This document shows, one piece after another, positions 1 to 64,000 of a DNA stretch of 64,000 nucleotides. Both the position numbers and the translations under genes were made by a program. The DNA is from Escherichia coli (GTDB taxonomy: Bacteria > Pseudomonadota > Gammaproteobacteria > Enterobacterales > Enterobacteriaceae). The notes under the pieces were generated by a model. It searched no databases, was not told where the DNA came from, and was given only the letters and a program-made list of their open reading frames with translations. Where the stretch lies: NCBI RefSeq assembly GCF_011045215.1, contig NZ_CP049201.1, one strand, 5' to 3'. Position 1 is the first letter of the stretch; every line of letters begins with the position of its first letter.

Positions 1-187
1 TGTTCTGGCAATTACCCTGGCAATGTCTCTGAGTGCCTGTTCTAACTGGTCTAAACGGGACCGCAACACCGCAATCGGCGCGGGTGCAGGGGCATTAGGC
101 GGTGCAGTACTGACCGATGGCAGTACGTTGGGTACATTAGGTGGCGCAGCTGTCGGTGGTGTTATTGGTCACCAGGTCGGTAAATAA
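1..187 (+). CDS. osmB: OsmB osmotically inducible lipoprotein, C-terminal part (5' end outside window)
   Basis: Frame from nt 2 reads ...LAITLAMSLSACSNWSKRDRNTAIGAGAGALGG...GHQVGK then stop at 185-187; matches recalled OsmB and its position next to yciH. Confidence 0.85.
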   Translation, partial: VLAITLAMSLSACSNWSKRDRNTAIGAGAGALGGAVLTDGSTLGTLGGAAVGGVIGHQVGK

Positions 188-283
188 TCGTAAATAAATG
201 TCGATTATCGACTCGTAATTATAATACGCTTGATTCTGTTCAGTACGAAATAACTGAATAATACACACAGTAAAATATTCGAA

Positions 284-309
284 AGCCACGGATATATCCG
301 TGGCTTTTT
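284..309. terminator. Bidirectional rho-independent terminator between osmB and yciH
   Basis: Hairpin AGCCACGG..CCGTGGCT followed by TTTTT; sits between convergent genes. Confidence 0.6.
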
Positions 310-312
310 ATG

Positions 313-639
313 TTAACCGCCTGCGAGTTTTACCTTCATCCCTTTCGCTTCAAGTAGTGATTTTAATAAATCACGCTTATCGCCCTGGATTTCAATAACT
401 CCATCTTTAACTGCTCCGCCGCAGCCGCATTTTTTCTTCAGTTCCGCTGCAAGTTTTGTCAGTTCGGCATCATCGAGATCGATACCGGTAATCAGGCAAA
501 CGCCCTTACCTTTACGTCCACTGGTCTGACGCTGAATACGCACCACACCATCGCCTTTAGGGCGTACTGGGGCCGCTTTGGGCTCATCAATACGCCCGGT
601 TTCTGTCGAGTAGACCAGACGGCTGTTGGAATCACTCAT
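313..639 (-). CDS. yciH: YciH, SUI1-family translation initiation factor homologue
   Basis: ORF track 313..642; protein [21 protein letters not shown]... matches recalled YciH; start taken at second Met (alternative start 642). Confidence 0.85.
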   Translation of the reverse strand: MSDSNSRLVYSTETGRIDEPKAAPVRPKGDGVVRIQRQTSGRKGKGVCLITGIDLDDAELTKLAAELKKKCGCGGAVKDGVIEIQGDKRDLLKSLLEAKGMKVKLAGG

Positions 640-1376
640 CATGCACTCCGCTGTAAAGAGGCGTTGATCGCTTTCAGTGTTTGCGCTGGATCTACCGATT
701 GCGTTACCGGGCGACCAATCACCATATAATCAACACCAGCCGCCAACGCCTGTTCTGGCGTCATAATGCGGCGCTGGTCACCTGCTTCACTCCCCTGCGG
801 ACGAATGCCCGGTGTAACCAGTTTGAACTCCTGACCGAATACCTGTTTAAAGCGCACAGCTTCCTGAGCAGAACACACCACACCATCAAGGCCACATTTT
901 TGCGTCAGTGCCGCCAGACGTTCTGCATAATCTGCAGGTGACAGTGTCACGCCAAGATCGGCCAGGTCGCTGGCTTCCATGCTGGTCAACACTGTCACAG
1001 CAATCAAAAGCGGTGCATCTTTGCCATACGGAACCAGTGCCTCACGCGCTGCGGTCATCATACGCGCCCCACCAGAGGCATGAACATTCACCATCCACAC
1101 GCCTAAGTCAGCTGCAGCAGCGACAGCGTGCGCTGCAGTGTTAGGGATATCGTGGAATTTCAGGTCAAGAAAGATATCAAAACCACGCTGTTGAAGTTCG
1201 CGCACAAACTGTGGCCCAAACAATGTAAACATCTCTTTGCCGACCTTCAGACGACAATCGCGTGGGTCGATCTTGTCGACAAAGGCCAGCGCGGCATCAC
1301 GATTATGATAATCAAGGGCAACAACCACAGGAGAATTCGTAACAGCGCGGGAAGAAGATGAAGCAGTTAACGTCAT
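639..1376 (-). CDS. pyrF: Orotidine 5'-phosphate decarboxylase
   Basis: ORF track 639..1436; recalled PyrF begins [23 protein letters not shown], giving ATG at 1376 (245 aa). Confidence 0.95.
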
Positions 1377-1568
1377 GACCAGACCTTCTTGATGATGGGC
1401 ACCGGAAGTGGCGCGAAACAGGTAAACGGCGAGCATTCTACCCGTGGAAATAAAAAATTAACAGTTGCGATTTCTCCCCTGGCAGGCTTTTTCTGCGCTG
1501 TCGTTGCCGGAGCACAATGGGACATCAATAACTAGTATGTTGTAACTAAAGTCGGTTTTTTTAAAAAA

Positions 1569-2738
1569 TTACAGGCCATCAAGACCGCGAATCGGTTTAA
1601 TAGTTGACCAGGCACGACAAGACGGACAATGCCAGTAGAGGGTGTATGCGGTAAAACCACATTTCTGGCAGCGATAACGAGGCTTACTACGTACCTTCTC
1701 GCCAACCATGTCACGCAGCACCATCAGGCTCTCTTTGGCACGCCCTTCTTCCGCTTCATTTAAGTGGTAATCCATTAACTTATGGAACACACGCATGGTC
1801 GGATGACGCTGAAGCTGGCGCGTAATATAGACCTGTGCGGCCTCACTACCGTCGCGCGCTTCGATGATATCAGCAAGCATCAATTCAGCATCGGCACCGG
1901 TGTTCTCTTCCACCGCGCGTTGCAGGAATTCTGCCCATTCGGCAGTTTTACCCAACTGCTGATAGCAGGTTTGCAGCATTTCCAGCGTTTCGCTGACCAG
2001 TTCTCTGTCCTGGGATATCACGCGTTGCAAACTTTCGACGGCTTTGGCGTATTCTCCTTTCGCCATAAACACGCGTCCCATCATGATGGATACGCGGGCG
2101 CTGTTTTTATCTGCCGCCGCCCCTTTTTTTAGCAAGGTCATGGCACGATCGAGATCGTCGCTGGCCATATGCTGCAGGGCTAACTCACAGTAGAAATGGG
2201 CAATTTCGACGCGCTGTTTATCTTTACCCAGCTTCACCAGGCGTTCGGCAACATCAATTGCTTTCTGCCACTCACTGGTAGCCTGGTAGATTTGTAGCAA
2301 CTGTTGCAGCGCGCCAATGCGGAAGTCAGTTTCATCGGTCAGCTGATTGAACATGTCTTCCGCGCGGTCATATAACCCGGCGGCCATGTAATCACGCCCC
2401 AGTTGTTGAATCGCCAACAGACGCTGTTCATAGGTCAGCGAGGCGCTTTCCATTAGGGTCTGATGGATGCGAATAGCGCGATCAACTTCGCCACGCGAAC
2501 GGAACAGGTTTCCGAGCGTAAGGTGGGCTTCAACGGTGCCTGTATCCTCTTTAAGCATATCGAGAAACAGGTCTACCGCTTTATCCTGTTGATTACTAAG
2601 CAGGAAGTTAACCCCCGCTACGTAATCACGCGACAAGCGGTTGGCTTCATCTTGCTTGTTTTGTTGCGCACTTCTGCGGCCCATATACCAGCCATAGGCA
2701 GCGGCTACAGGCAAAAGCAGAAACAACAACTCCAGCAT
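1569..2738 (-). CDS. lapB: LapB (YciM) lipopolysaccharide assembly protein, TPR repeats plus C-terminal rubredoxin-like zinc finger
   Basis: 389-aa ORF; N-terminal membrane anchor, TPR-like repeats, C-terminal CQKCG...CPSC motif. Confidence 0.95.
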   Translation of the reverse strand: MLELLFLLLPVAAAYGWYMGRRSAQQNKQDEANRLSRDYVAGVNFLLSNQQDKAVDLFLDMLKEDTGTVEAHLTLGNLFRSRGEVDRAIRIHQTLMESASLTYEQRLLAIQQLGRDYMAAGLYDRAEDMFNQLTDETDFRIGALQQLLQIYQATSEWQKAIDVAERLVKLGKDKQRVEIAHFYCELALQHMASDDLDRAMTLLKKGAAADKNSARVSIMMGRVFMAKGEYAKAVESLQRVISQDRELVSETLEMLQTCYQQLGKTAEWAEFLQRAVEENTGADAELMLADIIEARDGSEAAQVYITRQLQRHPTMRVFHKLMDYHLNEAEEGRAKESLMVLRDMVGEKVRSKPRYRCQKCGFTAYTLYWHCPSCRAWSTIKPIRGLDGL

Positions 2739-2744
2739 AGAAAG

Positions 2745-3053
2745 TTATTCCTTCGCCGCTGACGAGTGCTGCACTACAGCCACGTCAGTCGCGGGTGAAA
2801 GCTGGTTTTCCAGTCGCTTTATTTTACGTTCAGCGCGCACCAGGGAAACACGAACTCGCAGCCAGAACAGGCCACAAATCAACCAACCGATAGCAAAACC
2901 CGCAGCAAACAATACCGCCAGCAATGTGGAAATACGGTACTCCCCTTGCGCTAACAGATAATTAAACGTCACCTGTTGATCGTTCTGCGCACCCAACGTG
3001 ACCGAAATCACAAAGATCGCTAACACCAGTAAGAAAATGAGTAAATATTTCAC
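2745..3053 (-). CDS. lapA: LapA (YciS) inner-membrane protein
   Basis: 102-aa ORF directly upstream of lapB, two hydrophobic segments; matches recalled LapA. Confidence 0.9.
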   Translation of the reverse strand: MKYLLIFLLVLAIFVISVTLGAQNDQQVTFNYLLAQGEYRISTLLAVLFAAGFAIGWLICGLFWLRVRVSLVRAERKIKRLENQLSPATDVAVVQHSSAAKE

Positions 3054-3201
3054 ATTACTTCCCGTTATGTGGTTAGAGCGAATAAATTATGGTCAACTTA
3101 CCGCAATAGCCCTTTAAAGTACCATTTTCGCGCCGTCTGCGAAATGGCATCCACGCGCATTGTTGATGATTTAAGGGCTAAATTCGGAAAATCAACCAGC
3201 G

Positions 3202-3966
3202 TTAACTTTCTTGTTCTCGTTGCGCTATTTCGCGATTTTCTTCCGCAGGTGGTGTTAATGGCCCACAAATTCGTTGCGCAAGCCACGTTGCCACCGCCAC
3301 CAGCGCCCACGAAATCAACGTAGCTACTACCAGATCGCGTGGCCAATGCATCCCGAGCAGCAGGCGGCTTCCCATGACTCCAGTTGCCCAGACCAACAAG
3401 ATAGCAATGGTTAACGTTCGCCGACGCGGCCACAGCAAACCAACGGCCAGCAGTGCCCAACTGGCAGCAAACATCGTGTGACCGGAAGGAAAGGCAAACC
3501 CCGTCTCTTTCTGCCAGTGTGAACGCAAATATTGTGGGATATTTTTCTCTTCAGCCAACTGTTCTTTCACTAGATTTCCGCGTTCTGCTCGCTTTAAAGT
3601 GTAGAACTCATCAACCGGAATATGATGTGTTTTTTCCAGCCAGATAACAAAAGGTCGTGGTTCCTGGACTTTGTCTTTGATCCAGGATTTAACGCCTTGT
3701 CCCACAAGGATTGCCGCCGCCAGAATGGCAAATAATACAAAGGCAGCCTTAATGCGAAAACGCAGACACCAGAGAAACCAGCCGAATAAAATCAAATGTG
3801 TAATGACGCCCCAGGGCTGGGTGACAGTTTCAGTAACCCAAAAAGCCGCTTTTAGTAGCCAACTTTGTTCTCCAGGTTGCCAACGCCAGCCAGAAATCCA
3901 TACGGCTACTGGCATAACAAGCAATAGTGCAGCTCCCACTGCGGTACGTCGGGCAATCGAACGCAT
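3202..3966 (-). CDS. pgpB: Phosphatidylglycerophosphatase B (PAP2 family)
   Basis: 254-aa ORF, multi-pass membrane protein with PAP2 motifs (PSGH, SRLLLGMH); conserved position. Confidence 0.95.
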   Translation of the reverse strand: MRSIARRTAVGAALLLVMPVAVWISGWRWQPGEQSWLLKAAFWVTETVTQPWGVITHLILFGWFLWCLRFRIKAAFVLFAILAAAILVGQGVKSWIKDKVQEPRPFVIWLEKTHHIPVDEFYTLKRAERGNLVKEQLAEEKNIPQYLRSHWQKETGFAFPSGHTMFAASWALLAVGLLWPRRRTLTIAILLVWATGVMGSRLLLGMHWPRDLVVATLISWALVAVATWLAQRICGPLTPPAEENREIAQREQES

Positions 3967-4135
3967 GGCCTCTCCTTTTTGATAAGTCCCACAATCATAA
4001 CTGAAAATGCCAGTTCCAGGAAAAATTGACAGATTTGTGCCATTCCGTGAACGATCGACGCGTCGTGATTAGGTGAACCCCTTCTCGTTATGGCAAAATA
4101 AGCCAATACAGAACCAGCATTATCTGGAGAATTTC

Positions 4136-4726
4136 ATGCAGCTTAAACGTGTGGCAGAAGCCAAACTGCCAACCCCATGGGGCGATTTCCTGATGGTGGG
4201 ATTTGAAGAACTGGCAACCGGACACGATCATGTCGCGCTAGTCTATGGCGATATTTCCGGGCATACCCCGGTACTTGCGCGCGTCCATTCCGAATGTCTG
4301 ACCGGTGACGCCCTGTTCAGCTTGCGCTGCGATTGTGGCTTCCAGCTCGAAGCGGCATTGACGCAAATTGCCGAGGAAGGCCGTGGTATTTTGCTGTATC
4401 ACCGTCAGGAAGGTCGTAACATTGGTCTGCTGAATAAAATCCGCGCTTACGCACTGCAGGATCAAGGTTACGATACTGTAGAGGCTAACCACCAGTTAGG
4501 CTTCGCCGCTGATGAGCGCGACTTCACTCTTTGCGCTGATATGTTCAAACTCCTTGGCGTCAATGAAGTCCGCTTGTTAACCAATAACCCGAAAAAAGTC
4601 GAAATTCTGACCGAAGCAGGGATTAATATTGTTGAACGCGTACCATTGATTGTAGGTCGTAACCCCAATAACGAACATTATCTCGATACCAAAGCCGAGA
4701 AAATGGGCCATTTGCTGAACAAATAA
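4136..4726 (+). CDS. ribA: GTP cyclohydrolase II
   Basis: ORF track 4073..4726; recalled RibA begins [21 protein letters not shown] at 4136 (196 aa). Confidence 0.95.
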
Positions 4727-4748
4727 CCCTCTTGCATTGTGTAATTCA

Positions 4749-4783
4749 TTTGCTTGCCGGAAGCAAAATAACCGGCAAGCAAA
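4749..4783. terminator. Bidirectional terminator between ribA and acnA
   Basis: Inverted repeat TTGCTTGCCGG..CCGGCAAGCAA between convergent genes. Confidence 0.6.
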
Positions 4784-4789
4784 TACTTG

Positions 4790-7465
4790 TTACTTCAACA
4801 TATTACGAATGACATAATGCAAAATGCCGTCGTTCTGGTAGTAGGTCAACTCCGTCGCGGTGTCGATACGACAACGGCAGGGTACGACTTCCTGGCTACC
4901 ATCCGCGCGCGTAAGCGTCACCGGAACCGTCGCGCCGGGTTGTAGGTTTTGCAGATCGCCAATATCAATCTTCTCTTCCCCGGTTAGCCCTAACGTTTTA
5001 CGCGTTACGCCTTGCGGAAATTCCAGCGGCAGGATGCCCATGCCAATTAAATTCGAACGGTGAATTCGTTCAAACGATTCGGCAATCACCACACGAATAC
5101 CAAGCAGACGCGGACCTTTTGCCGCCCAGTCACGGCTGGAGCCTGATCCATACTCTTTCCCGGCAATCACCGCCAGCGGCGTTTGCTCCTGCTTATAGCG
5201 CATCGCAGCATCATAAATAGAGACTACGTCGCTGTCAGGTAAATGCCGCGTCATCCCCCCTTCAACGCCAGGCACCATTTCATTACGGATGCGAATATTG
5301 GCGAAGGTGCCGCGCATCATCACTTCATGGTTACCACGCCGCGAACCGTAGGAGTTAAAGTCTTTTCGCTCAACACCCCGACCTTGTAGGTATCGACCCG
5401 CTGGGCTGTCGGGCTTAATACTGCCCGCCGGAGAGATATGGTCAGTGGTGACTGAATCCCCCAGCATTGCGAGGATCCGCGCACCGTGAATATCTTCCAC
5501 AGGTGCTGGTGTTGCCTGCATTTCATCAAAGAAAGGCGATAAACGAATATAGGTTGAATCCTCCTGCCATCCGTAGGTATCGGATCGTGCGACGTTAATT
5601 TCTTTCCACTCTGCAGTGCCTTCAAAGACTTCTGCGTACTCTTTGCGGAACATTTCTGTGGAGACTTGTTCTACCGCACGGGCAATTTCTTGTGCCGATG
5701 GCCAGATATCTTTCAGATATATTGGATCGCCTTTACGATCATGACCAATAGGCTCAGAAGCCAGGTTGATATTCATATTTCCCGCCAGCGCATAAGCAAC
5801 CACCAGCGGCGGCGAGGCCAACCAGTTGGTTTTAACCAGCGGATGGATACGGCCTTCAAAGTTACGGTTGCCGGACAGCACTGCACCGACGGTTAAATCG
5901 CCTTTTTTGATTGCCGTTTCGATAGGATCGGGCAGCGGCCCAGAGTTACCAATACAGGTGGTACAACCGTATCCCACAAGGTTAAACCCCAGTTCGTCGA
6001 GATACGGTGTAAGTTTCGCTTTTGCCAGATAATCAGAAACGACTTTCGAACCCGGTGCCAGCGACGCTTTGACCCACGGTTGCCGCTTGAGGCCCAGAGT
6101 TACGGCTTTTTTCGCCAGCAAGCCTGCGGCCATCAGCACACTTGGGTTAGAGGTGTTGGTGCACGAGGTTATCGCAGCAATGACCACAGCGCCATCAGGT
6201 AACTGATACTGATGTCCGTTCATAACATAATCGACCGGCTGGCGATCTTTATGCGTGGCATTCACTTCCAGTTCGTTACTGGCGGCAAATGCTTTTGGTA
6301 CATCGGGCAGTGCAACGCGATCCTGTGGGCGTTTAGGCCCTGCCAGGCTCGCTTCAACGTCATTCATATCCAGTTCTAACGTACTGGTAAAAATCGGTTC
6401 ATCGCCCGGGTTACGCCACATGCCCTGCGCTTTGGCATATTTTTCGACCAACTCGACCTGATCTTCGCTGCGCCCGCTTAAACGCATGTAATCGAGGGTT
6501 ACAGCATCGATTGGGAAGAAGCCACAGGTGGCACCATATTCTGGCGACATATTGGCAATGGTGGCGCGATCCGCCAACGGTAGTGAATCCAGACCATCAC
6601 CATAAAATTCGACGAATTTCCCCACCACGCCATGTTTGCGCAGCATTTGGGTAACAGTGAGAACCAGGTCTGTAGCGGTAATACCTTCACGTAATTTTCC
6701 GGTAAGTTTAAAGCCCACTACGTCCGGGATAAGCATGGAAACCGGCTGGCCTAACATTGCGGCTTCTGCTTCGATGCCACCCACGCCCCACCCCAACACG
6801 CCAAGGCCGTTTATCATAGTGGTGTGCGAGTCAGTACCAACGAGTGTATCCGGATAAGCAATCCATTCACCGTCCTGCAATTCGCTCCACACTGCTTTGC
6901 CGAGATATTCGAGGTTAACCTGATGGCAAATGCCTGTGCCTGGCGGCACGACGCTAAACCGACTGAACGCCTGCTTTCCCCATTTCAGGAACACATAACG
7001 TTCGTGGTTGCGCTCCATTTCCAGGCGTACGTTTTCTTCAAATGCCTCATCATCACCAAAACGATCGACGGTCACCGAGTGGTCAATGACCAGGTCGACC
7101 GGTGAGAGCGGGTTAACCTTTGCAGTATCGCCGCCGAGGCGTTTAACCGCTTCGCGCATTGCAGCGAGATCAACAACGGCAGGTACGCCGGTAAAGTCCT
7201 GCATCAGCACCCTTGCCGGGCGGTAGGCAATTTCACGGTCAGCATGGGCATTTTTCAGCCATCCCGCCAGCGCGTGGATATCCTCTTCGGTAACCGAGTT
7301 ACCATCCTGCCAGCGCAGCAGGTTTTCGAGCAAAACTTTGAGTGACTTGGGTAGACGGGTGATATCGCCCAGTGATTTGGCAGCAAGCGGCAGGCTGTAG
7401 TAGTGGTAAGTTTTATCTTTGGCCTGCAACGTGTCCTTACTGGCTTCTCGTAGGGTTGACGACAT
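4790..7465 (-). CDS. acnA: Aconitate hydratase A
   Basis: 891-aa ORF with aconitase-family motifs; matches recalled AcnA. Confidence 0.97.
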
Positions 7466-7837
7466 AGCTCCTCCTTAATGACAGGGTTGCGAAGCCCTGA
7501 TTCTCTTCAGGGTGAATATTAAAGATAACACAAACATCGCGTAACGATTTGATAACAACCCAAATTGATAAAAGAGGAGAAACCTTGTGGCAAAGCAAAT
7601 GACAACCCCGCCGCAGCGGGGTCAAGGATCAGTGAGTAATGATCCAGAGGAGTTCGGCCCAGAAGAGCATCGACAGAGAAAACGCGCCCATCCAGGACCA
7701 ATATTTCATATTTGTGTTGATCATAGGCTACACCCTTAACGGTTATTACTTTGTGTTGAGATAACTCAACCTGTTATTGCTGCGGTGTATTAAAAGCCCT
7801 GTAATTCATTAAAAATGGGTAATAAGAATGATGATAA

Positions 7838-8005
7838 TTATTGTTTCGGCTGATCATCTTCAGCAAACAGTTCTATAAAGGCTTGCTGCTGCGATGTTAG
7901 TTGCCAGTCGTCTGGAATAACGACGGAACATTCCCGTTTCGTTTCTGGTTCATTGTCACTATGCTGGCATAATGGTGACGACTCCAGTTGCTCCTGACCA
8001 ACCAT
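7838..8005 (-). CDS. yciX: Small protein YciX
   Basis: ORF track 7838..8026; MVGQEQLESSPLCQHSDNEPETKRE...; position between acnA and cysB as in E. coli; start assignment uncertain. Confidence 0.5.
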   Translation of the reverse strand: MVGQEQLESSPLCQHSDNEPETKRECSVVIPDDWQLTSQQQAFIELFAEDDQPKQ

Positions 8006-8007
8006 AG

Positions 8008-8136
8008 TTATCCCCACACTTTCCAAATCAGCAGTGCGACAACCACCCAGAAAAGTGCAGAACCAAGAAAAACCGCCAGCCAGGCTTTACGTTTTAATTC
8101 AGGATCGCGGCGGGGTTCCTGATTTCCAGAAGGCAT
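8008..8136 (-). CDS. ymiA: Small membrane protein YmiA (42 aa)
   Basis: Hand-translated minus-strand ORF MPSGNQEPRRDPELKRKAWLAVFLGSALFWVVVALLIWKVWG; below ORF-track length cutoff. Confidence 0.5.
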   Translation of the reverse strand: MPSGNQEPRRDPELKRKAWLAVFLGSALFWVVVALLIWKVWG

Positions 8137-8420
8137 TGCTAACCTCATATAATCGCCATCACTTATCAGCAAGACGTTGAACGATTGGTGTAATTAATCA
8201 TACGATGAGACAAATCCTAAAGAAACTTTAGTCAAAAATCCAGCGAATTTACGAATCGTCTTCAGTGAATAATTCAATCTTTTGACCTGAAATAGATATT
8301 TGAAAACTGGAGTTTGCGAGGCGGGTAATTAGACACTACTTTACAGGTAATTTACCCTATAAATATGAGGGATAAAATATTGTGCACGATATACAAATAA
8401 GTAACAAAAGAAAATATATT

Positions 8421-8449
8421 TCGGCACCTTCGCTACAAAAAAGGTGCCG
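8421..8449 (-). terminator. Probable cysB terminator
   Basis: Perfect 9-bp inverted repeat CGGCACCTT..AAGGTGCCG just downstream of cysB stop, T-rich flank on minus strand. Confidence 0.5.
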
Positions 8450-8465
8450 AAAATAACGCAAGAAA

Positions 8466-9464
<999 letters not shown>

Positions 9465-9600
9465 TCAGAACATCGTTTTTTCGTCACACCTGGCGGGTGA
9501 CTAATACGATTTAATAATAAAAAAGGTGCTAACTATAACCACTATATCATTTATAGCCTTAGTGTATAGGTGTGAAGAAAAAATAATATGCAATAAAAAA

Positions 9601-9618
9601 GGGCCGCTTTCGCGCCCC
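9601..9618 (-). terminator. Probable topA terminator
   Basis: GC-rich imperfect hairpin GGGCCGC-TTTC-GCGCCCC followed by T-run on the minus strand, 30 nt after topA stop. Confidence 0.45.
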
Positions 9619-9649
9619 TTTGTTTATAAAAACCTGACAGAATTAAAGG

Positions 9650-12247
9650 TTATTTTTTCCCTTCAACCCATTTGCCATCAACATAAAATGCTGACCAGCC
9701 AGTCGCCTTTCCGTCTTTTTCCGAAGAGACATATTGCTGTTTGGTTTTACGGCTAAAGCGAACCATAGTCTTATTACCTTCCGGATCCTGCTGCGGCGCA
9801 TCGGCCAGATAACGCAGTTTTTCCGGCAGACGATCGCGGAAGCGATACAGCTCTTCCACCAGCGGCGCACGCGTTTCACGCGATTTCGGGAAGGTATTGG
9901 CCGCCAGGAACACACCGGCAGCACCGTCACGCAGCACGAAATAGGCATCTGATTTTTCGCACGGCAGCTCCGGTAATGGTACCGGATCTTCTTTCGGTGG
10001 AGCCACTTCGCCGTTACGTAAAATCTTACGCGTGTTTTTACACTCTTCGTTGGTGCAGGCCATATATTTACCGAAACGCCCCATTTTCAGGTGCATTTCA
10101 GAACCACATTTTTCACACTCAACGATCGGGCCGTCATAACCTTTAATGCGGAATTCGCCCTCTTCGATCTCGTAACCGTCGCAGGTTGGGTTATTACCAC
10201 AGACATGCAACTTACGTTTCGGATCGATGAGATAGCTGTCCATCGCCGTGCCGCATTTCGGGCAACGACGTTTTGCGCGCAGCGCGTTGGTTTCAGCGTC
10301 TTCGCCTTCCAGCACGTTCAGCACTTCGTTTTCCGGCACCAGGTTAATGGTGGTTTTGCAACGCTCTTTCGGCGGCAGCGCATAGCCAGAACAGCCAAGG
10401 AATACCCCGGTGCTCGCTGTGCGAATACCCATTTTGCGACCACAGGTCGGGCAGTCGATGCTGGTCAGAACCATCTGGTTCGGACGCATACCCCCCTCTT
10501 CCGGATCTTTTTCAGCTTTATCTAACTGCTGAGTGAAATCCGAGAAGAAGTGATCCAGTACAGCTTTCCACTCTGCTTCGTGATTTGCCACCTGGTCGAG
10601 GCTGTTTTCCATCTGCGCGGTGAAGTCGTAGTTCATTAACTCGCGGAAATTCTCTTCCAGGCGATCGGTGACGATTTCGCCCATTTTTTCCGCATAGAAA
10701 CGACGGTTTTCTACACGCACATAGCCACGGTCCTGAATGGTCGAAATGATCGACGCATAGGTAGACGGACGACCGATACCGCGTTTTTCAAGCTCTTTAA
10801 CCAGCGATGCTTCACTGAAACGGGCTGGCGGTTTGGTAAAGTGCTGGGCTGGTGTCAGTTCAACGAGCGTCAGAGCATCGCCTTTATCGACTGCCGGTAA
10901 GATACGATCTTCATCGCCTTTACGCAGTGCAGGCATCACTTTTGTCCAGCCATCAAAGCGCAAAATACGACCGCGTGCTTTCAGGCGGAAATCGCCCGCA
11001 CCAACGGTCAGCGTCGTGGAGTCATATTTCGCTGGGGTCATCTGGCAGGCAACGAACTGACGCCAGATTAACTGGTACAGTTTCTGAGCATCTGCTTCCA
11101 TATCCTTCAGCGATTCCGCCATCACATTGACGTCAGAAGGACGAATCGCTTCGTGCGCTTCCTGTGAGTTTTCTTTGCTGGCGTACTGATTCGGACTTTC
11201 CGGCAGATATTTCTTACCAAAATTATCGCTGATATAACCGCGAACCATATTTACCGCGTCCTGACTCAGGTTAGTGGAGTCGGTACGCATGTAAGTGATA
11301 TAGCCTGCTTCATACAAACGCTGCGCCATCATCATGGTTTTTTTCACGCCAAATCCAAGACGGGTGCTGGCAGCTTGTTGCAGCGTAGAGGTAATAAAAG
11401 GAGCGCCAGGTTTACTGGTTGTCGGTTTGTCTTCACGTTCCAGCACGCTGTAGCGCGCTTTTTCCAGCAGACTTACCGCAGCCTGAGTTTGTTCTTTGTT
11501 GACCGGACGGAACGGTTTGTCGTTCTGATGAGTCACCTGCAACGCCAACGCTTCACCAGATGGCGTGGTCGTGCTGGCATCGACTTCCCAGAACTCCTCC
11601 GGCACGAACGCTTTAATTTCACGCTCACGCTCGACCACCAGGCGAACTGCCACCGACTGCACACGACCGGCAGACAGACCACGAGCGATCTTTTTCCATA
11701 GCAGCGGCGAAACCATATACCCCACCACGCGGTCCATAAAGCGACGCGCCTGCTGGGCATTAACACGATCAATATTCAGCTCACCCGGTTTGTTAAACGC
11801 CTGGCGGATCGCGTTTTTAGTAATTTCGTTAAACACCACTCGGCTATAGCGCGCATCATCACCCCCAATAACTTCCCGCAGGTGCCATGCAATGGCTTCC
11901 CCTTCGCGGTCAAGGTCGGTTGCGAGATAGATGTGATCGGCTTTTTCAGCCAGTTGTTTCAGTTCAGAGACGACCTTCTCTTTACCAGGCAACACTTCAT
12001 AGTGCGCCTCCCAATTGTGCCACGGGTCAACCCCCATACGGTTGACGAGAGCGCCACGTTCATCCTTTTTAGGCTTTTTAGCCGTCTTGGTGGAGGTAGA
12101 GTCGGCACTCTTTTTGGCAGCTGAGCCACTGGTCGGCAAATCGCGGATGTGACCGACGCTGGATTTAACCACGTAGTCACTACCCAGATACTTGTTGATC
12201 GTTTTGGCTTTTGCCGGGGACTCAACGATGACAAGAGCTTTACCCAT
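9650..12247 (-). CDS. topA: DNA topoisomerase I
   Basis: ORF track 9650..12289; recalled TopA begins [25 protein letters not shown] at 12247 (865 aa); C-terminal zinc ribbons. Confidence 0.97.
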
Positions 12248-12626
12248 ATTCACCTTACCTAATTTGATTCTTCCAGGAATGCGTCGCACGTTGAAAAACC
12301 TTCCACTGGCAACGAGTTACCGATATGGACTCGTTCTCTGCGGATATCAACCCCTTGTCGTGACTCTGTTCACGAAAATTCAGGTGACTGAGTTAACAGG
12401 TCTTGGCCTACAGGCGCTATAGCACGACGGAATTTTGGTCGAATGTCAAGCAAATCTATTGCCAGATTGACGAAAGCGTCACACTGTACCTGATAAAATC
12501 CGATACGCAACTTTATTAGCATGCAAAATCCAAAGTTGCCAGTAAGGCGCTCTTGCCACCAGCGTGGTATATTTGTCTGCAAGCCATGCCTGGCGTAGAC
12601 TAATGTCCTTGTTTAAGGAGTAAATA

Positions 12627-12878
12627 ATGAACAAAGAGACACAACCCATCGACCGCGAAACGCTGTTGAAAGAGGCCAACAAAATCATTCGTGAGCATGA
12701 GGATACGCTCGCAGGGATTGAAGCCACCGGCGTCACGCAGCGTAATGGCGTGCTGGTATTTACCGGCGACTACTTTTTAGATGAACAAGGATTGCCAACA
12801 GCCAAAAGCACCGCGGTGTTTAATATGTTCAAACACCTGGCCCATGTGCTTTCAGAAAAATATCACCTGGTTGATTAA
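12627..12878 (+). CDS. yciN: YciN, uncharacterised protein
   Basis: 83-aa [29 protein letters not shown]...; conserved position between topA and sohB. Confidence 0.9.
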
Positions 12879-12882
12879 AGCA

Positions 12883-12908
12883 AAACGCGAGGTCTTACCC
12901 TCGCGTTT
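12883..12908. terminator. Bidirectional terminator between yciN and sohB
   Basis: Inverted repeat AACGCGAGG..CCTCGCGTT between convergent genes, T-run after. Confidence 0.6.
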
Positions 12909-12913
12909 GTCTT

Positions 12914-13963
12914 TTACATCAATGGCTTTTGCCCCCGCTGCCACCAGCGTAACAACAATCGATCGGCGCTCTCTGCCGCGCTGCCGGTGAATCGGTCAAT
13001 GAGTCGTTTACGCTGCATATAGCGTACATTGACCACTTCACGGCCTTCCATCAGGCTAAGAATAACTTCATCACTGGTGTTGATTTCATCAACCAGGCCT
13101 TTCTCTACCGCCTGTTGTCCGTACCAGTGCTCACCCGTTGCCACCTGTTCAATATCCAGAGACGGACGCATACGCTTCACAAAATCTTTAAATAACTGAT
13201 GCGTTTCGTTCAACTCTTCGCGGAATTTCTCCCGCCCTTCTTCGGTATTTTCACCCAGCAAGGTCAGCGTGCGCTTATACTGCCCGGCGGTGTACAGTTC
13301 GATATCAATATCTTTGCTTTTCAGGAAGCGGTTAAAGTTGGGCATTTGCGCAACCACGCCAATGGAACCCACAATAGCAAACGGTGCGGAAACAATTTTG
13401 TCCGCCACACAGGCCATCATGTAACCGCCGCTGGCAGCGACTTTGTCTACCGTAACAGTTAAAGGAATGTTTTTATCACGCAGACGCTGCAGCTGCGAAG
13501 CCGCCAACCCGTAACCATGCACCATGCCACCAGGGCTTTCCAGACGGAGCACAACCTGATCCTGCGGTTTGAATGCTGCGAGTACAGCCGTTATCTCTTC
13601 ACGTAGCGAGTTCACTTCATGGGCGTCCATGCTGCCTTTAAAATCCAGCACCCAGACGCGGGGTTTACTGTCAGTTGCCACCTCGCCCAGTTTGGCTTTC
13701 GCTTTTGCTGCTTTCGCTTCTTGCTTGTGCTTTTTCTTCTGCGCTTTGTGCCACTGTTTTTGCTGATGTGAGTCCATCAGCGCCGCGGCCAGTTCTTCTT
13801 TCATCTCCTTATACTGTTCGCTGAGATTGTTGACCCGTAACTCGCCACGCTGGCGTTTATTACGTTGAGCAACATTGACAATAATGGCGGCAATCGCCGC
13901 AATCGCTAGCACAACGGTAACGATTTTCGCCAAAAACAAACCATATTCAGACAACAATTCCAC
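12914..13963 (-). CDS. sohB: SohB, S49-family periplasmic serine peptidase
   Basis: 349-aa ORF, N-terminal TM segment, ClpP/S49 peptidase core. Confidence 0.95.
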   Translation of the reverse strand: MELLSEYGLFLAKIVTVVLAIAAIAAIIVNVAQRNKRQRGELRVNNLSEQYKEMKEELAAALMDSHQQKQWHKAQKKKHKQEAKAAKAKAKLGEVATDSKPRVWVLDFKGSMDAHEVNSLREEITAVLAAFKPQDQVVLRLESPGGMVHGYGLAASQLQRLRDKNIPLTVTVDKVAASGGYMMACVADKIVSAPFAIVGSIGVVAQMPNFNRFLKSKDIDIELYTAGQYKRTLTLLGENTEEGREKFREELNETHQLFKDFVKRMRPSLDIEQVATGEHWYGQQAVEKGLVDEINTSDEVILSLMEGREVVNVRYMQRKRLIDRFTGSAAESADRLLLRWWQRGQKPLM

Positions 13964-14182
13964 GAGTCCCCACCTTGGTTAAACAACGCTTTGGCTCACA
14001 GTTTACAACAGGCATGTTAAGCCGTCTCGCAGAGATGTTATTGCAGCGAAAGTATGACAAAGTATCCATTTTGCGGTGTTATCGCCCCAGGCTGATTGAA
14101 ATGCCCTTCTGTTTCAGGCATAAAGCCCCAAAGTCATAAAGTACACTGGCAGCGCGACAGACAACGTCGTTGAGGAGTAGCC

Positions 14183-14941
14183 ATGCATTACCAGCCAAAA
14201 CAAGATTTACTCAATGATCGCATTATCCTGGTGACGGGAGCCAGTGATGGTATTGGTCGTGAAGCCGCGATGACGTATGCACGCTATGGTGCGACAGTGA
14301 TTCTGTTGGGCCGTAATGAAGAAAAATTACGTCAGGTAGCCAGCCACATAAACGAAGAAACTGGGCGTCAGCCACAGTGGTTTATTCTCGATTTGCTGAC
14401 CTGCAGGTCCGAAGATTGCCAACAACTGGCACAGCGCATTGCCGTTAATTATCCGCGTCTGGATGGTGTTTTGCATAATGCCGGATTGCTCGGCGATGTT
14501 TGTCCAATGAGCGAACAAAATCCACAGGTCTGGCAGGACGTCATACAGGTCAACGTTAATGCCACCTTTATGCTCACCCAGGCACTGCTTCCTTTATTAC
14601 TCAAATCGGACGCTGGTTCTCTGGTCTTTACTTCATCAAGCGTTGGACGTCAGGGACGAGCCAACTGGGGCGCATATGCAGCGTCGAAATTTGCCACCGA
14701 AGGGATGATGCAGGTACTGGCCGATGAATATCAGCAGCGCCTGCGCGTCAACTGCATTAACCCAGGCGGTACGCGCACCGCAATGCGTGCCAGCGCCTTC
14801 CCGACCGAAGATCCACAGAAACTTAAAACACCCGCTGATATCATGCCGCTCTACCTCTGGCTGATGGGCGATGACAGCCGCCGTAAAACCGGCATGACCT
14901 TTGACGCCCAACCGGGCCGTAAACCAGGAATTTCCCAATGA
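14183..14941 (+). CDS. yciK: YciK, short-chain dehydrogenase/reductase
   Basis: 252-aa ORF with Rossmann motif TGASDGIG and SDR catalytic Y-x3-K. Confidence 0.9.
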   Translation: MHYQPKQDLLNDRIILVTGASDGIGREAAMTYARYGATVILLGRNEEKLRQVASHINEETGRQPQWFILDLLTCRSEDCQQLAQRIAVNYPRLDGVLHNAGLLGDVCPMSEQNPQVWQDVIQVNVNATFMLTQALLPLLLKSDAGSLVFTSSSVGRQGRANWGAYAASKFATEGMMQVLADEYQQRLRVNCINPGGTRTAMRASAFPTEDPQKLKTPADIMPLYLWLMGDDSRRKTGMTFDAQPGRKPGISQ

Positions 14942-15528
14942 GTGATGAACGCTACCAACAGCGTCAGCAGCGAGTGAAAGAAAAAGTAGATGCTCGTGTG
15001 GCCCAGGCCCAGGATGAACGCGGTATTATCATCGTCTTTACCGGCAATGGAAAAGGCAAAACCACCGCGGCATTTGGTACGGCAACACGCGCAGTTGGTC
15101 ACGGAAAAAAAGTGGGCGTCGTGCAGTTTATTAAAGGCACCTGGCCTAATGGCGAACGCAATCTGCTGGAGCCACATGGCGTTGAGTTTCAGGTGATGGC
15201 AACGGGCTTTACCTGGGATACACAAAACCGCGAGTCTGATACCGCCGCCTGCCGCGAAGTCTGGCAACATGCAAAGCGGATGCTTGCTGATTCCTCACTG
15301 GATATGGTTTTGCTTGATGAGCTGACTTATATGGTGGCGTATGACTATTTGCCACTGGAAGAAGTGGTGCAGGCGTTAAATGAACGTCCACATCAACAGA
15401 CGGTGATTATCACGGGTCGAGGCTGTCATCGGGATATTCTTGAACTGGCGGATACGGTGAGTGGGTTGCGCCCCATCAAACATGCGTTTGATGCCGGTGT
15501 AAAAGCGCAGATAGGGATCGATTATTAA
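14938..15528 (+). CDS. btuR: Cob(I)alamin adenosyltransferase
   Basis: 196-aa ORF overlapping yciK stop (ATGA); P-loop GNGKGKTTAAFG; matches recalled BtuR/CobA. Confidence 0.95.
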   Translation: MSDERYQQRQQRVKEKVDARVAQAQDERGIIIVFTGNGKGKTTAAFGTATRAVGHGKKVGVVQFIKGTWPNGERNLLEPHGVEFQVMATGFTWDTQNRESDTAACREVWQHAKRMLADSSLDMVLLDELTYMVAYDYLPLEEVVQALNERPHQQTVIITGRGCHRDILELADTVSGLRPIKHAFDAGVKAQIGIDY

Positions 15529-15539
15529 TCTGTAAAAAT

Positions 15540-15562
15540 GCCGGATATGACGTCCGGCATAC
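15540..15562. terminator. Hairpin between btuR and rluB
   Basis: Inverted repeat TGCCGGA..TCCGGCA between convergent genes. Confidence 0.55.
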
Positions 15563-15567
15563 TTTGA

Positions 15568-16443
15568 TTAACCGTTATTATTACGTCCGCCAGAACGACG
15601 ACCGCCGCTCACCTGACTGTGACGTTTCACCGCACGACGAATCTGATTCGCCTTCATGCGACGACGGTCTTTTTCTACAGCGACTTTAGAGCTGGTTTCT
15701 GGCGGTAGCTCCACCAGTTCGCGCAGATAGTTAGTCTGGGCGAGGTCCAGCTCCGTCCAGCCACCGCGTGGCAGACCTTTTGGCAGTGGGATATCACCGT
15801 AACGAACACGGATCAGGCGGCTCACCTGCACACCAACCGCTTCCCACAGACGACGAACTTCACGGTTACGGCCTTCGGTCAGAGTCACGTTGTACCACTG
15901 GTTGATCCCTTCGCCGCCGCTGAACTTGATGGTTTTAAAAGCTGCCGGACCATCTTCCAACTGCACGCCACGACTCAAATCACGCAGTTTCGCGTCGTCA
16001 ACCTGACCAAATACACGCACGGCATATTCACGTTCAACTTCACGGCTTGGGTGCATTAAACGGTTTGCCAGTTCACCATCGGTGGTGAACAGCAGCAGAC
16101 CACAGGTATTAACGTCCAAGCGACCCACGGCAATCCAGCGTGCGCCACGTAGTTTTGGCAGACGGTCAAACACCGTTGGACGTCCTTCCGGATCGTTACG
16201 GGTACACAACTCACCTTCCGGTTTGTAATAGGCCAGAACGCGACAAATTTGTTCAGCGGACTCACGTACCGAAATCAGGTGACCATCGATACGGATTTTC
16301 AATCCAGGGGTAACTTCAACGCGATCGCCGAGTTTAGCAATTTTGCCATCAACACTCACACGACCGGCTTCAATAATAGATTCGATTTCACGGCGAGAAC
16401 CGTGGCCGGCACGCGCCAGCACTTTCTGTAGCTTTTCGCTCAT
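15568..16443 (-). CDS. rluB: 23S rRNA pseudouridine synthase RluB
   Basis: 291-aa ORF, S4 domain plus RsuA-type pseudouridine synthase core, Arg/Gly-rich C-terminus. Confidence 0.95.
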
Positions 16444-16655
16444 AGAGCTTCCTTTTGGTGTCGCCTTCCCAGGCGTCTGATATGCTTTTGTGCAACAGTG
16501 AGTCAGAACTTACATCTGACTCACTGATAGTAAAGTCTGTTTGAACTCTTCAGGCCTTAAGTAAACGACTCGACGTTTTAACTGGCCTGGCTTTGAGGCG
16601 CAACATACTACACTATCTTTATGGTTAAAGCTTGTTTCGATTAACATCAGCTTAA

Positions 16656-18551
16656 TTACCAGCCACCACCGCCTCCGCCACCCGCGCCGCCGCCAGAACC
16701 ACCACCGGAATAGCTCCGCCCCAACAAACTGGTATAGGCCCCGCAACTCAGGTGCGTCTGTAATGAGAATAAAACGCCACTACGGGCAATTTCCGGGGCG
16801 CTAACAGCCGCTGTGAGTGATGGGGTGATACGTGCTGCCCATTCTCTTCCAAGATTTGCTGAGACTGCCCAACCTAGCAACGCGTAATCCAGTTTCCGTG
16901 TTTCCCCTTTCCGCCGCCGCCCACTGTGTGTTGCCGCCTCTTTACGCGCAAGATAGTTAACGATAGCTTCACCGTGGGCATAACGTTGCTGCCCAGTTTG
17001 GGTAAACTTTGGCAGAAAAATATACCCCATACCAGTGAGATAACCGGTCAGGAAAACAGCGCTAAAATAACCCGCTGACATATACCAGTAAAAGAATACA
17101 TCTCCGACATTGATATAGAGAGAATAAAAGGCCACGCCTGAACAAATCAGCGGTAAAAACAAAGTGATGATTACACGATTAACGCAAGGCTTGTCATCAT
17201 CGCGGGCAAACAAAAGCTCAAGGGAACAAAATAAAAAAGGAAGAAGCCAGCAGATCATAATAAACATATCGCCCACCAGACTCATTCCTGCCCAGCCTAC
17301 AGGACTCAGGTTACCGTAGAGAATGACCGCCAATATTGCCAGTCCACCCCATTGCAAAAACATATCAGGCCGGTAAAACGAAGACTTTTTACGCGGCAGA
17401 TAAAATTTCTGCATTCGTAAAAATGCCCTGCGTAACACTCTGTTTCGCCCACCGCTCAGAATAACCTTATCGCTTTTGCGAAATAACGCGTCCAGCAATA
17501 ACTGCTCTGCGGGCAGTAATTCAGCATTATTTCTGGTCGCGCCTTCATTAACACGAATTAGGGTTTGCTGGTTCTTGTCATACTGATCTTCCAGATGAAT
17601 TTTTCCTTTCACAATCAGATTTACGATATCAGCACAAAAACCTTTATCGTCATAAACCAGCTTCGCATCGAGACGTAACATGCCGGGCGTGTAATCGGGT
17701 GGAATGACATCAGTTTCCATCACTTCCACCGGCGTAAATTGCGGCCTGCGCTTCCAGAGATATAACCATCCACACGCCAGGAACAGGCACGGAAACCAAA
17801 TTAACAACGATGACGTAGAAGGTAAAAGAAGATGGCTGAAAATATTCGTCGTTTGTGGTACCGGGGCATTACCAAGTAAAGCGTGAGGCCAGCGGTAGAG
17901 TACCGTGAAATCTTCACGATAAAACGGATCGCGGGATTCAATTCTTCCGTCCTCAAGGATGCGGCCATTTCGATATGTGTCGCCCTCTTCTCCAGTAAAG
18001 AGATCGATTTCGCTAAATGGATTACCCGCGATATCAGGGAACTTGAGTGAAAATCGGGTCTTATAGATTTCAAACGGCCAGTGGTTACCAGTCACGTTCC
18101 AGATTAACAGATCTGAATCTCCCTCACGCTGGAAAGCATTTTTAACCTGATAATGAATTTGATAATGATAGTCGCCTTGAGGCAAGAAACGTTGTTTATC
18201 GCCCACGACAATACTCATTAACCCGATATGCCAGTCATGATGCCAGGGTTCAGGAATACCATCACGGGTGACGCCAACAATATGATAGTTCAGCAGTGCA
18301 GCGTCCCCATTAGGCTGCATCCATAGTCGTGGTAAATCACGATAAAATCCGTGCTTAATCTGCTGATTTCGCGCCTGAAAATGAATGTTCTCTTTGATGT
18401 CGAGCACCCCATCCGGTTGCAGAGTGGCTTCAACATCAAAGAGCGAGATCCCTTCTTCATAAGAAGGCATCTCCGTGTTTTTCGCATAACTTAACGAAGA
18501 GAAAAAAAGCCCAACTATCAATAGCAAAATGCAGCGAAACTTCCCTGCCAT
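16656..18551 (-). CDS. yciQ: YciQ, large membrane protein with glycine-rich C-terminus
   Basis: 631-aa ORF, signal peptide, several TM segments, C-terminal GGGSGGGAGGGGGGGW. Confidence 0.9.
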   Translation of the reverse strand: MAGKFRCILLLIVGLFFSSLSYAKNTEMPSYEEGISLFDVEATLQPDGVLDIKENIHFQARNQQIKHGFYRDLPRLWMQPNGDAALLNYHIVGVTRDGIPEPWHHDWHIGLMSIVVGDKQRFLPQGDYHYQIHYQVKNAFQREGDSDLLIWNVTGNHWPFEIYKTRFSLKFPDIAGNPFSEIDLFTGEEGDTYRNGRILEDGRIESRDPFYREDFTVLYRWPHALLGNAPVPQTTNIFSHLLLPSTSSLLIWFPCLFLACGWLYLWKRRPQFTPVEVMETDVIPPDYTPGMLRLDAKLVYDDKGFCADIVNLIVKGKIHLEDQYDKNQQTLIRVNEGATRNNAELLPAEQLLLDALFRKSDKVILSGGRNRVLRRAFLRMQKFYLPRKKSSFYRPDMFLQWGGLAILAVILYGNLSPVGWAGMSLVGDMFIMICWLLPFLFCSLELLFARDDDKPCVNRVIITLFLPLICSGVAFYSLYINVGDVFFYWYMSAGYFSAVFLTGYLTGMGYIFLPKFTQTGQQRYAHGEAIVNYLARKEAATHSGRRRKGETRKLDYALLGWAVSANLGREWAARITPSLTAAVSAPEIARSGVLFSLQTHLSCGAYTSLLGRSYSGGGSGGGAGGGGGGGW

Positions 18552-18578
18552 AGTCTTCCATCCGTGGAACGCAATTTG

Positions 18579-19199
18579 TTATAAGAAAGGCTTCACATCA
18601 CCTACGCCTTCACGCACCACGACCGGCGTATCATCGGTAAGATCAATAACCGTTGTTGGTTTCTGCCCGAGATAGCCACCGTGAATAATCAAATCCACCT
18701 GTTTTTCCAGACGGTCTTTAATTTCTTCCGGGTCCGATTCGGTAAATTCGCTGCCTGGCAGCATTAGCGAAGTGGAAAGCATCGGTTCGCCCAATGCTTC
18801 AAGCAACGCCTGCGCAATCGGGTTAGAAGGCACACGCATACCGATGGTTTTGCGTTTTTCCTGCAACAGACGGCGTGGCACTTCTTTCGTCCCTTTCAGG
18901 ATGAAGGTGTAGTTACCCGGCGTGTTGTTTTTCATCAAACGAAACGCAACGTTATCGACAAATGAATAGGTCGAGAGTTCAGAAAGATCGCGACACATCA
19001 GGGTAAAGTTGTGACCGTCCGGCAGCTGGCGAATACGACAAATACGCTCCATGGCGTTTTTATCTTCAATTTTACAGCCGAGCGCATAGCCGGAATCAGT
19101 TGGATAAACAATCACCCCGCCTTTGCGCACGATCTCCACCGCCTGGTTGATCAGACGTTGCTGTGGGTTATCTGGATGAATATAAAAAAACTGGCTCAT
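18579..19199 (-). CDS. yciO: YciO, YrdC/Sua5-family protein
   Basis: ORF track 18579..19235; recalled YciO begins MSQFFYIHPDNPQQRL, ATG at 19199, ATGA overlap with trpH stop. Confidence 0.9.
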   Translation of the reverse strand: MSQFFYIHPDNPQQRLINQAVEIVRKGGVIVYPTDSGYALGCKIEDKNAMERICRIRQLPDGHNFTLMCRDLSELSTYSFVDNVAFRLMKNNTPGNYTFILKGTKEVPRRLLQEKRKTIGMRVPSNPIAQALLEALGEPMLSTSLMLPGSEFTESDPEEIKDRLEKQVDLIIHGGYLGQKPTTVIDLTDDTPVVVREGVGDVKPFL

Positions 19200-20077
19200 A
19201 ATTCCCTCTCTGTGGTGTTCTGCGGCTGTTCCCATAGCTGCCAGACGCCTTCAACGCCTGCGGGCAGCCAGAGTTTACGACCCAGTTCGATCCACGGGCA
19301 TGGCTGATGAAAATCAGATCCTTGTGATGCCCATAAATGATGCTGACGCGCAAGTGTCGCCAGCTGGGTGCGTTCATTGGGCGATTGCTGGCACTGCGCG
19401 ACTTCCATCGCGTCGCCGTCGTGTTCGGCAAAATGCGCAACCAATCTTTTCAGCCATTTAGCACTAAGATTGTACCGCCCAGGATGAGCTAGCACCGCCT
19501 TACCGCCAGAATGATGAATGACATCAATAGCTTGTTCTATTGTACACCACTGTGGCGGAACGTATCCGGTTTTCCCGCGCGCCAGATACTTTTTAAAGAC
19601 ATCCGCCATTGAACTGGCTTTGCCGCACTCAACAAGGAAACGCGCAAAATGACCGCGCGTCACTGCGCCGCCCTGCGCCAGTCGTTGTGCGCCTTCCAGC
19701 GCCCCAGGTATTTGCGCTTTTTCAAGTCTTTCGGCAATTTGCTGCGCCCGCTGATTGCGCCGTTCTGTCTGCTGCGCGAGGAACTCACACATTAGCGGAT
19801 GAGTAATATCAATATTCAGCCCGACAATATGAATTTCATGATTTTCCCAGACCGTGGAAATTTCCACGCCGGGAATAAGATTCAGCGCCAGTCCCGAACG
19901 TGAAATTTCCTCTCTTGCTGGCGCGATTGCAGCTGTGGTGTCATGGTCGGTGATCGCCAGGGTGCCGACGCGCATCTCGACTGCACGGTGCACCAATGCT
20001 TCTGGCGTCAGGCAGCCATCGGAAGCTGTGGTATGGCTATGCAGATCGTAAATCACTGCGTAATTCGTGTCGCTCAA
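19196..20077 (-). CDS. rnm: TrpH/YciV PHP-domain 5'-3' exoribonuclease (RNase AM)
   Basis: 293-aa ORF, PHP metal-binding motifs (HSHTTASDG, ITDHD); divergent from trp operon as in E. coli. Confidence 0.9.
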   Translation of the reverse strand: MSDTNYAVIYDLHSHTTASDGCLTPEALVHRAVEMRVGTLAITDHDTTAAIAPAREEISRSGLALNLIPGVEISTVWENHEIHIVGLNIDITHPLMCEFLAQQTERRNQRAQQIAERLEKAQIPGALEGAQRLAQGGAVTRGHFARFLVECGKASSMADVFKKYLARGKTGYVPPQWCTIEQAIDVIHHSGGKAVLAHPGRYNLSAKWLKRLVAHFAEHDGDAMEVAQCQQSPNERTQLATLARQHHLWASQGSDFHQPCPWIELGRKLWLPAGVEGVWQLWEQPQNTTEREL

Positions 20078-20149
20078 GGCGCACTCCCGTTCTGGATAAT
20101 GTTTTTTGCGCCGACATCATAACGGTTCTGGCAAATATTCTGAAATGAG

Positions 20150-20190
20150 CTGTTGACAATTAATCATCGAACTAGTTAACTAGTACGCAA
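20150..20190 (+). promoter_or_regulatory. trp promoter with TrpR operator
   Basis: -35 TTGACA 20153-20158, -10 TTAACT 20176-20181, operator palindrome ACTAGTTAACTAGT overlapping -10. Confidence 0.85.
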
Positions 20191-20214
20191 GTTCACGTAA
20201 AAAGGGTATCGACA

Positions 20215-20259
20215 ATGAAAGCAATTTTCGTACTGAAAGCTTGGTGGCGCACTTCCTGA
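20215..20259 (+). CDS. trpL: trp leader peptide (14 aa, tandem Trp codons)
   Basis: ATG AAA GCA ATT TTC GTA CTG AAA GCT TGG TGG CGC ACT TCC TGA; reads [14 protein letters not shown]. Confidence 0.9.
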   Translation: [14 protein letters not shown]

Positions 20260-20301
20260 AACGGGCAGTGTATTCACCATGCGTAAAGCAATCAGATACC
20301 C

Positions 20302-20329
20302 AGCCCGCCTAATGAGCGGGCTTTTTTTT
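20302..20329 (+). terminator. trp attenuator (3:4 terminator hairpin)
   Basis: AGCCCGCCTAATGAGCGGGCT followed by TTTTTTTT, between trpL and trpE. Confidence 0.9.
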
Positions 20330-20350
20330 GAACAAAATTAGAGAATAACA

Positions 20351-21913
20351 ATGCAAACACAAAAACCGACTCTCGAACTGCTAACCTGCGAAGGCGCTTA
20401 TCGCGACAACCCGACTGCGCTTTTTCACCAGTTGTGTGGGGATCGTCCGGCAACGCTGCTGCTGGAATCCGCAGATATCGACAGCAAAGATGATTTAAAA
20501 AGCCTGCTGCTGGTAGACAGTGCGCTGCGCATTACAGCTTTAGGTGACACTGTCACAATCCAGTCCCTTTCCGGCAACGGCGAAGCCCTGCTGACACTAC
20601 TGGATAACGCCCTGCCTGCGGGTGTGGAAAATGAACAATTACCAAACTGCCGTGTGCTGCGCTTCCCCCCTGTTAGTCCACTGCTGGATGAAGACGCTCG
20701 CTTATGCTCCCTTTCGGTTTTTGACGCTTTCCGCTTATTGCAGAATCTGTTGAATGTACCGAAGGAAGAACGAGAAGCCATGTTCTTCGGCGGCCTGTTC
20801 TCTTATGACCTTGTGGCGGGGTTTGAAGATTTACCGCAACTGTCAGCGGAAAATAACTGCCCTGATTTCTGTTTTTATCTCGCTGAAACGCTGATGGTGA
20901 TTGACCATCAGAAAAAAAGCACCCGCATTCAGGCCAGCCTGTTTGCTCCGAATGAAGAAGAAAAACAACGTCTCACTGCTCGCCTGAACGATCTTCGCCA
21001 GCAACTGACCGAAACCGCGCCACCGCTGCCGGTGGTTTCCGTGCCGCATATGCGTTGTGAATGTAACCAGAGCGATGAAGAGTTCGGTGGCGTAGTGCGT
21101 TTGTTGCAAAAAGCGATTCGCGCTGGAGAAATTTTCCAGGTGGTGCCATCTCGCCGTTTCTCTCTGCCCTGCCCGTCACCGCTGGCGGCCTATTACGTGC
21201 TGAAAAAGAGTAATCCCAGCCCGTACATGTTTTTTATGCAGGATAATGATTTCACCCTGTTTGGCGCGTCGCCGGAAAGTTCGCTCAAGTATGACGCCAC
21301 CAGCCGCCAGATTGAGATCTACCCGATTGCCGGAACACGTCCACGCGGTCGTCGTGCCGATGGTTCACTGGACAGAGACCTCGACAGCCGCATCGAACTG
21401 GAAATGCGTACCGATCATAAAGAGCTTTCTGAACATCTGATGCTGGTGGATCTCGCCCGTAATGATCTGGCACGCATTTGCACCCCCGGCAGCCGCTACG
21501 TCGCCGATCTTACCAAAGTTGACCGTTACTCTTACGTGATGCACCTGGTCTCCCGCGTGGTCGGTGAGCTGCGCCACGATCTCGACGCCCTACACGCTTA
21601 CCGCGCCTGTATGAATATGGGTACGTTAAGCGGTGCGCCGAAAGTACGCGCTATGCAGTTAATTGCCGAGGCTGAAGGTCGTCGCCGCGGCAGCTACGGC
21701 GGCGCGGTAGGTTATTTCACCGCGCATGGCGATCTCGACACCTGCATTGTGATCCGCTCGGCGCTGGTGGAAAACGGTATCGCCACCGTGCAAGCCGGTG
21801 CTGGCGTAGTCCTTGATTCTGTTCCGCAGTCGGAAGCCGACGAAACCCGTAATAAAGCCCGCGCTGTACTGCGCGCTATTGCCACCGCGCATCATGCACA
21901 GGAGACTTTCTGA
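20351..21913 (+). CDS. trpE: Anthranilate synthase component I
   Basis: 520-aa ORF; matches recalled TrpE. Confidence 0.97.
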
Positions 21914-23508
21914 TGGCTGACATTCTGCTGCTCGATAATATCGACTCTTTTACGTACAACCTGGCAGATCAGTTGCGCAGCAATGGGCATAACGTGGTGA
22001 TTTACCGCAACCATATTCCGGCGCAAACCTTAATTGAACGCCTGGCGACGATGAGCAATCCGGTGCTGATGCTTTCTCCAGGACCCGGTGTGCCGAGCGA
22101 AGCTGGTTGTATGCCTGAACTGCTTACCCGCCTGCGCGGTAAGCTGCCTATTATTGGCATTTGCCTCGGTCATCAGGCAATTGTCGAAGCTTACGGGGGC
22201 TATGTCGGTCAGGCGGGCGAAATTCTCCACGGTAAAGCGTCGAGCATTGAACACGACGGTCAGGCGATGTTTGCCGGATTAACAAACCCATTGCCGGTGG
22301 CGCGTTATCACTCGCTGGTTGGCAGTAACATTCCGGCAGGTTTAACCATCAATGCCCATTTTAATGGCATGGTGATGGCAGTACGTCACGATGCGGATCG
22401 CGTTTGTGGATTCCAGTTCCATCCGGAATCCATTCTTACTACCCAGGGCGCTCGCCTGCTGGAACAAACGCTGGCCTGGGCGCAGCAGAAACTAGAGCCA
22501 ACCAACACGCTGCAACCGATTCTGGAAAAACTGTATCAGGCACAGACCCTTAGCCAACAAGAAAGCCACCAGCTGTTTTCAGCGGTGGTACGTGGCGAGC
22601 TGAAGCCGGAACAACTGGCGGCGGCGCTGGTGAGCATGAAAATTCGCGGCGAGCACCCGAACGAGATCGCCGGAGCAGCAACCGCGCTACTGGAAAACGC
22701 CGCGCCGTTCCCGCGCCCGGATTATCTGTTTGCCGATATCGTCGGCACCGGCGGTGACGGCAGCAACAGCATCAATATTTCTACCGCCAGTGCGTTTGTC
22801 GCCGCGGCCTGTGGGCTGAAAGTGGCGAAACACGGCAACCGTAGCGTCTCCAGTAAATCTGGTTCGTCCGATCTGCTGGCGGCGTTCGGTATTAATCTTG
22901 ATATGAACGCCGATAAATCGCGCCAGGCGCTGGATGAGTTAGGTGTTTGTTTCCTCTTTGCGCCGAAATATCACACCGGATTCCGCCACGCGATGCCGGT
23001 TCGCCAGCAACTGAAAACCCGCACCCTGTTCAATGTGCTGGGGCCATTGATTAACCCGGCGCATCCGCCGCTGGCGTTAATTGGTGTTTATAGTCCGGAA
23101 CTGGTGCTGCCGATTGCCGAAACCTTGCGCGTGCTGGGGTATCAACGCGCGGCGGTGGTGCACAGCGGCGGGATGGATGAAGTTTCATTACACGCGCCGA
23201 CAATCGTTGCCGAGCTGCACGATGGCGAAATTAAGAGCTATCAGCTCACCGCAGAAGACTTTGGCCTGACACCCTACCACCAGGAGCAACTGGCAGGCGG
23301 AACACCGGAAGAAAACCGTGACATTTTAACACGCTTGTTACAAGGTAAAGGCGACGCCGCCCATGAAGCAGCCGTCGCGGCGAACGTCGCCATGTTAATG
23401 CGCTTGCATGGCCATGAAGATCTGCAAGCCAATGCGCAAACCGTTCTTGAGGTACTGCGCAGTGGTTCCGCTTACGACAGAGTCACCGCACTGGCGGCAC
23501 GAGGGTAA
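21913..23508 (+). CDS. trpD: Anthranilate synthase component II / anthranilate phosphoribosyltransferase
   Basis: 531-aa ORF, glutamine amidotransferase N-domain plus PRT C-domain. Confidence 0.97.
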
Positions 23509-24870
23509 ATGATGCAAACCGTTTTAGCGAAAATCGTCGCAGACAAGGCGATTTGGGTAGAAGCCCGCAAACAGCAGCAACCGCTGGCCAGTTTTCAGAA
23601 TGAGGTTCAGCCTAGCTCGCGACATTTTTATGATGCGCTACAGGGTGCGCGCACGGCGTTTATTCTGGAGTGCAAGAAAGCGTCGCCGTCAAAAGGCGTG
23701 ATCCGTGATGATTTCGATCCAGCACGCATTGCCGCCATTTATAAACATTACGCTTCGGCAATTTCGGTGCTGACTGATGAGAAATATTTTCAGGGGAGCT
23801 TTGATTTCCTCCCCATCGTGAGCCAAATCGCCCCGCAGCCGATTTTATGTAAAGACTTCATTATCGACCCTTACCAGATCTATCTGGCGCGCTATTACCA
23901 GGCCGATGCCTGCTTATTAATGCTTTCAGTACTGGATGACGACCAATATCGCCAGCTTGCAGCCGTCGCCCACAGTCTGGAGATGGGTGTGCTGACCGAA
24001 GTCAGTAATGAAGAGGAACTGGAGCGCGCCATTGCATTGGGGGCAAAGGTCGTTGGCATCAACAACCGCGATCTGCGCGATTTGTCGATCGATCTCAACC
24101 GTACCCGCGAGCTTGCGCCGAAACTGGGGCACAACGTGACGGTAATCAGCGAATCTGGCATCAATACTTACGCTCAGGTGCGCGAGTTAAGCCACTTCGC
24201 TAACGGCTTTCTGATTGGTTCGGCGCTGATGGCCCATGACGATTTGCACGCCGCCGTGCGTCGGGTGTTGCTGGGCGAGAATAAAGTGTGTGGCCTGACG
24301 CGTGGGCAAGATGCTAAAGCTGCTTATGATGCGGGGGCGATTTACGGTGGGTTGATTTTGGTTGCGACATCACCGCGTTGCGTCAACGTTGAACAGGCGC
24401 AGGAAGTGATGGCTGCGGCACCGTTGCAGTATGTTGGCGTGTTCCGCAATCACGATATTGCCGATGTGGTGGACAAAGCTAAGGTGTTATCGCTGGCGGC
24501 AGTGCAACTGCATGGTAATGAAGATCAGCTGTATATCGATACGCTGCGTGAAGCTCTGCCAGCACACGTTGCCATCTGGAAAGCATTAAGCGTCGGTGAA
24601 ACCCTGCCCGCCCGCGAGCTTCAGCACGTTGATAAATATGTTTTAGACAACGGCCAGGGTGGAAGCGGGCAACGTTTCGACTGGTCACTATTAAATGGTC
24701 AATCGCTTGGCAACGTTCTGCTGGCGGGGGGCTTAGGCGCAGATAACTGCGTGGAAGCGGCAAAAACCGGCTGCGCCGGGCTTGATTTTAATTCTGCTGT
24801 AGAGTCGCAACCGGGCATCAAAGACGCACGTCTTTTGGCCTCGGTTTTCCAGACGCTGCGCGCATATTAA
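23509..24870 (+). CDS. trpC: Indole-3-glycerol phosphate synthase / phosphoribosylanthranilate isomerase
   Basis: 453-aa ORF beginning [16 protein letters not shown]. Confidence 0.97.
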
Positions 24871-24881
24871 GGAAAGGAACA

Positions 24882-26075
24882 ATGACAACATTACTTAATC
24901 CCTATTTTGGTGAGTTTGGCGGCATGTACGTGCCACAAATCCTGATGCCTGCCCTGCGCCAGCTGGAAGAAGCTTTTGTCAGCGCGCAAAAAGACCCTGA
25001 ATTTCAGGCCCAGTTTAACGACCTTTTGAAAAACTATGCCGGACGCCCAACCGCGCTGACCAAATGCCAGAACATTACGGCTGGCACGAACACCACGCTG
25101 TACCTGAAGCGTGAAGATTTGCTGCACGGCGGCGCACACAAAACCAACCAGGTGCTCGGTCAGGCTTTGCTGGCGAAGCGAATGGGTAAAACCGAAATCA
25201 TCGCCGAAACCGGGGCTGGTCAGCATGGCGTGGCCTCTGCCCTTGCCAGCGCCCTGCTCGGCCTGAAATGCCGCATTTATATGGGGGCCAAAGACGTCGA
25301 GCGCCAGTCACCCAACGTTTTTCGTATGCGCTTAATGGGTGCGGAAGTGATCCCGGTGCATAGCGGTTCCGCAACGCTGAAAGATGCCTGTAACGAGGCT
25401 CTGCGCGACTGGTCCGGCAGTTATGAAACCGCGCACTATATGCTGGGTACCGCAGCCGGCCCACATCCTTACCCGACTATTGTCCGTGAGTTCCAGCGGA
25501 TGATTGGCGAAGAAACCAAAGCGCAGATTCTGGAAAGAGAAGGTCGCCTGCCGGATGCCGTTATCGCCTGTGTTGGCGGCGGTTCGAATGCCATCGGTAT
25601 GTTTGCAGATTTCATCAACGAAACCAACGTCGGCCTGATTGGTGTGGAGCCTGGTGGTCACGGTATCGAAACTGGCGAGCACGGCGCACCGCTAAAACAT
25701 GGTCGCGTGGGCATTTATTTCGGTATGAAAGCGCCGATGATGCAAACCGAAGACGGGCAGATTGAAGAATCTTACTCCATCTCCGCCGGACTGGATTTCC
25801 CGTCTGTCGGCCCACAACACGCGTATCTTAACAGCACTGGACGCGCTGATTACGTGTCTATTACCGATGATGAAGCCCTTGAAGCCTTCAAAACGCTGTG
25901 CCTGCACGAAGGGATCATCCCGGCGCTGGAATCCTCCCACGCCCTGGCCCATGCACTGAAAATGATGCGCGAAAACCCGGAAAAAGAGCAGCTACTGGTG
26001 GTTAACCTTTCCGGTCGCGGCGATAAAGACATCTTCACCGTTCACGATATTTTGAAAGCACGAGGGGAAATCTGA
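24882..26075 (+). CDS. trpB: Tryptophan synthase beta chain
   Basis: 397-aa ORF, PLP-enzyme motifs. Confidence 0.97.
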
Positions 26076-26881
26076 TGGAACGCTACGAATCTCTGTTTGC
26101 CCAGTTGAAGGAGCGCAAAGAAGGCGCATTCGTTCCTTTCGTCACGCTCGGGGATCCGGGCATTGAGCAGTCATTGAAAATTATCGATACGCTAATTGAA
26201 GCCGGTGCTGACGCGCTGGAGTTAGGTATCCCCTTCTCCGACCCACTGGCGGATGGCCCGACCATTCAAAACGCCACTCTGCGCGCCTTTGCGGCAGGTG
26301 TGACTCCGGCACAATGTTTTGAAATGCTGGCACTGATTCGCCAGAAACACCCGACCATTCCCATTGGCCTGTTGATGTATGCCAATCTGGTGTTTAACAA
26401 AGGCATTGATGAGTTTTATGCCCAGTGCGAAAAAGTCGGCGTCGATTCGGTGCTGGTTGCCGATGTGCCTGTTGAAGAGTCCGCGCCCTTCCGCCAGGCC
26501 GCGTTGCGTCATAATGTCGCACCTATCTTCATCTGCCCGCCAAATGCCGATGACGACCTGCTGCGCCAGATAGCCTCTTACGGTCGTGGTTACACCTATT
26601 TGCTGTCACGAGCGGGCGTGACCGGCGCAGAAAACCGCGCCGCGTTACCCCTCAATCATCTGGTTGCGAAGCTGAAAGAGTACAACGCTGCACCTCCATT
26701 GCAGGGATTTGGTATTTCCGCCCCGGATCAGGTAAAAGCAGCGATTGATGCAGGAGCTGCGGGCGCGATTTCTGGTTCGGCCATTGTTAAAATCATCGAG
26801 CAACATATTAATGAGCCAGAGAAAATGCTGGCGGCACTGAAAGCTTTTGTACAACCGATGAAAGCAGCGACGCGCAGTTAA
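26075..26881 (+). CDS. trpA: Tryptophan synthase alpha chain
   Basis: 268-aa ORF beginning [28 protein letters not shown]; 1-nt overlap with trpB stop. Confidence 0.97.
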
Positions 26882-26888
26882 TCCCACA

Positions 26889-26915
26889 GCCGCCAGTTCC
26901 GCTGGCGGCATTTTA
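26889..26915 (+). terminator. trp operon terminator
   Basis: GCCGCCAG-TTCC-CTGGCGGC hairpin followed by TTTT immediately after trpA. Confidence 0.8.
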
Positions 26916-27261
26916 ACTTTCTTTAACGAAGCCGGAAAAATCCTAAATTCATTTTATATTTATCTTTTTACCGTTTCGCTTACCCCTGTCGAACGTCAAC
27001 TTACGTCATTTTTCCGCCCAACAGTAATATAATCAAACAAATTAATCCCGCAACATAACACCAGTAAAATCAATAATTTTCTCTAAGTCACTTATTCCTC
27101 AGGCAATTGTTAATATATCAAGAACGTTCCTCATAATATATTTTCCCACTTTCTTCTCGTTACGCTTAATTTGACTAATTCTCATTAGCGACTAATTTTA
27201 ATGAGTGTCGACACACAACACTCATATTAATGAAACAATGCAACGCAACGGGAGAAATAAC

Positions 27262-27441
27262 ATGGCCGAACATCGTGGTGGTTCAGGAAATTTCGCCGAA
27301 GACCGTGAGAAGGCATCCGACGCAGGCCGTAAAGGCGGTCAGCATAGCGGCGGTAATTTTAAAAATGATCCGCAACGCGCATCTGAAGCGGGTAAAAAAG
27401 GCGGTCAACAAAACGGTGGTAATAAATCAGGTAAATCCTGA
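27262..27441 (+). CDS. yciG: YciG, KGG-repeat stress protein
   Basis: ORF track 27205..27441; start taken at MAEHRGGSGNF (ATG 27262) with RBS GGAGAAATAAC; KGG repeats. Confidence 0.85.
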   Translation: MAEHRGGSGNFAEDREKASDAGRKGGQHSGGNFKNDPQRASEAGKKGGQQNGGNKSGKS

Positions 27442-27526
27442 TTCACCGTTAATTATTAATATCAGCTGATAAAGATAATTGCATCTGCGGGCCGTATGGC
27501 TCGCAGTGATTCCACTGGAGAAAAAT

Positions 27527-28027
27527 ATGAATATGAAGACCATTGAAGATGTATTTATTCACCTGCTTTCAGATACCTACAGCGCAGAAAAACAATTAAC
27601 CCGGGCACTGGCAAAACTCGCAAGAGCAACATCAAACGAAAAATTAAGTCAGGCTTTTCATGCGCACCTCGAGGAAACACATGGACAGATTGAACGTATT
27701 GATCAAGTTGTGGAATCAGAATCGAATCTGAAAATTAAGCGCATGAAATGTGTGGCAATGGAAGGTCTTATTGAAGAAGCTAATGAGGTCATCGAAAGTA
27801 CCGAGAAAAACGAAGTGCGTGATGCCGCACTGATTGCCGCAGCACAGAAAGTCGAGCACTATGAGATTGCCAGTTACGGGACATTAGCGACGCTGGCTGA
27901 ACAATTAGGTTACCGTAAAGCAGCGAAGCTTCTGAAAGAGACCCTGGAAGAAGAAAAGGCCACCGACATCAAACTGACTGATCTGGCCCTTAATAACGTA
28001 AATAAGAAAGCCGAAAATAAAGCCTGA
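27527..28027 (+). CDS. yciF: YciF, ferritin-like stress protein (DUF892)
   Basis: ORF track 27479..28027; recalled YciF begins MNMKTIEDVFIHLLSDTYSAEKQ, ATG at 27527. Confidence 0.9.
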   Translation: MNMKTIEDVFIHLLSDTYSAEKQLTRALAKLARATSNEKLSQAFHAHLEETHGQIERIDQVVESESNLKIKRMKCVAMEGLIEEANEVIESTEKNEVRDAALIAAAQKVEHYEIASYGTLATLAEQLGYRKAAKLLKETLEEEKATDIKLTDLALNNVNKKAENKA

Positions 28028-28072
28028 AATATGAACTTTAACTTTTAGTCATTTTATAAAGAGGACATTTTC

Positions 28073-28579
28073 ATGAATCGTATTGAACATTATCATGACT
28101 GGTTACGTGACGCCCATGCAATGGAAAAGCAAGCCGAATCTATGCTTGAATCCATGGCCAGCCGTATAGATAATTATCCTGAACTACGTGCTCGTATTGA
28201 ACAACATCTTAGTGAAACCAAAAACCAGATTGTTCAACTGGAAACTATTCTTGATCGTAATGACATTTCACGTTCAGTCATTAAAGATTCCATGAGTAAA
28301 ATGGCTGCGCTTGGGCAGTCAATCGGTGGTATATTCCCTTCTGATGAAATAGTCAAAGGCTCTATTAGCGGATATGTCTTCGAGCAATTTGAAATCGCCT
28401 GTTACACCTCTCTATTAGCAGCAGCAAAAAATGCCGGTGATACAGCCTCAATTCCGATCATCGAAGCGATTTTAAATGAGGAAAAGCAAATGGCCGACTG
28501 GCTGATTGAGCATATTCCGCAAACAACTGAGAAATTTTTAATTCGATCTGAAACTGATGGCGTAGAAGCGAAGAAATAA
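28073..28579 (+). CDS. yciE: YciE, ferritin-like stress protein (DUF892)
   Basis: 168-aa ORF MNRIEHYHDWLRDAHAMEKQ; paralogue of yciF. Confidence 0.9.
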   Translation: MNRIEHYHDWLRDAHAMEKQAESMLESMASRIDNYPELRARIEQHLSETKNQIVQLETILDRNDISRSVIKDSMSKMAALGQSIGGIFPSDEIVKGSISGYVFEQFEIACYTSLLAAAKNAGDTASIPIIEAILNEEKQMADWLIEHIPQTTEKFLIRSETDGVEAKK

Positions 28580-28603
28580 TACCCTTTATGCCATGTCCTT
28601 ATT

Positions 28604-28630
28604 GACCCCGTATATTACGGGGTCGTTTTT
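28604..28630. terminator. Terminator after yciE
   Basis: GACCCCGTA-TATTA-CGGGGTC hairpin followed by GTTTTT. Confidence 0.6.
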
Positions 28631-28638
28631 GTGCGGAA

Positions 28639-28764
28639 TTAAAAACGATATCCTGCTGAGAACATAAACACCCACGGATCGAGGCGTACGCTATCGTGTT
28701 GCTGTGCACCGCCCAGCTTATAATTGGCGGTGGTATCGATATCCATGTACCAGACTGACATGTT
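28639..28764 (-). pseudogene. ompW: 3' fragment of ompW (last 41 codons only)
   Basis: Minus-strand reading MSVWYMDIDTTANYKLGGAQQHDSVRLDPWVFMFSAGYRF-stop matches recalled OmpW C-terminus; in-frame stop and unrelated sequence immediately upstream. Confidence 0.8.
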
Positions 28765-28948
28765 TTAAAAAATGAAATAAGACATTGTATCTGAAAGAAA
28801 AAACAGGATTTTGAGGCGCTTTTTTATACCGTTTCTCCGTGTTTTTAACTGCCTGATTTTATTGAAATCTTTTTTAGTTTTGCAGAAAGGATTTTTTGCT
28901 CGATCGTTTTAATTTTATACATTCCTGATAACGGAAATTTTTTTGCCG

Positions 28949-29061
28949 TTGACAGTTTTTGTTCTCCGGGGCTATATTCCTCACACAACCGCAAAATCGG
29001 TTGTCGGGATTGGCGTCCCGGATGTTTACGGAGCGATATAAGACGCGCCCGCGTCTTTTTT
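28949..29061 (+). ncRNA. Candidate small RNA: sigma70-like promoter, about 75-nt structured transcript, intrinsic terminator
   Basis: TTGACA 28949-28954, 18-bp spacer, TATATT 28973-28978; two internal hairpins (CAACCG..CGGTTG, CGGGA..TCCCG); terminator AGACGCG-CCC-GCGTCT + TTTTT at 29041-29061. Confidence 0.3.
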
Positions 29062-29224
29062 CATATCGTTTGCACAGTCACATTCGCGATTTATGGCGGG
29101 CTGTGTGGGGGAGCCGAAAGGCTCGCCGGTTTCCGTACCCGGTTACGCCAACCCTGCACAGTTCGCCACCAGTTCGATTGGCGTCGTCGGTGGCGATAAT
29201 TTCCAAATGTACGGAGTTATCGTT

Positions 29225-29788
29225 ATGACCACTCAGATTTCTGTCGAAACTCTTTCCCCGATTACACACAATCAAATTCCCGTTATCACTACCGAGTTGC
29301 TGGCGCAGCTTTATGGCACGGACTCAGATAACATCAAAAAGAATTATTCGCGCAACGCAGATCGCTTTTGTGAAGGTAAGCACTTTTACAAGGTGATTGG
29401 CGATGAACTAAAGAATTTGCGGGTGACTTTAAGTCACTCACAAAATCCCATCTCTCCCAAAACTCGCTCCCTCATCCTCTGGACAGAACGCGGCGCAGCC
29501 CGCCATGCCAAAATGCTCGAAACCGATCAGGCGTGGGAAGTGTTCGAAAAACTGGAAGACTGTTATTTCAGCCATAAACAACCACCAGCAACACAAAACT
29601 CCCCCACCCCAAATGATGGATGCGCATTACTGATCCACTTCGATAAACACGGGCAGGTCGAGTTCACGGAAAAAGTCCCCGCCGATGCGATGGTATGCAC
29701 TCTGGAACGGTTTAAATTTTATCTGGAGCAACATGGGTGGATCGTTGCCCGTAAAGAACAATTGGTAGAAAGGTTGATGCGGTTTTAA
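29225..29788 (+). CDS. ORF6N-domain (KilA-N-like) protein
   Basis: ORF track 29093..29788; start taken at MTTQISVETLSPITHNQIPVITTELLAQLYG (ATG 29225); motif typical of ORF6N/antirepressor-like family. Confidence 0.6.
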   Translation: MTTQISVETLSPITHNQIPVITTELLAQLYGTDSDNIKKNYSRNADRFCEGKHFYKVIGDELKNLRVTLSHSQNPISPKTRSLILWTERGAARHAKMLETDQAWEVFEKLEDCYFSHKQPPATQNSPTPNDGCALLIHFDKHGQVEFTEKVPADAMVCTLERFKFYLEQHGWIVARKEQLVERLMRF

Positions 29789-29794
29789 TGAATG

Positions 29795-29828
29795 CAAAAC
29801 CCCGGATGATCACCGGGGTTGATTTTAT
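29795..29828. terminator. Bidirectional terminator between ORF6N gene and tail fibre assembly gene
   Basis: AACCCCGG-ATGATCA-CCGGGGTT hairpin flanked by A/T runs. Confidence 0.5.
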
Positions 29829-30403
29829 CGAGGATGATTGCCGCTAATCGTCATCTCTCTGATTGAGAGTAAATCATCCAAGTTATTCAGCTCTTGCTTC
29901 ATCTCCCGCTGGCGGCGATAAATCTCGTCATTGCGATCGACCTGCGCCTGAACCATTGCAGTAAGCAGCTCATCCAGTTGTTGCATTGACAACTTTACCT
30001 GCTGATTTTCCGCATCGCGCCATACCATGGTTTTCCGTGCCGTGACTGATTTTGCTGATATCACCACCGGGTAAAGACGGGCCATCGAATCCGGTCCCCC
30101 GTTCCAGCTATGACCGTTCCATTCAAAAATGAATGGCTGCGCCTCCTGCTCTGTACGCCATGCTTCAATTTCCCGGCGTTTGGCTGCTTTTGCTGCTTCC
30201 AGCATCTCTGGCGTGACGGTGAACGGCGTTATTTCTCCCCACTTGCCGCTTTGCAGTTCCTGCCAGACTCGCTGCCCTGTCTCTGCTGTATCCGTGGCAG
30301 TTGCCGTATACGGAACCGGTTCATCCATGCCATCAAACAACACCCCGCAGTCAATCGCGCCATTTTCAAGATAACGCGCATTTTCGATGCGTTTTATTTC
30401 CAT
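29825..30403 (-). CDS. Putative tail fibre assembly chaperone (Tfa-like)
   Basis: ORF track 29825..30436, start at MEIKRIENARYLENG (ATG 30403); immediately downstream of a fibre gene. Confidence 0.55.
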   Translation of the reverse strand: MEIKRIENARYLENGAIDCGVLFDGMDEPVPYTATATDTAETGQRVWQELQSGKWGEITPFTVTPEMLEAAKAAKRREIEAWRTEQEAQPFIFEWNGHSWNGGPDSMARLYPVVISAKSVTARKTMVWRDAENQQVKLSMQQLDELLTAMVQAQVDRNDEIYRRQREMKQELNNLDDLLSIREMTISGNHPR

Positions 30404-30410
30404 AAAACAC

Positions 30411-31835
30411 CTACGCAATACGTATGAACAAACCAATCATGACACTGGCTGACCCGGCAGACCCGAGTTCATCGCCTGACAGTGCACGATATGACCCCGG
30501 CATACCACCACCAGAACCCCGCACATATACGGAAACGCTGCCGTTATATCCAACCCCGCTACCGGTCGTGCCGTAACACATAAATTCAACCGCACTCAGG
30601 CGTGACCCCGGATAACTGTAACCGCGCTTTATCCGGCGGTCGGTGTCTGCGTCTCCCTTACCGTTATAAGCCGCCAGTACAAGACTGCCTGCACCGTACC
30701 AGCCGTCCGTGGTACCGGGAGCAATACCGGACAGAAGAGAGATAATGTCCTGTGAGGTAATCTTCAGATTTTCCCAGCCAGTCAGATAACCATTACCTGT
30801 TGTCCAGTAGCGGCTGTAATAAACATCGCCATTGATACCGTAGAAAATAATGGCCTTTGGTGTATATCGCGGTTCCGGTGGATTATTGCGTGCCTCAACC
30901 CACCGGATGCTGACCACCCCGTTAAACAACACACCTCCGGATATGATTTTACTGCCACCCTCAACAAAATATTCACCCGGCGTCGCATTCCTTACCCATG
31001 CCAGAAAATCATCCTCTGTGTTAAAACGGATGCGTTCTGCGGGCAGAAAAATATGCCCAAAACCAAATGCGCCAGGTGTCGCCAGACGGCCTTCAGTCCG
31101 GTCGCGAATGTCGCTCTGTGGCGTCATTGTGGCTGCGCTTTTCAGTCCAAGATTATCACGGGATTCCTGCTGAGCCTCTTCACCTTCATCAGCCAGCTCT
31201 GATAAACGATTCGCCGTTTTCAGTGTCGCAGATAACGCGGTGTCAATATCCTCCCTGACATGCTCTGCATCAGATGCAGCCTGTTTAGCAGCTTCAGCGT
31301 CCTTTTTTACCTCCTCGGCGGCATTCTCAACCTGTGAGACCAGATTTTCGGCCTGTTGTTTACCCTCCGCAACCGCGTCGGCGTTCTGCTGAACACCTTC
31401 CGCCAGTTTTTTTACCTCTTCTTTTTCCCGAGCGGCAGCGTCTGCATGTTGCCCTGCCTGTCGTTCGCTTTCTGTTGCAGTTTCCGCGCTCTGCTGCGCC
31501 TGCGCCACCAGTTCTTCGAACCGCTTAACAACATCCGGCTTCAGGTCGCCTTCATCGAGGGCAGTCAGAAAGTCGTTCAGCGTGCCAGGCTTTGAGTCGT
31601 CGTAAACCGAAATATCACCGACACAGTATTCCCTTTCAATACACGACCGAAGATAAACGTCATATTTTCCGGTCTGAGCTTCAAAAGCATATTCTCCTGC
31701 CGGACCTGTCACCACTGTCGCCACCGTTCTCATGACCACTGCGGATGTATTCTGTCTGGCTTTCAGAATAATATGGTATCCGGACATGGGGAGTCCCGCG
31801 CCATCCGTCAGCACACCCGAAATTAATACAGACAT
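30411..31835 (-). CDS. Side tail fibre (Stf-like): prophage tail-fibre N-terminal domain, Ala/Glu-rich coiled region, distinct C-terminal domain
   Basis: N-terminus ISGVLTDGAGLPMSGYHIILKARQNTS...SVYDDSKPGTLNDFL resembles recalled StfR/StfE N-domain. Confidence 0.7.
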   Translation of the reverse strand: MSVLISGVLTDGAGLPMSGYHIILKARQNTSAVVMRTVATVVTGPAGEYAFEAQTGKYDVYLRSCIEREYCVGDISVYDDSKPGTLNDFLTALDEGDLKPDVVKRFEELVAQAQQSAETATESERQAGQHADAAAREKEEVKKLAEGVQQNADAVAEGKQQAENLVSQVENAAEEVKKDAEAAKQAASDAEHVREDIDTALSATLKTANRLSELADEGEEAQQESRDNLGLKSAATMTPQSDIRDRTEGRLATPGAFGFGHIFLPAERIRFNTEDDFLAWVRNATPGEYFVEGGSKIISGGVLFNGVVSIRWVEARNNPPEPRYTPKAIIFYGINGDVYYSRYWTTGNGYLTGWENLKITSQDIISLLSGIAPGTTDGWYGAGSLVLAAYNGKGDADTDRRIKRGYSYPGSRLSAVEFMCYGTTGSGVGYNGSVSVYVRGSGGGMPGSYRALSGDELGSAGSASVMIGLFIRIA

Positions 31836-31859
31836 TTTTATTTCCTGATTCAGAAAACA

Positions 31860-32936
31860 TTAACCAAAATAATTGACGCCTTTTTTCTTGCCACTGGCTT
31901 TCCCCTTTGCAGAAATATCCGTGGCCAGCGACAGATTCAGCGAAAATCCCTGCACCGGTGACAACGAAAATTCCACTGACTCTGCCTGCCAGTTATGGTC
32001 CTCCCGTACCCCGAAGCCCCGTGTGATAAAGCGCACTTCCGCCCCCGCTTTCAGCAATACCGGTCGGCAGGGCAGCGTTATCGTCATCTGACGCCCCGCT
32101 TTCTGCACCCGCTTTACCTTCGACTGTGCACAATGTTCTGCCGTGCCCTGGTCTGGCTGGGTGAAGGGATGACGCTTGTCTGTGGACTCCACATCCACTT
32201 TAAGTTCACGCGTGCGACCATCAGACGGAGTAAAGTACCTGACACCAACCTTTCCCCCTTTTCCGCCTCCGGATGCCCCCTGCCGATCGCCCTCCCGGTA
32301 ATCCCAGTCTGACACCATATCCGGTGTGATAGTCATCACAGGGGCATCCCTGCCTCCGGTACTCTGCGACGCACCATACTCCAGAAATAACCAGTAACCG
32401 TTCGTCGGTTTACTGGTGGCACCGTACATCCCTGCAAGCCGGGAAAGCAGGGACGCATCCGACTCAGATGACTGCATCACCCACGGAATACGAATTTCCT
32501 CCAGTACCGGAGATACCCGCGCCACCAGATTATTTTCAGTGGCGATCGTTTTTACCAGGTCACCCAGCGTGACATCGCTGAAGGCGCGGGTTTTCAGTGC
32601 AGTCACATCTGCACCATGCCTGGACGCATTCATGGGGGCTGCGGTGGCATAAATGGTGATCCGGCGGGGAGGGCCACCGCTTGCCACCTGACAGACAGTA
32701 AAGCTACCCTTATTCACCAGACGTCCGTTAAACCCCAGCCCCAGCGTTAATACTGCGCCTTTCGGTGGCAATGCCAGCGTTTCACTGAACAGCGTTATCA
32801 TTAACTCATCAGCCCGCTTTGTGGCAGCACCATTATCGGTATAACGCAGTTCAGCCAGTCCGCGTTTTATTGCTTTCGTGATATCCTCGCCTTCCACCGT
32901 CAGACTGAAATCCGGCTGATATTCATTCAGTCCCAT
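31860..32936 (-). CDS. P2 gpD-like tail protein (late control D)
   Basis: 358-aa ORF downstream of U/X in a P2-like order. Confidence 0.75.
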   Translation of the reverse strand: MGLNEYQPDFSLTVEGEDITKAIKRGLAELRYTDNGAATKRADELMITLFSETLALPPKGAVLTLGLGFNGRLVNKGSFTVCQVASGGPPRRITIYATAAPMNASRHGADVTALKTRAFSDVTLGDLVKTIATENNLVARVSPVLEEIRIPWVMQSSESDASLLSRLAGMYGATSKPTNGYWLFLEYGASQSTGGRDAPVMTITPDMVSDWDYREGDRQGASGGGKGGKVGVRYFTPSDGRTRELKVDVESTDKRHPFTQPDQGTAEHCAQSKVKRVQKAGRQMTITLPCRPVLLKAGAEVRFITRGFGVREDHNWQAESVEFSLSPVQGFSLNLSLATDISAKGKASGKKKGVNYFG

Positions 32937-33145
32937 AACTGAAACGTCTCCTTCTCTTCCGGCTCATATGTCCAGTCCGGTAACACAATTTCCACCCCGG
33001 ACGGATACACCGGACCAAGGTCAGCCAGCCCGGGATTGGCTTCCAGTACCGCCGCCAGTGACTGGTTGAGCCCGGCGCTGCCGTAGTGTCTCTGACAGAT
33101 ATCATCCAGCATATCGCCGTCAGTGGTCCGCCAGTTTTTCGCCAT
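32927..33145 (-). CDS. P2 gpX-like tail protein (LysM-like)
   Basis: 72-aa ORF; DDICQRHYG...LEANPGLADLGPVYPSGVEIVLPD resembles recalled P2 X. Confidence 0.7.
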   Translation of the reverse strand: MAKNWRTTDGDMLDDICQRHYGSAGLNQSLAAVLEANPGLADLGPVYPSGVEIVLPDWTYEPEEKETFQLWD

Positions 33146-33614
33146 AGTATTTCAGCTCCAGTGTGAACGTTTTGTTTTTCGGCGCACCGCCGGGAAGAAA
33201 GGACGTGGTGTTATCTGAATAGGCGGTTACAACAAAATACCCCATCACATCCCCCGTCCCGGAAACCAGCAGATGCGGCGCAGGATTTTTATCCACCATC
33301 TGAACCAGCGTATCAAGGGCATCCATCCCCACACCGTCACGAAATCCCGCATGAACCATCCCTTCAAGGCTTATCGTTCTGGCCCCCTTACCGGTATACT
33401 GCAGCAGATCATTTTTTCCGATTAACTGCTGCTCATCCCATCGCCATTCCATGGTGCGCTTCATGGCGTTATACGCCGCTGAATCAATACTGAACTCAAA
33501 CTCACCAAACGACAGCATGACCCGCGAGGCCACATCGGTTAATGAACCAATCCTGTCCCATGCCCTGCGCTCAATCATGTTTGCGCCAAAGCCAACAAAA
33601 TCCACCATCATCAC
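33120..33614 (-). CDS. P2 gpU-like tail protein
   Basis: 164-aa ORF beginning MMMV, between tape measure and X. Confidence 0.65.
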   Translation of the reverse strand: MMMVDFVGFGANMIERRAWDRIGSLTDVASRVMLSFGEFEFSIDSAAYNAMKRTMEWRWDEQQLIGKNDLLQYTGKGARTISLEGMVHAGFRDGVGMDALDTLVQMVDKNPAPHLLVSGTGDVMGYFVVTAYSDNTTSFLPGGAPKNKTFTLELKYYGEKLADH

Positions 33615-35266
33615 CCCCAGAATGCATAACTGTCGGTCATGCTGGCCCGCTGGCCAAAATCAATATCACCCAGATTTTTCGTCACCCTGTCTGCCAGCTG
33701 TCCGGCATCCTCGCCGGGCTTCTGGGTGAGGTTAAATTCAGCCCGTATCTGATACGTGGGTTTTACTTCCACCTGGCTGATACTGCCCGGAACGTAGTGA
33801 AGCGCAGAAAGAGGATCCGTTTTTTCCTGCCCCTGTTTTGTAGCGGGTGGGGTGTCATACTTCGCGAGGACATCAAGCGCTTTCTTTTCCCATCCGTCAA
33901 AGTCCGGATCGTCTTCTGGCCCCAGAAAAGGCTCGAGGGACGCCTCAAATTTTTTATCGTCATCACTCAGGAAACCGCGTGTGTCTGTATACGCCTTCAC
34001 AACCTGCTTCGTCAGATCGGGATTTTTTTTAAGCTGATCATCAAACCATTTATCCTGCCCGTTCCTCTTCGCCACTGCCCTTGCCAGCTCTGGCGAGCCT
34101 GTTTTTGCCAGATATTCCAGCACCTCACGCCGGTCACTCCGTGGATCTTCAGCCAGCCCCCACTCGATGGCCTTTTCAGTGAGCCCGGCAATGACTTTTC
34201 CAAAATTCCACGCCCAGGCCGTCACCTTGATCAACATCGGCAGCGCGTCCTCTCTGATAAATGTATTGATTTTTTCCAGCCCGCCGTTTTTAAACCAGTC
34301 CGCCAGGTCGTCCGTGACCTGCTGAATATTCGGTGCCAGCTCTTTCCCCAGCTGTCCACAGATTTCATCAATGGACGAACCCAGAACACCGGTGAGGTTT
34401 GAGACGGCGATATGTCCCCGGACGGCACCATCCGCCCCTTCCCTGGTCACCAGGTTATAGCGCTTCTGCTCCTCAATAAGCTCCCGGTAAGTTTTTCCTG
34501 ACAGACGCATCCAGGTCAGGATCTTATTACCCTCACCACCAAACAATGCATCCGCCATCCCGGCAGCCTTTTGTTCATCCTTCACCTGCAGCAATCGGTC
34601 AAAAAGAAATTCAACCTGCTCCTGGTTGTTTTTTCCCGCCATCGCCCCGGCTTTCAGCCCCAGCGCCCCGAAGACCTGCTGTATGGCACCTTTATCCGAT
34701 GCGCCATTATCATCATCAAAAACCTTGTTGCGGTACTCCTCAAACAGATCCCCGAAGTTTTCCCCGTTCAGCCCCATCTGCTTACCCAGCGAATCCCACG
34801 CTGCATACGTCTCATAATCCACACCGTAACTCCGGGCTATCCCTGCCCGCTCTGCAGTTTCACTGTTCCGGCTAAATGCTGCACCGGCAGCGCCTGCCAG
34901 TGTCAGTCCTGCCCCGACCGAAAGCCCTAACCCCGCTTTCAGAGCGGTCTTTCCACGCCCTTTCCAGCGTTCCAGACGTTCCGCACGTGCCAGCTTACGG
35001 TTAAATTTATCCTGCTCTCCGGTGGCATCATGAATTTTTTTGCCCAGCTTTTCATACTGCTTTCGCAGTTCAGTAATATCCTGCCCTGCCAGTACGCCAG
35101 CCTGAATTTTTCGTTTCAGTACATCCTGCTGGCGAGTCAGGCGAGCCACTTCCTGCGTTGCCCCTGATAATCCGTGCTTCAGTCCATCAACCGATTTTTT
35201 CCACGACGGATCTATCGTGCCGCCGATCCTGATATTCGCTTTCAGGTTATCGCCCACCGTTGCCAT
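33611..35266 (-). CDS. Tail tape measure protein (551 aa)
   Basis: Long Ala/Gly/Lys-rich ORF following the E/E' chaperone pair; start MATVGDNLKANIRIGG. Confidence 0.7.
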   Translation of the reverse strand: MATVGDNLKANIRIGGTIDPSWKKSVDGLKHGLSGATQEVARLTRQQDVLKRKIQAGVLAGQDITELRKQYEKLGKKIHDATGEQDKFNRKLARAERLERWKGRGKTALKAGLGLSVGAGLTLAGAAGAAFSRNSETAERAGIARSYGVDYETYAAWDSLGKQMGLNGENFGDLFEEYRNKVFDDDNGASDKGAIQQVFGALGLKAGAMAGKNNQEQVEFLFDRLLQVKDEQKAAGMADALFGGEGNKILTWMRLSGKTYRELIEEQKRYNLVTREGADGAVRGHIAVSNLTGVLGSSIDEICGQLGKELAPNIQQVTDDLADWFKNGGLEKINTFIREDALPMLIKVTAWAWNFGKVIAGLTEKAIEWGLAEDPRSDRREVLEYLAKTGSPELARAVAKRNGQDKWFDDQLKKNPDLTKQVVKAYTDTRGFLSDDDKKFEASLEPFLGPEDDPDFDGWEKKALDVLAKYDTPPATKQGQEKTDPLSALHYVPGSISQVEVKPTYQIRAEFNLTQKPGEDAGQLADRVTKNLGDIDFGQRASMTDSYAFWG

Positions 35267-35686
35267 AACGTCGCCGCCTCTCTTCCGATTCCTCCAGCAT
35301 CATTGACACAAAATCTGCATACGGCAGCGCCATCACATCTCCGGGAGACCACCCGAACCAGGCACCGGCGCGCCGTATCGCTGTCAGGATGCTGTCTTCT
35401 TCCGCCTGACCGGCGGCAGCAAAAAAACATTAAACTGCCGCTCCAGGGCCAGGTAATCACACGCTTCCATATTCATCATGTCCGCCGCATCCATTCCGCA
35501 CAGGCCGGCTATCATATCCAGATCGGCTTCTGCTTCCGGCTTGGTACTCCGGCGATGTAACAGACGATCGCGGACGGTGGGTGCACGCATGGTGACATGC
35601 GAGATTGTCTGACCTGACGCAGTGACATACGGCACGGATAACACAATCTCCACGCTGCTGCAGGGAATACTGTTTATCTCTGGCAT
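35247..35686 (-). CDS. Tail assembly chaperone E+E' fusion via putative -1 programmed frameshift
   Basis: Slippery site G-TTTTTTT-G at 35421-35427 (minus strand); the -1 frame stays open for 58 codons and ends at 35247, overlapping tape-measure start. Confidence 0.55.
35384..35686 (-). CDS. Tail assembly chaperone (P2 gpE-like)
   Basis: 100-aa ORF between tube and tape measure; contains slippery T7G run near its 3' end. Confidence 0.7.
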   Translation of the reverse strand: MPEINSIPCSSVEIVLSVPYVTASGQTISHVTMRAPTVRDRLLHRRSTKPEAEADLDMIAGLCGMDAADMMNMEACDYLALERQFNVFLLPPVRRKKTAS

Positions 35687-35746
35687 ATTGATTTCCTCTT
35701 AAAAAGAAAAGGCGGCCTGAACCGCCTGAATGACCACTTCTCCGGA

Positions 35747-36265
35747 TCACACCCGGATAATTTTTTTCAGATCCGACAGCACATTCACACCGTTAATGCG
35801 CCGTACAAACTGCTCCGGAATAATGCAGATGGTCTCCAGTCCATCGACAGCCTGGCGGTAATAACTCAGTGACATTTCCACCGACACCGCTGCTTCTGCC
35901 TGCGAGGTGGACGGACGCGCATCCGGCGTGATACTGGTGATCATCCCCTGAAGGGTTTCCACCAGACCGCTTGTTGCACCGCCCACCTGATACGCCTGAC
36001 GGACAACAATTTCTGGCGAATAAATCCCTGCCTGCAATCCCAGCAGAGTCAGTATGGCCACGTCGTATCCGTAAATTTTAAACGAGCAGGTCAGCGCCTC
36101 CATACCGTCATCCACTGACACCGGCGCATCCATCGCACCGGTTTTGATGTCCACCTTCGTGATATTGATGGCCGGAGGCGTGTACTCATGTGCCCCCTGA
36201 AGGCGAATACCACCCGGCAGAAAGAGCGCCCATGCCCGTAGCAGTTTTTTTTCGCACGACATCAT
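35747..36265 (-). CDS. Tail tube protein (P2 FII-like)
   Basis: 172-aa ORF directly after sheath, ATGA overlap. Confidence 0.75.
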   Translation of the reverse strand: MMSCEKKLLRAWALFLPGGIRLQGAHEYTPPAINITKVDIKTGAMDAPVSVDDGMEALTCSFKIYGYDVAILTLLGLQAGIYSPEIVVRQAYQVGGATSGLVETLQGMITSITPDARPSTSQAEAAVSVEMSLSYYRQAVDGLETICIIPEQFVRRINGVNVLSDLKKIIRV

Positions 36266-37737
36266 ACTGTCAGTTCCTCCTGTGCCAGTTTATTGTTGAT
36301 CATTGTACGCAGCGTCAGGCGTTCCAGTGGTGACTTCGGCCCGAAGTCATAGTCGATATACAACTGCCCGGCAGCCAGGGTTTCTGCTGTATTCAGTTCG
36401 TCGTTCAGCCATGCGCTACCACCGTGGATCGCGCCCAGATTTTTAAGCTGGCGCATGTAGGCATTAATACTGCCGAGAATATCGTCCGCAACATCCCGAT
36501 CAATCGGACGGTCAACATAAGGCAACATGGATTCCTGAACACTGTCTTCAATCACATCAGCCGTACGGCGCACGGACTCAAAGCGCAACTGGCTATGAGA
36601 TGTGCACAGGCGGTTACCCCAGTGTTTAAAACCGTCATGACGAATAATGGTGGAGATGTTTTCCATGTTCAGCAGATTTGCCGTGCAGTTCTGCTCCCCG
36701 AGAATAAATGTATCCACCTGCTCAAGACCGGTGATATTCATCACGTCCTGATTTGATTTGGACCACCACCATCCTTTTTCATAATCAATACGGGCACGCA
36801 GTCCGGCAGCGCGTGCCGAATACGGGCGAAACACTGTTTGTCCGCTGTCATCCGTCACCGACACGCGCGGACGAAGCAGTTCAACACGCCCACCAAATAA
36901 CGTCCGGCGCTGAACCACATCCTGCGGCGTTACCATTGAGGGGGAGTCAATATAGGCAACAGCCCGCAGTTTCGCGGCATACGTTTCCAGCGCCTTTGCC
37001 ACACCATCATCCTCGCTGTAGCCAGTGGCGACAAGAATACGCGGCTGGTAGCCTGTTACGCCTTTGCTCTTCGTCAGAGCTTCCATGGCCTTAATCACTG
37101 CGGCACGCTGTTCTGCCTCCTTCGCTTTCGGTTTGCTTTCCGCACGTACCACAATCACCAGCGCACCGGTCTGGTCAAAAATATCACGCAGGGCAGGATA
37201 CAGCGTTCCGGAAGCCCCCAGCTTTCCGGCCTGCGTGAGTGCCCCCGCCACCACCACCGGCGTATTAACCGGAAATGCCTCATCCTCACCGCCGGACAAC
37301 GTCAGGGTAAAGGGAGATACCACTCCTTCCCCGACAGAATCTGCATTCAGCATGCTGGTATCGGCCATCACCGGTGAATCCTCCAGCGCATTCACAACCT
37401 CCTTCACACGTGACGCAGTGGCATTCGTCTCACCATGTTCATCTGTGCCCAGTGTGATCGTCAGGGTGTTTCCCTCCAGAGCCGCGGTTGTCTCTGCGTT
37501 TTGCTGCGTGCTTCCGTTGGCCACAACTGAAATCTCATTGCCGGACCGCCCGGCTTTTTTCGCTGTAAAATCCAGCGCGGAACTCAACAACCATGATCCG
37601 GCAGTACCGGAAGCACACACACCGCCGGAGGCGTCCGGCGCTGTCCCCACGAGGCCAATCACTGCCGTGGAGACGGTCTGCACGGCCACCGTGCCTGTCG
37701 TCAGTTCAATGGTTTCCACACCATGTAGTCCGGACAT
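36262..37737 (-). CDS. Tail sheath protein (P2 FI-like) with enlarged central region
   Basis: ORF track 36262..37824; start taken at MSGLHGVETIELTTGTVAVQTVSTAVIGLVGTAPDA (ATG 37737, RBS GGGAGAAA); C-terminus LYIDYDF..PLERLTLR resembles recalled P2 sheath. Confidence 0.8.
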   Translation of the reverse strand: MSGLHGVETIELTTGTVAVQTVSTAVIGLVGTAPDASGGVCASGTAGSWLLSSALDFTAKKAGRSGNEISVVANGSTQQNAETTAALEGNTLTITLGTDEHGETNATASRVKEVVNALEDSPVMADTSMLNADSVGEGVVSPFTLTLSGGEDEAFPVNTPVVVAGALTQAGKLGASGTLYPALRDIFDQTGALVIVVRAESKPKAKEAEQRAAVIKAMEALTKSKGVTGYQPRILVATGYSEDDGVAKALETYAAKLRAVAYIDSPSMVTPQDVVQRRTLFGGRVELLRPRVSVTDDSGQTVFRPYSARAAGLRARIDYEKGWWWSKSNQDVMNITGLEQVDTFILGEQNCTANLLNMENISTIIRHDGFKHWGNRLCTSHSQLRFESVRRTADVIEDSVQESMLPYVDRPIDRDVADDILGSINAYMRQLKNLGAIHGGSAWLNDELNTAETLAAGQLYIDYDFGPKSPLERLTLRTMINNKLAQEELTV

Positions 37738-37792
37738 ACATTTCTCCCATAAAAAAACCGCCCCTGAGGCGGTCAGTTGATTTACTTCTTTT

Positions 37793-38338
37793 TCAGGTGT
37801 TTTGTGGAGGTACTGGCCACTCAATGGCGTTATATGAGGTTTTATCAGTGATGGTGCTGAAATCCATCGCCTGCAGCGATTTCGCGTAAATGCGGTACGC
37901 TTTCAGCTTTTCCCTGTCCTCGTCGCTGATTAATCCCAGCAACAGGTCTTTTTCCCATTCGCTGGTCATTATACTGACCTGTTTTAACAGGGCATCACGC
38001 TCGTCTTCCGCTTTAAGTTTGTAGTCGAAAACAAATTCATCATTGCGGTAAAACCAGTAGCCTGATGCTTCAATGCGACGATTAGCGGTAATATCCGGCA
38101 ACTCAATCACGCTTTTATTTTCCGGGCAGATTGAGGTGATGTCTTTTCCGACCCAGACCACTTCGCCAGTTTCAACATAAATAACTTTCAGGGTGTCTGG
38201 TAGAAATTTTTCCTGGGCTTCGTGCCATTCCTGTCCATCATCTGAGAACAGCCACAATAAAAATTTATGCTGTCGCGCCAGCTGGTATTGCTCAATTGTT
38301 TTAGGGTTTTGTACCGTAATATTTTTTAAGTGCATCAT
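37793..38338 (-). CDS. Tail fibre assembly chaperone (P2 gpG / Tfa family)
   Basis: 181-aa ORF directly after fibre gene; C-terminus ...NAIEWPVPPQNT typical of Tfa. Confidence 0.75.
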   Translation of the reverse strand: MMHLKNITVQNPKTIEQYQLARQHKFLLWLFSDDGQEWHEAQEKFLPDTLKVIYVETGEVVWVGKDITSICPENKSVIELPDITANRRIEASGYWFYRNDEFVFDYKLKAEDERDALLKQVSIMTSEWEKDLLLGLISDEDREKLKAYRIYAKSLQAMDFSTITDKTSYNAIEWPVPPQNT

Positions 38339-38340
38339 GA

Positions 38341-39714
38341 TTACAAACTCGCTACATTTCTCCAGACGCCATTAATCAGAACCTGCACCGGGCGTGCATT
38401 GGCCCAGTCCACACTTTCACCGCCATCAACACCACTCAGTAAATGACCTGATGGCGCATTTCCCCCGCGTCCAATACCAATGGCGCTTCCCAGACGTACA
38501 TCCTGCACGCCGCCTGTTTTGGTCTGATAGCGGGCATCAAAGTTTCCGTAGTTTGATGGAGTTATCTGCCCATTTACAGCGAATGTGACGCTACCGTCTG
38601 TATTTCTCTGACTGTAGAAATGCCAGCCGGAATCATCACCAAGCTCTGCAACTACAGGTCTGGATGGATTACCCCATAAATTAAACCCTACGTTCTTCGT
38701 GGAGCTGTTGGAGCTGGATAGCGTGAATTTTTTACTATCCCCGGCCTGAACGTTTTTAAAAGCAATAGCAACTCCATTCTGAAAGCGAAATACGCGCTGA
38801 TTATTAGCATAAACATCCAGAATGCCGTCGCCGTTTTGTTTTATACCTGTATCGTTATCACCGAGAGTAATAGAATTACCACCCAATGCGTTATTCGTAC
38901 CAAGCGCCAGCCCACCATCAATTTTTGCACCGTGGCTGACTGATATAGCGCCTGTTCTCAGATTTATAGCAAATGGCCTTAATGGGCCGATATCACCGTT
39001 TTCGCCCCGTCCTTCAGACGTCGGGATAAAATGAAGATATTCTTCCGAACGACGAAAAATCAGGCCAAAAGCATCGTCGAAAATTCGCAGCGCATTCACC
39101 GTGCCAATTTTCAGCTCCCCGGTCATGGTGTCACCACCGCGCTGAACGGCATTTTTCGCTTTATCCACCGTAGGTTTTAATCCGAGGTTATCAACCGCTT
39201 CATCTTTATCTTCCACATCGGCAAGATTCTCGCCGATGCGCAGATAGCGTTTATCTCCGGCCTCCTGCGTGATAATCGCCCTGTGAGGATCCACCTCCAG
39301 CGTCACACTCTGTGTATGTGTAAGCGCAAGAACCAGTGTCAGTATCACCTCCTTGATAACGGAATCCGTCTGTGCCGGTAAATACGTATCCGGATAACGA
39401 CCATACGCAATCAGCGTGCCACGGCGACTCACCATCCCCAGCTCGCGCAGGGTCTTTCCCGGGTATGACTGACAGTCAATGACAATATCCCCGCTGATAA
39501 AACCTTCGTCCACCACGCCGCCTGAAAAGGGCTCCCGACCAAACTCACCACACAACATGACCATCGCCGCCATCTCATCCGGCGTTGAGGGCAGTGTTTT
39601 CCCGCCCCCGTCACCAATCATCACCTGACTGATGGTCACCACCTCACCGGCATGATATGCAGCTTCAATTTCGGCTGCCCCGGCTGTTGTCAAAACTAGT
39701 CCATGCATACCCAC
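38341..39714 (-). CDS. Tail fibre protein (P2 gpH-like)
   Basis: 457-aa ORF; C-terminal half (NNALGGNSITLGDNDTGIKQNGDGILDVYANNQRVFRFQNGVAIAFKN...) closely resembles recalled P2 H. Confidence 0.8.
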   Translation of the reverse strand: MGMHGLVLTTAGAAEIEAAYHAGEVVTISQVMIGDGGGKTLPSTPDEMAAMVMLCGEFGREPFSGGVVDEGFISGDIVIDCQSYPGKTLRELGMVSRRGTLIAYGRYPDTYLPAQTDSVIKEVILTLVLALTHTQSVTLEVDPHRAIITQEAGDKRYLRIGENLADVEDKDEAVDNLGLKPTVDKAKNAVQRGGDTMTGELKIGTVNALRIFDDAFGLIFRRSEEYLHFIPTSEGRGENGDIGPLRPFAINLRTGAISVSHGAKIDGGLALGTNNALGGNSITLGDNDTGIKQNGDGILDVYANNQRVFRFQNGVAIAFKNVQAGDSKKFTLSSSNSSTKNVGFNLWGNPSRPVVAELGDDSGWHFYSQRNTDGSVTFAVNGQITPSNYGNFDARYQTKTGGVQDVRLGSAIGIGRGGNAPSGHLLSGVDGGESVDWANARPVQVLINGVWRNVASL

Positions 39715-39717
39715 AAC

Positions 39718-40299
39718 TCACTCCACCCACTCATCCCGGATACCCCGGGTATCATCAGCACTGATACCACTGACTTTTTCTGTTGCCATCACATAACCGT
39801 AACCAAAAATACGCCCCCTGCTGTTTCCGTAAAGATGAACACTGAACCAGCTGCGCAGATTTTTGGCACGGAGCACCGCATGCTTCAGATCCTGATAGTC
39901 ATTCATCTGTACCGGTAAATCCTTCTGCTCCACATTCAACCGGAAGGTATAGGGTTCACCTGGTGGCGTCTGCTCATACCACTCCACAATCTGTGACCGG
40001 AACGGGCTGTCTGTCAGTGATTCGTTCAGAGCGGCTTTTGTTCCCCGGTGACGATGGATATAAGCGGCACGTTTTATCGCCGCTCTTTTTTCCGCCTCCG
40101 TCCAGTGTTCATTCCAGGCGTCCACCGACATTTCCCAGGCCAGCCATGGCAGCAATTCCGTCGGACATAAATCGGGATTTTTTACATAGCGGATCAGACA
40201 GACCGCGATTTCCGCCAGCATATCACCGGCGGTACTGTCCACCACCCGCTCTGCCCGGCTGGCGCTGACAGGAAGTATGCTTCTGATGATGTCATTCAT
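39718..40299 (-). CDS. Baseplate protein (P2 gpI-like)
   Basis: 193-aa ORF; LLPWLAWEMSVDAWNEHW motif resembles recalled P2 I. Confidence 0.75.
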   Translation of the reverse strand: MNDIIRSILPVSASRAERVVDSTAGDMLAEIAVCLIRYVKNPDLCPTELLPWLAWEMSVDAWNEHWTEAEKRAAIKRAAYIHRHRGTKAALNESLTDSPFRSQIVEWYEQTPPGEPYTFRLNVEQKDLPVQMNDYQDLKHAVLRAKNLRSWFSVHLYGNSRGRIFGYGYVMATEKVSGISADDTRGIRDEWVE

Positions 40300-41206
40300 C
40301 GGTTGCCTCCACCTTGTTCAGTGTGACTGAGCGACACCATGGAGCCTGTCCCATCGCCGGAACAATATCACTGGCCGGCGATTTCAGTGCCACCGTAATC
40401 ACCCCCGTCTGATGCAGGGCTCCGTCCATACCGGAGCAGGACGCCACAGAACCAATCCGGTGAACACTGTCAGTGTATGTCTGCAGCGCCTGACGGGCAT
40501 TTTTCATCACCAGTTCACCATCCAGCCCGTAGGGAATATGAATATCTGCAACCACATCGTAGAGAATAATTTCTGCCGCACGGACACTGACAAAATCCGT
40601 CAGAGGTCGAATTTCATCATCATTGACTGACGCTGCCACCTTATCCAGCAGGGGTTGCGATGCCGTACCGTTTCCGGTTCGCGATAACACATAAAGAAAA
40701 ACACGCCCTTCCTGTGAATGCGTTTCCGGCCCGTAGGCTTTCACATCCAGCACATCAGGATCAGCACTCTGTGCAAAATAATGGTAAGCATTTTTCGCAC
40801 CGGCTGTACTGAGTCGCGCCCACGACAACTGAATACGCTCACGAAAGGCATCATCCCCTTCATACACCGCCGGTGTGGGCGGGATAGTGCTGTCATCTGC
40901 CGGAGTAATCACCAGACGTTGCACCTGAAAATTCGCACCAATCTGATCCAGATCGTTCCTGCGGGCACTGGCAAGCAGTACAGCCCGGACTGCATCATTG
41001 ACCTGCTGGCGCATCAGCGCCACCCGAAAAGCAAGCGCCTCCGCCCATTTATACGCCGGATCTGATTCCACCAGGGCCGAAAACAACGTGTCCAGTTCCT
41101 GATATTTCGCCACTATCTGAGTGACCAGCACAGCGGTGTCCGGCACCTCCACCGCATCCGGTACAGGTATCGCGGACAAATCAATAATGGCCTGAGACGT
41201 TGTCAA
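40292..41206 (-). CDS. Baseplate assembly protein J (P2 gpJ-like)
   Basis: 304-aa ORF; ...ITPADDSTIPPTPAV... identical stretch to recalled P2 J. Confidence 0.8.
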   Translation of the reverse strand: MTTSQAIIDLSAIPVPDAVEVPDTAVLVTQIVAKYQELDTLFSALVESDPAYKWAEALAFRVALMRQQVNDAVRAVLLASARRNDLDQIGANFQVQRLVITPADDSTIPPTPAVYEGDDAFRERIQLSWARLSTAGAKNAYHYFAQSADPDVLDVKAYGPETHSQEGRVFLYVLSRTGNGTASQPLLDKVAASVNDDEIRPLTDFVSVRAAEIILYDVVADIHIPYGLDGELVMKNARQALQTYTDSVHRIGSVASCSGMDGALHQTGVITVALKSPASDIVPAMGQAPWCRSVTLNKVEATDE

Positions 41207-41537
41207 TTCTGATTTCCTCCAGACGAATTGTTTCCTGTGTTTCGTTATTCACGCCCAAAAGCGTCAACATGACATTTCCCTCACCGCCGAAGCTCACCTC
41301 CACACGGCGGATCGTCAGTCTCGGTTCCCAGCGTTCAAGAGCGGTAACCGTCTCACGGACAATCCTCACCCGTGTGAAATCATCCTGCGGGTTATCAAGC
41401 AGACTGAACAACCTGCTGCCGTATTCCCTGAGAAGTACCCGGCTGCCGACTGGTGTTGACAAAATATCGGTGACGGACTGACGCAGATGTTCGTTACCGT
41501 GCAGATATCTGCCGGTGGCGGAATCAATACCAATCAT
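41181..41537 (-). CDS. Baseplate protein W (P2 gpW / gp25-like)
   Basis: ORF track 41181..41627; start taken at MIGIDSATGRYL (ATG 41537); SVTDILSTPVGSRV resembles recalled P2 W. Confidence 0.75.
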   Translation of the reverse strand: MIGIDSATGRYLHGNEHLRQSVTDILSTPVGSRVLLREYGSRLFSLLDNPQDDFTRVRIVRETVTALERWEPRLTIRRVEVSFGGEGNVMLTLLGVNNETQETIRLEEIRIDNVSGHY

Positions 41538-41571
41538 GAAATTTTTCCGAAAAAAAACGCCGGTGCGGCGT

Positions 41572-42195
41572 TCACATTTCCTGGTTAGGTTTACGGGTGG
41601 TTCCCCCGCTGTCGCCAGGGTGATCATGAGTATTATAAATTTCGCGAATTTTACTCATGCTGCCGGTTTTATCGGTGATCTCCTGTGAGGCACCGATATT
41701 GCCCAGAACCTGCGTATCGGCATTAATCTTCGTTTCTCCCTGCACAGTCAGGGTATCCGTGATTTCCACCGGACCGTCCAGCGTTCCCCTGCCGGTGATT
41801 TTATAGCTGCCGCTTTCAGCCAGCGTGATGGACAGGGCATTGGCTTTACGGTCGTAACGGATTTCCGTTCCGGTATCAAACAAAATAACATGCTCGTGTT
41901 CACTGCCCGCCGGTACAGGAATGGCGTCAATATTCGCCCCCGGATACACACGACCGTTACGCAGATCGCCCGCCTCCGATATCACCGTGACCGCATCTCC
42001 TGGTGCCGGGTAATTACTGACCTGCATGTAACGCCCGGACTGCATCTGAATCCAGGGCAACGGCGGCGAAAGCACATCTCCGATATCCACCCGAACCATC
42101 ACCGGGTTACCCGGGATCACCTCTTCCACCACGCCGCGACGGATCATGTCCGCCACCCTGCGGCGTAACTCTGCCACTTCATCCGCCAGACTCAT
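41572..42195 (-). CDS. Baseplate spike protein V (P2 gpV-like)
   Basis: ORF track 41572..42354; start taken at MSLADEVAELRRRV (ATG 42195); C-terminus HDHPGDSGGTT as in P2 V. Confidence 0.8.
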   Translation of the reverse strand: MSLADEVAELRRRVADMIRRGVVEEVIPGNPVMVRVDIGDVLSPPLPWIQMQSGRYMQVSNYPAPGDAVTVISEAGDLRNGRVYPGANIDAIPVPAGSEHEHVILFDTGTEIRYDRKANALSITLAESGSYKITGRGTLDGPVEITDTLTVQGETKINADTQVLGNIGASQEITDKTGSMSKIREIYNTHDHPGDSGGTTRKPNQEM

Positions 42196-42339
42196 CGCCG
42201 GTGCCCTCCGCTTTCCAGATAAGACGATAATCCTGCACATGCTTTTTACCGGTTTCCGGTACTTTACCCAGCCAGACTTCCTGTAACGGCACACCTGCCG
42301 GAGCCGCAAACGGATCTTCGCCGACCGGAATGTCCTGTT
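42179..42339 (-). pseudogene. 3' fragment of a tail-completion gene (P2 gpS-like position), separated from its 5' part by the inserted element
   Basis: Open frame ...FSFEQDIPVGEDPFAAPAGVPLQEVWLGKVPETGKKHVQDYRLIWKAEGTGDESGG-stop with no upstream start (in-frame stop at 42398-42400); ATGA overlap with gene V. Confidence 0.55.
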
Positions 42340-42348
42340 CAAAAGAGA
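42340..42348. repeat. Left copy of 9-bp direct repeat CAAAAGAGA (putative att core)
   Basis: Identical 9-mer at 53493-53501; both copies sit in the same reading frame of the split gene. Confidence 0.5.
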
Positions 42349-42760
42349 AAGCAAACAAACAAGATAATAAGTTGAATTTAAAGGAATAAAAAAGGCATCA
42401 TTTTTGCTTTTGGTACAAATTCTAGTCCGTATAAACGCGGAAAAATCCGCTAAATTAAGATAAAAAAGATGCTTAGATAGTTACTATGTTTAGCTTCATG
42501 GCTACGGGGAGTAAGTTTGCTCTTTGCTTAATCTCGGTTATGGAAATCCCCATATCGGCATCATGCCCACCAGCGTGACGCATTTTTTTTAATTTCGCGG
42601 GTATAAAAATTTGACGAGGCGGGCGGTCCCATAAGCAATGGGGTGTAGGGATTCCGATCCCCCTGGGGGGGGTATTAAACACCCACCCTATTTAAATACC
42701 GTCTTTTTTGTCACTGTGTGTCACTGGTTGTCACTCTCCGTCACGGTATGCCACCATAAG

Positions 42761-43075
42761 TTAACGTCGTAACCGCTCCGGCTTCTTCCAGTGGTAAGTA
42801 ATTTTTTCTTTCTCCTGGTACATCTGCACGCGGCGACGGTATGACAACATCTCCAGAACTCTGGTGCGTATATTGCGCATATCCACGCCGTTAAGCTCAA
42901 TACCGTCACGGCGCATCACCTCAGCCACCACACGCGCGTAATTTTCGGCTATCACGCTGTCCGGCTGCGTGGCCTCCTGTTTGCCTGCTGGTGGTCTGAT
43001 TCCGGCAGCACGGCGAATCATTTTGAGCATTTCGGCTTCGGTCATTGTCATGGCCTCCGTGGTGATGGAAAACAA
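42761..43075 (-). CDS. Hypothetical protein downstream of element terS
   Basis: 104-aa ORF, no recognised motif; start uncertain (Met at 43075, 43051 or 43045). Confidence 0.4.
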   Translation of the reverse strand: MFSITTEAMTMTEAEMLKMIRRAAGIRPPAGKQEATQPDSVIAENYARVVAEVMRRDGIELNGVDMRNIRTRVLEMLSYRRRVQMYQEKEKITYHWKKPERLRR

Positions 43076-43310
43076 TGCCGTAATTGTGGCGGGTCCTTCC
43101 TGGAAAATGAAACACCGGGGGTGGCCATACGCGCAATTCTTAACTGTTTATGAAAATTTTTCGGGAAAAGTCAGATCCGTTCTTCTTCTCTGTAACTCAT
43201 TGTTTAATGGTAAAATCATCAAAAAAAGAAAGGATCTGGCAGTGGTCATTCTGGGCCCAAAATGACGTTATCAGATCCTTTCTCAGTTTTGTTCAATAAT
43301 TGCGCGGTTG

Positions 43311-43895
43311 TCACTCAGCTCTCTGTTGCCGTAACTTCTCCGGCACGTTTCCGGTTGTTTCCATCAGATAATCTTCCAGAATGCGGGGCAGGTTATCGGC
43401 AGTTTTAGCGCACGCATTACAGGCGCGTGCTGTTTCCCTCCTCAGGCCATCGATCATTGCCGGAGTCATCGCGGGAAACTGCCTTTGCATCGTAAGGGGC
43501 AAGCTATTCATGATGGTTGAAATCTGTTGCGCCAGTTTAGACAGTGCATACATACAAAAGCCGGTATCTATAACCTCTCCTGTCTCCCTGGCGTTCTTCA
43601 GTTCCTGCCCGTCAGCCTGTGCTTTAGTGAGACGGTATCGTTCGTACTCTGTTGTGCCTGGCTGTAAATCTGATTCACCAACGGCACGTAAATCATCAAG
43701 CTCACTGCGGAGTTTTTCTTTTTCGATCTCCTTCTCCCTCTGTACATACCATTCGATCACCTGTGAAGAGTCGAAAGTCACCTCCATACCTTTTCCGCCA
43801 CCAGATACATGGGGGAGCCCTTGCATCTGCCAACGTTCAATTGTGCGCGGATCAACACCGAAAATCTCTGCCAGTCTCTTTTTGTTAACATTCAT
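43311..43895 (-). CDS. Terminase small subunit, lambda Nu1-like (element copy)
   Basis: N-terminus MNVNKKRLAEIFGVDPRTIERWQMQGLPHVSGGGKGMEV resembles recalled lambda Nu1 winged HTH; C-terminal half similar to the prophage TerS at 62051..62560. Confidence 0.8.
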   Translation of the reverse strand: MNVNKKRLAEIFGVDPRTIERWQMQGLPHVSGGGKGMEVTFDSSQVIEWYVQREKEIEKEKLRSELDDLRAVGESDLQPGTTEYERYRLTKAQADGQELKNARETGEVIDTGFCMYALSKLAQQISTIMNSLPLTMQRQFPAMTPAMIDGLRRETARACNACAKTADNLPRILEDYLMETTGNVPEKLRQQRAE

Positions 43896-44039
43896 TTATC
43901 AAATCCTCATCAAAAACCACCTCCGACATGAAACGCCTGAAAAACGGGATTTTCCGGCGTTATGGTGTCGTATGTTTATTATAGTTAATTTAAATAAAAA
44001 CATAATGTTACATGCAAGAAGTACCGACATGCTTTTTCC

Positions 44040-44115
44040 CTGAAAAATTTTCATAAATAGTGAAAATCTGCGCGTCTGCCGCCCCGCGGTGTTTCTGATT
44101 CTGGAAAGGACCCGT
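44040..44115. other. Lambda-like cos site of the element
   Basis: GAAAAATTTTCATAAATAG ... GCGCGTCTGCCGCCCCGCGG ... GGAAAGGACCCG; reverse complement resembles the lambda cos junction (CGCTATTTATGAAAATTTTCC, GGGCGGCGACCT, GGGTCCTTTCC); about 185 bp upstream of terS. Confidence 0.6.
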
Positions 44116-44194
44116 GAAAATTGGGGCGATCACCACCGTTCCGGATACAAAAAAAATCGCGAGACCTTGCCAGCCTCGCGAACGTTCATTTCAG

Positions 44195-44620
44195 TTACTT
44201 AACAGACAGCAACAGCTTTTCATCTTCGGTCAGTCCGGCGTTGCCATCACCGGCTGCTGGCCCAACACATTTCGGGCTGTGCTTTTCCATGTACGCTTCA
44301 AACAGAAAAGCCGTTTTCTTTTCCTGCATCATTGCCTGGGCATCCACGGCAGCCAGTAACGTTTGTGCATAGGTTACTGTCATTACTTCAGAACCACACT
44401 CAATCAGCTTACTGGTGAACTCAGGGTATTTTGATGCCAGCGGTAACGCCTTGATACCCTCTATGCGCTGTTTATCACTCTCAGCCTTTGCAGTAAGCAC
44501 CGTTCGGGCTTCTGTCAGTGATGCGCCATTATTTGCGAGATTTTCCGCAAGCGTCGGGTATTTCTGCGCCTCAGGCAGTGCCATGATCAATGCTCTGGTT
44601 GAATTTGCTTTCTCAGTCAT
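44195..44620 (-). CDS. Hypothetical head-module protein (possible scaffold)
   Basis: 141-aa ORF between decoration-like gene and cos; no recognised motif. Confidence 0.45.
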   Translation of the reverse strand: MTEKANSTRALIMALPEAQKYPTLAENLANNGASLTEARTVLTAKAESDKQRIEGIKALPLASKYPEFTSKLIECGSEVMTVTYAQTLLAAVDAQAMMQEKKTAFLFEAYMEKHSPKCVGPAAGDGNAGLTEDEKLLLSVK

Positions 44621-44634
44621 AAATCACCACAAAA

Positions 44635-44964
44635 TTATTGCCCTAAAGGCTGCACGGAAATACCGGAACCAACAAAAGACGACACTTTTTTCTCGAACGT
44701 GTCCGCTGTATCAGGCCAGTTAATTTCATCGATATTAAAAACCCCGCACTTATAAACCTGTGCGCGGTTTTTTGTGGCCGTGTTAATGTCCGATATGGTC
44801 AGATACACCGCCTTACCGGGTGTACCGTCCCACTCAACCATCAGGCCCGCGCCGTTCTGCATCAGCGGAGTTCTCGCTTTAATTTCTCCGGCACTGGCAA
44901 AACAGGCCAGCGTGCTGACCAGTTCCTGCGTGCCGGAAAGGAATTGCGTGTAAGGTGTTGGCAT
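44635..44964 (-). CDS. Head decoration protein homologue (lambda gpD-like, element copy)
   Basis: RTPLM..VEWDGTPGKAV...YKCGVF..INWPD...FVGSGISV parallels the gpD pattern TPLM..VAWDG...YKSGTF...WP..AF.GTAIS. Confidence 0.65.
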   Translation of the reverse strand: MPTPYTQFLSGTQELVSTLACFASAGEIKARTPLMQNGAGLMVEWDGTPGKAVYLTISDINTATKNRAQVYKCGVFNIDEINWPDTADTFEKKVSSFVGSGISVQPLGQ

Positions 44965-44974
44965 ACGATCCCCT

Positions 44975-46030
44975 TTATTTCACTTCGACGGTAACAAAGC
45001 GACCAATATCCACGGGTACTGGCTGCGGGGCGCTGTGCGTCTGCACGTATTCAATCGCCGGATCGCCCGGTACGATATAATTTTTCGGGTAGTACATCCC
45101 CTCAGAAAATCCCTCGCGTGCCGCGTCCTGATCCATGATGGCACCATAAGCAACAAGGCCTTTATTTTCGGTATTGCCGAAAACCATCATGTTTTGTTTC
45201 AGGAAATATTGCTGCTGCCCGTTTTCGTCGTCATAACGACCGGAATAAACCACGATCGCCACATCACCGAGATACCCCTTGAAGCTGACAACGCCGCCCA
45301 AATCTTTTAGCGCAAGTTCAAGTGACGAGTTTGAACCGCGACGCGTGTCCATTAGTTCGCGGAATCGACGGAACGAGCGCAAAATACGCCAGGCTTCGCC
45401 ACCCATGACGATAATATTTACCGTACCTTCGGAAAAATCAGCGTAAGCCTCAATGTCGCTTATCGGATCAAACGTTTCGGCATCCTGTTTTGACCATTCT
45501 TTCCCGCCAGCCTGCGTAATATGATTGGTTTCGGGTAATCCCCAGTCAATTTCATAACGCTCAATGCCTTCGCCCTCAATAACGTTACGGCCTGTTGTGA
45601 TGGCATTGACCGCCAGCCATTCAACACGCGCTTTGATGGCAGCAAGCTGTTTTTTCTGGCTGTCGTGAACCATTTTTACGCGGCGTAGTGCCGGGGAAGA
45701 CTGACCATTGCCGATCTGTTCTCCAGGCATGCGCATGATTGTTTTGGTGGGATCAATAACGTGTTTGGGCTTCATATAACCCGGCGTGAACGTGTTCGTT
45801 GTGAAACCTTTGTCACGCATAACCTGGCTGCCTGACATTGGAGAACAAAACGGACTCATGACCACGTTTTCAATATCCAGCGTATCAAGTGCAATATCTC
45901 TGGTGCTGAAAGTAGCGACGTTCGGAAAGAACAACGTAGTAAAGAGTGGATTAAATTTAAATTCCGGCACATCTTCGCGCCCGATATTTTTCAGTAGCGT
46001 TGGTGTGCTTACCAGTTGCGGCGCTGTCAT
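44975..46030 (-). CDS. Major capsid protein homologue (lambda gpE-like, element copy)
   Basis: 351-aa ORF; TPGYMKPKH, NHITQAGGKEWSKQDAETFDP, KELMDTRRGSNSSLELALKDLGGVVSFKGY align with the prophage gpE at 55439..56467. Confidence 0.8.
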   Translation of the reverse strand: MTAPQLVSTPTLLKNIGREDVPEFKFNPLFTTLFFPNVATFSTRDIALDTLDIENVVMSPFCSPMSGSQVMRDKGFTTNTFTPGYMKPKHVIDPTKTIMRMPGEQIGNGQSSPALRRVKMVHDSQKKQLAAIKARVEWLAVNAITTGRNVIEGEGIERYEIDWGLPETNHITQAGGKEWSKQDAETFDPISDIEAYADFSEGTVNIIVMGGEAWRILRSFRRFRELMDTRRGSNSSLELALKDLGGVVSFKGYLGDVAIVVYSGRYDDENGQQQYFLKQNMMVFGNTENKGLVAYGAIMDQDAAREGFSEGMYYPKNYIVPGDPAIEYVQTHSAPQPVPVDIGRFVTVEVK

Positions 46031-46266
46031 TACTCACCCCCATGAGGCTGATTCATACCAAGCGCAGCGCGTAAATGGCTGCGTACCATCCAGCCGACTG
46101 ACGGCTTCACCAGGCACAACGGATCAAGGCCGATTTTTTTTCCTGCCTCTGCGTTCTCCTCAAAGCGCGCATTAAGTGCGGCGATAATATCGGGGCTGAT
46201 GTACACGGATACACCGCCCGGCTTCTGTGTTCCCATAAATGAGATTCCTCTTTGACTAAAAAACAA
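46030..46266 (-). CDS. Hypothetical protein upstream of capsid homologue
   Basis: 78-aa ORF, start uncertain; no recognised motif. Confidence 0.35.
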   Translation of the reverse strand: MFFSQRGISFMGTQKPGGVSVYISPDIIAALNARFEENAEAGKKIGLDPLCLVKPSVGWMVRSHLRAALGMNQPHGGE

Positions 46267-46457
46267 ACATAACGAAAAGTCATGTCATGATTTTAATTAT
46301 CGTTGCACTTTTTGCAATATAATTGACTATTGTTGCGAATAATGAAATCATTATGTCGTGGTTTTAATCCTTGTACCACAGAGTTGTTTAGCATTAATCA
46401 CGTTAGCGGCGTGAAATCCCCCGGAACCTCATCCCGGGGGATTTTTTTGCGCACAAA

Positions 46458-46482
46458 AAAGCCGGGAAAAATCCCGGCTTCT
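46458..46482 (-). terminator. Terminator after element ssb
   Basis: AGCCGGGA..TCCCGGCT hairpin followed by TTTTTTGTG on the minus strand, just after ssb stop. Confidence 0.5.
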
Positions 46483-46494
46483 GTCACTCGTTGC

Positions 46495-46917
46495 TTAAAA
46501 CGGTATTTCATCCCCGTACGGATCATCATTTCCCGCCTGTTGTTTTGCTCTGCTCAGTGCATCAGTAGCCTGCCCCTGTTGGCCTTTTTTGCCGCCCGGT
46601 CGCGCCGTTCTGGCACTGATTACACTGTCTGCGATAACCTGCCAGCTCTGCCGCGTTTCGCCGTTCTGGCCTGTCCACTGGCTTACCTGCATGTTACCCG
46701 CCACGCTCACCAGTTCGCCTTTGCGGTGTTTTGCCAGTGCGTCGGCCTGTCTGCCAAACGCCAGGACGGATAACCACATCGTCGCCGTTCCGTCATCTGC
46801 CTGGCTGCACGGCAGGGGAACCGCCATACTCGCCATCGCCATTTGTGTTCCCTTGCTGGTGGTCTTTAACTGCGGGTCAGCCACCAGCCGCCCGTAAGCT
46901 GCTATCTGTGCTGTCAT
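46495..46917 (-). CDS. Single-stranded DNA-binding protein (SSB-like) with acidic C-terminal tip
   Basis: 140-aa ORF; C-terminus ...NDDPYGDEIPF resembles the SSB tail ...DFDDDIPF. Confidence 0.7.
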   Translation of the reverse strand: MTAQIAAYGRLVADPQLKTTSKGTQMAMASMAVPLPCSQADDGTATMWLSVLAFGRQADALAKHRKGELVSVAGNMQVSQWTGQNGETRQSWQVIADSVISARTARPGGKKGQQGQATDALSRAKQQAGNDDPYGDEIPF

Positions 46918-47165
46918 GCTGTCTGCTCTCCGGTTTTAACGTTGATGGTTGTCACCTGTTCCGCTTCGGCAATCTCCCGCTCTGTCAGCGTGGCAAAGTT
47001 TGCCGCCGCTGTGGTCATGAATGCGCTTATCAGTTCGGGATGTGCTTTTGCGTATCCTTCTCCGGCATGGCGGTCTATTGTTCTGATTGCCACCTTTAAG
47101 GCGTGCTCTGTCATGTCTAACGCTTTATATTTTGGCGCTGTCTTATCTCTGGTTTTTTTGGTCAT
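46914..47165 (-). CDS. Hypothetical protein
   Basis: 83-aa ORF, ATGA overlap with ssb start. Confidence 0.45.
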   Translation of the reverse strand: MTKKTRDKTAPKYKALDMTEHALKVAIRTIDRHAGEGYAKAHPELISAFMTTAAANFATLTEREIAEAEQVTTINVKTGEQTA

Positions 47166-47370
47166 TTCTCACTATTCCCCACTTTTTCGCCTCACTTTTT
47201 AAGCTCCCAACATGATTTCCAACCTTGTTTTTTTGTGATTCTAATATGTTGTTTTTCAATGTGTTTTTTATTCCTCACTTTTGAGCCTATATACAGGTTG
47301 AAAAGTGAGGGGCGCGGTTGCTTTTTGTTCAGTTTCTGCTATCCCCTCACTTTTGTGCCTCACTTTTTAC
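47165..47370. repeat. Iteron array with AT-rich core (candidate replication origin of the element)
   Basis: CTCACTTTT at 47191, 47274, 47346, 47361 and inverted AAAAGTGAGG at 47301, flanking an AT-rich stretch (47225-47275), directly downstream of the helicase gene. Confidence 0.55.
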
Positions 47371-48782
47371 AGTGGGCGCACATCATCACCGTCAATAGTG
47401 ATAACGCCGTCTCTTTCCAGCTTGTACAGCCAGCGCCGAAAGTTTTTCATCTCATACCCCAGCTTTTTCATATCATCACGCAATAACGGGATAGTGCATT
47501 TATCGCCGCGCTGTGTGCGTGAACGGATACAGCCCCATAGCGCGGCGTGATTCTCCGTCTTGTTTCCGGCCTCCTCAATGCGCTCCAGTTCAACAGGTGG
47601 GCGCGGCTTATCCACTACCACCAGCGACGTGATTAACTCCTTGTCAGCGTCGATAAAAAGCTCCACCACGCGTAAATCGTATGCGGCCTCTTTCAGTTCC
47701 TCTGCGTCCTTCATTTTGGTGCAGGAGATAACCAGGGCTTCACTGTCTGCACCTTCCCGGCGAATACGGTATTCAGCGTCCAGAGATGCACGAAATGCAC
47801 TGGAACCACGCGCCCCCTTTGTTTCATCCTTGCCGGAATGGTGAACCACCAGTACCGTGGCCCCTGTGCGTCGTTTCAGTTCGTCACATCCACGGATAAA
47901 CGCCCCCATATCCCGCGCGTCATTTTCATCATTACCGCCAAAACACCGCGCCAGCGTATCCAGAATAATCATGCGTACCGGTTTACCCGTTTCCCTTTCA
48001 ACCTGGCGGGAAGCGATGACCATTTCATCAATATCAAACTGTGCTGCCGGAAAAATCGGGCGGTTTACCAGGTACAGATTTTTCACCCGTTCATCATTAA
48101 CGATTTCCCATGCTTTGATACGACGAGGGACACCAATGCCACCTTCACCGACGACATACATCACCGAACCATGCGCCACCCTGCGGCCTCCCCAGTGGCG
48201 ACCCGTGGCAACATGACACGCCCAGGAACACGCGAGGAATGATTTATAGGAACCGCTCGCGCCGTATGTGCTGCACAACGAATTAGCCGGAATCACGCCC
48301 TTAACGACATAATCAAGCTGTGTGTCGTACCCTGCAGATCCAATACTCATTGGTAGCGTGGTTTTTCGCTGGTCGTTTTTTTCTTCCTCCGGTATCTCTC
48401 CGGACCGTCTTTTCTGGCGCTCTCGTTCCAGATATTCGCGCCACCCCTCCCGCTTCTGGCTGTGCATTCCCTCAGGGTAATAATTCGCATCCCGTACACC
48501 TGCCGCTGCCAGCTTTTGCCCGATGGCATTAATATTTGACGGCTTGATGTGGCCTGCCTTGTACAGCCGGACACAATAGCGACCATCGTCGATAATTTTC
48601 AGGTCAGCCAGTTCGTCAAGATGGCTGTCTCCAAGCCATACAGGCGGAACATTGTCGCCAGCAAGTCGCCCGTCCTGCTCCTGCCATTGTTTCGCGTGCG
48701 CCCAGGCATCACTACCCGCAAAAATAATGACTTCGGTCATTTTGTCGTGCGGCTGTTTTTTTAAGTTCGGTGCCAGTTTCAT
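47367..48782 (-). CDS. Replication protein, RepA/DnaB-like P-loop helicase
   Basis: 471-aa ORF with Walker A GASGSYKS and RecA-like core; C-terminal winged-helix-like region. Confidence 0.7.
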   Translation of the reverse strand: MKLAPNLKKQPHDKMTEVIIFAGSDAWAHAKQWQEQDGRLAGDNVPPVWLGDSHLDELADLKIIDDGRYCVRLYKAGHIKPSNINAIGQKLAAAGVRDANYYPEGMHSQKREGWREYLERERQKRRSGEIPEEEKNDQRKTTLPMSIGSAGYDTQLDYVVKGVIPANSLCSTYGASGSYKSFLACSWACHVATGRHWGGRRVAHGSVMYVVGEGGIGVPRRIKAWEIVNDERVKNLYLVNRPIFPAAQFDIDEMVIASRQVERETGKPVRMIILDTLARCFGGNDENDARDMGAFIRGCDELKRRTGATVLVVHHSGKDETKGARGSSAFRASLDAEYRIRREGADSEALVISCTKMKDAEELKEAAYDLRVVELFIDADKELITSLVVVDKPRPPVELERIEEAGNKTENHAALWGCIRSRTQRGDKCTIPLLRDDMKKLGYEMKNFRRWLYKLERDGVITIDGDDVRPL

Positions 48783-49078
48783 TTTTTACCCCTGAATGCG
48801 TTAATCATGTTTTTCATTTTCTGAATGTTCGCCCGTGCCTTTGCGTTGCTGGTGGGCTGTTTGCATGGCGTGGCCTGTATCAGTGAAAAATCACGCCGGA
48901 ACTGATAAACAGGCATCACGCAGTCATAGCCGTACCCATCACGGCGGTAAGTAACGCACCGTCCCGCCACGCTTTTAATCGTTACCGTGCCGCCGTAGTT
49001 ATCCCGGAAAATATCGCCGGGGCGGATTTCAGGCCGAGCGGGGCCGCTGGCAGTAAAGCCAGAAATTTTCTGTTTCAT
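48779..49078 (-). CDS. Hypothetical protein
   Basis: 99-aa ORF, ATGA overlap with helicase start. Confidence 0.4.
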   Translation of the reverse strand: MKQKISGFTASGPARPEIRPGDIFRDNYGGTVTIKSVAGRCVTYRRDGYGYDCVMPVYQFRRDFSLIQATPCKQPTSNAKARANIQKMKNMINAFRGKK

Positions 49079-49286
49079 GGTTTTTATTCCTCTGCGCGGG
49101 TCTTGTTGTGTATTTCCATAACCGCGTTTAATTCATCAATAACCGGGGTTAACAGAGTGCTGAAAGCAGAAAATAAATCCCCCCCCCTGTTCGGCATGAA
49201 CTTCGGTTAATTTAATTAATACCGCTTTCATTTCCAGTGCCCGGTTTAATGCATTCTCAGAATGAATAAGAACATCGAAAGGGATT

Positions 49287-49520
49287 TTATCCATGGCTTA
49301 CATCCTCCGGGAATTTTCTTCTGTAACGCGCCTCTGCAACATATTCCGCATAGTCCGACGCAATATTGAGAATCTCCACACCCTCTGACCTGTAGCCACT
49401 GGTACTGATAAGAAAAAATGCGGCTTTCATCATGTCGGCAACGCATAACAACGCATCGCCTGTATGTTCCGGTGCGCCATCAAATTCCTGTTTCAGGGCA
49501 TTAAAACGATCATCACGCAT
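49287..49520 (-). CDS. Hypothetical protein (may be the 3' part of one gene frameshifted at a C9 tract)
   Basis: 77-aa ORF; begins inside poly-C/G tract 49523-49531. Confidence 0.3.
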   Translation of the reverse strand: MRDDRFNALKQEFDGAPEHTGDALLCVADMMKAAFFLISTSGYRSEGVEILNIASDYAEYVAEARYRRKFPEDVSHG

Positions 49521-49753
49521 AACCCCCCCCCATTTTCACAATCAGTAATCAGGATGGCTTTAGCCTCATTCAGTGCCATATCAGCACTAAATTGCATAAC
49601 AGCCAGTGAGTGAGGAACGAAATCCCCGGCATATTCTGTTTCGCTGGTGGCGTGCTTATGTGCCCTGTCCGCGATAACAGAAATATCAATCAGCGCGTGC
49701 ATCAGCGTTTTGATGGCTTCGGCGGCTGCGTCCTGACGGGTGTTATTGCACAT
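49493..49753 (-). CDS. Hypothetical protein (may be the 5' part of one gene frameshifted at a C9 tract)
   Basis: 86-aa ORF ending just after poly-C/G tract. Confidence 0.3.
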   Translation of the reverse strand: MCNNTRQDAAAEAIKTLMHALIDISVIADRAHKHATSETEYAGDFVPHSLAVMQFSADMALNEAKAILITDCENGGGLCVMIVLMP

Positions 49754-49949
49754 GGCGCACCTCCTGACGAATACGGGCGGCGAATACCATCACGCAGCCA
49801 TCAGGAGATTGCTGACGCGCTTCCTGTTCGTTGGTGGCCTCAATGGTAATCACGCGCGGTTGTGCCGTGCTCAGGGCGATAAAACGCCAGATGTATTTAT
49901 TCAGGTTGTGCGAGTCCCGCCCTTGCGGGTGTGTGGTATGATTTAACAT
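49743..49949 (-). CDS. Hypothetical small protein, divergent from the RHH gene
   Basis: Start taken at MLNHTTHPQ (ATG 49949, RBS GAGGTA); long upstream extension in ORF track rejected. Confidence 0.4.
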   Translation of the reverse strand: MLNHTTHPQGRDSHNLNKYIWRFIALSTAQPRVITIEATNEQEARQQSPDGCVMVFAARIRQEVRHVQ

Positions 49950-50043
49950 AGCTACCTCGATAATCTTGCTATCGTTGGTGGTTAGACGCCCTGCATGTGT
50001 ACCACCACTGCGGGGCGTTGCGTTTTTTGATGTGCACGTGTTA

Positions 50044-50088
50044 AGGTGTACACCTAACGAACCAAAACATAACGCCATAGGTGTACAC
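50044..50088. promoter_or_regulatory. Two palindromic operator-like sites GTGTACAC in a divergent promoter region
   Basis: AGGTGTACAC at 50044-50053 and 50079-50088, second abutting the RHH start codon. Confidence 0.5.
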
Positions 50089-50283
50089 ATGTCAACAGTT
50101 ATTAAGCGCGATAAAAAACAAAAAGGCACAGGAAAGGCCCCACCATTCCATATGCGTATAGTCCCTGAATTGAAGGAGCAGTTTGATAACGAAGCCAGTA
50201 ACGATGGAGTAAGTCTTGCCAACTGGCTTAAAGAGTTAGGGCGCAAAGAACTGCTACGGCGCGGAATTGAACCAAAGGGATAA
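50089..50283 (+). CDS. Ribbon-helix-helix (Arc/CopG-like) DNA-binding protein
   Basis: ORF track 49966..50283; start taken at MSTVIKRDKKQKG (ATG 50089); APPFHMRIVPELKEQFDNEASNDGVSLANWLKELGRK fits the Arc-type RHH pattern. Confidence 0.6.
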   Translation: MSTVIKRDKKQKGTGKAPPFHMRIVPELKEQFDNEASNDGVSLANWLKELGRKELLRRGIEPKG

Positions 50284-50340
50284 CTATCACTAATGTCGCA
50301 ACCAGAGGAGTTGCGACTCCGAAGATTACATAGGAAATTA

Positions 50341-50823
50341 ATGATTATGGGATTCGTCATTTTCATTGCGATCGTAATTTTATCCATTTACGTTCTTACC
50401 AAATTATTTATTTCAGAAAATTCACACGACAAAATTAGAGCCGAGGCATCCAGAAGAATTGCACAAGAAGAGGCCGAACGGGCTAAGTTGTATGAAGAGA
50501 GAAAGGAATCATCTGATAATCCTGTTAATAAACAAAAACGAATAACAACACACGAAGATCATTTTTATATGGATATTCATGGTGGTCACAAATATATATG
50601 TGTTGATGCTAAGTTAGTTTTTGAATATGCAAATTTAAAACACAACTATTTTCTTCACGCCTCTCACTATTTCCCTGAGTTAGAGTATGTTTATGGAAAA
50701 AACGAACATGGGAAAATAGTTAGAGTAGATTTGTACGATAAAAAAATTCAAGCTATTAACCCCGATACTGGCGAAAAAATACCTGGTGTGAGACGTTATC
50801 TACGACAGCACAAGATAAAATAG
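50341..50823 (+). CDS. AT-rich membrane-anchored protein of unknown function
   Basis: ORF track 50293..50823; start taken at MIMGFVIFIAIVILSIYVL (ATG 50341, RBS AGGAAA); single N-terminal TM helix; markedly lower GC than neighbours. Confidence 0.5.
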   Translation: MIMGFVIFIAIVILSIYVLTKLFISENSHDKIRAEASRRIAQEEAERAKLYEERKESSDNPVNKQKRITTHEDHFYMDIHGGHKYICVDAKLVFEYANLKHNYFLHASHYFPELEYVYGKNEHGKIVRVDLYDKKIQAINPDTGEKIPGVRRYLRQHKIK

Positions 50824-51238
50824 CCCACCGGAATTTTTTTCCGGTTACGCTTTGCCCACCAGCCGCAAATGTGGCATTGTTGGCTATGCTCATGCGTTGG
50901 GGATAACGCGCAATTAGTGTTGAAGGGCCACCGTAGCGGGTGGCCTTTGTTTTGCCTGTTATCCGGCAATTGTGGCGCTTCGCCACACGGTTGATATAAT
51001 CCTCCTGCACAGATTCATTTTTTGCGCAGCAGGTTAATTGTTCGCAAGGGCGCTCCGGCAACTGGGCGCTTTTTGTTTTTACCCACCAGCACAATAAAAA
51101 TCTTCATTTTCCATTTTTGCAAAATTTCATGCTTTCCGGACGACTGGCCATATGTCATTTTTTAGCAGAAGATTTTGCCTTGCTGGTGGGTAGCTTCCCG
51201 GTTAACACGATGTACCGTATAATCAGCACCGCACGCGG

Positions 51239-51820
51239 TTACTGAATACGCTCACCAAAGTAAAACTCAGGCTGATATTCACGTATCAGCCTTTTTTCTT
51301 CTTCCTCCAGCTCACGCTTTTTGCGCTTACATGCCTGTAGTTCCCTCCCCTTCTCGCTGGCACTTATCTGGTATTGCTCTTTGCGACGGGAAAAATCCTG
51401 TAATGCGCCCCACGGGATACCATAAGCCCCCGTTTTTCTGATACCCGGTATCACATTTCTGAATACCCAGTTACTGAAACGATGGGCGAACGTGCCAGGA
51501 GTAGCAGCTTTTCGACTTCTGGCAATCAGCTTGTAAAAACCAGATTCAGAAACGACGCTATGATTTGGATTTCCGCGAATACCGTAAGTTAAAGTTACGG
51601 TATTACTTTCATCATCATCCAGAGCTTGCAACGCCATGCGTGAATTAGTCAGTTCCAGCGCAGCGCAGACATCCTTTGCAACAAACCACGGATCGCCGTT
51701 CAGATACACCACGCGAACGTTCACACTATCAAAGCGCAGAACGACCAGATCACGAATATCACAGAATTTTTTCACTGGACGTGCGTCACCCTTGCCAGTC
51801 ACGGCAATATTTTTATTCAT
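51239..51820 (-). CDS. Bro-N domain protein (antirepressor-like)
   Basis: DIRDLVVLRFDSVNVRVVYLNGDPWFVAKDVCAALEL...GFYKLI..S....A..F..WV fits Bro-N. Confidence 0.7.
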   Translation of the reverse strand: MNKNIAVTGKGDARPVKKFCDIRDLVVLRFDSVNVRVVYLNGDPWFVAKDVCAALELTNSRMALQALDDDESNTVTLTYGIRGNPNHSVVSESGFYKLIARSRKAATPGTFAHRFSNWVFRNVIPGIRKTGAYGIPWGALQDFSRRKEQYQISASEKGRELQACKRKKRELEEEEKRLIREYQPEFYFGERIQ

Positions 51821-51870
51821 CGCTTTTTACCTCACATACAAAAAACCCCGCATTGCGCGGGGTATATCAA

Positions 51871-52080
51871 TCATTGACGATATTCATTAGCTTGTTTTCG
51901 TTGTCTTTCCAGCCACGATGCAACATCATCACGATGCCATGCGTTGCGTCGCCCAATCTTAAAGGGGCGTGGAAATTTATTTTTTTCATCATTCATGAAA
52001 GCGTAAAATGCACTCATTGCACCGTAGCGAAGCTCTGCCATCACGTCTTTGGTAAATAGAATATTGCCGTTAGTGCTCAT
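51871..52080 (-). CDS. AlpA-family regulator / excisionase-like protein
   Basis: 69-aa ORF immediately downstream of integrase, HTH-like core. Confidence 0.65.
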   Translation of the reverse strand: MSTNGNILFTKDVMAELRYGAMSAFYAFMNDEKNKFPRPFKIGRRNAWHRDDVASWLERQRKQANEYRQ

Positions 52081-52086
52081 ATTGCC

Positions 52087-53319
52087 TCACATATTCACTA
52101 CTTTTAGCCCCTGATGACCACCAGAACGACGGATAATTCCCTTTCTGGCATCATCAACAAAATCACCAATCCATTGCATCATGATCTTACGTTGCTCAAA
52201 ATATTTTGAGCGATTATAAATATCACGAATAGCATCGCCGCTTTTATGGGCTAATGCTGCCTCAATAACATCTGGGTTAAACCCTTCTTCGTTGAGTAAC
52301 GTACTCCACATAGCCCGGAATCCGTGGGCAGTTGCAATACCATAAAATTGTCCATCTTTGAAACACTTATGACGCAACACGCTTGATATAGCTTTCCCCG
52401 GATTCTTTGGAGAAAAAAATATATAGCTACCACATTTTATTTTATTCATTTCATTTAAAATATCCACGGCTTGCCGTGAAAGCGGAACTACGTGTTCACG
52501 TCCACACTTCATTCTTTCAGGGGGAATTGTCCAGATACAATTTTCTAAATCAATTTCCTCCCATTTTGCCTCCCTTGCTTCACATGGTCGTACCATAGTG
52601 AAAATCTGGAACAAAAGAGAGCATCTTATAGAGATATTACTTGTAGTATCCCACCAGTTCAAAAATTCTGATAACAGTTCAACTGGTAATGCCTTTAATG
52701 GGGTATGTTTTTTTGTTGCAAATGCATTTCTTATTGTTGATAGCGGGTTATTTTTAATTACTCCAGAGTTAACACAGTAATTCATTATTTCATTAATTTT
52801 TGAAATAATTTTATCCAATACAGAATTACGATCAGAAAATTGATTAAGCAATGGTATGACCACAGGCGCGGTCATATCATGTATGTACACATTTCCAAAT
52901 ACAGGGATTATATGTCTGTTCAATAACTCTTCTATTGTCTGTAAAGTCGACAGTCGCAAATCACCTTTTTTCTTAAAATTAAACCATTCAATTGCAATAG
53001 CACCAAACGTCTGTAAGTGCTTTCTTTTAGCCTCGAGTCGTTTTTCTGCCCGGTATGATAACGGATCTATATCCCGTGCCAACAATCTGCGCAGATTATC
53101 GCGTTCTTCTCTGGCTTCAACCAGCGTGAAATCGGGGTATCGCCCTATAGTGTATGTTTGCCGCTTCTTCGTAAAAGGTTGTACATAACGAAAACGCCAC
53201 GATTTACTACCGGCTTTTGACACATAAAGCAAAAGCCCAAACCCATCATATAGAGCGTAATCTTTCTCTCGTGGCCTGGCGCTTTTTACCTCTGATGCAG
53301 TAAGAGGCTTCACCGACAT
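52087..53319 (-). CDS. Tyrosine recombinase, P4-type integrase
   Basis: ORF track 52087..53418; start taken at MSVKPLTASEVKSARPREKDYALYDGFGLLLYVSKAGSKSWRFRY (ATG 53319); C-terminal catalytic region with HGFR and Y. Confidence 0.85.
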   Translation of the reverse strand: MSVKPLTASEVKSARPREKDYALYDGFGLLLYVSKAGSKSWRFRYVQPFTKKRQTYTIGRYPDFTLVEAREERDNLRRLLARDIDPLSYRAEKRLEAKRKHLQTFGAIAIEWFNFKKKGDLRLSTLQTIEELLNRHIIPVFGNVYIHDMTAPVVIPLLNQFSDRNSVLDKIISKINEIMNYCVNSGVIKNNPLSTIRNAFATKKHTPLKALPVELLSEFLNWWDTTSNISIRCSLLFQIFTMVRPCEAREAKWEEIDLENCIWTIPPERMKCGREHVVPLSRQAVDILNEMNKIKCGSYIFFSPKNPGKAISSVLRHKCFKDGQFYGIATAHGFRAMWSTLLNEEGFNPDVIEAALAHKSGDAIRDIYNRSKYFEQRKIMMQWIGDFVDDARKGIIRRSGGHQGLKVVNM

Positions 53320-53492
53320 ACAAGCACTCCAATACAAATTTTTTCTAGTCCATGCGCTGGTTCCTTTTGCCAGAATACTGGCGATAAAAAAGCGAAAAAC
53401 AAGGAACAATGCACACAATGAAAAAACCGCAACTTATTGAATAAGAAGAAAAACAAAAAGAAACGGTAACGAAAGATAATGATTGCATAGTC

Positions 53493-53501
53493 CAAAAGAG
53501 A
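53493..53501. repeat. Right copy of 9-bp direct repeat CAAAAGAGA (putative att core)
   Basis: Identical to 42340-42348; about 170 bp from the integrase start. Confidence 0.5.
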
Positions 53502-53898
53502 CACGGAAAACGATGTAGTCGTCCAGCAGTCGGTCGAAGGTATCCACCTCAGCATCAATAAAAACCGCCGGATCAACGTTATCCAGCCCGAACGTGGCTC
53601 CATCAATCCAGTCAGATAAATCCATTGCCAGACAGCGGGCAAATATCTGCGGTTTTGGCACGTTTTCCGTCTTTCCGGCCCGATCAGTCACCACAAACAG
53701 ATCGCATTTCAGCGTGACCCGTGTCTGCCCGTCGGCAAACTGAGCCTTGTCCCAGCCGGGTACATCCACAAACACGGCAGGCGTCACCAGTTGCGTCACT
53801 TTTTCCGGGTACTCATCGGCATCTTCCACCCAGGGAATTTGTTTCAGACTGTCAATCACTGCCTGATGCCAGGTTCCCATCATCAATGGTTCCATCAT
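53501..53898 (-). pseudogene. 5' fragment of the split tail-completion gene
   Basis: ORF 53434..53898 reads a coherent protein to ...DDYIVFRVSF then a hydrophobic nonsense tail (GLCNHYLSLPFLFVFLLIQ) encoded by element sequence; frame at the junction matches the fragment at 42179..42339. Confidence 0.55.
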
Positions 53899-54617
53899 TC
53901 CATCCCCTTAAATACCCGGAATTTCAGTTCATGCTCAAAATTTTTCAGGATCAGTGCTTCCGCATCAGGGAAAACAAAATCCTCTATACGGTTCAGCATG
54001 GCTTCATAAATATCAATTTCCGCTTCGCGCACCCTTCGTCGTCCGGATGCCTGCCGGACCAGTACCGTCTTACGTCGTGAAATGCGTCCGCGCCGGTTTT
54101 CAGACTCAAACTCATTAACAAAAGCCTCGTCACCTGACCAGGTGGTGACCGGTATTGCCTCCCCGGCGGGCTTAAAACGTATCTCCGGCGCTTTCCTGCG
54201 ACGGGAAGCCGGTGCAAAACGCCCCCGTTCATCACGCAGCTGATGGCGTTCACCGCGTCGCCCCCCACTGATGCGTCCGCGCAGATCACGCACTTTGATG
54301 GCGTTCAGGCCGAACCACACCTTTACCTCATCAAACTCATCGCCATTTCGACGAATGATAAAAGCATTCAGGACACGTTTTTTGATCATTTTCTGGCTGC
54401 GTGGCGCAACCTGTTTTTTAAACTCTGCCATGGCCTTCATCCGCAGTGCGGACGCGGCTCTTTTCAGCGCCACGCCCCAGGCTTTACGGATCTGGCTTTT
54501 TGAACCACCCAGTTTAGCGATAATTTTCAGCACATCATCCTCGTCAATATCGACGACGAGGTTTCGTGCCAGCCGTCGCTGCCGGACAGTGCTTCGTTCA
54601 TGCTCTCTGACTGTCAT
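53895..54617 (-). CDS. Putative head-tail joining / virion morphogenesis protein
   Basis: ORF track 53895..54677; start taken at MTVREHERSTVRQ (ATG 54617); between FII-like and tail-completion genes; family not recognised. Confidence 0.45.
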   Translation of the reverse strand: MTVREHERSTVRQRRLARNLVVDIDEDDVLKIIAKLGGSKSQIRKAWGVALKRAASALRMKAMAEFKKQVAPRSQKMIKKRVLNAFIIRRNGDEFDEVKVWFGLNAIKVRDLRGRISGGRRGERHQLRDERGRFAPASRRRKAPEIRFKPAGEAIPVTTWSGDEAFVNEFESENRRGRISRRKTVLVRQASGRRRVREAEIDIYEAMLNRIEDFVFPDAEALILKNFEHELKFRVFKGME

Positions 54618-55005
54618 AACGTTTACTCGGTCGGACAGGGGCGGCGGGTGTACTTCTTCCGGGTTCTCCCCGCGCAAGAGTAATGGTAATCACACCATGA
54701 CCCGCAGTGCCTGACTCATCCCAGCCAGGATCGACCACCTGGTAGGGTTCGCCGTGGATCATGACCCTGTCATATTTTTTCAGTCCGGCAACCCATGCGC
54801 TCCGGGTAAATAACACCGGTGCAGTATCACGAATTTCGCCGCTGCCAGTGTTCATCCCGGTGTTATCTGCCGGGGCATCAAAAACAGCACGGATTTTTCT
54901 TTCCGTGCCGCCCGGATATATGCTGATTTCCGTCCCCATCGTATCCAGGATGATGTCATCCGCATCACTCATGGCCTGATCGAACAGATTATCGGACATC
55001 ATCAC
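54598..55005 (-). CDS. Head-tail joining protein (lambda FII-like)
   Basis: 135-aa ORF; NLFDQAMSDADDIILDTMG resembles recalled lambda FII N-terminus; ATGA overlap with FI. Confidence 0.65.
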   Translation of the reverse strand: MMMSDNLFDQAMSDADDIILDTMGTEISIYPGGTERKIRAVFDAPADNTGMNTGSGEIRDTAPVLFTRSAWVAGLKKYDRVMIHGEPYQVVDPGWDESGTAGHGVITITLARGEPGRSTPAAPVRPSKRYDSQRA

Positions 55006-55388
55006 TCCCGGATTTTTTCTGCCAGACCATCCGCCAGCAACGCAGGAACTGTGGCTTCATTAACCAGCACAACACTGGAGGCCCGGGCGAACATCAACAT
55101 TTTGCCCGTCACCGCATCACGGGACGGCATATGTGCCGTTTTCAGCATGCGCACCCGAACGAGTCCCCGCTCAGAATACACCTCATTACGGGCATCCCCT
55201 CCGGATGCATCACGCTGTTCATCATGCACATCATCCTGTTCTGTCCCTTCCCCATCGAATCCGGCGGCCTCCTCTTCCCATTCCGCCAGGCGCTGTTCAA
55301 GATCGGCTTTTGAACCTGAAATATCTGCTTCACGCCCCAGAATCTCTGCCAGCTCCTGCAGGCGTTCAGTCATCTGCTCTTTTGTCAT
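55002..55388 (-). CDS. DNA packaging protein (lambda FI-like)
   Basis: ORF track 55002..55520; start taken at MTKEQMTERLQELAEILGREADISGSK (ATG 55386-55388); resembles recalled lambda FI. Confidence 0.65.
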   Translation of the reverse strand: MTKEQMTERLQELAEILGREADISGSKADLEQRLAEWEEEAAGFDGEGTEQDDVHDEQRDASGGDARNEVYSERGLVRVRMLKTAHMPSRDAVTGKMLMFARASSVVLVNEATVPALLADGLAEKIRE

Positions 55389-55438
55389 CACATTTCTCCC
55401 GTGCGATAAAGAAAAAGGCGGGAATATCCCGCCTGACC

Positions 55439-56467
55439 TTATTTCACCTGAACCACCACAAACGCGTCCGGATCCGGCAACACCATCAACGGCGCAGACT
55501 GCGTCATGGTATATTCGCACCCCGGGTCCCCCACCTCTAACCAGTGTTTCGGATAACGAATTGCAGAGGTGATCCCTTCACTCAGCGCCTGGTTATCCTG
55601 GATTGCGCCATAACAACGGACACCCTCCACCTGAGTGTTTCCAAGAATCAGTGTGCCTTCCGGCAGATAACGCTGCTCATCCCCGTTTTCATCAACATAC
55701 GTTGTTTTCGCCACCATGATGGCCAGATCACCGTAATAACCTTTAAAAGAAACCACGGAACCCAGATCTTTCAGCGCGGTTTCCAGTTCAGATTTTGAGC
55801 CACGGCGGGTATCCAGTTTTTCACGAAACAGCTTAAAACCGTTCAGCATACGCCAGACAGTACCGTCCATAATCGCAATATTGATGGTACCGGAAGCAAA
55901 ATCGCAGTACGCATCCAGATCATGCGTCGGATCAAAGGTGTCAGCATTCTGTTTTGACCATTCGCGTCCCCCTGCCTGCGTTATGTTATTGGCGGCAGAA
56001 CGTCCAAAATCCACTTCCACCGTCTCAAACTGTTCACCGCTCATGGTGTACTTACCCTGCAGAACAGCGCTGACCGCCTGCATTTCTTCCACCTGCACAA
56101 TCGCCTGCTCTTCCTGTTTCAGGTTATCAGTCAGAATACGCAGGCGACGGTAGGCCGGGTCATTAAGACGGGCCGGATCTTCCCCCGGAAGACGCTCCAC
56201 CGCCTGCTGATAATCCAGCCGGTGTTTTGGTTTAACATAGCCGGGGCGTAACACGCGGGTTTCACCACCACGACTGCGCAGTACCTTACCTGACACAACC
56301 GGAGACACATATGCCGCAACCGGTGTTTTTCCGGTGATTTTATCCAGCATCACTTCCTGAGTATGGAAAGTGACCGTACGACGAAAAAACAGCTCCAGAA
56401 ACAGCGCACGGAATTTCACTTTCTGCTCGGTGTAGCCGAGCAACTGACGCGTGGTAAATAACCCCAT
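55439..56467 (-). CDS. Major capsid protein (lambda gpE-like)
   Basis: ORF track 55439..56506; start taken at MGLFTTRQLLG (ATG 56467, RBS GGAAAG); long stretches match recalled lambda E (PIVSG.V.RSRGG, PGYVKPKH, VEEMQAVSAVL.GKYTM.GE.F, KLDTRRGS.SELETA.KDLG). Confidence 0.9.
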   Translation of the reverse strand: MGLFTTRQLLGYTEQKVKFRALFLELFFRRTVTFHTQEVMLDKITGKTPVAAYVSPVVSGKVLRSRGGETRVLRPGYVKPKHRLDYQQAVERLPGEDPARLNDPAYRRLRILTDNLKQEEQAIVQVEEMQAVSAVLQGKYTMSGEQFETVEVDFGRSAANNITQAGGREWSKQNADTFDPTHDLDAYCDFASGTINIAIMDGTVWRMLNGFKLFREKLDTRRGSKSELETALKDLGSVVSFKGYYGDLAIMVAKTTYVDENGDEQRYLPEGTLILGNTQVEGVRCYGAIQDNQALSEGITSAIRYPKHWLEVGDPGCEYTMTQSAPLMVLPDPDAFVVVQVK

Positions 56468-56537
56468 AATTGACTTTCCTTTAAAAACACAAACGAACCG
56501 CATCACGACCCGTTTTTTTCAGTTAATCACTTCACCA

Positions 56538-56873
56538 TCAGGCGTGGCTGATGGCACTTCCCACAAACGCGTTGGCTTTTTTCACCGCATCCACCGAATC
56601 CGGCCAGACCAGCGATTCGGTGGCAAACGTACCGCTTTTGTAGTACGTCAGTGTGGGCTCGGTCCCGGCCAGCGCCAGTGCCAGTACCCCCACAGCCGTT
56701 CCGGCTTTCTGACCATCCCATGCCACCAGTTTTCCGCTGGCGTCATCCAGCATCAGTGGCGTCAGTGAAGGCGTGGCAACACTGATACCGCTGGTACCTG
56801 TTGCGGTATACACCGGATCGCTTCCGGCAAAAATGCGCCCGTCCGCACGCTTTTCTGTGGTGGTTTTAATCAT
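56538..56873 (-). CDS. Head decoration protein (lambda gpD-like)
   Basis: ORF track 56538..56903; start taken at MIKTTTEKRADG (ATG 56873); TPLMLDDASGKLVAWDG...YYKSGTF...WPD matches recalled lambda D. Confidence 0.85.
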   Translation of the reverse strand: MIKTTTEKRADGRIFAGSDPVYTATGTSGISVATPSLTPLMLDDASGKLVAWDGQKAGTAVGVLALALAGTEPTLTYYKSGTFATESLVWPDSVDAVKKANAFVGSAISHA

Positions 56874-56913
56874 TTTCTCAGTCTCCTGATTTATCTGAAT
56901 CACGGATCCCCGC

Positions 56914-58395
56914 TTACGGCATACTCATCAGCAGTTCTTCTTCCCCGTTCCCGGCAGTTCCGCCACCGGAAACGGCACTGGCGGCATGCTGTGCCATGAA
57001 GCGCTCAAAAAGTGTTACCTGTGACGGTTGCGATACTGATGGCGCAGCTGCCAGCAGTGTTTTCGCCTGGTCCACTGTCATTCCCGGCTGTTCAGCCAGC
57101 GCCTGTGCCAGTTTTTCGCGTCCTTTTGCTTCCGGAAGTGCCATTATCTGCTCGCCGGTACTTGCCGCACCGGTTGCCGGTGCCGCTGCCAGTAACATTT
57201 TCGCCTGTTCCACCGTCATTCCCGGCTGTTCAGCCAGCGTCCGTGCCAGTTGTTCACGCCCTTTTGCTTCCGGAAGTGCCACAATCTGATCGCCAGTACT
57301 GTCAGTACCGGCAACCGGTGCCGCTGCCAGTAACGTTTTCGCCTGCTCAACTGACATTCCCTGCTGACCTGCCAGCATCTGCGCCAGTTTTTCGCGTCCT
57401 TTCGCCTCCTGACAATTCAGGATCCCCATCACGCGCTGATTTTCCTGGGACACCGCTTCAGCAACGGTGAGATTTTTTGTTGTCATCGTATTCTCCTGTG
57501 TAACAGAGTCGTTCAGAGCAGAAACCATTACATCAACGGCATCTGCAGCATTAATCAGTTGATCAGCCAGGCCTGTATCAATGCCTGCCTGACCGTCATA
57601 AACGGCAGCCTCGGTATTCATCACCACCTCTGAACTCAGCCCCGTATAAAGTGCCACCTTGTCGACAAACATCCGGCGGGCCTCATCAATACGGCGCTGA
57701 AAATCCGCACGCACACCTGTCGGCAACGCCTGAATACTGTTGCCGTCAACCTTGTGCTGCCCGGAGTAAATCAGCGTGATATCCACCCCTTCCTGTGCCA
57801 GTTGTTTCTCATAACTGATGTGCGCCATCATCACACCAATCGAACCAATTTTTGCCGTCTGCGTGACCAGCCGACGCGTACAGGCTGCCGCCAGCAACAT
57901 GGCGGCTGAACAGGCCATGTCATTACACAGCGCCCACACGGGCTTCTGTTCCCGCAGACGGTAAATCATGTCAGCACAGTCAAACGCCCCGGCAGCCTGA
58001 CCGCCAGGACTGTCGATATCCAGCAAAATACCGCGCACATCCGGATCATTCACCGCCAGCTGAAGACGGGCGGTAAGACCGTCATAGCCTGTCATGCCAG
58101 AGTAAGGCCTCAGGGTACCCATTTTATGTACCAGCGTGCCGCTCACCGGCAGAATGGCGATGCCATTTTTCACCTGATAGCATTTTTCAGGACGCCGGCC
58201 ACCAGACATATAGTCCGCCACCGCCAGTTGCATACCGTCGGCATCAAGCTGAACATCCAGTTGCGGAACGGAAAGACTGCCCGCCCCCATCTCCTTACCC
58301 AGCGCGCAAAAGAAAACCCGCGCATAGGCGGGTTCCAGTAAAAGCGGTTCATTAAATGCCATGGCGGCAATATGCGATAAATTACGACGCATCAC
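56914..58395 (-). CDS. Head maturation protease / scaffold (lambda gpC-like, S49 peptidase) with triplicated C-terminal repeat
   Basis: N-terminus ...NLSHIAAMAFNEPLLLEPAYARVFFCAL matches recalled lambda C; C-terminal region has three tandem copies of an ~46-aa unit. Confidence 0.85.
   Translation of the reverse strand: MMRRNLSHIAAMAFNEPLLLEPAYARVFFCALGKEMGAGSLSVPQLDVQLDADGMQLAVADYMSGGRRPEKCYQVKNGIAILPVSGTLVHKMGTLRPYSGMTGYDGLTARLQLAVNDPDVRGILLDIDSPGGQAAGAFDCADMIYRLREQKPVWALCNDMACSAAMLLAAACTRRLVTQTAKIGSIGVMMAHISYEKQLAQEGVDITLIYSGQHKVDGNSIQALPTGVRADFQRRIDEARRMFVDKVALYTGLSSEVVMNTEAAVYDGQAGIDTGLADQLINAADAVDVMVSALNDSVTQENTMTTKNLTVAEAVSQENQRVMGILNCQEAKGREKLAQMLAGQQGMSVEQAKTLLAAAPVAGTDSTGDQIVALPEAKGREQLARTLAEQPGMTVEQAKMLLAAAPATGAASTGEQIMALPEAKGREKLAQALAEQPGMTVDQAKTLLAAAPSVSQPSQVTLFERFMAQHAASAVSGGGTAGNGEEELLMSMP
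57040..57406. repeat. Tandem repeat, about 138 bp x 2.7, inside the gpC-like gene
   Basis: Protein units EAKGRE(K/Q)LA..LA.Q.GM(S/T)V(E/D)QAK.LLAAAP...STG.QI.ALP repeated; DNA motif ...GTGCCAGTTTTTCGCG..TTTTGCTTCCGGAAGTGCCA recurs at about 138-bp period. Confidence 0.7.
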
Positions 58396-59953
58396 CTTTT
58401 TCTCCCGTTGTCTGACGGATCTGCTGCTGAAACGCGTCCTTTATCCAGACCGGACGCGGAAGACCGGCAGCCTGTCGCTCCTGAGTTTCCCGTAGCTGCT
58501 GGCGGAAAATCTCCTGATAGTCATCCCCCATCAGGGCCAGCTCTTTCTCGTATGTACTCAGGCCGCCTTCAATGCGCATCACCGCTTCCTGCACTTCCTT
58601 AAGGCCATCAATCGCCATACGACCGGCACCAATCCACTCGGCACGGCACCACCCGGAACGGGCCTCCCAGAATGAGAAACGGGATTTCGGCGGACGGATC
58701 ACACCACGAATAAGGGCTTCCTCCAGCCAGCAGGCAAACATCTGTGACGCCAGGCGACTGGCCACAAATTTTCGTTTTCCCATAAAATACCGCCACGACT
58801 CATTGGCGGATGCCCTGGCACTGGAATAACTGACCTGTGAATAATCACGGGAAAGCTGCTCATAGGACACGCCCAGTCCGGCAGCTATGTAACGTAACAG
58901 CGCCTTTTCCAGTTCAGAAAAACCATTATCCGCATTCTGGGCTGTCTGCAGATTCAGTGAATCTCCCGGGTAAAGATGCGGAATACGGACCCCGCCCAGT
59001 TTTACCGTATTGGTGGCGTAATAACGCGCGTAGCCTTTCATGATGGTGTTCAGGGGATTTTTACCTCCATCTCCCACTCCGGCGATATATTCAAACGCTT
59101 TTTCCGAATCCAGTGTGGATTCAATCGTCGCGGCGTACATCGCCCGCACCACCGCCGACTGCAGTTGCGTGGCCTGCAGTGTGTCGAGCATCTTGAGACG
59201 CTCCATGACGGAATAAAACTGGTTGGCCCCGCGCGTCTGCCCGTCTTCCTGTGGCTGAAACACATGGATCATTCCCGGTCTCCCGGAAGGCAGTGTTGCC
59301 GTAATTCGTGTCCATTTACTGACACCGTAGCCGGGCCAGCCATCATCCTGAACATGGTAGGCCAGCGCTTTTCCGTGTCGGTTTATTTCCACCCCGGCAC
59401 GCATAAAACGATCGCCGGTACCATAACCGGGTGTACTGACACGCTTCGGGCTGATGGTTTTGAATTTCGTCCGGAATAATGACGTGGATTCCGCATCCCA
59501 TACGGGCTGGACAAAAATTTCACCGTTAAACGTATGGACCCCCACCCCTTCACGAATGAATTCGGTAAACGAACGACGTCCTTCCACATCCATCGTACCA
59601 AACACCGGATCGCAGTATTCCATCCACGCAGCCTCAACATCTTCAATAAAAGCATGTGAATCTGCTTCCGACATCCCCAGCCAGCGCCAGTTGGGACGGT
59701 AACTCAGACGAAACATGTGCCCGACAATATGATCCTTATGAATTTCCACTGCATTCGATGCAATACCGTTGTTACGGACCAGATCATCCGCGCGGGCGTT
59801 ACCCAGATGAATGGAAGGTAAGAGCGCCACGTCGGCACTTTCCGGTGCAGGCAGCCATTCTGCCATTTGCCCACCGAACCCGGAACCACCACCAGAATAT
59901 CCCATGCTTTGCCGTAAAGGCTGCCCATGAATATCCACCAGTTCCCCGTTCAC
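58382..59953 (-). CDS. Portal protein (lambda gpB-like)
   Basis: 523-aa ORF; GGGSGFGGQ, LPGDSLNLQTAQ.DNG, LLRYIAAGLGVSYEQLSR, GRMAIDGLKEVQEAVM match recalled lambda B. Confidence 0.9.
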   Translation of the reverse strand: MNGELVDIHGQPLRQSMGYSGGGSGFGGQMAEWLPAPESADVALLPSIHLGNARADDLVRNNGIASNAVEIHKDHIVGHMFRLSYRPNWRWLGMSEADSHAFIEDVEAAWMEYCDPVFGTMDVEGRRSFTEFIREGVGVHTFNGEIFVQPVWDAESTSLFRTKFKTISPKRVSTPGYGTGDRFMRAGVEINRHGKALAYHVQDDGWPGYGVSKWTRITATLPSGRPGMIHVFQPQEDGQTRGANQFYSVMERLKMLDTLQATQLQSAVVRAMYAATIESTLDSEKAFEYIAGVGDGGKNPLNTIMKGYARYYATNTVKLGGVRIPHLYPGDSLNLQTAQNADNGFSELEKALLRYIAAGLGVSYEQLSRDYSQVSYSSARASANESWRYFMGKRKFVASRLASQMFACWLEEALIRGVIRPPKSRFSFWEARSGWCRAEWIGAGRMAIDGLKEVQEAVMRIEGGLSTYEKELALMGDDYQEIFRQQLRETQERQAAGLPRPVWIKDAFQQQIRQTTGEKGDAS

Positions 59954-60159
59954 AGCCCCACTCCTGCCGGGCCACGACGCCGTCCGGATACACCCAGCGC
60001 ACTTTCCAGCTCTTCAATATACTGACGCAGTTCACCAATCGTCGCACGCGAATACTGAACCTGCCGTCCGTTCCTGCCGACAGAAACCACAGCACGCCCG
60101 ATCATCAGTTCATGTAATGCCCGACGCGCCTCGCAAAGCATTTCATGCGTATAAACCAT
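59950..60159 (-). CDS. Head-tail connector (lambda gpW-like)
   Basis: 69-aa ORF; ARRALHELMIGRAVVSV..GRQVQYSRATIGELRQYIEELE...RRRGPAG resembles recalled lambda W. Confidence 0.8.
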   Translation of the reverse strand: MVYTHEMLCEARRALHELMIGRAVVSVGRNGRQVQYSRATIGELRQYIEELESALGVSGRRRGPAGVGL

Positions 60160-60162
60160 CCT

Positions 60163-62079
60163 TTATCCTCCACTCAGTGCAGCCGCGATCTCTTCCATGC
60201 TCATATCATCCTCATCCTGCTCATCTCTTCGTGCCCTCGCCAGCGCTTCAAGGTCCAGTTGCCACCGCTGTACCGAAACGCGCAGGGCGGCATAAGCATA
60301 TACCAGGCAGTCGAGGGCTTCGTTGCGTCGCCCTTTTTTATCCCACAGCAGTTTCACCCTGCCGTTAACCACCTTTTCCACCAGTTCTTCCGCTACGATT
60401 TGACGCGCCTCTTCTTCCGAAAAAATGTCCGGGTTATCCGGAAAACGGAAGGTATACGGGGCTGCTTCACTTGCAGAAACCACCGGCAGGGCAAAACGCG
60501 CATACAGCATTTCCTTGACGGTATCGGAGCCCACCTCACACAAAAACACACCACGCTGGTTGCGCTTTTTGGGCATGGTGATCACCGGCTTGCCATACAC
60601 CGATGCCCCTTTTATGGGAAGCACAAAAAAAGTGCCGTGTTTCCTGGAACGCTGATACACAATGTCCTGGTCGATACCACCGGTATCCCAGCAGACGCGG
60701 GAAATGGAAATTTCAGTACCGTCAGCATGGCGGTATTTTTTCCGGATCACCGCATCAACACGTTTAAGGGTGTCCTCGTCCTCCGGTCGCCCCATGATAA
60801 TTTGCTTGTCAATCAGAAAGGCTTCTTCGCCGGGAGCCCAGCCCCAGACATAAATTTCATAGCGATCTTTCTGGGAGTCGATCCCGGCAGTCAGGTAAAC
60901 CACCCGCAGGGGAACCTGCGCATCATAGTGGCAGACTTTTTCCAGCAACAACTCAAAGCTCAGTTTTTCTGCCACGGCCTCTTCATAGGGCTCCCCGAGC
61001 GTGGTGTTAATAAACGTCTTGACACCGTTCGGATCCTTCAGCGCATCCAGCCAGTCATAAACAATCTGTACCCAGGTGGTGAACGGACTGTACGCTGTCC
61101 ACACGTGGTACGTGATTGAGCGCGGTGGCGGCATCTCCTCATCACCGGCGCTGTAAAATGCCAGGCCGTCACGCGTCCACATCCCGGTATTGTCACAAAT
61201 CCAGCGCCCGTCGGTCTGGTCAAGCTCCGACTGCCGGATCACACAGCCATTATGTTCACACAGGTAATACACCGTTTCCGGTTTACCCTTCTCCCATTTC
61301 AGGCCAAAGGTTGTCGCATCATCGCCAAACTTAAGATACTGGGCTTCACCACAATGAGGGCATGGCACATAAAACCGCATAAAATGTGCAGATTCGTTCG
61401 CGGCTTTTTCAATCTGACAGGAACCTTTAATTTTTGGCGTTGAGCCGCGTATGGATTTAGGCCATACCGAACCTTCGATACGTTTATCGCCAAGCAGCGT
61501 TGGCGAGCCTTCCTTTTCCACATCCGGTTCAAACGAGGAGAGTTCGTCATAGCAGACCACATCCACTGATTTTTCACGGTAGTTTTTAGCAGCGGCACCC
61601 CCCAGGCACCAGAACCCCACGCCGGAGGAGAAACGCTTCAGGGTGAGTGTGTTGTCACGATGTTTTCTGCCCAGCCATGGCGATAACGCTTTAAGGCTGG
61701 GGACATCCCGGAGCGTTGCTTCCACATGCGCTTTCATAAAATCTTCAGCTGCGGAATCTGTCGGCTGGAAGAGCAGGCTGTTACGGGATTTATGCTCAAT
61801 AAAATACCCGACCACGCCCAGCAGCATTTTGGTGTAACCCACACGCGCCGATTTAATCAGATTAACAGTGCGGATCCTGTCGTGCCCCATGCTGTTCATA
61901 ATGGCGACCTGGAACGGCAGTGTTTTCCATTCCCCATCACCGTATGACGATTCTTTAGGCAGATAATAATTTTGATCAGCCCATTCAACTGCCGTCATCG
62001 GTACAACCCTGACCAGAGGCTGCAGCGCAACTGAAACAGCAGCCATCATATTATTCAGCTGTAGTTCGGATATATTCAT
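60163..62079 (-). CDS. Terminase large subunit (lambda gpA-like)
   Basis: ORF track 60163..62115; start taken at MNISELQ (ATG 62079); extensive match to recalled lambda A (TAVEWAD.NYYLPKES, KRIEGSVWPKSIRGSTPK, WTAYSPFTTWVQIV). Confidence 0.95.
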   Translation of the reverse strand: MNISELQLNNMMAAVSVALQPLVRVVPMTAVEWADQNYYLPKESSYGDGEWKTLPFQVAIMNSMGHDRIRTVNLIKSARVGYTKMLLGVVGYFIEHKSRNSLLFQPTDSAAEDFMKAHVEATLRDVPSLKALSPWLGRKHRDNTLTLKRFSSGVGFWCLGGAAAKNYREKSVDVVCYDELSSFEPDVEKEGSPTLLGDKRIEGSVWPKSIRGSTPKIKGSCQIEKAANESAHFMRFYVPCPHCGEAQYLKFGDDATTFGLKWEKGKPETVYYLCEHNGCVIRQSELDQTDGRWICDNTGMWTRDGLAFYSAGDEEMPPPRSITYHVWTAYSPFTTWVQIVYDWLDALKDPNGVKTFINTTLGEPYEEAVAEKLSFELLLEKVCHYDAQVPLRVVYLTAGIDSQKDRYEIYVWGWAPGEEAFLIDKQIIMGRPEDEDTLKRVDAVIRKKYRHADGTEISISRVCWDTGGIDQDIVYQRSRKHGTFFVLPIKGASVYGKPVITMPKKRNQRGVFLCEVGSDTVKEMLYARFALPVVSASEAAPYTFRFPDNPDIFSEEEARQIVAEELVEKVVNGRVKLLWDKKGRRNEALDCLVYAYAALRVSVQRWQLDLEALARARRDEQDEDDMSMEEIAAALSGG

Positions 62080-62560
62080 CGAGTAACTCCGGCAATTTAT
62101 CCCCTGTCCGCGCACACTGATTCGCGCCTTTTGCGATAAGGGTTTTCAGATAATCGATATGACGCGGGGTTAAATCCGGGAACTGTCGCTGCATGGATAA
62201 AGGAATGGAATCAAGCGTACTGGACAATGCCATCGCCAGTTTGCTGAGAGCGAAAACGCAGAACCCAGAATCAATGAGCTTGCCTTCGGTTACCTGATTT
62301 TTTAATTGCTGTGCTATTGCCTGTTCTTCAGTCAATTTCCATCTGGCGATAAGTAATTTTTCTTCGTAATCGCTATTTCCATCGTCATCAGTATCGCTTC
62401 TTCCTTTGCGTTTAAGGTATGAAATATAAAAATATCGCCAGGCATCAATATCGTATTCACCACGCTTTCGATTTTTTGGCGCTCCCGGGTGCTTCTGAAG
62501 ATCCCGCAACCAGCGTTCAGTTATACCAAGATGCTCGGCTACCTCCGCCTGCGTTGCCAT
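62051..62560 (-). CDS. Terminase small subunit (Nu1-like, prophage copy)
   Basis: 169-aa ORF upstream of terL; C-terminal half similar to the element TerS; N-terminal domain distinct. Confidence 0.8.
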   Translation of the reverse strand: MATQAEVAEHLGITERWLRDLQKHPGAPKNRKRGEYDIDAWRYFYISYLKRKGRSDTDDDGNSDYEEKLLIARWKLTEEQAIAQQLKNQVTEGKLIDSGFCVFALSKLAMALSSTLDSIPLSMQRQFPDLTPRHIDYLKTLIAKGANQCARTGDKLPELLDEYIRTTAE

Positions 62561-62699
62561 ACACCCTCTTTAGCTGTTCACTTTACACTCAACTCCGTTT
62601 TTGCCGCTATTTTCCCACAAACTGGTCGGACTTCCGGTTTTCTTGATAACTAAAAACAATATAATCAATTGGTTAGATAATTAAAAAACCGGAAGTGGA

Positions 62700-62776
62700 A
62701 CTCGAAAAATTTTCATAAATAGCGCGTTTTTGCGCGTCCTACGACCCCCGGTGTTTCAGATTCCGGAAAGGACCCG
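62700..62776. other. Lambda-like cos site of the prophage
   Basis: CTCGAAAAATTTTCATAAATAGCGCG ... GCGCGTCCTACGACCCCCGG ... GGAAAGGACCCG; reverse complement parallels the lambda cos junction; about 180 bp upstream of Nu1-like gene. Confidence 0.65.
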
Positions 62777-63421
62777 CGCAAATGAGAGCATTTATCATTA
62801 ACATTTACAGATAAGATGACGTACATCATTGCAACGCCATTCAGCCATATACCTGTGGCATTCGTTGTTGCACTCCGTAACCCTGCGACTAAAGTTGAAA
62901 GCATGGCCATCTTTTGCCACCGGCAAATCTTCAATGGATTTCCCCTGCCGGTTTTTTATTTTCGTCGATGCATAACATTGCATTTACATCAATACCGTCT
63001 ATTGTCATAAGTATGTTGTACCGATGCTCGGGTGATATTGGCGGTCTTCGCCAGCCGGTTCTGTGTAGCTGCTCCCTGTGACCGGTTTTTTATTTCTCAC
63101 ATTATCGCAGCCCCTCACTGAAGGGCTGCTGTAATGCCTGTTACTCACAAATCAAACGAACATGCTGACCACTCATTTCAATGCGTAAGTATTGTGGCTT
63201 GCCGTCAATCAACGCGGTGATTAACTTGTCACCTGTAGGTTTCCACATAATTTTCTCCTGTTTTAATGCCCCTTGCCGCCGGGCAGTTGATCAAAGTTCA
63301 TCTTGATTCGACAAGATTTAGAATGAATAAGATAAAATTGGCACAAGCAGCAGAATTTCATGCTTTCTGGACGCTGGCGCACCCTTCATTTTTCAGCAAA
63401 ATATTCTGCTCTTACAGGCGA

Positions 63422-63646
63422 TCAGTTCTGCATACACTGCCGAACACCGTCGACAATTTCACAGACCTGAGAAGCTGTATCGAAAAGCTGGCGCGCCTTA
63501 TCCAGGCTGACGCACCCCACCAATAAAAAAGGCACCAGTATCGCTACCAGTGCCCATTTCGCCGCCGTTCGCGGCATTCTGTGTGTCCAGTGTTTTCGGC
63601 TCATGTCACCACCACCTGACCGCACTAACCAACTGTGCAATACCAT
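63422..63646 (-). CDS. Putative small lipoprotein
   Basis: Hydrophobic leader ending in lipobox-like LLVGC; start uncertain; function unknown. Confidence 0.35.
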   Translation of the reverse strand: MVLHSWLVRSGGGDMSRKHWTHRMPRTAAKWALVAILVPFLLVGCVSLDKARQLFDTASQVCEIVDGVRQCMQN

Positions 63647-63821
63647 ACAAACACAAGCAAAACGCTCCAGCCTTGATTAACCAGGCGGTAGCTACACTGA
63701 TTTCGCTCGTCACCGGAGCTTTCAGTTCAGGGCCGTTTTTCATTGTCAACCTCAGCAGTATTCTTTTATACTTTCCCACGAGGATTTTTTCCGTATTCAC
63801 TGAGCACAATTTCCTTTTCAT
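63606..63821 (-). CDS. Hypothetical small protein with C-terminal hydrophobic segment
   Basis: 71-aa ORF overlapping the lipoprotein ORF in another frame. Confidence 0.3.
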   Translation of the reverse strand: MKRKLCSVNTEKILVGKYKRILLRLTMKNGPELKAPVTSEISVATAWLIKAGAFCLCLYGIAQLVSAVRWW

Positions 63822-63838
63822 CGCGTGATAACTAAAAA

Positions 63839-63875
63839 CCCCGGACTGTTCCAGCAGCCGGGGTTTTATTTTTTT
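63839..63875. terminator. Bidirectional hairpin terminator
   Basis: CCCCGG..CCGGGG stem with flanking A-run and T-run, immediately after the stop of the partial gene at the window end. Confidence 0.5.
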
Positions 63876-64000
63876 ATTTACTGGTATGAGTGCGGCATCG
63901 GGCTATTTCATTCCGGGCCTTACTGTCACCGCGACAGATGCAACGCACCGTATCGCCGTTCAGTGTGGTAATGTAAGCCTCATCCTCTTTTTCTACCGGA
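63874..64000 (-). CDS. 3' end of a gene continuing beyond the window (Cys-rich C-terminus)
   Basis: Minus-strand frame ...VEKEDEAYITTLNGDTVRCICRGDSKARNEIARCRTHTSK-stop; start outside window. Confidence 0.3.
   Translation of the reverse strand, partial: PVEKEDEAYITTLNGDTVRCICRGDSKARNEIARCRTHTSK

Follow-up and report, generated by a model that had tools for sequence, protein, structure and literature searches.

A candidate small-RNA gene at the convergence zone of an EcCICFT073-like satellite island embedded in an Escherichia coli prophage

The P4 CI, C4 and isrK modules put an RNA brake on early, replication or antirepressor genes of satellites or phages; they use short complementary boxes and are processed from the leader of the operon that they control, on the same strand. 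In the sar-ant system of P22 and the OOP-cII system of lambda, a short, constitutively made RNA with its own terminator is directed against a regulatory operon; sar overlaps the ribosome-binding site of ant, and OOP overlaps the 3' end of cII. The Hfq-type small RNAs, such as Esr41, AgvB/AsxR, Pas and IsrK, are encoded by short intergenic genes on mobile elements and transcribed from sigma-70 promoters; they possess a conserved unstructured stretch immediately followed by a Rho-independent terminator with a long U tail, and are patchily distributed among strains. For the Gram-negative PICIs, no master repressor is known, and AlpA, required for the induction of EcCICFT073, is known only as an activator (PMC6092414). 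One AlpA of Pseudomonas is a processive antiterminator (PMC7969949).

Here we describe a candidate small-RNA gene, termed M2, in a 415-bp non-coding gap (positions 50824-51238) that forms the convergence point of two opposing PICI operons in a 64-kb window, which is the whole stretch of E. coli DNA that was analysed. Like the P4 CI, C4 and isrK modules, two of which (C4 and isrK) are found in the same satellite family as M2, the locus would provide an RNA brake and has short motif copies that may be complementary boxes; unlike them, M2 would stand as a gene of its own, convergent and located downstream of bro. It would resemble sar and OOP in being short and constitutively made, in having its own terminator and in lying against a regulatory operon, next to a Bro-network (antirepressor-type) gene. 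However, the overlap of M2 is confined to the 3' untranslated region past bro (past alpA in relatives), so that any effect would concern read-through, the processing of 3' ends or transcript stability, and not the initiation of translation. M2 also shares the anatomy of the Hfq-type RNAs: its gene would be short, intergenic and carried by a mobile element, with its own sigma-70 promoter, a conserved unstructured stretch, a U-tailed Rho-independent terminator and a patchy strain distribution, and an unstructured arm of 40 nt followed by a terminator hairpin is the usual build of base-pairing small RNAs. It has no sequence or model match to them, and in contrast to the Pas RNAs, which occur in lambdoid prophages and phage genomes, the gap sequence has no phage match. 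Identity of M2 with Esr41 or Pas was considered and rejected, Esr41 being located in SpLE1 and Pas in lambdoid prophages and phages.

The trp region of the window shares 98.9% identity with E. coli, which places the DNA in Escherichia. The element that carries the gap is an EcCICFT073-like Gram-negative PICI embedded in a helper prophage, as established by Pfam matches and by its flanks, which are prophage late genes (baseplate genes on one side and head genes on the other). Its minus strand encodes an integrase (52087-53418), an AlpA-like HTH protein (alpA, 51871-52080), a Bro-N domain protein (51239-51820; Pfam, 1.2e-17) that is convergent with a plus-strand operon, an Icd-like protein (icd, domain within 49743-50387; NF033153, 1e-18) and an AAA_25 RepA-type helicase (47367-48782; Pfam), in addition to DUF4222, SSB, a lambda-E-type capsid protein, a decoration protein and a Nu1-type small terminase. 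The earlier note on this DNA had drawn a parallel to P4-type satellites, but the element is not of this type, as the replication protein is of the AAA_25 RepA type and no CI or C4 match lies in the element. The zone order matches the four-zone scheme of integration, Bro, replication and late zones described for Gram-negative PICIs (PMC10111431), and E. coli relatives are annotated with the architecture int-alpA-(bro)-gap-convergent small genes-icd-rep as well. Exact att direct repeats of at least 12 nt were not found at the presumed satellite ends, so that the boundaries are only approximate (about 42.4-53.5 kb), and no lambda-like cosN was found in the gap or the satellite. A strong minus-strand intrinsic terminator (51845-51863) directly follows alpA in the 50-nt interval before the Bro-N gene, and expression of Bro-N therefore needs its own promoter or antitermination. 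In relatives, the int-alpA RNA motif (RF02996) lies between int and alpA (L081 5004-5071, minus strand; L225 820-887, plus strand); it had no match in the satellite of the window at the gathering threshold.

The plus-strand operon lies between the Bro zone and the icd-replication operon, and consists of an unannotated 43-aa ribbon-helix-helix (RHH)-like ORF (50152-50283), in the position of YlcI/YnfO of relatives, and a 176-aa accessory gene with one hydrophobic helix (50293-50823), a position occupied by other genes in related satellites. The 43-aa ORF had no Pfam match and the 176-aa gene no family match. The RHH-like ORF may encode a repressor of the satellite. The promoter of the icd operon (TTGACA-18-TATGTT; 50040-50095, minus strand) is divergent from this ORF and bracketed by the inverted repeats GTGTACACCTA / TAGGTGTACAC, which together with the RHH-like ORF look like a repressor-operator pair for the replication operon.

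The gap is flanked, as the earlier note had described, by the one-helix 176-aa protein gene on the plus strand and the Bro-N gene on the minus strand, and reading of the sequence recovered the elements that the note had placed in it: a hairpin CCGGAATTTTTTTCCGG (50828-50844), a hairpin with a T-run AAGGGCCACCGTAGCGGGTGGCCTTTGTTTT (GGCCACC..GGTGGCC; 50923-50953) and three copies of a motif, two as CCCACCAGC (50855-50863 and 51082-51090) and one as GCTGGTGGG (51182-51190), all read on the plus strand. Missing from that description were two plus-strand terminators (51046-51080 and 51269-51298), an extended -10 element (50992-51000), the Chi octamer within the motif, and the role of the second and third motif copies as the outer arms of a hairpin of 113 nt. 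Terminator-like sites are enriched about three-fold in the region 49400-52200 (8 versus 2.8 +/- 2.1 in shuffles), and six of the eight lie inside the gap or at its edge. The three good ones, termed T1 (50923-50953), T2 (51046-51080) and T3 (51269-51298), all face the plus strand only and, judged by their sequences, possess the stem and T-run of intrinsic terminators. Their stems are preserved through compensatory change, as seen for T2 from pair counts and for T1 from stem replacement. On the minus strand, the strong terminator at 51845-51863 is followed further on only by one weak hairpin.

The gap sequence is shared by 752 of the 5426 complete E. coli genomes searched and by 2 plasmid records, compared to 0 matches among 50,697 phage records; 155 satellite contigs were added from two pattern scans of IMG/VR. 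A genome-contig scan with the 17-mer AGGTTAATTGTTCNCAA gave 70 chance matches in unrelated phyla and none in an enterobacterial species representative. The 10,790-bp E. coli plasmid record NZ_CP148328.1, which contains the 5' block of module M1 (see below) at 2124-2161, is probably an excised circular PICI that was assembled as a replicon.

BLAST coverage of the gap in relatives breaks at fixed points, and the segments between them combine differently across loci (presence or absence in 166 loci); the gap was therefore treated as four modules, M0 to M3. M0 is the 7-bp hairpin CCGGAATTTTTTTCCGG at 50828-50844, just past the stop codon (z = -3.4 on the plus strand), which the terminator scan lists as a weak terminator for minus-strand transcripts and which few relatives possess (9 loci). 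M1 (about 50849-50955, plus strand) begins right after the stop codon of whichever plus-strand gene comes last, and comprises a 32-nt 5' block TTGCCCACCAGCCGCAAATGTGGCATTGTTGG (50852-50883) that is nearly invariant in the family and includes a minus-strand Chi octamer (50856-50863), a variable middle, and T1, the intrinsic terminator of the plus-strand operon, with which the module ends. The T1 stem is swapped whole in relatives (GGGCCACC/GGTGGCC versus GGCGACC/GGTCGCC and others); such whole-stem replacement is typical of a 3'-UTR with its terminator, and M1 appears to be that of the plus-strand operon. M2 (50956-51080, plus strand) is the small-RNA gene candidate, and M3 (51081-51238) accompanies this Bro-N allele.

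The predicted promoter of M2 contains a perfect extended -10 element (TGnTATAAT), TGATATAAT, at 50992-51000 on the plus strand, which is the only one on either strand of the 64-kb window and stands 46 nt upstream of the T2 stem. Transcription is predicted to start near 51007 and to end at T2, which has an 11-bp stem followed by TTTTTGTTTTT, giving an RNA of about 75 nt (about 51007-51080). The 5' 40 nt of this RNA are unstructured, with an invariant 24-nt core, GCGCAGCAGGTTAATTGTTCGCAA, at 51024-51047. RNAalifold found no conserved structure in the 5' half, and a 5' hairpin of the MFE fold was rejected, as it lacks covariation support and is dropped by RNAalifold. Because of its poor -35, the M2 promoter is missing from the output of a scan for hexamer pairs, and the promoter call rests on the extended -10 together with its conservation. 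The spacer of the promoter carries a palindrome, GTGGCG-CTT-CGCCAC (50972-50986), which in some relatives is swapped for another one, TGGTC-ATTTC-GACCA, and may serve as an operator.

Comparison of M2 alleles revealed two other promoter types in relatives, TTCACT-17-TATAAT and TTCACA-17-TAAAAT, and all three types stand at a near-equal distance (46-49 nt) from the terminator, with the first 30 nt of the transcribed part unrelated between them. In an alignment of 29 representative alleles, the positions that never vary are concentrated in two places, the -10 and the core GCGCAGYAGGTTAATTGTTC, which immediately precedes the terminator. In the T2 helix, 92.8% of cells are paired, compared to no more than 71% after sliding of the partner columns; the helix has one A-U compensatory pair and a second stem allele (GGCGGCTCC/GGGGCCGC), and its covariation is slight. 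The unit lacks an ATG start codon, and none of the ORFs that run through it is conserved or credible. The constant distance between promoter and terminator across alleles and the lack of a conserved reading frame are both features of a stand-alone small-RNA gene. A covariance model built on these M2 alleles detected a single copy in every positive locus; it scored 106.5 bits in the window, had matches in 32 of 67 additional satellite loci (L170-L236), and reached 113.6 bits in EcCICFT073, an E. coli PICI that has been studied by experiment (CFT073 1,380,005-1,380,093, minus strand; L239 9006-9094, minus strand). M2 is conserved as a unit in hundreds of related satellites, EcCICFT073 included, a conservation that partly reflects shared descent, since most homologues are 90-95% identical.

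Searches against described RNAs returned nothing comparable. With Rfam 15, no match above chance was found in the gap at the gathering threshold or at E <= 10, and there was no match to Esr41, AgvB, AsxR, IsrK or STnc100; the terminator look-alikes that appeared at E <= 10 (ctRNA_p42d, isrD and MicX, 16-20 bits) are at chance level. The literature searched for the core sequences gave no match. A scan for trans targets over 29-64 kb, covering the satellite and the helper prophage, found no convincing target of M2: the best non-self match (39831-39870, plus strand) falls on the non-coding strand of a late gene, and the scores are within chance for 7000 windows. Altogether, the sequence evidence makes M2 a good candidate for a well-formed small-RNA gene of EcCICFT073-type PICIs that is new and unclassified. 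The idea in the earlier note that the gap could encode a regulatory RNA gains support from a complete promoter-to-terminator unit, while the parallel to P4-type immunity RNAs drawn there finds no covariance-model match.

In EcCICFT073 itself, alpA is separated from two convergent small genes by an “empty” 528 bp that contain M1 and M2, and a small unannotated ORF with a Bro-N-like look is situated between alpA and M2. The published picture of transcription in one direction only in these islands overlooks this convergent cassette. No PICI was found at 235-284 kb of CFT073.

We favour, with modest confidence, a reading of the gap as a modular convergence zone in which M2 would supply a constitutive RNA directed against int-alpA-bro transcription, with an antisense or insulating role in regulation. 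M2 would be transcribed constitutively in the lysogen from near 51007 under the extended -10 at 50992-51000, and its RNA would end at the Rho-independent terminator at 51046-51080 with the conserved core left single-stranded. Leftward read-through from alpA and bro would cross M2 and M1 in antisense, because the good terminators of the gap act on the plus strand only, then the RHH cassette, and would enter the icd-replication operon in sense. The M2 RNA would be fully complementary to any transcript running from alpA/bro into the icd-replication operon, and the stream of polymerases from its presumably strong promoter would oppose leftward transcription. Together with the adjoining terminators, which act on the plus strand only, M2 may thereby shield the two operons from each other and reduce the leakage of leftward transcription, through antisense pairing or transcriptional interference. 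Against read-through from alpA stands the strong terminator that follows this gene, which means that antitermination or a separate bro promoter would be needed.

An antisense or interference barrier that helps to keep the island silent would be the simplest reading of this arrangement. A trans-acting role of the Hfq type would fit the anatomy, with a core beside a U-rich terminator, equally well.

A possible second antisense RNA (51218-51298, plus strand; z = -3.1) is outlined at the end of the Bro-N gene by a perfect TATAAT (51218-51223) and the strong terminator T3 (51269-51298), which lies within the last codons of Bro-N. There are 2 variable sites in the last 60 nt of bro versus about 19 in the next 120 nt, and the synonymous sites at the 3' end are unusually conserved. 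That this unit gives an RNA antisense to the 3' end of Bro-N is suggestive only.

A bolder extension holds that M2, perhaps with the 3'-UTR RNA of M1 and the antisense RNA at the 3' end of bro, represents a third and undescribed kind of satellite immunity RNA, which we consider rather unlikely. If it were true, a constitutively made convergent antisense RNA would block AlpA-driven and possibly antiterminated transcription from leaving the integration/Bro zone and passing through the repressor cassette into the icd-replication operon, and M2 would set the induction threshold of EcCICFT073-type PICIs. In any case M2 is accessory and not a core immunity function, because about a quarter of the related satellites lack it and others have only its 3' half.

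The same gap might consist of nothing but transcription ends, that is, stacked one-way terminators and 3'-UTRs which separate the convergent operons, with the M2 promoter incidental or its transcript functionless. The three plus-strand terminators in series would be expected from this, and the failure to find a trans target for M2 agrees with it. In some relatives, such as L007, M1 alone is enough, and in others only the 3' half of M2 is present, promoterless and fused to the start of M1, so that core and terminator would there end the transcript of the plus-strand operon. Such an account leaves unexplained, however, why three unrelated promoters keep a good -10 at one spacing from the terminator, why the 24-nt core is invariant in alleles whose 5' parts differ, and why the M2 promoter has the only perfect extended -10 in 64 kb, and we regard it as rather improbable.

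The motif copies could also act as DNA, either as Chi sites (for RecBCD control or as recombination hot spots) or as binding sites of a satellite protein, with the mosaic borders of the gap as the result of recombination at them. Chi sites are usually treated in connection with chromosomes, red gam mutants of lambda and rolling-circle plasmids. An exact Chi octamer, GCTGGTGG, is part of the motif, and CCCACCAGC is Chi on the other strand; the gap thus holds three exact octamers in 415 bp, in both orientations (50856-50863, minus strand; 51083-51090, minus strand; 51182-51189, plus strand), which face outward around 51091-51181 and for which a RecBCD role is putative. GCTGGTGGG occurs 5 times in 64 kb versus 0.43 expected, with three of the five in the gap. 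Chi is frequent throughout the satellite (10 in the 11.1 kb of 42400-53500, or 0.9/kb) compared to the chromosomal part of the window (0.34/kb) and to the helper prophage, where none was found in 23 kb (29600-42400 and 53500-64000). Across 155 related satellite loci (L082-L236) it reaches 0.93/kb, about four times the average of the E. coli genome, and outnumbers by a wide margin the others among the 168 permutations of its letters. The literature searched held nothing on Chi in PICIs or on Chi enrichment beside a Chi-free helper prophage. The combination of a Chi-rich satellite with a Chi-free helper hints that satellites, unlike helpers of the Gam type, rely on Chi against or with RecBCD.

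The motif copies stand at module borders, namely at the start of M1, at the junction of M2 and M3 and in fused variants, and two of them are located in the stem of M3. RNA folding, which the earlier note had proposed for both strands, revealed M3 as a long hairpin of 113 nt (51080-51192) with z = -4.8 on either strand. Its outer arms, TACCCACCAGCA (51080-51091) and TGCTGGTGGGTA (51181-51192), contain one Chi octamer each, its inner arms are AAAATCTTC and GAAGATTTT, and its centre is A+T-rich with a conserved core, TGCTTTCCGGAC, at 51130-51141. Given this placement, at module borders and in the M3 stem, the copies may be markers of recombination junctions or sites for RecBCD control instead of boxes for RNA pairing. 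On the other hand, M3 travels with this Bro-N allele and motif copies 2 and 3 occur only with the Bro-N cassette; only the first copy, in M1, is general in the satellite family. Moreover, part of the local Chi peak is ascertainment, as a retrieval pattern included the motif, and a role as DNA leaves the promoter and terminator units unexplained. We hold this reading unlikely; it would be compatible with the favoured one rather than exclude it.

A coding origin of the gap is highly improbable. According to this explanation, it is a decayed minus-strand protein gene, the “Icd-like protein, missing C-terminus” of PGAP labels in E. coli, as indicated by pseudogene calls over the homologous stretch and by database proteins called “icd-like protein, partial” that match its translation. 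The longest ORF of the gap (112 aa; 50756-51094, minus strand) has no NCBIfam match, however, and the Icd-like model NF033153 misses it while matching the genuine icd gene (49743-50387). The 46 homologues of the ORF are near-identical entries between 62 and 194 aa long, from Escherichia with a single one each from Klebsiella and E. albertii, and only one of the 46 has a Pfam domain, which is AlpA and presumably stems from an upstream gene. Relatives of the gap show single-base indels and variable stops, and the long “Icd-like” ORFs of relatives are translated isrK/C4 leaders that are dissimilar to the gap. A second minus-strand peptide, starting at 51158 (MTYGQSSGKHEI...) and encoded across M3 and M2, was rejected, as it has no Shine-Dalgarno, varies in length from 13 to 100 aa and shows mostly non-synonymous variation; its first 13 codons recur in three alleles. 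The statement in the earlier note that the gap has no credible ORF is thus upheld. Because the Icd-like model misses the gap and the homologues are near-identical entries, one of them with a Pfam domain, the “Icd-like” pseudogene label over the gap is an annotation artefact.

That the gap encodes an immunity RNA of the P4 CI or P1 C4 type, with the motif copies as its seqA, seqB and seqC pairing boxes, is barely credible and has been largely refuted, because the covariance-model searches are negative in the gap. C4/isrK RNAs have been reported in the Bro zones of some Gram-negative PICIs (PMC10111431), and base-pairing inside a single transcript could occur between the inverted and the two direct copies of a 9-12-mer. 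Yet the models for isrK (RF01394) and for the P4 CI and P1 C4 RNAs of Rfam clan CL00128 (C4 and c4-a1b1, RF01695 and RF03163), a check for known satellite immunity RNAs named in the earlier note, had no match at E <= 10 in 49000-52500, whereas C4 and isrK reach 75-80 bits in relatives. There they are situated in the icd leader (L081 1630-1815, minus strand; L093 1837-2022, plus strand) and not in the gap. The icd leader of the window (49900-50060) has the same leader ends without the RNA insert of roughly 330 nt, and no C4/isrK RNA was found at 49950-50060. Likewise, no homology of the gap to the icd leader was detected, neither to that of the window nor to the C4-bearing one of L081, and the gap does not occupy a leader position, as it sits downstream of bro and is set apart from icd by the convergent operon. 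Two direct copies and one inverted copy of CCCACCAGC are present as possible pairing boxes; copies 2 and 3, however, are specific for the Bro-N cassette, which leaves a single copy that is common throughout the family.

Two further observations concern these RNAs outside the gap. In L081, the long “Icd-like” protein of 215 aa is the translation of the isrK/C4 RNA region. In the window, c4-a1b1, isrK and C4 matches of 49-78 bits were found at 28972-29173 (plus strand), at the end of the helper prophage near yciE/yciF and beside an ORF6N gene, which is a Bro-network gene; this is the antisense-RNA immunity module of the helper prophage itself and is unrelated to the gap.

The analysis of this short region corrects a recurrent annotation error, in which an “Icd-like pseudogene” is called over non-coding DNA. 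That the satellites are rich in Chi and the helper prophage is devoid of it is relevant to the way in which satellites deal with RecBCD. For the silencing of Gram-negative PICIs, M2 and the RHH-like gene provide two concrete candidates for the missing negative control, and the presence of M2 in the model island EcCICFT073 raises the value of the find.

Follow-up and report, generated by a model that had tools for sequence, protein, structure and literature searches.

The window analyzed here, a stretch of 64,000 nucleotides of Escherichia coli DNA, carries on its minus strand the head genes of a prophage. By PHROG assignment, these genes run in the order terminase small and large subunits, W-like adaptor, portal, protease-scaffold, decoration, major capsid, FI, and FII, and the same head-gene order is annotated in lambda, in phage 21, and in E. 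coli relatives. The major capsid protein of the prophage (55439-56467) is lambda-E-like. The prophage adjoins the trp operon, whose trpED genes reach 98.9% identity to E. coli genomes. We concluded that this is a head module of the lambda/phage 21 type, in a prophage of E. coli. The features of the protease-scaffold gene are as follows (positions are those of the window).

56914..58392, minus strand: gpC / phage-21 gp5-like prohead protease-scaffold gene, 492 aa plus stop
57520..57954, minus strand: Peptidase_S49 (SppA/ClpP-like) catalytic domain, aa 147-291 (Pfam PF01343, E 7.1e-33)
57493..57497, minus strand: Shine-Dalgarno sequence AGGAG (ctctgttacacAGGAGaatacgATG), 6 nt upstream of an internal ATG
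56914..57486, minus strand: predicted nested in-frame scaffold ORF, 190 aa, with the start MTTKNLTV, like lambda Nu3 / phage 21 gp6
57292..57429, minus strand: repeat unit 1, aa 322-367, MGILNCQEAKGREKLAQMLAGQQGMSVEQAKTLLAAAP plus linker VAGTDSTG
57154..57291, minus strand: repeat unit 2, aa 368-413, DQIVALPEAKGREQLARTLAEQPGMTVEQAKMLLAAAP plus linker ATGAASTG
57016..57153, minus strand: repeat unit 3, aa 414-459, EQIMALPEAKGREKLAQALAEQPGMTVDQAKTLLAAAP, then SVSQPSQV, the first 8 residues of the unique tail
56917..57015, minus strand: conserved C-terminal tail TLFERFMAQH...EELLMSMP, common to the protease and the scaffold product

The likely start of the protease gene is the ATG at 58392; the listed ORF reaches a GTG one codon upstream, at 58395. 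The 492-aa protein is identical to the E. coli S49 family peptidase WP_164475802.1 / QIF13974.1, which is encoded on a 5.41-Mb contig, and it matches PHROG 53, head maturation protease, with an E-value of 1e-201. Among solved structures, the SppA proteins 3RST (aa 77-289) and 4KWB match the protease part (E 2e-17). The initial annotation had called the gene a gpC-like protease/scaffold gene, and this identity was borne out by the Peptidase_S49 match together with the position of the gene between the portal gene and the decoration and capsid genes.

The C-terminal part of the gene contains an array of three in-frame tandem units of 138 nt, or 46 aa, each (57016-57429, minus strand). Tandem Repeats Finder reported positions 57060-57409 with a period of 138, 2.5 copies, 83% matches, and a score of 490, and a second repeat search placed 138-nt copies at 57041-57178, 57179-57316, and 57317-57454, with exact 138-nt spacing. 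Since the period equals 46 codons, the reading frame is kept across the array. A hidden Markov model of the unit gave three domain matches in the ORF, at E-values of 4e-22, 5e-21, and 1e-21, far beyond chance. These searches agree with the initial annotation in its coordinates, its unit length, and its count of three tandem copies. In the protein register, the three units share 62-73% nucleotide identity and 61-70% amino acid identity with each other; their 38-aa cores are conserved and their 8-aa linkers are variable. A core motif (E8, A9, G11, A16, L19, A20, A30, L34, and A36) is near-invariant in every copy, and the Nu3-type unit pattern I-x-x-x-x-EA-x-G-x-E-x-x-A-x-x-LA...A-x-x-x-L-x-A, with the C-terminal tail, is present in the window ORF. 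Before repeat unit 1 lies a conserved helix, EAVSQENQRV, and in the tail, residues F160, M164, and P190 are invariant in the homologue alignment. Two plus-strand ORFs over the array (56996-57289 and 57012-57470) were rejected as repeat by-products, with no support as genes.

A second start site lies within the same frame. In phage 21, the position aligned with the internal ATG at 57486 is where gene 6 is annotated to begin. The combination of AGGAG and ATG is kept at the aligned position in six genes, namely, those of the window, three four-copy relatives, phage 21, and lambda. The nested products predicted from these starts are 190 aa long in the window, 236 aa in the four-copy relatives, 200 aa in phage 21, and 131 aa in lambda. 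The annotations of phage 21 and lambda place gene 6 inside gene 5 and nu3 inside C, in the same reading frame. The nested ORF of the window has matches in three stretches to each of two further families, PHROG 8399 (head scaffolding protein) and PHROG 8940 (capsid assembly protein). Because the array lies inside the frame of the conserved nested start, the repeats would be common to the protease and the predicted Nu3-like scaffold. The initial annotation had proposed that the repeats overlap the nested scaffold region and that the expansion could alter scaffold length. The conservation of the internal start site upholds the first proposal at the sequence level, and the predicted length of 190 aa, against 131 aa from the equivalent start in lambda, upholds the second.

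Three units are what phage 21 also carries. Two separate records, M81255 and OL657228, show its gp5 (501 aa) with three units. In GenBank M81255, repeat_regions in gene 6 are labeled "Tri1 box," "Tri box," and "Tri3 box" and annotated "function unknown." We take this record to be that of Smith & Feiss, Gene 1993. The triple unit is therefore already known: such "Tri box" repeats are an ordinary part of the head protease/scaffold gene of the phage 21 type, and the triplication is no unusual expansion, because it is the normal, annotated state of the phage 21 lineage. Genes 5 and 6 of phage 21 resemble the window gene in their position between portal and decoration genes, in their S49 domain, in the nested scaffold start at the aligned position, and in having three tandem units followed by a ...F-x-x-FM...LMxMP tail. 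The nucleotide identity between the two is ~73% over 70% of the length. They differ in the state of the units: those of phage 21 are old and diverged and are spaced ~47-50 aa apart, whereas units 2 and 3 of the window are recent copies with an exact 46-aa period. The units also do not correspond one to one. Unit 1 alone is orthologous, at 82% identity to its phage 21 counterpart. The other two window units, 2 and 3, show 53-61% identity to every phage 21 unit and are closer to each other. The architecture of the window gene is that of phage 21, but with the distal units replaced or homogenized.

The unit is single copy in lambda gpC (NC_001416, residues 362-399), as the initial annotation had stated. 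Lambda gpC/gpNu3 shares with the window gene the nesting of protease and scaffold, the internal ATG preceded by a Shine-Dalgarno sequence, and the C-terminal tail, but it has one unit (ENSRIMGILNCEEAHGRE...LAAAP) rather than three, and a long Ser/Thr/Ala/Gln-rich stretch precedes that unit. Window unit 1 is 61% identical to the lambda unit. By sequence, unit 1 corresponds to the one unit of lambda and to Tri1 of phage 21.

The comparison with gpC/Nu3 homologues that had been proposed with the initial annotation was made on 124 full-length sequences, comprising homologues and reference sequences. These contained from one to six units: one unit in 1 sequence (lambda), two in 15, three in 63, four in 42, five in 2, and six in 1. 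Three units was thus the commonest state (63/124), and none of the 124 full-length sequences counted was without a unit. Copy number also varied within 90%-identity clusters, whose members carry two, three, or four units. One such cluster, P0092, has 196 members, including 492-aa members on contigs of up to 291 kb. Three-copy alleles that are 96% identical to the window protein were found in many draft assemblies, and the cluster that holds them also has a 446-aa two-copy allele that differs from a three-copy one by exactly one unit over the C-terminal region compared. Cronobacter contributed a further three-copy allele (P0104).

The window's own allele was also compared with complete E. coli genomes. 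The three closest translated E. coli relatives encode proteins of 538 aa with four units, at ~94% nucleotide identity, and all of the 18-19 closest complete E. coli genomes have four copies. No end-to-end match to the three-copy array was found among 5,426 complete E. coli genomes, so the window allele is rare or possibly misassembled.

To place the unit in a wider setting, we searched a unit profile against 1.84 billion cluster representatives (E-value of 1e-3 or better) and obtained 1,408 matching proteins, each representing a 50%-identity cluster. A single unit was present in 136 of the 150 best of these 1,408 matches. In the same best 150, the unit lay either near the C-terminal end of proteins of ~420-550 aa, which is the size of protease-scaffold fusions, or in proteins of ~100-220 aa. 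Multicopy arrays are therefore a lineage-specific elaboration, mainly of enterobacterial phage-21-like phages.

The units have not all evolved alike. Within the lineage of phage 21 and its Salmonella relatives, units at the same position are 71-81% identical across proteins, compared with 50-59% between units of one protein; the triplication in that lineage is therefore old, with each unit conserved in place. In the window lineage, units 2 and 3 are 85% identical, the distal units of four-copy alleles are 84-92% identical, and no phage 21 unit is closer than another to these distal units. The high identity among these distal units indicates recent turnover. The distal units thus seem to have been duplicated, deleted, and homogenized by unequal recombination, and the first unit is the conserved ancestral one. 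Because the closest complete genomes all carry four copies, the array behaves as a variable-number repeat remodeled by unequal recombination.

The relation of the three-copy array to the four-copy one can be followed unit by unit. The four-copy E. coli prophage alleles (e.g., WP_050939995.1, 538 aa) have ~94% nucleotide identity to the window gene outside the array and an identical internal start region. Their units 1 and 4 match window units 1 and 3 at 95-96%, and they have one extra internal unit: their units 2 and 3 share 90% identity, and the middle unit of the window resembles both. In a comparison with one four-copy relative (L001), window unit 2 had 96% and 94% nucleotide identity to units 2 and 3, respectively, and window unit 3 had 95% identity to unit 4. 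Fifteen sites separate L001 units 2 and 3; window unit 2 matches one of them at 8 of these sites and the other at 7, in an interleaved pattern. Because this pattern lacks a single switch point, we rejected one unequal crossover joining units 2 and 3 of a four-copy allele as the sole origin of the window's middle unit. Another three-copy allele, probably from P0092, looks like a single-crossover hybrid at the protein level. The interleaved middle unit of the window could be an unduplicated unit close to the ancestral form, a product of gene conversion, or a consensus left by collapse.

The last of these options would mean that the strain truly has four copies and that the assembly merged two internal units, ~90% identical, into a single consensus. 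A consensus of collapsed reads could yield the 8-versus-7 mosaic of unit 2, the exact protein is recorded from one contig only, and the closest complete genomes, as noted above, are all four-copy, with none aligning end to end with a three-copy array. In addition, 27 of 62 short or partial database entries stop inside the array, and two entries differ by exactly one unit over the C-terminal regions compared. The warning in the initial annotation that tandem 138-bp repeats invite assembly collapse or expansion was thus reasonable. However, three-copy alleles occur in many independent assemblies, both in the P0092 cluster and in Cronobacter, and phage 21 has three units in each of its two records. 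In the window itself, the frame is intact and the array lies on a 5.41-Mb chromosome. A unit 2 that resembles the precursor of a later duplication would show this interleaving just as readily; its distance to L001 unit 2 or unit 3 is 4-6%, equal to the 5.4% divergence of the rest of the gene. We consider a four-to-three collapse unlikely.

We used AlphaFold to model the unit and the scaffold. A single-unit model, built with a 62-sequence unit alignment, gave a compact helix-turn-helix module for the 38-aa core (pLDDT 91.3), with a short N-terminal segment, helices at residues 13-21 and 27-36, and a tight turn at the conserved P-G-M-T. For the 190-aa scaffold as a whole, pTM was 0.30, the linkers fell below pLDDT 50, and there was no fixed arrangement between units. 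If these models are right, the scaffold would resemble beads on a string, with mini-domains joined by disordered Ala/Gly/Ser/Thr linkers. A Foldseek search of the PDB with the whole 190-aa model returned no match (best E 2.9), as expected from its pTM of 0.30. A sequence search of the PDB with the scaffold likewise returned no match, and no solved structure there matches the unit; a profile search of the PDB found de novo designed tandem-repeat proteins only, which we took as compositional similarity rather than homology. Pfam gave no credible family over the repeats, and its hits to T2SSK, HTH_15, and Peptidase_C23 in the repeat region (E 0.3-7) were dismissed as noise. We know of no lambda-type scaffold with a solved structure. 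The scaffolds of P22 (gp8) and of 80alpha/SaPI1 have single-copy, C-terminal helix-loop-helix domains that bind the coat protein. Like the modeled unit, these domains are small two-helix modules near the C-terminal end of a flexible scaffold, but they have no detectable sequence or structural similarity to it, and the likeness is one of analogy only.

Taken together, we consider it highly probable that the array represents the repeats of a nested prohead protease/scaffold gene of the phage 21 type, which corresponds to lambda C/Nu3 and to phage 21 genes 5/6. One reading frame would give two products, a 492-aa S49 serine protease and, from the internal Shine-Dalgarno sequence and ATG, a 190-aa scaffold, which would share a C-terminal part consisting of the three 46-residue units and the conserved tail. 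Each 38-residue core would form a helix-turn-helix mini-domain of its own, with a flexible 8-residue linker after it. In two-hybrid assays, lambda Nu3 interacts with E, with C, and with itself, and according to earlier evidence, it is required for incorporation of B into the procapsid (PMC3224144). From these published contacts with E, C, B, and Nu3 itself, we infer that the units, the C-terminal tail, or both may be docking or self-association modules. The units might dock the scaffold and the protease inside the assembling capsid shell, on each other, or both, and extra copies might then raise valency and reach and leave capsid geometry unchanged. Phage 21, with three units, and lambda, with one, build similar heads, as judged from lambda-21 hybrid phages. 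It could instead be that the conserved C-terminal tail, rather than the units, is the real capsid-binding element, and extra copies may make no functional difference, since lambda works with a single unit.

A docking role for every unit has to be weighed against a neutral length polymorphism, in which the extra units are a tolerated spacer in a largely disordered scaffold and unit 1 and the tail alone matter. Since one unit is enough for lambda to function, this rival is a serious one. Homologues carry one to six copies, and the head modules of lambda, phage 21, and the window all have a lambda-E-type capsid protein; unit 1 is conserved and the distal units are reshuffled; and the whole-scaffold model has no fixed arrangement of units. 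The title of Medina et al. 2011 also describes lambda Nu3 as intrinsically disordered. Several observations point the other way. In phage 21 and Salmonella, units 2 and 3 are position specific (71-72% identity across proteins, compared with 50-59% within), which suggests purifying selection; the core motif, unlike the linkers, is near-invariant in every copy; and each full-length homologue sampled had a unit. On balance, we regard the neutral spacer as possible but somewhat doubtful.

The prophage is itself interrupted. Between its neck genes and its P2-like tail genes lies an element of ~10 kb, at ~42.6-53.4 kb of the window, that matches a mobile element in many E. coli genomes. Its genes encode an integrase, a Bro-N anti-repressor, a repressor, a RepA-type helicase/primase, and an SSB, as well as a second lambda-E-like capsid protein (46% identical to that of the prophage), a decoration protein, and a second small terminase subunit. 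Phage-inducible chromosomal islands (PICIs) of the EcCICFT073 type encode a capsid protein and a head decoration protein (PMC6092414). The ~10-kb element fits a PICI of this type nested in the prophage. We found no direct att repeats of >10 nt flanking it. An ORF of the element at 44195-44620 encodes a Nu3-like protein of 141 aa that lacks the protease part but carries two diverged units as well as the conserved tail; this protein is 36% identical to the prophage scaffold (E 4e-12). The same nested PICI arrangement is found in E. coli SA53-3, in which the S49 gene has four units.

A more far-reaching view would be that the unit is a docking module for the capsid protein and that its copy number, 2-6 among alleles that are >90% identical, works as a rapidly evolving dial of valency under pressure from competing PICI satellites. 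The scaffolds of 80alpha and SaPI1 compete for capsid subunits. Were the idea true, helper and satellite scaffolds would compete for capsid subunits here as well, and gain or loss of repeats would be an escape route. We consider it highly improbable.

As a discovery, the repeat array of the window carries little weight, since it is the standard, GenBank-annotated architecture of phage 21 and an exact RefSeq protein. Annotators should expect copy-number errors and fragmented gene calls at the array in short-read assemblies. The unit is nonetheless a widespread module, with 1,408 cluster representatives and no Pfam family, and makes a clean target for studying the recruitment of lambda-type scaffolds and proteases into procapsids. 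The natural alleles with one to six units provide a ready series for asking whether scaffold valency matters.

The prophage is a hybrid, in which a head and packaging module of the lambda/phage 21 type is joined to a contractile tail module (regions compared, window 29,800-42,400 versus 53,400-62,600). The tail module contains genes for baseplate V, J-like, I-like, fibre, fibre assembly, sheath, tube, tape measure, and gpD-like proteins, and we take it to resemble P2 in gene content and order. In other Escherichia coli strains (L001 and L002), head modules nearly identical to that in the window are instead attached to different tail genes. These genes are annotated as "phage tail protein" and "phage minor tail U family protein", annotations from which we read the tail as lambda-type and noncontractile. 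The prophage end nearest trp carries an anti-repressor gene; directly upstream, and overlapping the gene start, are Rfam matches to c4-a1b1, isrK, and C4 antisense RNA (window 28,972-29,788, + strand). We read this arrangement as a P1/P7-type C4-ant immunity module.

Between the prophage neck genes and baseplate gene V lies a PICI-like satellite of ~10 kb, of the EcCICFT073 type (window ~42,600-53,420, - strand), with the following features.

Features of the PICI-like satellite (window coordinates)
52087-53418, - strand, integrase
51239-51820, - strand, Bro-N anti-repressor
49743-50387, - strand, repressor
47367-48782, - strand, RepA helicase/primase
46495-46917, - strand, SSB
44975-46030, - strand, second lambda-E-like capsid protein (46% identity to the prophage capsid protein)
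44635-44964, - strand, decoration protein
44195-44620, - strand, Nu3-like protein (141 aa, protease-less)
43311-43895, - strand, second small terminase subunit

No att repeats longer than 10 nt were found for the satellite. Its core (42,617-51,077) was found as a stand-alone element in many E. coli genomes. In E. coli SA53-3, the satellite is nested in a related prophage as it is in the window, and the head-PICI-tail arrangement is the same. The SA53-3 locus (L007) also has genes annotated as a subtilase family AB5 toxin binding subunit and an S8 family peptidase (35,720-36,698), which adjoin the lysis genes on the far side and resemble the cytotoxin gene pair subAB. The window stops short of the corresponding region.

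At least one end lay within the repeat array of the S49 gene for 27 of its 62 short or partial database entries (P0001 to P0062). All the source-named entries in this set are titled "S49 family peptidase, partial", and the contigs that bear the entries were as short as 314-662 nt. Among E. coli genomes with at least one gpC-like gene, the median number of copies was 2, with as many as 7. Since partial entries end in the array and genomes carry multiple gpC-like copies, we conclude that the tandem repeat and prophage paralogy likely both break short-read assemblies at the S49 gene.

The RefSeq start of lambda nu3 (position 5132, giving 201 aa; 2633-3238 in the lambda locus, NC_001416) differs from the start that aligns with phage 21 gene 6. 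The latter, an SD-preceded in-frame ATG at codon 309 of lambda C, gives 131 aa and also aligns with the internal start in the window. A protein library representative (P0243) is likewise 131 aa long, with the repeat unit at residues 55-92.

The Nu3-like protein of the PICI has two diverged copies of the repeat unit of the prophage scaffold and keeps the conserved C-terminal tail (FLFEAYMEKHSP...KLLLSVK). The two proteins share 36% identity across 137 aa (E, 4e-12). The PHROG match of the PICI protein, PHROG 1999, is listed as "unknown function". The PICI protein may be a satellite scaffold that partners the PICI capsid protein.

Follow-up and report, generated by a model that had tools for sequence, protein, structure and literature searches.

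About one phage in seven has no recognizable spanin, and to our knowledge only one alternative to spanins has been characterized, disruptin, which, as far as we know, is not lipid-anchored. Disruptin is the cationic, spanin-less outer-membrane disruptor of phage phiKT (bioRxiv 10.1101/515445). The closest described relative of the gene considered here belongs to phage phiP27. A census of spanins (Kongari et al., 2018; PMC6139136) lists it as a singleton family and as the shortest o-spanin known, with a precursor of 51 aa, a mature form of 30 aa that is 83% helical, and a gene downstream of the endolysin. The same census pairs it with an i-spanin, a 64-aa ORF, the two together forming a "separated" two-component system whose periplasmic parts have 32 + 30 residues. 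The assignment of the phiP27 o-spanin was made there by bioinformatics only.

Here we describe the end of a 64,000-nt stretch of Escherichia coli DNA (contig NZ_CP049201.1), referred to below as the window. Its last 1.2 kb is probably the promoter-distal end of a phiP27-type late/lysis cassette, in which a short prolipoprotein, Lpp60, would be the lysis factor for the outer-membrane step, standing in the place of Rz/Rz1 without a canonical inner-membrane spanin. An earlier note on this DNA had seen nothing that clearly resembles lambda S, R or Rz among the short ORFs of the region, and suggested that the lysis functions may lie further upstream or be non-canonical. The region is nevertheless not empty of lysis functions: the ORFs appear to be the distal part of a lysis cassette, Lpp60 lies in its Rz/Rz1 slot, and the phiP27 homolog of Lpp60 is already listed as an o-spanin (PMC6139136).

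Small genes at the end of the window

The small ORFs are encoded on the minus strand, in the same direction as the terminase and head genes. The features, in minus-strand order, are:

63874..64000, minus strand: p93, the 3' end (41 codons plus stop, 63876..63874) of a 93-aa late gene, phrog_33497 (PHROG E = 5.5e-19)
63834..63863, minus strand: intrinsic-terminator-like hairpin CCCCGG...CCGGGG with T5, between p93 and TM45
63606..63743, minus strand: TM45, a predicted 45-aa tail-anchored membrane protein (MKNGPELK...VSAVRWW), with GAGG 6 nt before the ATG at 63743
63422..63604, minus strand: Lpp60, a 60-aa prolipoprotein recognized by its lipobox L-V-G-C, PHROG match and pN/pS; probable spanin-slot gene of the cassette
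63520..63555, minus strand: terminator-like hairpin with an 11-bp stem (about -16 kcal/mol) and a T-run, within the signal-peptide codons of Lpp60
63141..63248, minus strand: p35, a 35-aa ORF, phrog_8025, with a strong AGGAG ribosome-binding site 7 nt upstream
62700..62752, minus strand: cos-like region GGGGGTCGTAGG...CGCTATTTATGAAAATTTT, upstream of a Nu1-type small terminase gene
62051..62560, minus strand: Nu1-type small terminase gene (Nu1 Pfam match)

The cos-like region at about 62700..62752 resembles lambda's left end, and the small genes lie upstream of it, as had been described earlier. Positions 62825-62960 match phage cdtI at about 88% identity, the match ending 78 nt from the end of that record. 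A scan of all ORFs of the window assigned no Pfam or NCBIfam family to any of the small ones, in agreement with the earlier remark that none clearly resembles lambda S, R or Rz, and all their PHROG matches are annotated as "unknown function". The tRNA scan found none. An 86-aa ORF on the plus strand (63266..63526), antisense to Lpp60 and lacking family matches, was taken as spurious.

At its longest, the TM45 ORF extends over 63606..63821 (71 aa, hydrophobic segment C-terminal) and overlaps the longest form of the lipoprotein ORF, which is how the pair was first reported. The 71-aa form was set aside in favor of the 45-aa one, which is preceded by GAGG and agrees with what PGAP annotates in relatives (in L001, a 37-aa equivalent); moreover, some variants have upstream sequence that is unrelated. 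If translation begins at the probable starts, there is no overlap between TM45 and Lpp60; their genes meet at TGAcATG, through which they are probably translationally coupled. TM45 matches phrog_1115 and phrog_4493, both of unknown function in PHROG, and no Pfam family. Its single transmembrane segment is at the extreme C-terminus and ends in RWW with no charged tail, and its gene comes after, not before, the endolysin. In different phages, variants of the TM45 type precede either Lpp60 or Rz; TM45 is therefore an optional accessory and not the specific partner of Lpp60. For related small membrane genes pN/pS ranges from 0.09 to 0.55.

The gene entering from beyond the window, p93, is completely visible in L003, a contig described below, and has a pN/pS of 0.18. 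An AlphaFold2 model (pLDDT 87.5) has seven strands and a C-terminal helix, and a Foldseek search with it returned no PDB match below E = 0.2; p93 is thus predicted to be a small, soluble, beta-rich protein. The family is also found in Proteus and Xenorhabdus, between Q and the holin. The Cys-rich end ascribed to this gene is real in so far as the 41 residues within the window contain three cysteines; these are not conserved in the wider family, and the idea of a Cys-rich zinc protein was dropped. The 35-aa ORF reported at about 63137-63244 likewise exists, 4 nt away from that position, as p35. Its pN/pS is 0.70 (nine variants only), the sequence argues weakly for its being coding, and in other loci an unrelated 98-aa gene takes its place, equally far behind Lpp60. 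TM45, p93 and p35 are accessory genes of the cassette.

A short lipoprotein under purifying selection

The lipobox ORF is present exactly where it had been placed (63422..63646, minus strand); its longest form has 74 aa. Translation probably begins at the ATG at 63604, a start that is conserved and yields a product of 60 aa (MSRKHW...LLVG/C). Lpp60 matches phrog_7528 (E = 1.4e-38 in the PHROG search), whose annotation is "function unknown". Across 75 distinct DNA versions the overall pN/pS is 0.23, three regions taken separately give 0.19-0.31, and the lipobox and two cysteines are conserved; Lpp60 is therefore a real gene under purifying selection.

Several features by which o-spanins are recognized are found in the sequence. 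First, there is an N-terminal lipoprotein signal, unusually conserved in the alignment of homologs, with the lipobox at residues 28-31 invariant or nearly so among 24 aligned homologs. Second, the predicted lipidated residue, Cys31, is followed by Val at +2 and Ser at +3; the +2 residue is not Asp, and in homologs it is V, A, T, S, G or E. Sequence rules thus predict export of Lpp60, lipidation at Cys31 and delivery to the outer membrane. Third, the mature part, a 30-aa amphipathic helix with a net charge of -1 and no prolines, contains invariant Cys48 and Cys57, periplasmic residues available for putative intermolecular disulfides; the pair is retained in divergent members with a spacing of 8 or 9. 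The AlphaFold2 model is one long helix of low confidence (pLDDT 66), too weak to tell whether a hairpin or a disulfide is formed. Lpp60 has no hydrophobic segment after the lipobox, as a u-spanin would have, the chain stopping at residue 60. No Pfam family, including Rz1, Phage_lysis (Rz), Lysis_col, Entericidin and LPP, was matched at E <= 0.1, and no NCBIfam family either.

A profile search of 1.84 billion representatives yielded 23 clusters only, and in none of their contexts was there an i-spanin; this small family is restricted to Enterobacterales. Among isolated phages, it is carried by phiP27 (93% identical), phiSTEC1575-Stx2k and vB_Apl-pPE4; the RefSeq record of phiP27 has the wrong reading frame annotated at this site. 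Some prophages have deletions in, or of, the gene. In a lipobox scan of the prophage part of the window Lpp60 was the sole ORF judged plausible, the other matches being an internal start in an S49 peptidase gene and a 51-aa ORF without family support.

Position in the lysis cassette

The earlier suggestion that the lysis functions lie further upstream is supported by near-identical relatives. In contig L003, 99.1% identical to the last 1238 nt of the window, Holin_8, Holin_3_7 and an endolysin are encoded just upstream, and since this is so we infer that a soluble endolysin and the same two holins are present just beyond coordinate 64000. Seven of ten contigs with an identical large terminase have at least one holin gene and an endolysin; the remaining three either reach the endolysin only (L196), are too short (L197) or have a Mu-type transposase in that place (L193). 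The endolysin of the relatives is of the GH108 or M15 type. The exact 54-mer from the end of the window had no matches in species-representative genomes. The earlier note had also considered that holin, endolysin and spanin genes might be found beyond the window while its ORFs were unrelated to lysis; relatives do supply the holins and endolysin, but no spanin pair in that place, and the ORFs appear not to be unrelated to lysis.

Lpp60 is situated downstream of an endolysin, the cassette position of an o-spanin, in about 170 related loci and four divergent contexts, of which only the latter give independent weight, most loci being closely related, non-independent E. coli prophages. The divergent contexts comprise a lambda-S-type holin with an M15 endolysin (L177, L180), a Mu-like phage (L182) and a position after GH108 (L179). 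In 96 loci that were seeded with the lipoprotein or had been fetched earlier, Lpp60 is found 0.4-3 kb downstream of Holin_8, Holin_3_7 and the endolysin wherever the upstream DNA suffices. In a separate set of 80 holin-seeded loci, with 76 informative cassettes, the commonest spacing from endolysin stop to Lpp60 start is 14 nt (24 of 66 loci), and in L062 and L182 the start overlaps the stop. The commonest architecture has no membrane gene between the two. Relatives at no more than 50% identity also directly follow an endolysin, and Lpp60 stays about 96% identical beside holins of only 30% identity and beside either type of endolysin. Between the endolysin and cos the DNA is strongly mosaic: p93, KilA-N, toxin genes, and either p35 or the 98-aa gene, occur there as alternative inserts.

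Exchange with Rz/Rz1 and the search for an inner-membrane partner

Among the 76 informative holin-seeded cassettes, 66 have Lpp60, five have Rz with embedded Rz1, none has both, and five have neither. The last group consists of one clean deletion of the module, one truncated endolysin, two cassettes with other cargo after the endolysin and one with only a disrupted small membrane ORF. Neither lambda Rz nor Rz1 was found in the 96 lipoprotein-seeded or earlier-fetched loci. The junction ...TGGTGGTGA(c/t)ATG is identical before Lpp60 in the window and before Rz in L137, and Proteus versions of the same holin pair have Rz.

A nearby single-pass ORF of at least 70 aa with an N-terminal transmembrane segment, as expected of an i-spanin, was absent from 164 of the 167 Lpp60 loci, and the three matches were spurious; as a positive control, the same scan recovered Rz in four of five Rz loci. 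The i-spanin paired with the phiP27 o-spanin in the census is not conserved: it begins with TTG, runs antisense to an ORF of 90 aa that has a PHROG family to itself, and occurs in one of about 180 loci. A 176-aa type II membrane ORF of the window (50293..50823) was considered as a hidden i-spanin and rejected, being on the opposite strand, with no phage homologs and no family matches.

Terminator-like hairpins

The hairpin between p93 and TM45 also stands before the small membrane gene in L001, L024, L030 and L137, in the last of which Rz follows. The hairpin within the signal-peptide codons of Lpp60 is kept in nearly all of the 75 variants and was equalled by one of 1000 synonymous recodings. 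It is retained in the divergent L179 (one unpaired position) and L180 (changes preserve every pair), and is absent in L177 and L182. A crude consensus match found no sigma-70-like promoter on the minus strand.

Proposed role and alternatives

We propose the following sequence of events. The holins and endolysin would first remove the wall, after which Lpp60 would act at the outer membrane. Predicted lipidation would leave in the periplasm a 30-residue amphipathic helix with two invariant cysteines, and Lpp60 would probably form a disulfide-linked helical oligomer destabilizing the outer membrane from its inner leaflet. The minus-strand order, namely the end of p93, a hairpin that would act as a read-through terminator, TM45 and the probably coupled Lpp60, suggests that the two hairpins, upstream and intragenic, would limit full-length Lpp60 to Q-antiterminated late transcription. 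Taken as a whole this reading is probable, in view of the position, the deep endolysin linkage, the Rz swap, the independence of partners, the lack of an i-spanin and the listing of phiP27. Several considerations speak against it. A periplasmic segment of 30 residues cannot span the periplasm, and mature Lpp60 is neither proline-rich like Rz1 nor cationic like disruptin. The deletions of some prophages, the close relatedness of most loci and the low confidence of the Lpp60 model weigh in the same direction. In the window, a hairpin splits the module from the endolysin, a layout also typical of morons. Finally, the mutual exclusivity with Rz/Rz1 could reflect alternative cargo shuffled at a recombination hotspot, since p35 and the 98-aa gene alternate likewise just downstream.

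The last two points lead to the alternative that survives best, which is nevertheless unlikely: Lpp60, with or without TM45, could be a moron or lysogenic-conversion gene, that is, prophage-expressed cargo, merely located in the variable stretch that separates the lysis genes from cos, which might block superinfection or change the surface, like lambda Bor or the lipoproteins Cor and Llp. The terminator-like hairpin directly upstream of the module, the high mosaicism and alternative inserts between endolysin and cos, the lack of an i-spanin partner, and the small size and Enterobacterales-only range of the family would all suit such cargo, and lambda carries bor, a lipoprotein moron unrelated to Lpp60, at the corresponding place of its genome. 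However, Lpp60 is on the late strand, and no promoter-like site was seen by the crude consensus scan; its start 0-14 nt after the endolysin stop, or overlapping it, in the commonest and the most divergent architectures leaves no room for a promoter of its own. It is never found together with Rz/Rz1, its linkage to the endolysin persists across unrelated holins, endolysins and phage types, and the intragenic hairpin would defeat ordinary, non-antiterminated transcription.

It is also conceivable, at a still lower probability, that Lpp60, in the periplasm or anchored in the outer membrane, regulates lysis, tuning its timing or guarding against premature or external action of the endolysin, while the outer membrane gives way passively or with the help of host factors. 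A regulator would fit the close association with the endolysin gene regardless of holin type, and also the small size of the protein and its lack of the features of known outer-membrane disruptors. Near-identical Lpp60 is found, however, beside two unrelated endolysin folds, the M15 peptidase and GH108, which argues against binding to a specific enzyme, and the swap with Rz/Rz1 at the same junction would be unexpected. An ordinary two-component spanin, with Lpp60 as o-spanin and either TM45 or the 64-aa ORF of phiP27 as i-spanin, is very improbable despite the "separated" listing (PMC6139136) and the apparent coupling of the TM45 and Lpp60 genes in the window, as the phiP27 candidate is the TTG-started, antisense ORF of a single locus, the commonest architecture has no intervening membrane gene, TM45 could expose to the periplasm at most about three residues or a 19-residue N-terminus, and small membrane genes of this kind also stand before Rz, itself an i-spanin.

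Within the outer-membrane lysis reading a further step may be suggested tentatively, as possible rather than probable: one helical, lipid-anchored peptide some 30 residues long would take over from Rz/Rz1 with no phage inner-membrane partner and thereby constitute a fourth route through the outer membrane, full-length expression being gated by Q-dependent read-through of the terminator in the signal-peptide codons. Such a peptide might work as a disulfide-linked oligomer, with a host factor such as OmpLA, or with the uncleaved precursor as the inner-membrane arm.

Hundreds of prophages of E. coli, Salmonella, Citrobacter and Yersinia carry the family, Shiga-toxin phages (phiP27 and the Stx2k phage) among them. 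It provides a clean test case, as it swaps with Rz/Rz1 at a precise junction and has only 30 residues once processed. If Lpp60 alone opens the outer membrane, it is a minimal disruptor, easy to study and engineer; its acting alone would also bear on the release of toxin and virions by Stx phages, and the listing of phiP27 as a two-component spanin would need correcting. If it is a moron, widespread cassettes lyse the cell without an identified outer-membrane factor, which would be informative too.

Comparison with known systems

Lpp60 shares with lambda Rz/Rz1 its place in the cassette, the junction being identical in sister phages, and the character of an outer-membrane-type lipoprotein with periplasmic cysteines; its precursor is also similar in length to that of Rz1. 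It differs in having no i-spanin gene, in not being embedded in another gene and in matching neither Pfam Rz1 nor Phage_lysis, and whereas Rz1 has 10 Pro in 40 residues, mature Lpp60 is helical and proline-free. Like the unimolecular spanins of the T1 gp11 type, it is a single gene at the end of the lysis cassette with an N-terminal lipoprotein signal; u-spanins, however, possess a long beta-rich domain in the periplasm and a transmembrane domain at the C-terminus, while Lpp60 ends 29 residues after the lipidated Cys. With disruptin (phiKT gp28) it has in common a small amphipathic helical peptide and a lysis cassette without a spanin pair, but disruptin is cationic, whereas the mature part of Lpp60 carries a net negative charge and is predicted to be lipid-anchored.

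Outside the phage lysis systems, the colicin lysis or bacteriocin release proteins, which permeabilize the envelope, are similar as very small lipoproteins with an LLVGC-type lipobox and a mature part of about 28-30 aa, the ColE1 mature sequence being used for this length comparison. Their genes are plasmid SOS genes and not phage late genes, and Lpp60 has neither sequence similarity to them nor a Lysis_col match. Lambda Bor, finally, is encoded in the interval between the lysis genes and cos, as is Lpp60; bor, however, is read from the opposite strand, codes for 97 aa and is expressed in lysogens, whereas the gene of Lpp60, a protein with no similarity to Bor, runs on the late strand and directly adjoins the endolysin or another gene of the lysis cassette.

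Genes at the cos end of the prophage

The phage genes at the end of the window (Nu1-type small terminase, large terminase, gpW, portal and S49 protease) are all encoded on the minus strand. The small ORFs which an earlier note had placed before cos are all present on the same strand, the 35-aa ORF being shifted by 4 nt from the position first proposed.

Features of the cos end of the prophage
63876..63874 (stop), minus: p93, a 93-aa gene entering the window at 64000; 3' end, last 41 codons, ending in VRCICRGDSKARNEIARCRTHTSK
63863..63834, minus: GC-rich hairpin and T5 run, after p93
63606..63821, minus: 71-aa ORF with an internal ATG at 63743, preceded by a good GAGG site and giving a 45-aa product
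63604..63422, minus: lipoprotein ORF, 60 aa, MSRKHWTHRMPRTAAKWALVAILVPFLLVG followed by CVSLDKARQLFDTASQVCEIVDGVRQCMQN; longest form 74 aa, from 63646
63248..63141, minus: p35, a 35-aa ORF with AGGAG 7 nt upstream
~62752..62700: cos-like sequence containing CGCTATTTATGAAAATTTT
62051..62560, minus: Nu1-type small terminase
60163..62115, minus: large terminase

The 19-mer CGCTATTTATGAAAATTTT is also present at the left end of lambda. The 45-aa product is a membrane protein with a hydrophobic segment at its extreme C-terminus and a terminal RWW; its gene meets that of the lipoprotein at TGAcATG. A further GC-rich hairpin (GCAGCCC...GGGCTGC, without a T-run) directly follows p35 (63111..63136, minus), and more hairpins lie between it and cos.

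The prophage extends from roughly 29.8 kb to beyond coordinate 64000. The host chromosome resembles that of E. coli, with trpE and trpD at 20351..23508 (best identity to complete E. coli genomes 98.9%), and a tRNA scan found no tRNA genes in the window. Two plus-strand ORFs (49966..50823) lie amid the minus-strand phage genes and may be an inserted cargo or defence module: one encodes a small protein with a C-terminus ribbon-helix-helix-like by eye, the other a 176-aa protein with an N-terminal transmembrane (TM) segment and a charged helical region, with no significant Pfam match and no match in PHROG or the phage database.

Lysis genes in close relatives

The ORFs before cos very likely belong to a lysis cassette. 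Contig L003, 99.1% identical to window positions 64000..62763, continues upstream with Holin_8 (129 aa), Holin_3_7 (92 aa), a GH108/PG_binding_3 endolysin (181 aa) and the complete 93-aa p93. In all six contigs whose small terminase is identical, this holin pair lies 1-3 kb upstream of the terminase together with an endolysin of the M15_4 or GH108 type. Of ten contigs whose large terminase is identical, seven have an endolysin and one or both of these holin genes; the remaining three are L196, which extends to the endolysin only, L197, which is not long enough, and L193, where a Mu-type transposase takes their position. The isolated phages phiP27 (L015; holin genes L28 and L29, endolysin gene L30) and phiSTEC1575-Stx2k (L002) have the same layout. 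A 54-mer from the window end had no exact match among the species-representative genomes, but the close relatives agree: the holin and endolysin functions sit just past the window end, and the window ORFs form the distal part of that cassette. The earlier suggestion that lysis functions lie further upstream was thus correct for holin and endolysin, as seen in L003 and the terminase-identical relatives, but the small ORFs are the end of a phiP27-type cassette rather than a gap in it, the third component being a small lipoprotein in the spanin slot.

Other genes adjoin the cassette in some relatives. In phiSTEC1575-Stx2k a class II holin gene and a 114-aa ORF (8238..8802), upstream of the Holin_8/Holin_3_7/M15 cassette, look like the remnant of a second, Stx-phage-type lysis cassette. 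Genes for enterotoxin or pertussis-S1-like A subunits, with small secreted B-like ORFs, are located before the holin in locus L007 (5673..6891) and after the endolysin in loci L151 and L157 (~4950..6170).

The gene p93 is real (pN/pS 0.18) and is an accessory late gene, located between Q and holin in Proteus and Xenorhabdus. Its confidently predicted fold (seven strands and a helix, pLDDT 87.5) has no PDB match, and its cysteines are limited to Escherichia-like members. ORF p35 has a strong ribosome-binding site and its own PHROG family; evidence for selection is weak (pN/pS 0.70), and an unrelated 98-aa gene alternates with it at the same offset after the lipoprotein.

A lipoprotein in the position of Rz/Rz1

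The lipoprotein gene is real. Its product matches phrog_7528 over the full length (E = 1.4e-38), and the gene is under purifying constraint throughout, with pN/pS 0.23 over 75 distinct DNA versions and 0.19-0.31 for the n-region, h-region and mature part taken separately. Homologues form 160 clusters in Escherichia, Salmonella, Citrobacter, Cronobacter and Yersinia, all unnamed or labelled just "lipoprotein"; in a profile search of 1.84 billion representative proteins the family is tiny (23 clusters only). The h-region and lipobox (ALVAILVPFLLVGC), as well as C48 and C57, are invariant or nearly so. The lipobox is standard, with a +2 residue other than Asp, and a lipobox scan of the window's prophage part yielded no other ORF judged plausible. 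The mature 30-mer contains no proline, has a net charge of -1 and a high helical hydrophobic moment (0.53), and is modeled by AF2, with low confidence, as a single long helix. No Pfam or NCBIfam family matched, including Rz1, Phage_lysis, Lysis_col and LPP, in line with the initial impression that the ORF does not clearly resemble lambda Rz.

The gene is linked tightly and anciently to endolysin genes. Among 96 loci (80 lipoprotein-seeded and 16 fetched earlier) it lies downstream of Holin_8, Holin_3_7 and the endolysin wherever the upstream DNA is long enough, and none has a match to lambda Rz or Rz1. Most commonly the endolysin stop is followed after 14 nt by the lipoprotein start (24 of 66 loci in the holin-seeded set); other layouts have 0-3 small genes in between. 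Family members of 50% identity or less also directly follow the endolysin: L177 and L180 have a three-gene cassette with a lambda-S-type holin (Holin_3_1) and an M15 enzyme, in the Mu-like phage L182 the lipoprotein start overlaps the endolysin stop, and in L179 the lipoprotein follows a GH108 enzyme. The lipoprotein stays ~96% identical beside M15 or GH108, and beside holins 100% or 30% identical, which argues against a specific partnership with any holin or endolysin.

At this junction, the lipoprotein and Rz/Rz1 are mutually exclusive. Of 80 loci seeded with the holin, 76 were informative: 66 carry the lipoprotein, five a lambda-type Rz with embedded Rz1, none both, and five neither. Among the last, L120 shows a clean deletion of exactly the module of membrane gene, lipoprotein and p35, L176 has a truncated endolysin, L151 and L157 have other cargo after the endolysin, and L150 just a disrupted small membrane ORF. 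In L146 Rz/Rz1 starts 15 nt after an M15 endolysin, a position taken elsewhere by the lipoprotein. L137 has p93 and the same terminator hairpin, then a 45-aa membrane protein with a terminal IRWW, and finally Rz; the junction before Rz reads TGGTGGTGAtATG, and the corresponding one before the window's lipoprotein reads TGGTGGTGAcATG. Rz is also found in Proteus prophages that share the holin pair.

Expression and function of the lipoprotein

A hairpin of 11 bp (~-16 kcal/mol) is formed by the signal-peptide codons for WALVAILVPFLL and followed by TTTTTTATT (63555..63520, sense strand). It is retained in almost all 75 DNA variants. When the peptide was recoded synonymously 1000 times, a terminator-like structure of the same quality arose just once. 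This segment shows the least synonymous divergence (pS 0.10 vs 0.16-0.21). Among divergent members the hairpin is kept in L180, where the changes preserve every pair, and in L179, where a single position is unpaired; two other members examined lack it. A 114-nt internal deletion of the lipoprotein gene in L012, L190 and L196 starts just past this hairpin. This hairpin and the one preceding the module could jointly make full-length expression dependent on Q-antiterminated transcription. Judged from sequence, such dependence would better fit a late lysis gene than a moron, i.e., cargo expressed in the lysogen, and the latter reading is unlikely; a regulator of lysis is less likely still.

The lipoprotein has no accompanying i-spanin. 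In a scan between the endolysin and a point 1.5 kb beyond the lipoprotein, 164 of 167 lipoprotein loci had no ORF of 70 aa or more with a single, N-terminal TM segment; the three matches were internal fragments or noise. As a positive control, the same scan recovered Rz in four of five Rz loci. An ordinary two-component spanin, which requires this partner, is the least probable reading. The small membrane proteins between endolysin and lipoprotein (37-48 aa, several unrelated versions, 0-2 copies per locus) are accessory lysis-cassette proteins, under selection where variation permits a test (pN/pS 0.09-0.55). They were rejected as the i-spanin because the TM segment is C-terminal in all, they are missing from the commonest architecture, and they precede Rz as readily as the lipoprotein.

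The lipoprotein is probably an outer-membrane-step lysis factor without a canonical partner. It would be made late, anchored in the inner leaflet of the outer membrane, and required at the last step of lysis, after wall degradation. Since a single 30-residue helix is too short to span the periplasm, it must act otherwise than Rz/Rz1; it could self-associate via the two cysteines, perturbing the membrane, or act via a host factor.

Comparison with known lysis systems

A published census lists phage PhiP27 under "separated" two-component spanins; its i-spanin and o-spanin each form a singleton family, and their combined periplasmic length, 62 residues, is the shortest in the census (Kongari et al., 2018; PMC6139136). 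Its o-spanin (20706..20861, 51 aa, mature 30 aa, 83% helix; PMC6139136) belongs to the window's lipoprotein family; the conserved ORF is at 20673..20861 of NC_003356.1. RefSeq annotates the phiP27 gene L32 (P27p32, 51 aa; L015 5013..5244) in another reading frame. The assigned i-spanin (20348..20542, 64 aa; PMC6139136) is doubtful: its ORF (L015 5332..5526, minus) has a TTG start, lies antisense to a 90-aa ORF that is itself assigned to a PHROG family (phrog_36812), and occurs in one of ~180 loci examined. By position the o-spanin label is reasonable, but a linked i-spanin, one defining feature of two-component spanins, was looked for and not found. A literature search found no published experiments on the family.

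The same census lists 31 genomes with a lipoprotein and no linked i-spanin, and ~13% of phages without an identifiable spanin (PMC6139136); the sole characterised alternative to spanins is disruptin, a cationic peptide (bioRxiv 10.1101/515445). Colicin lysis proteins are similar in size and lipobox, but no homology to them was found. The family was already catalogued as an o-spanin; the comparison adds that the lipoprotein stands alone, a modestly surprising variant that is directly open to test.
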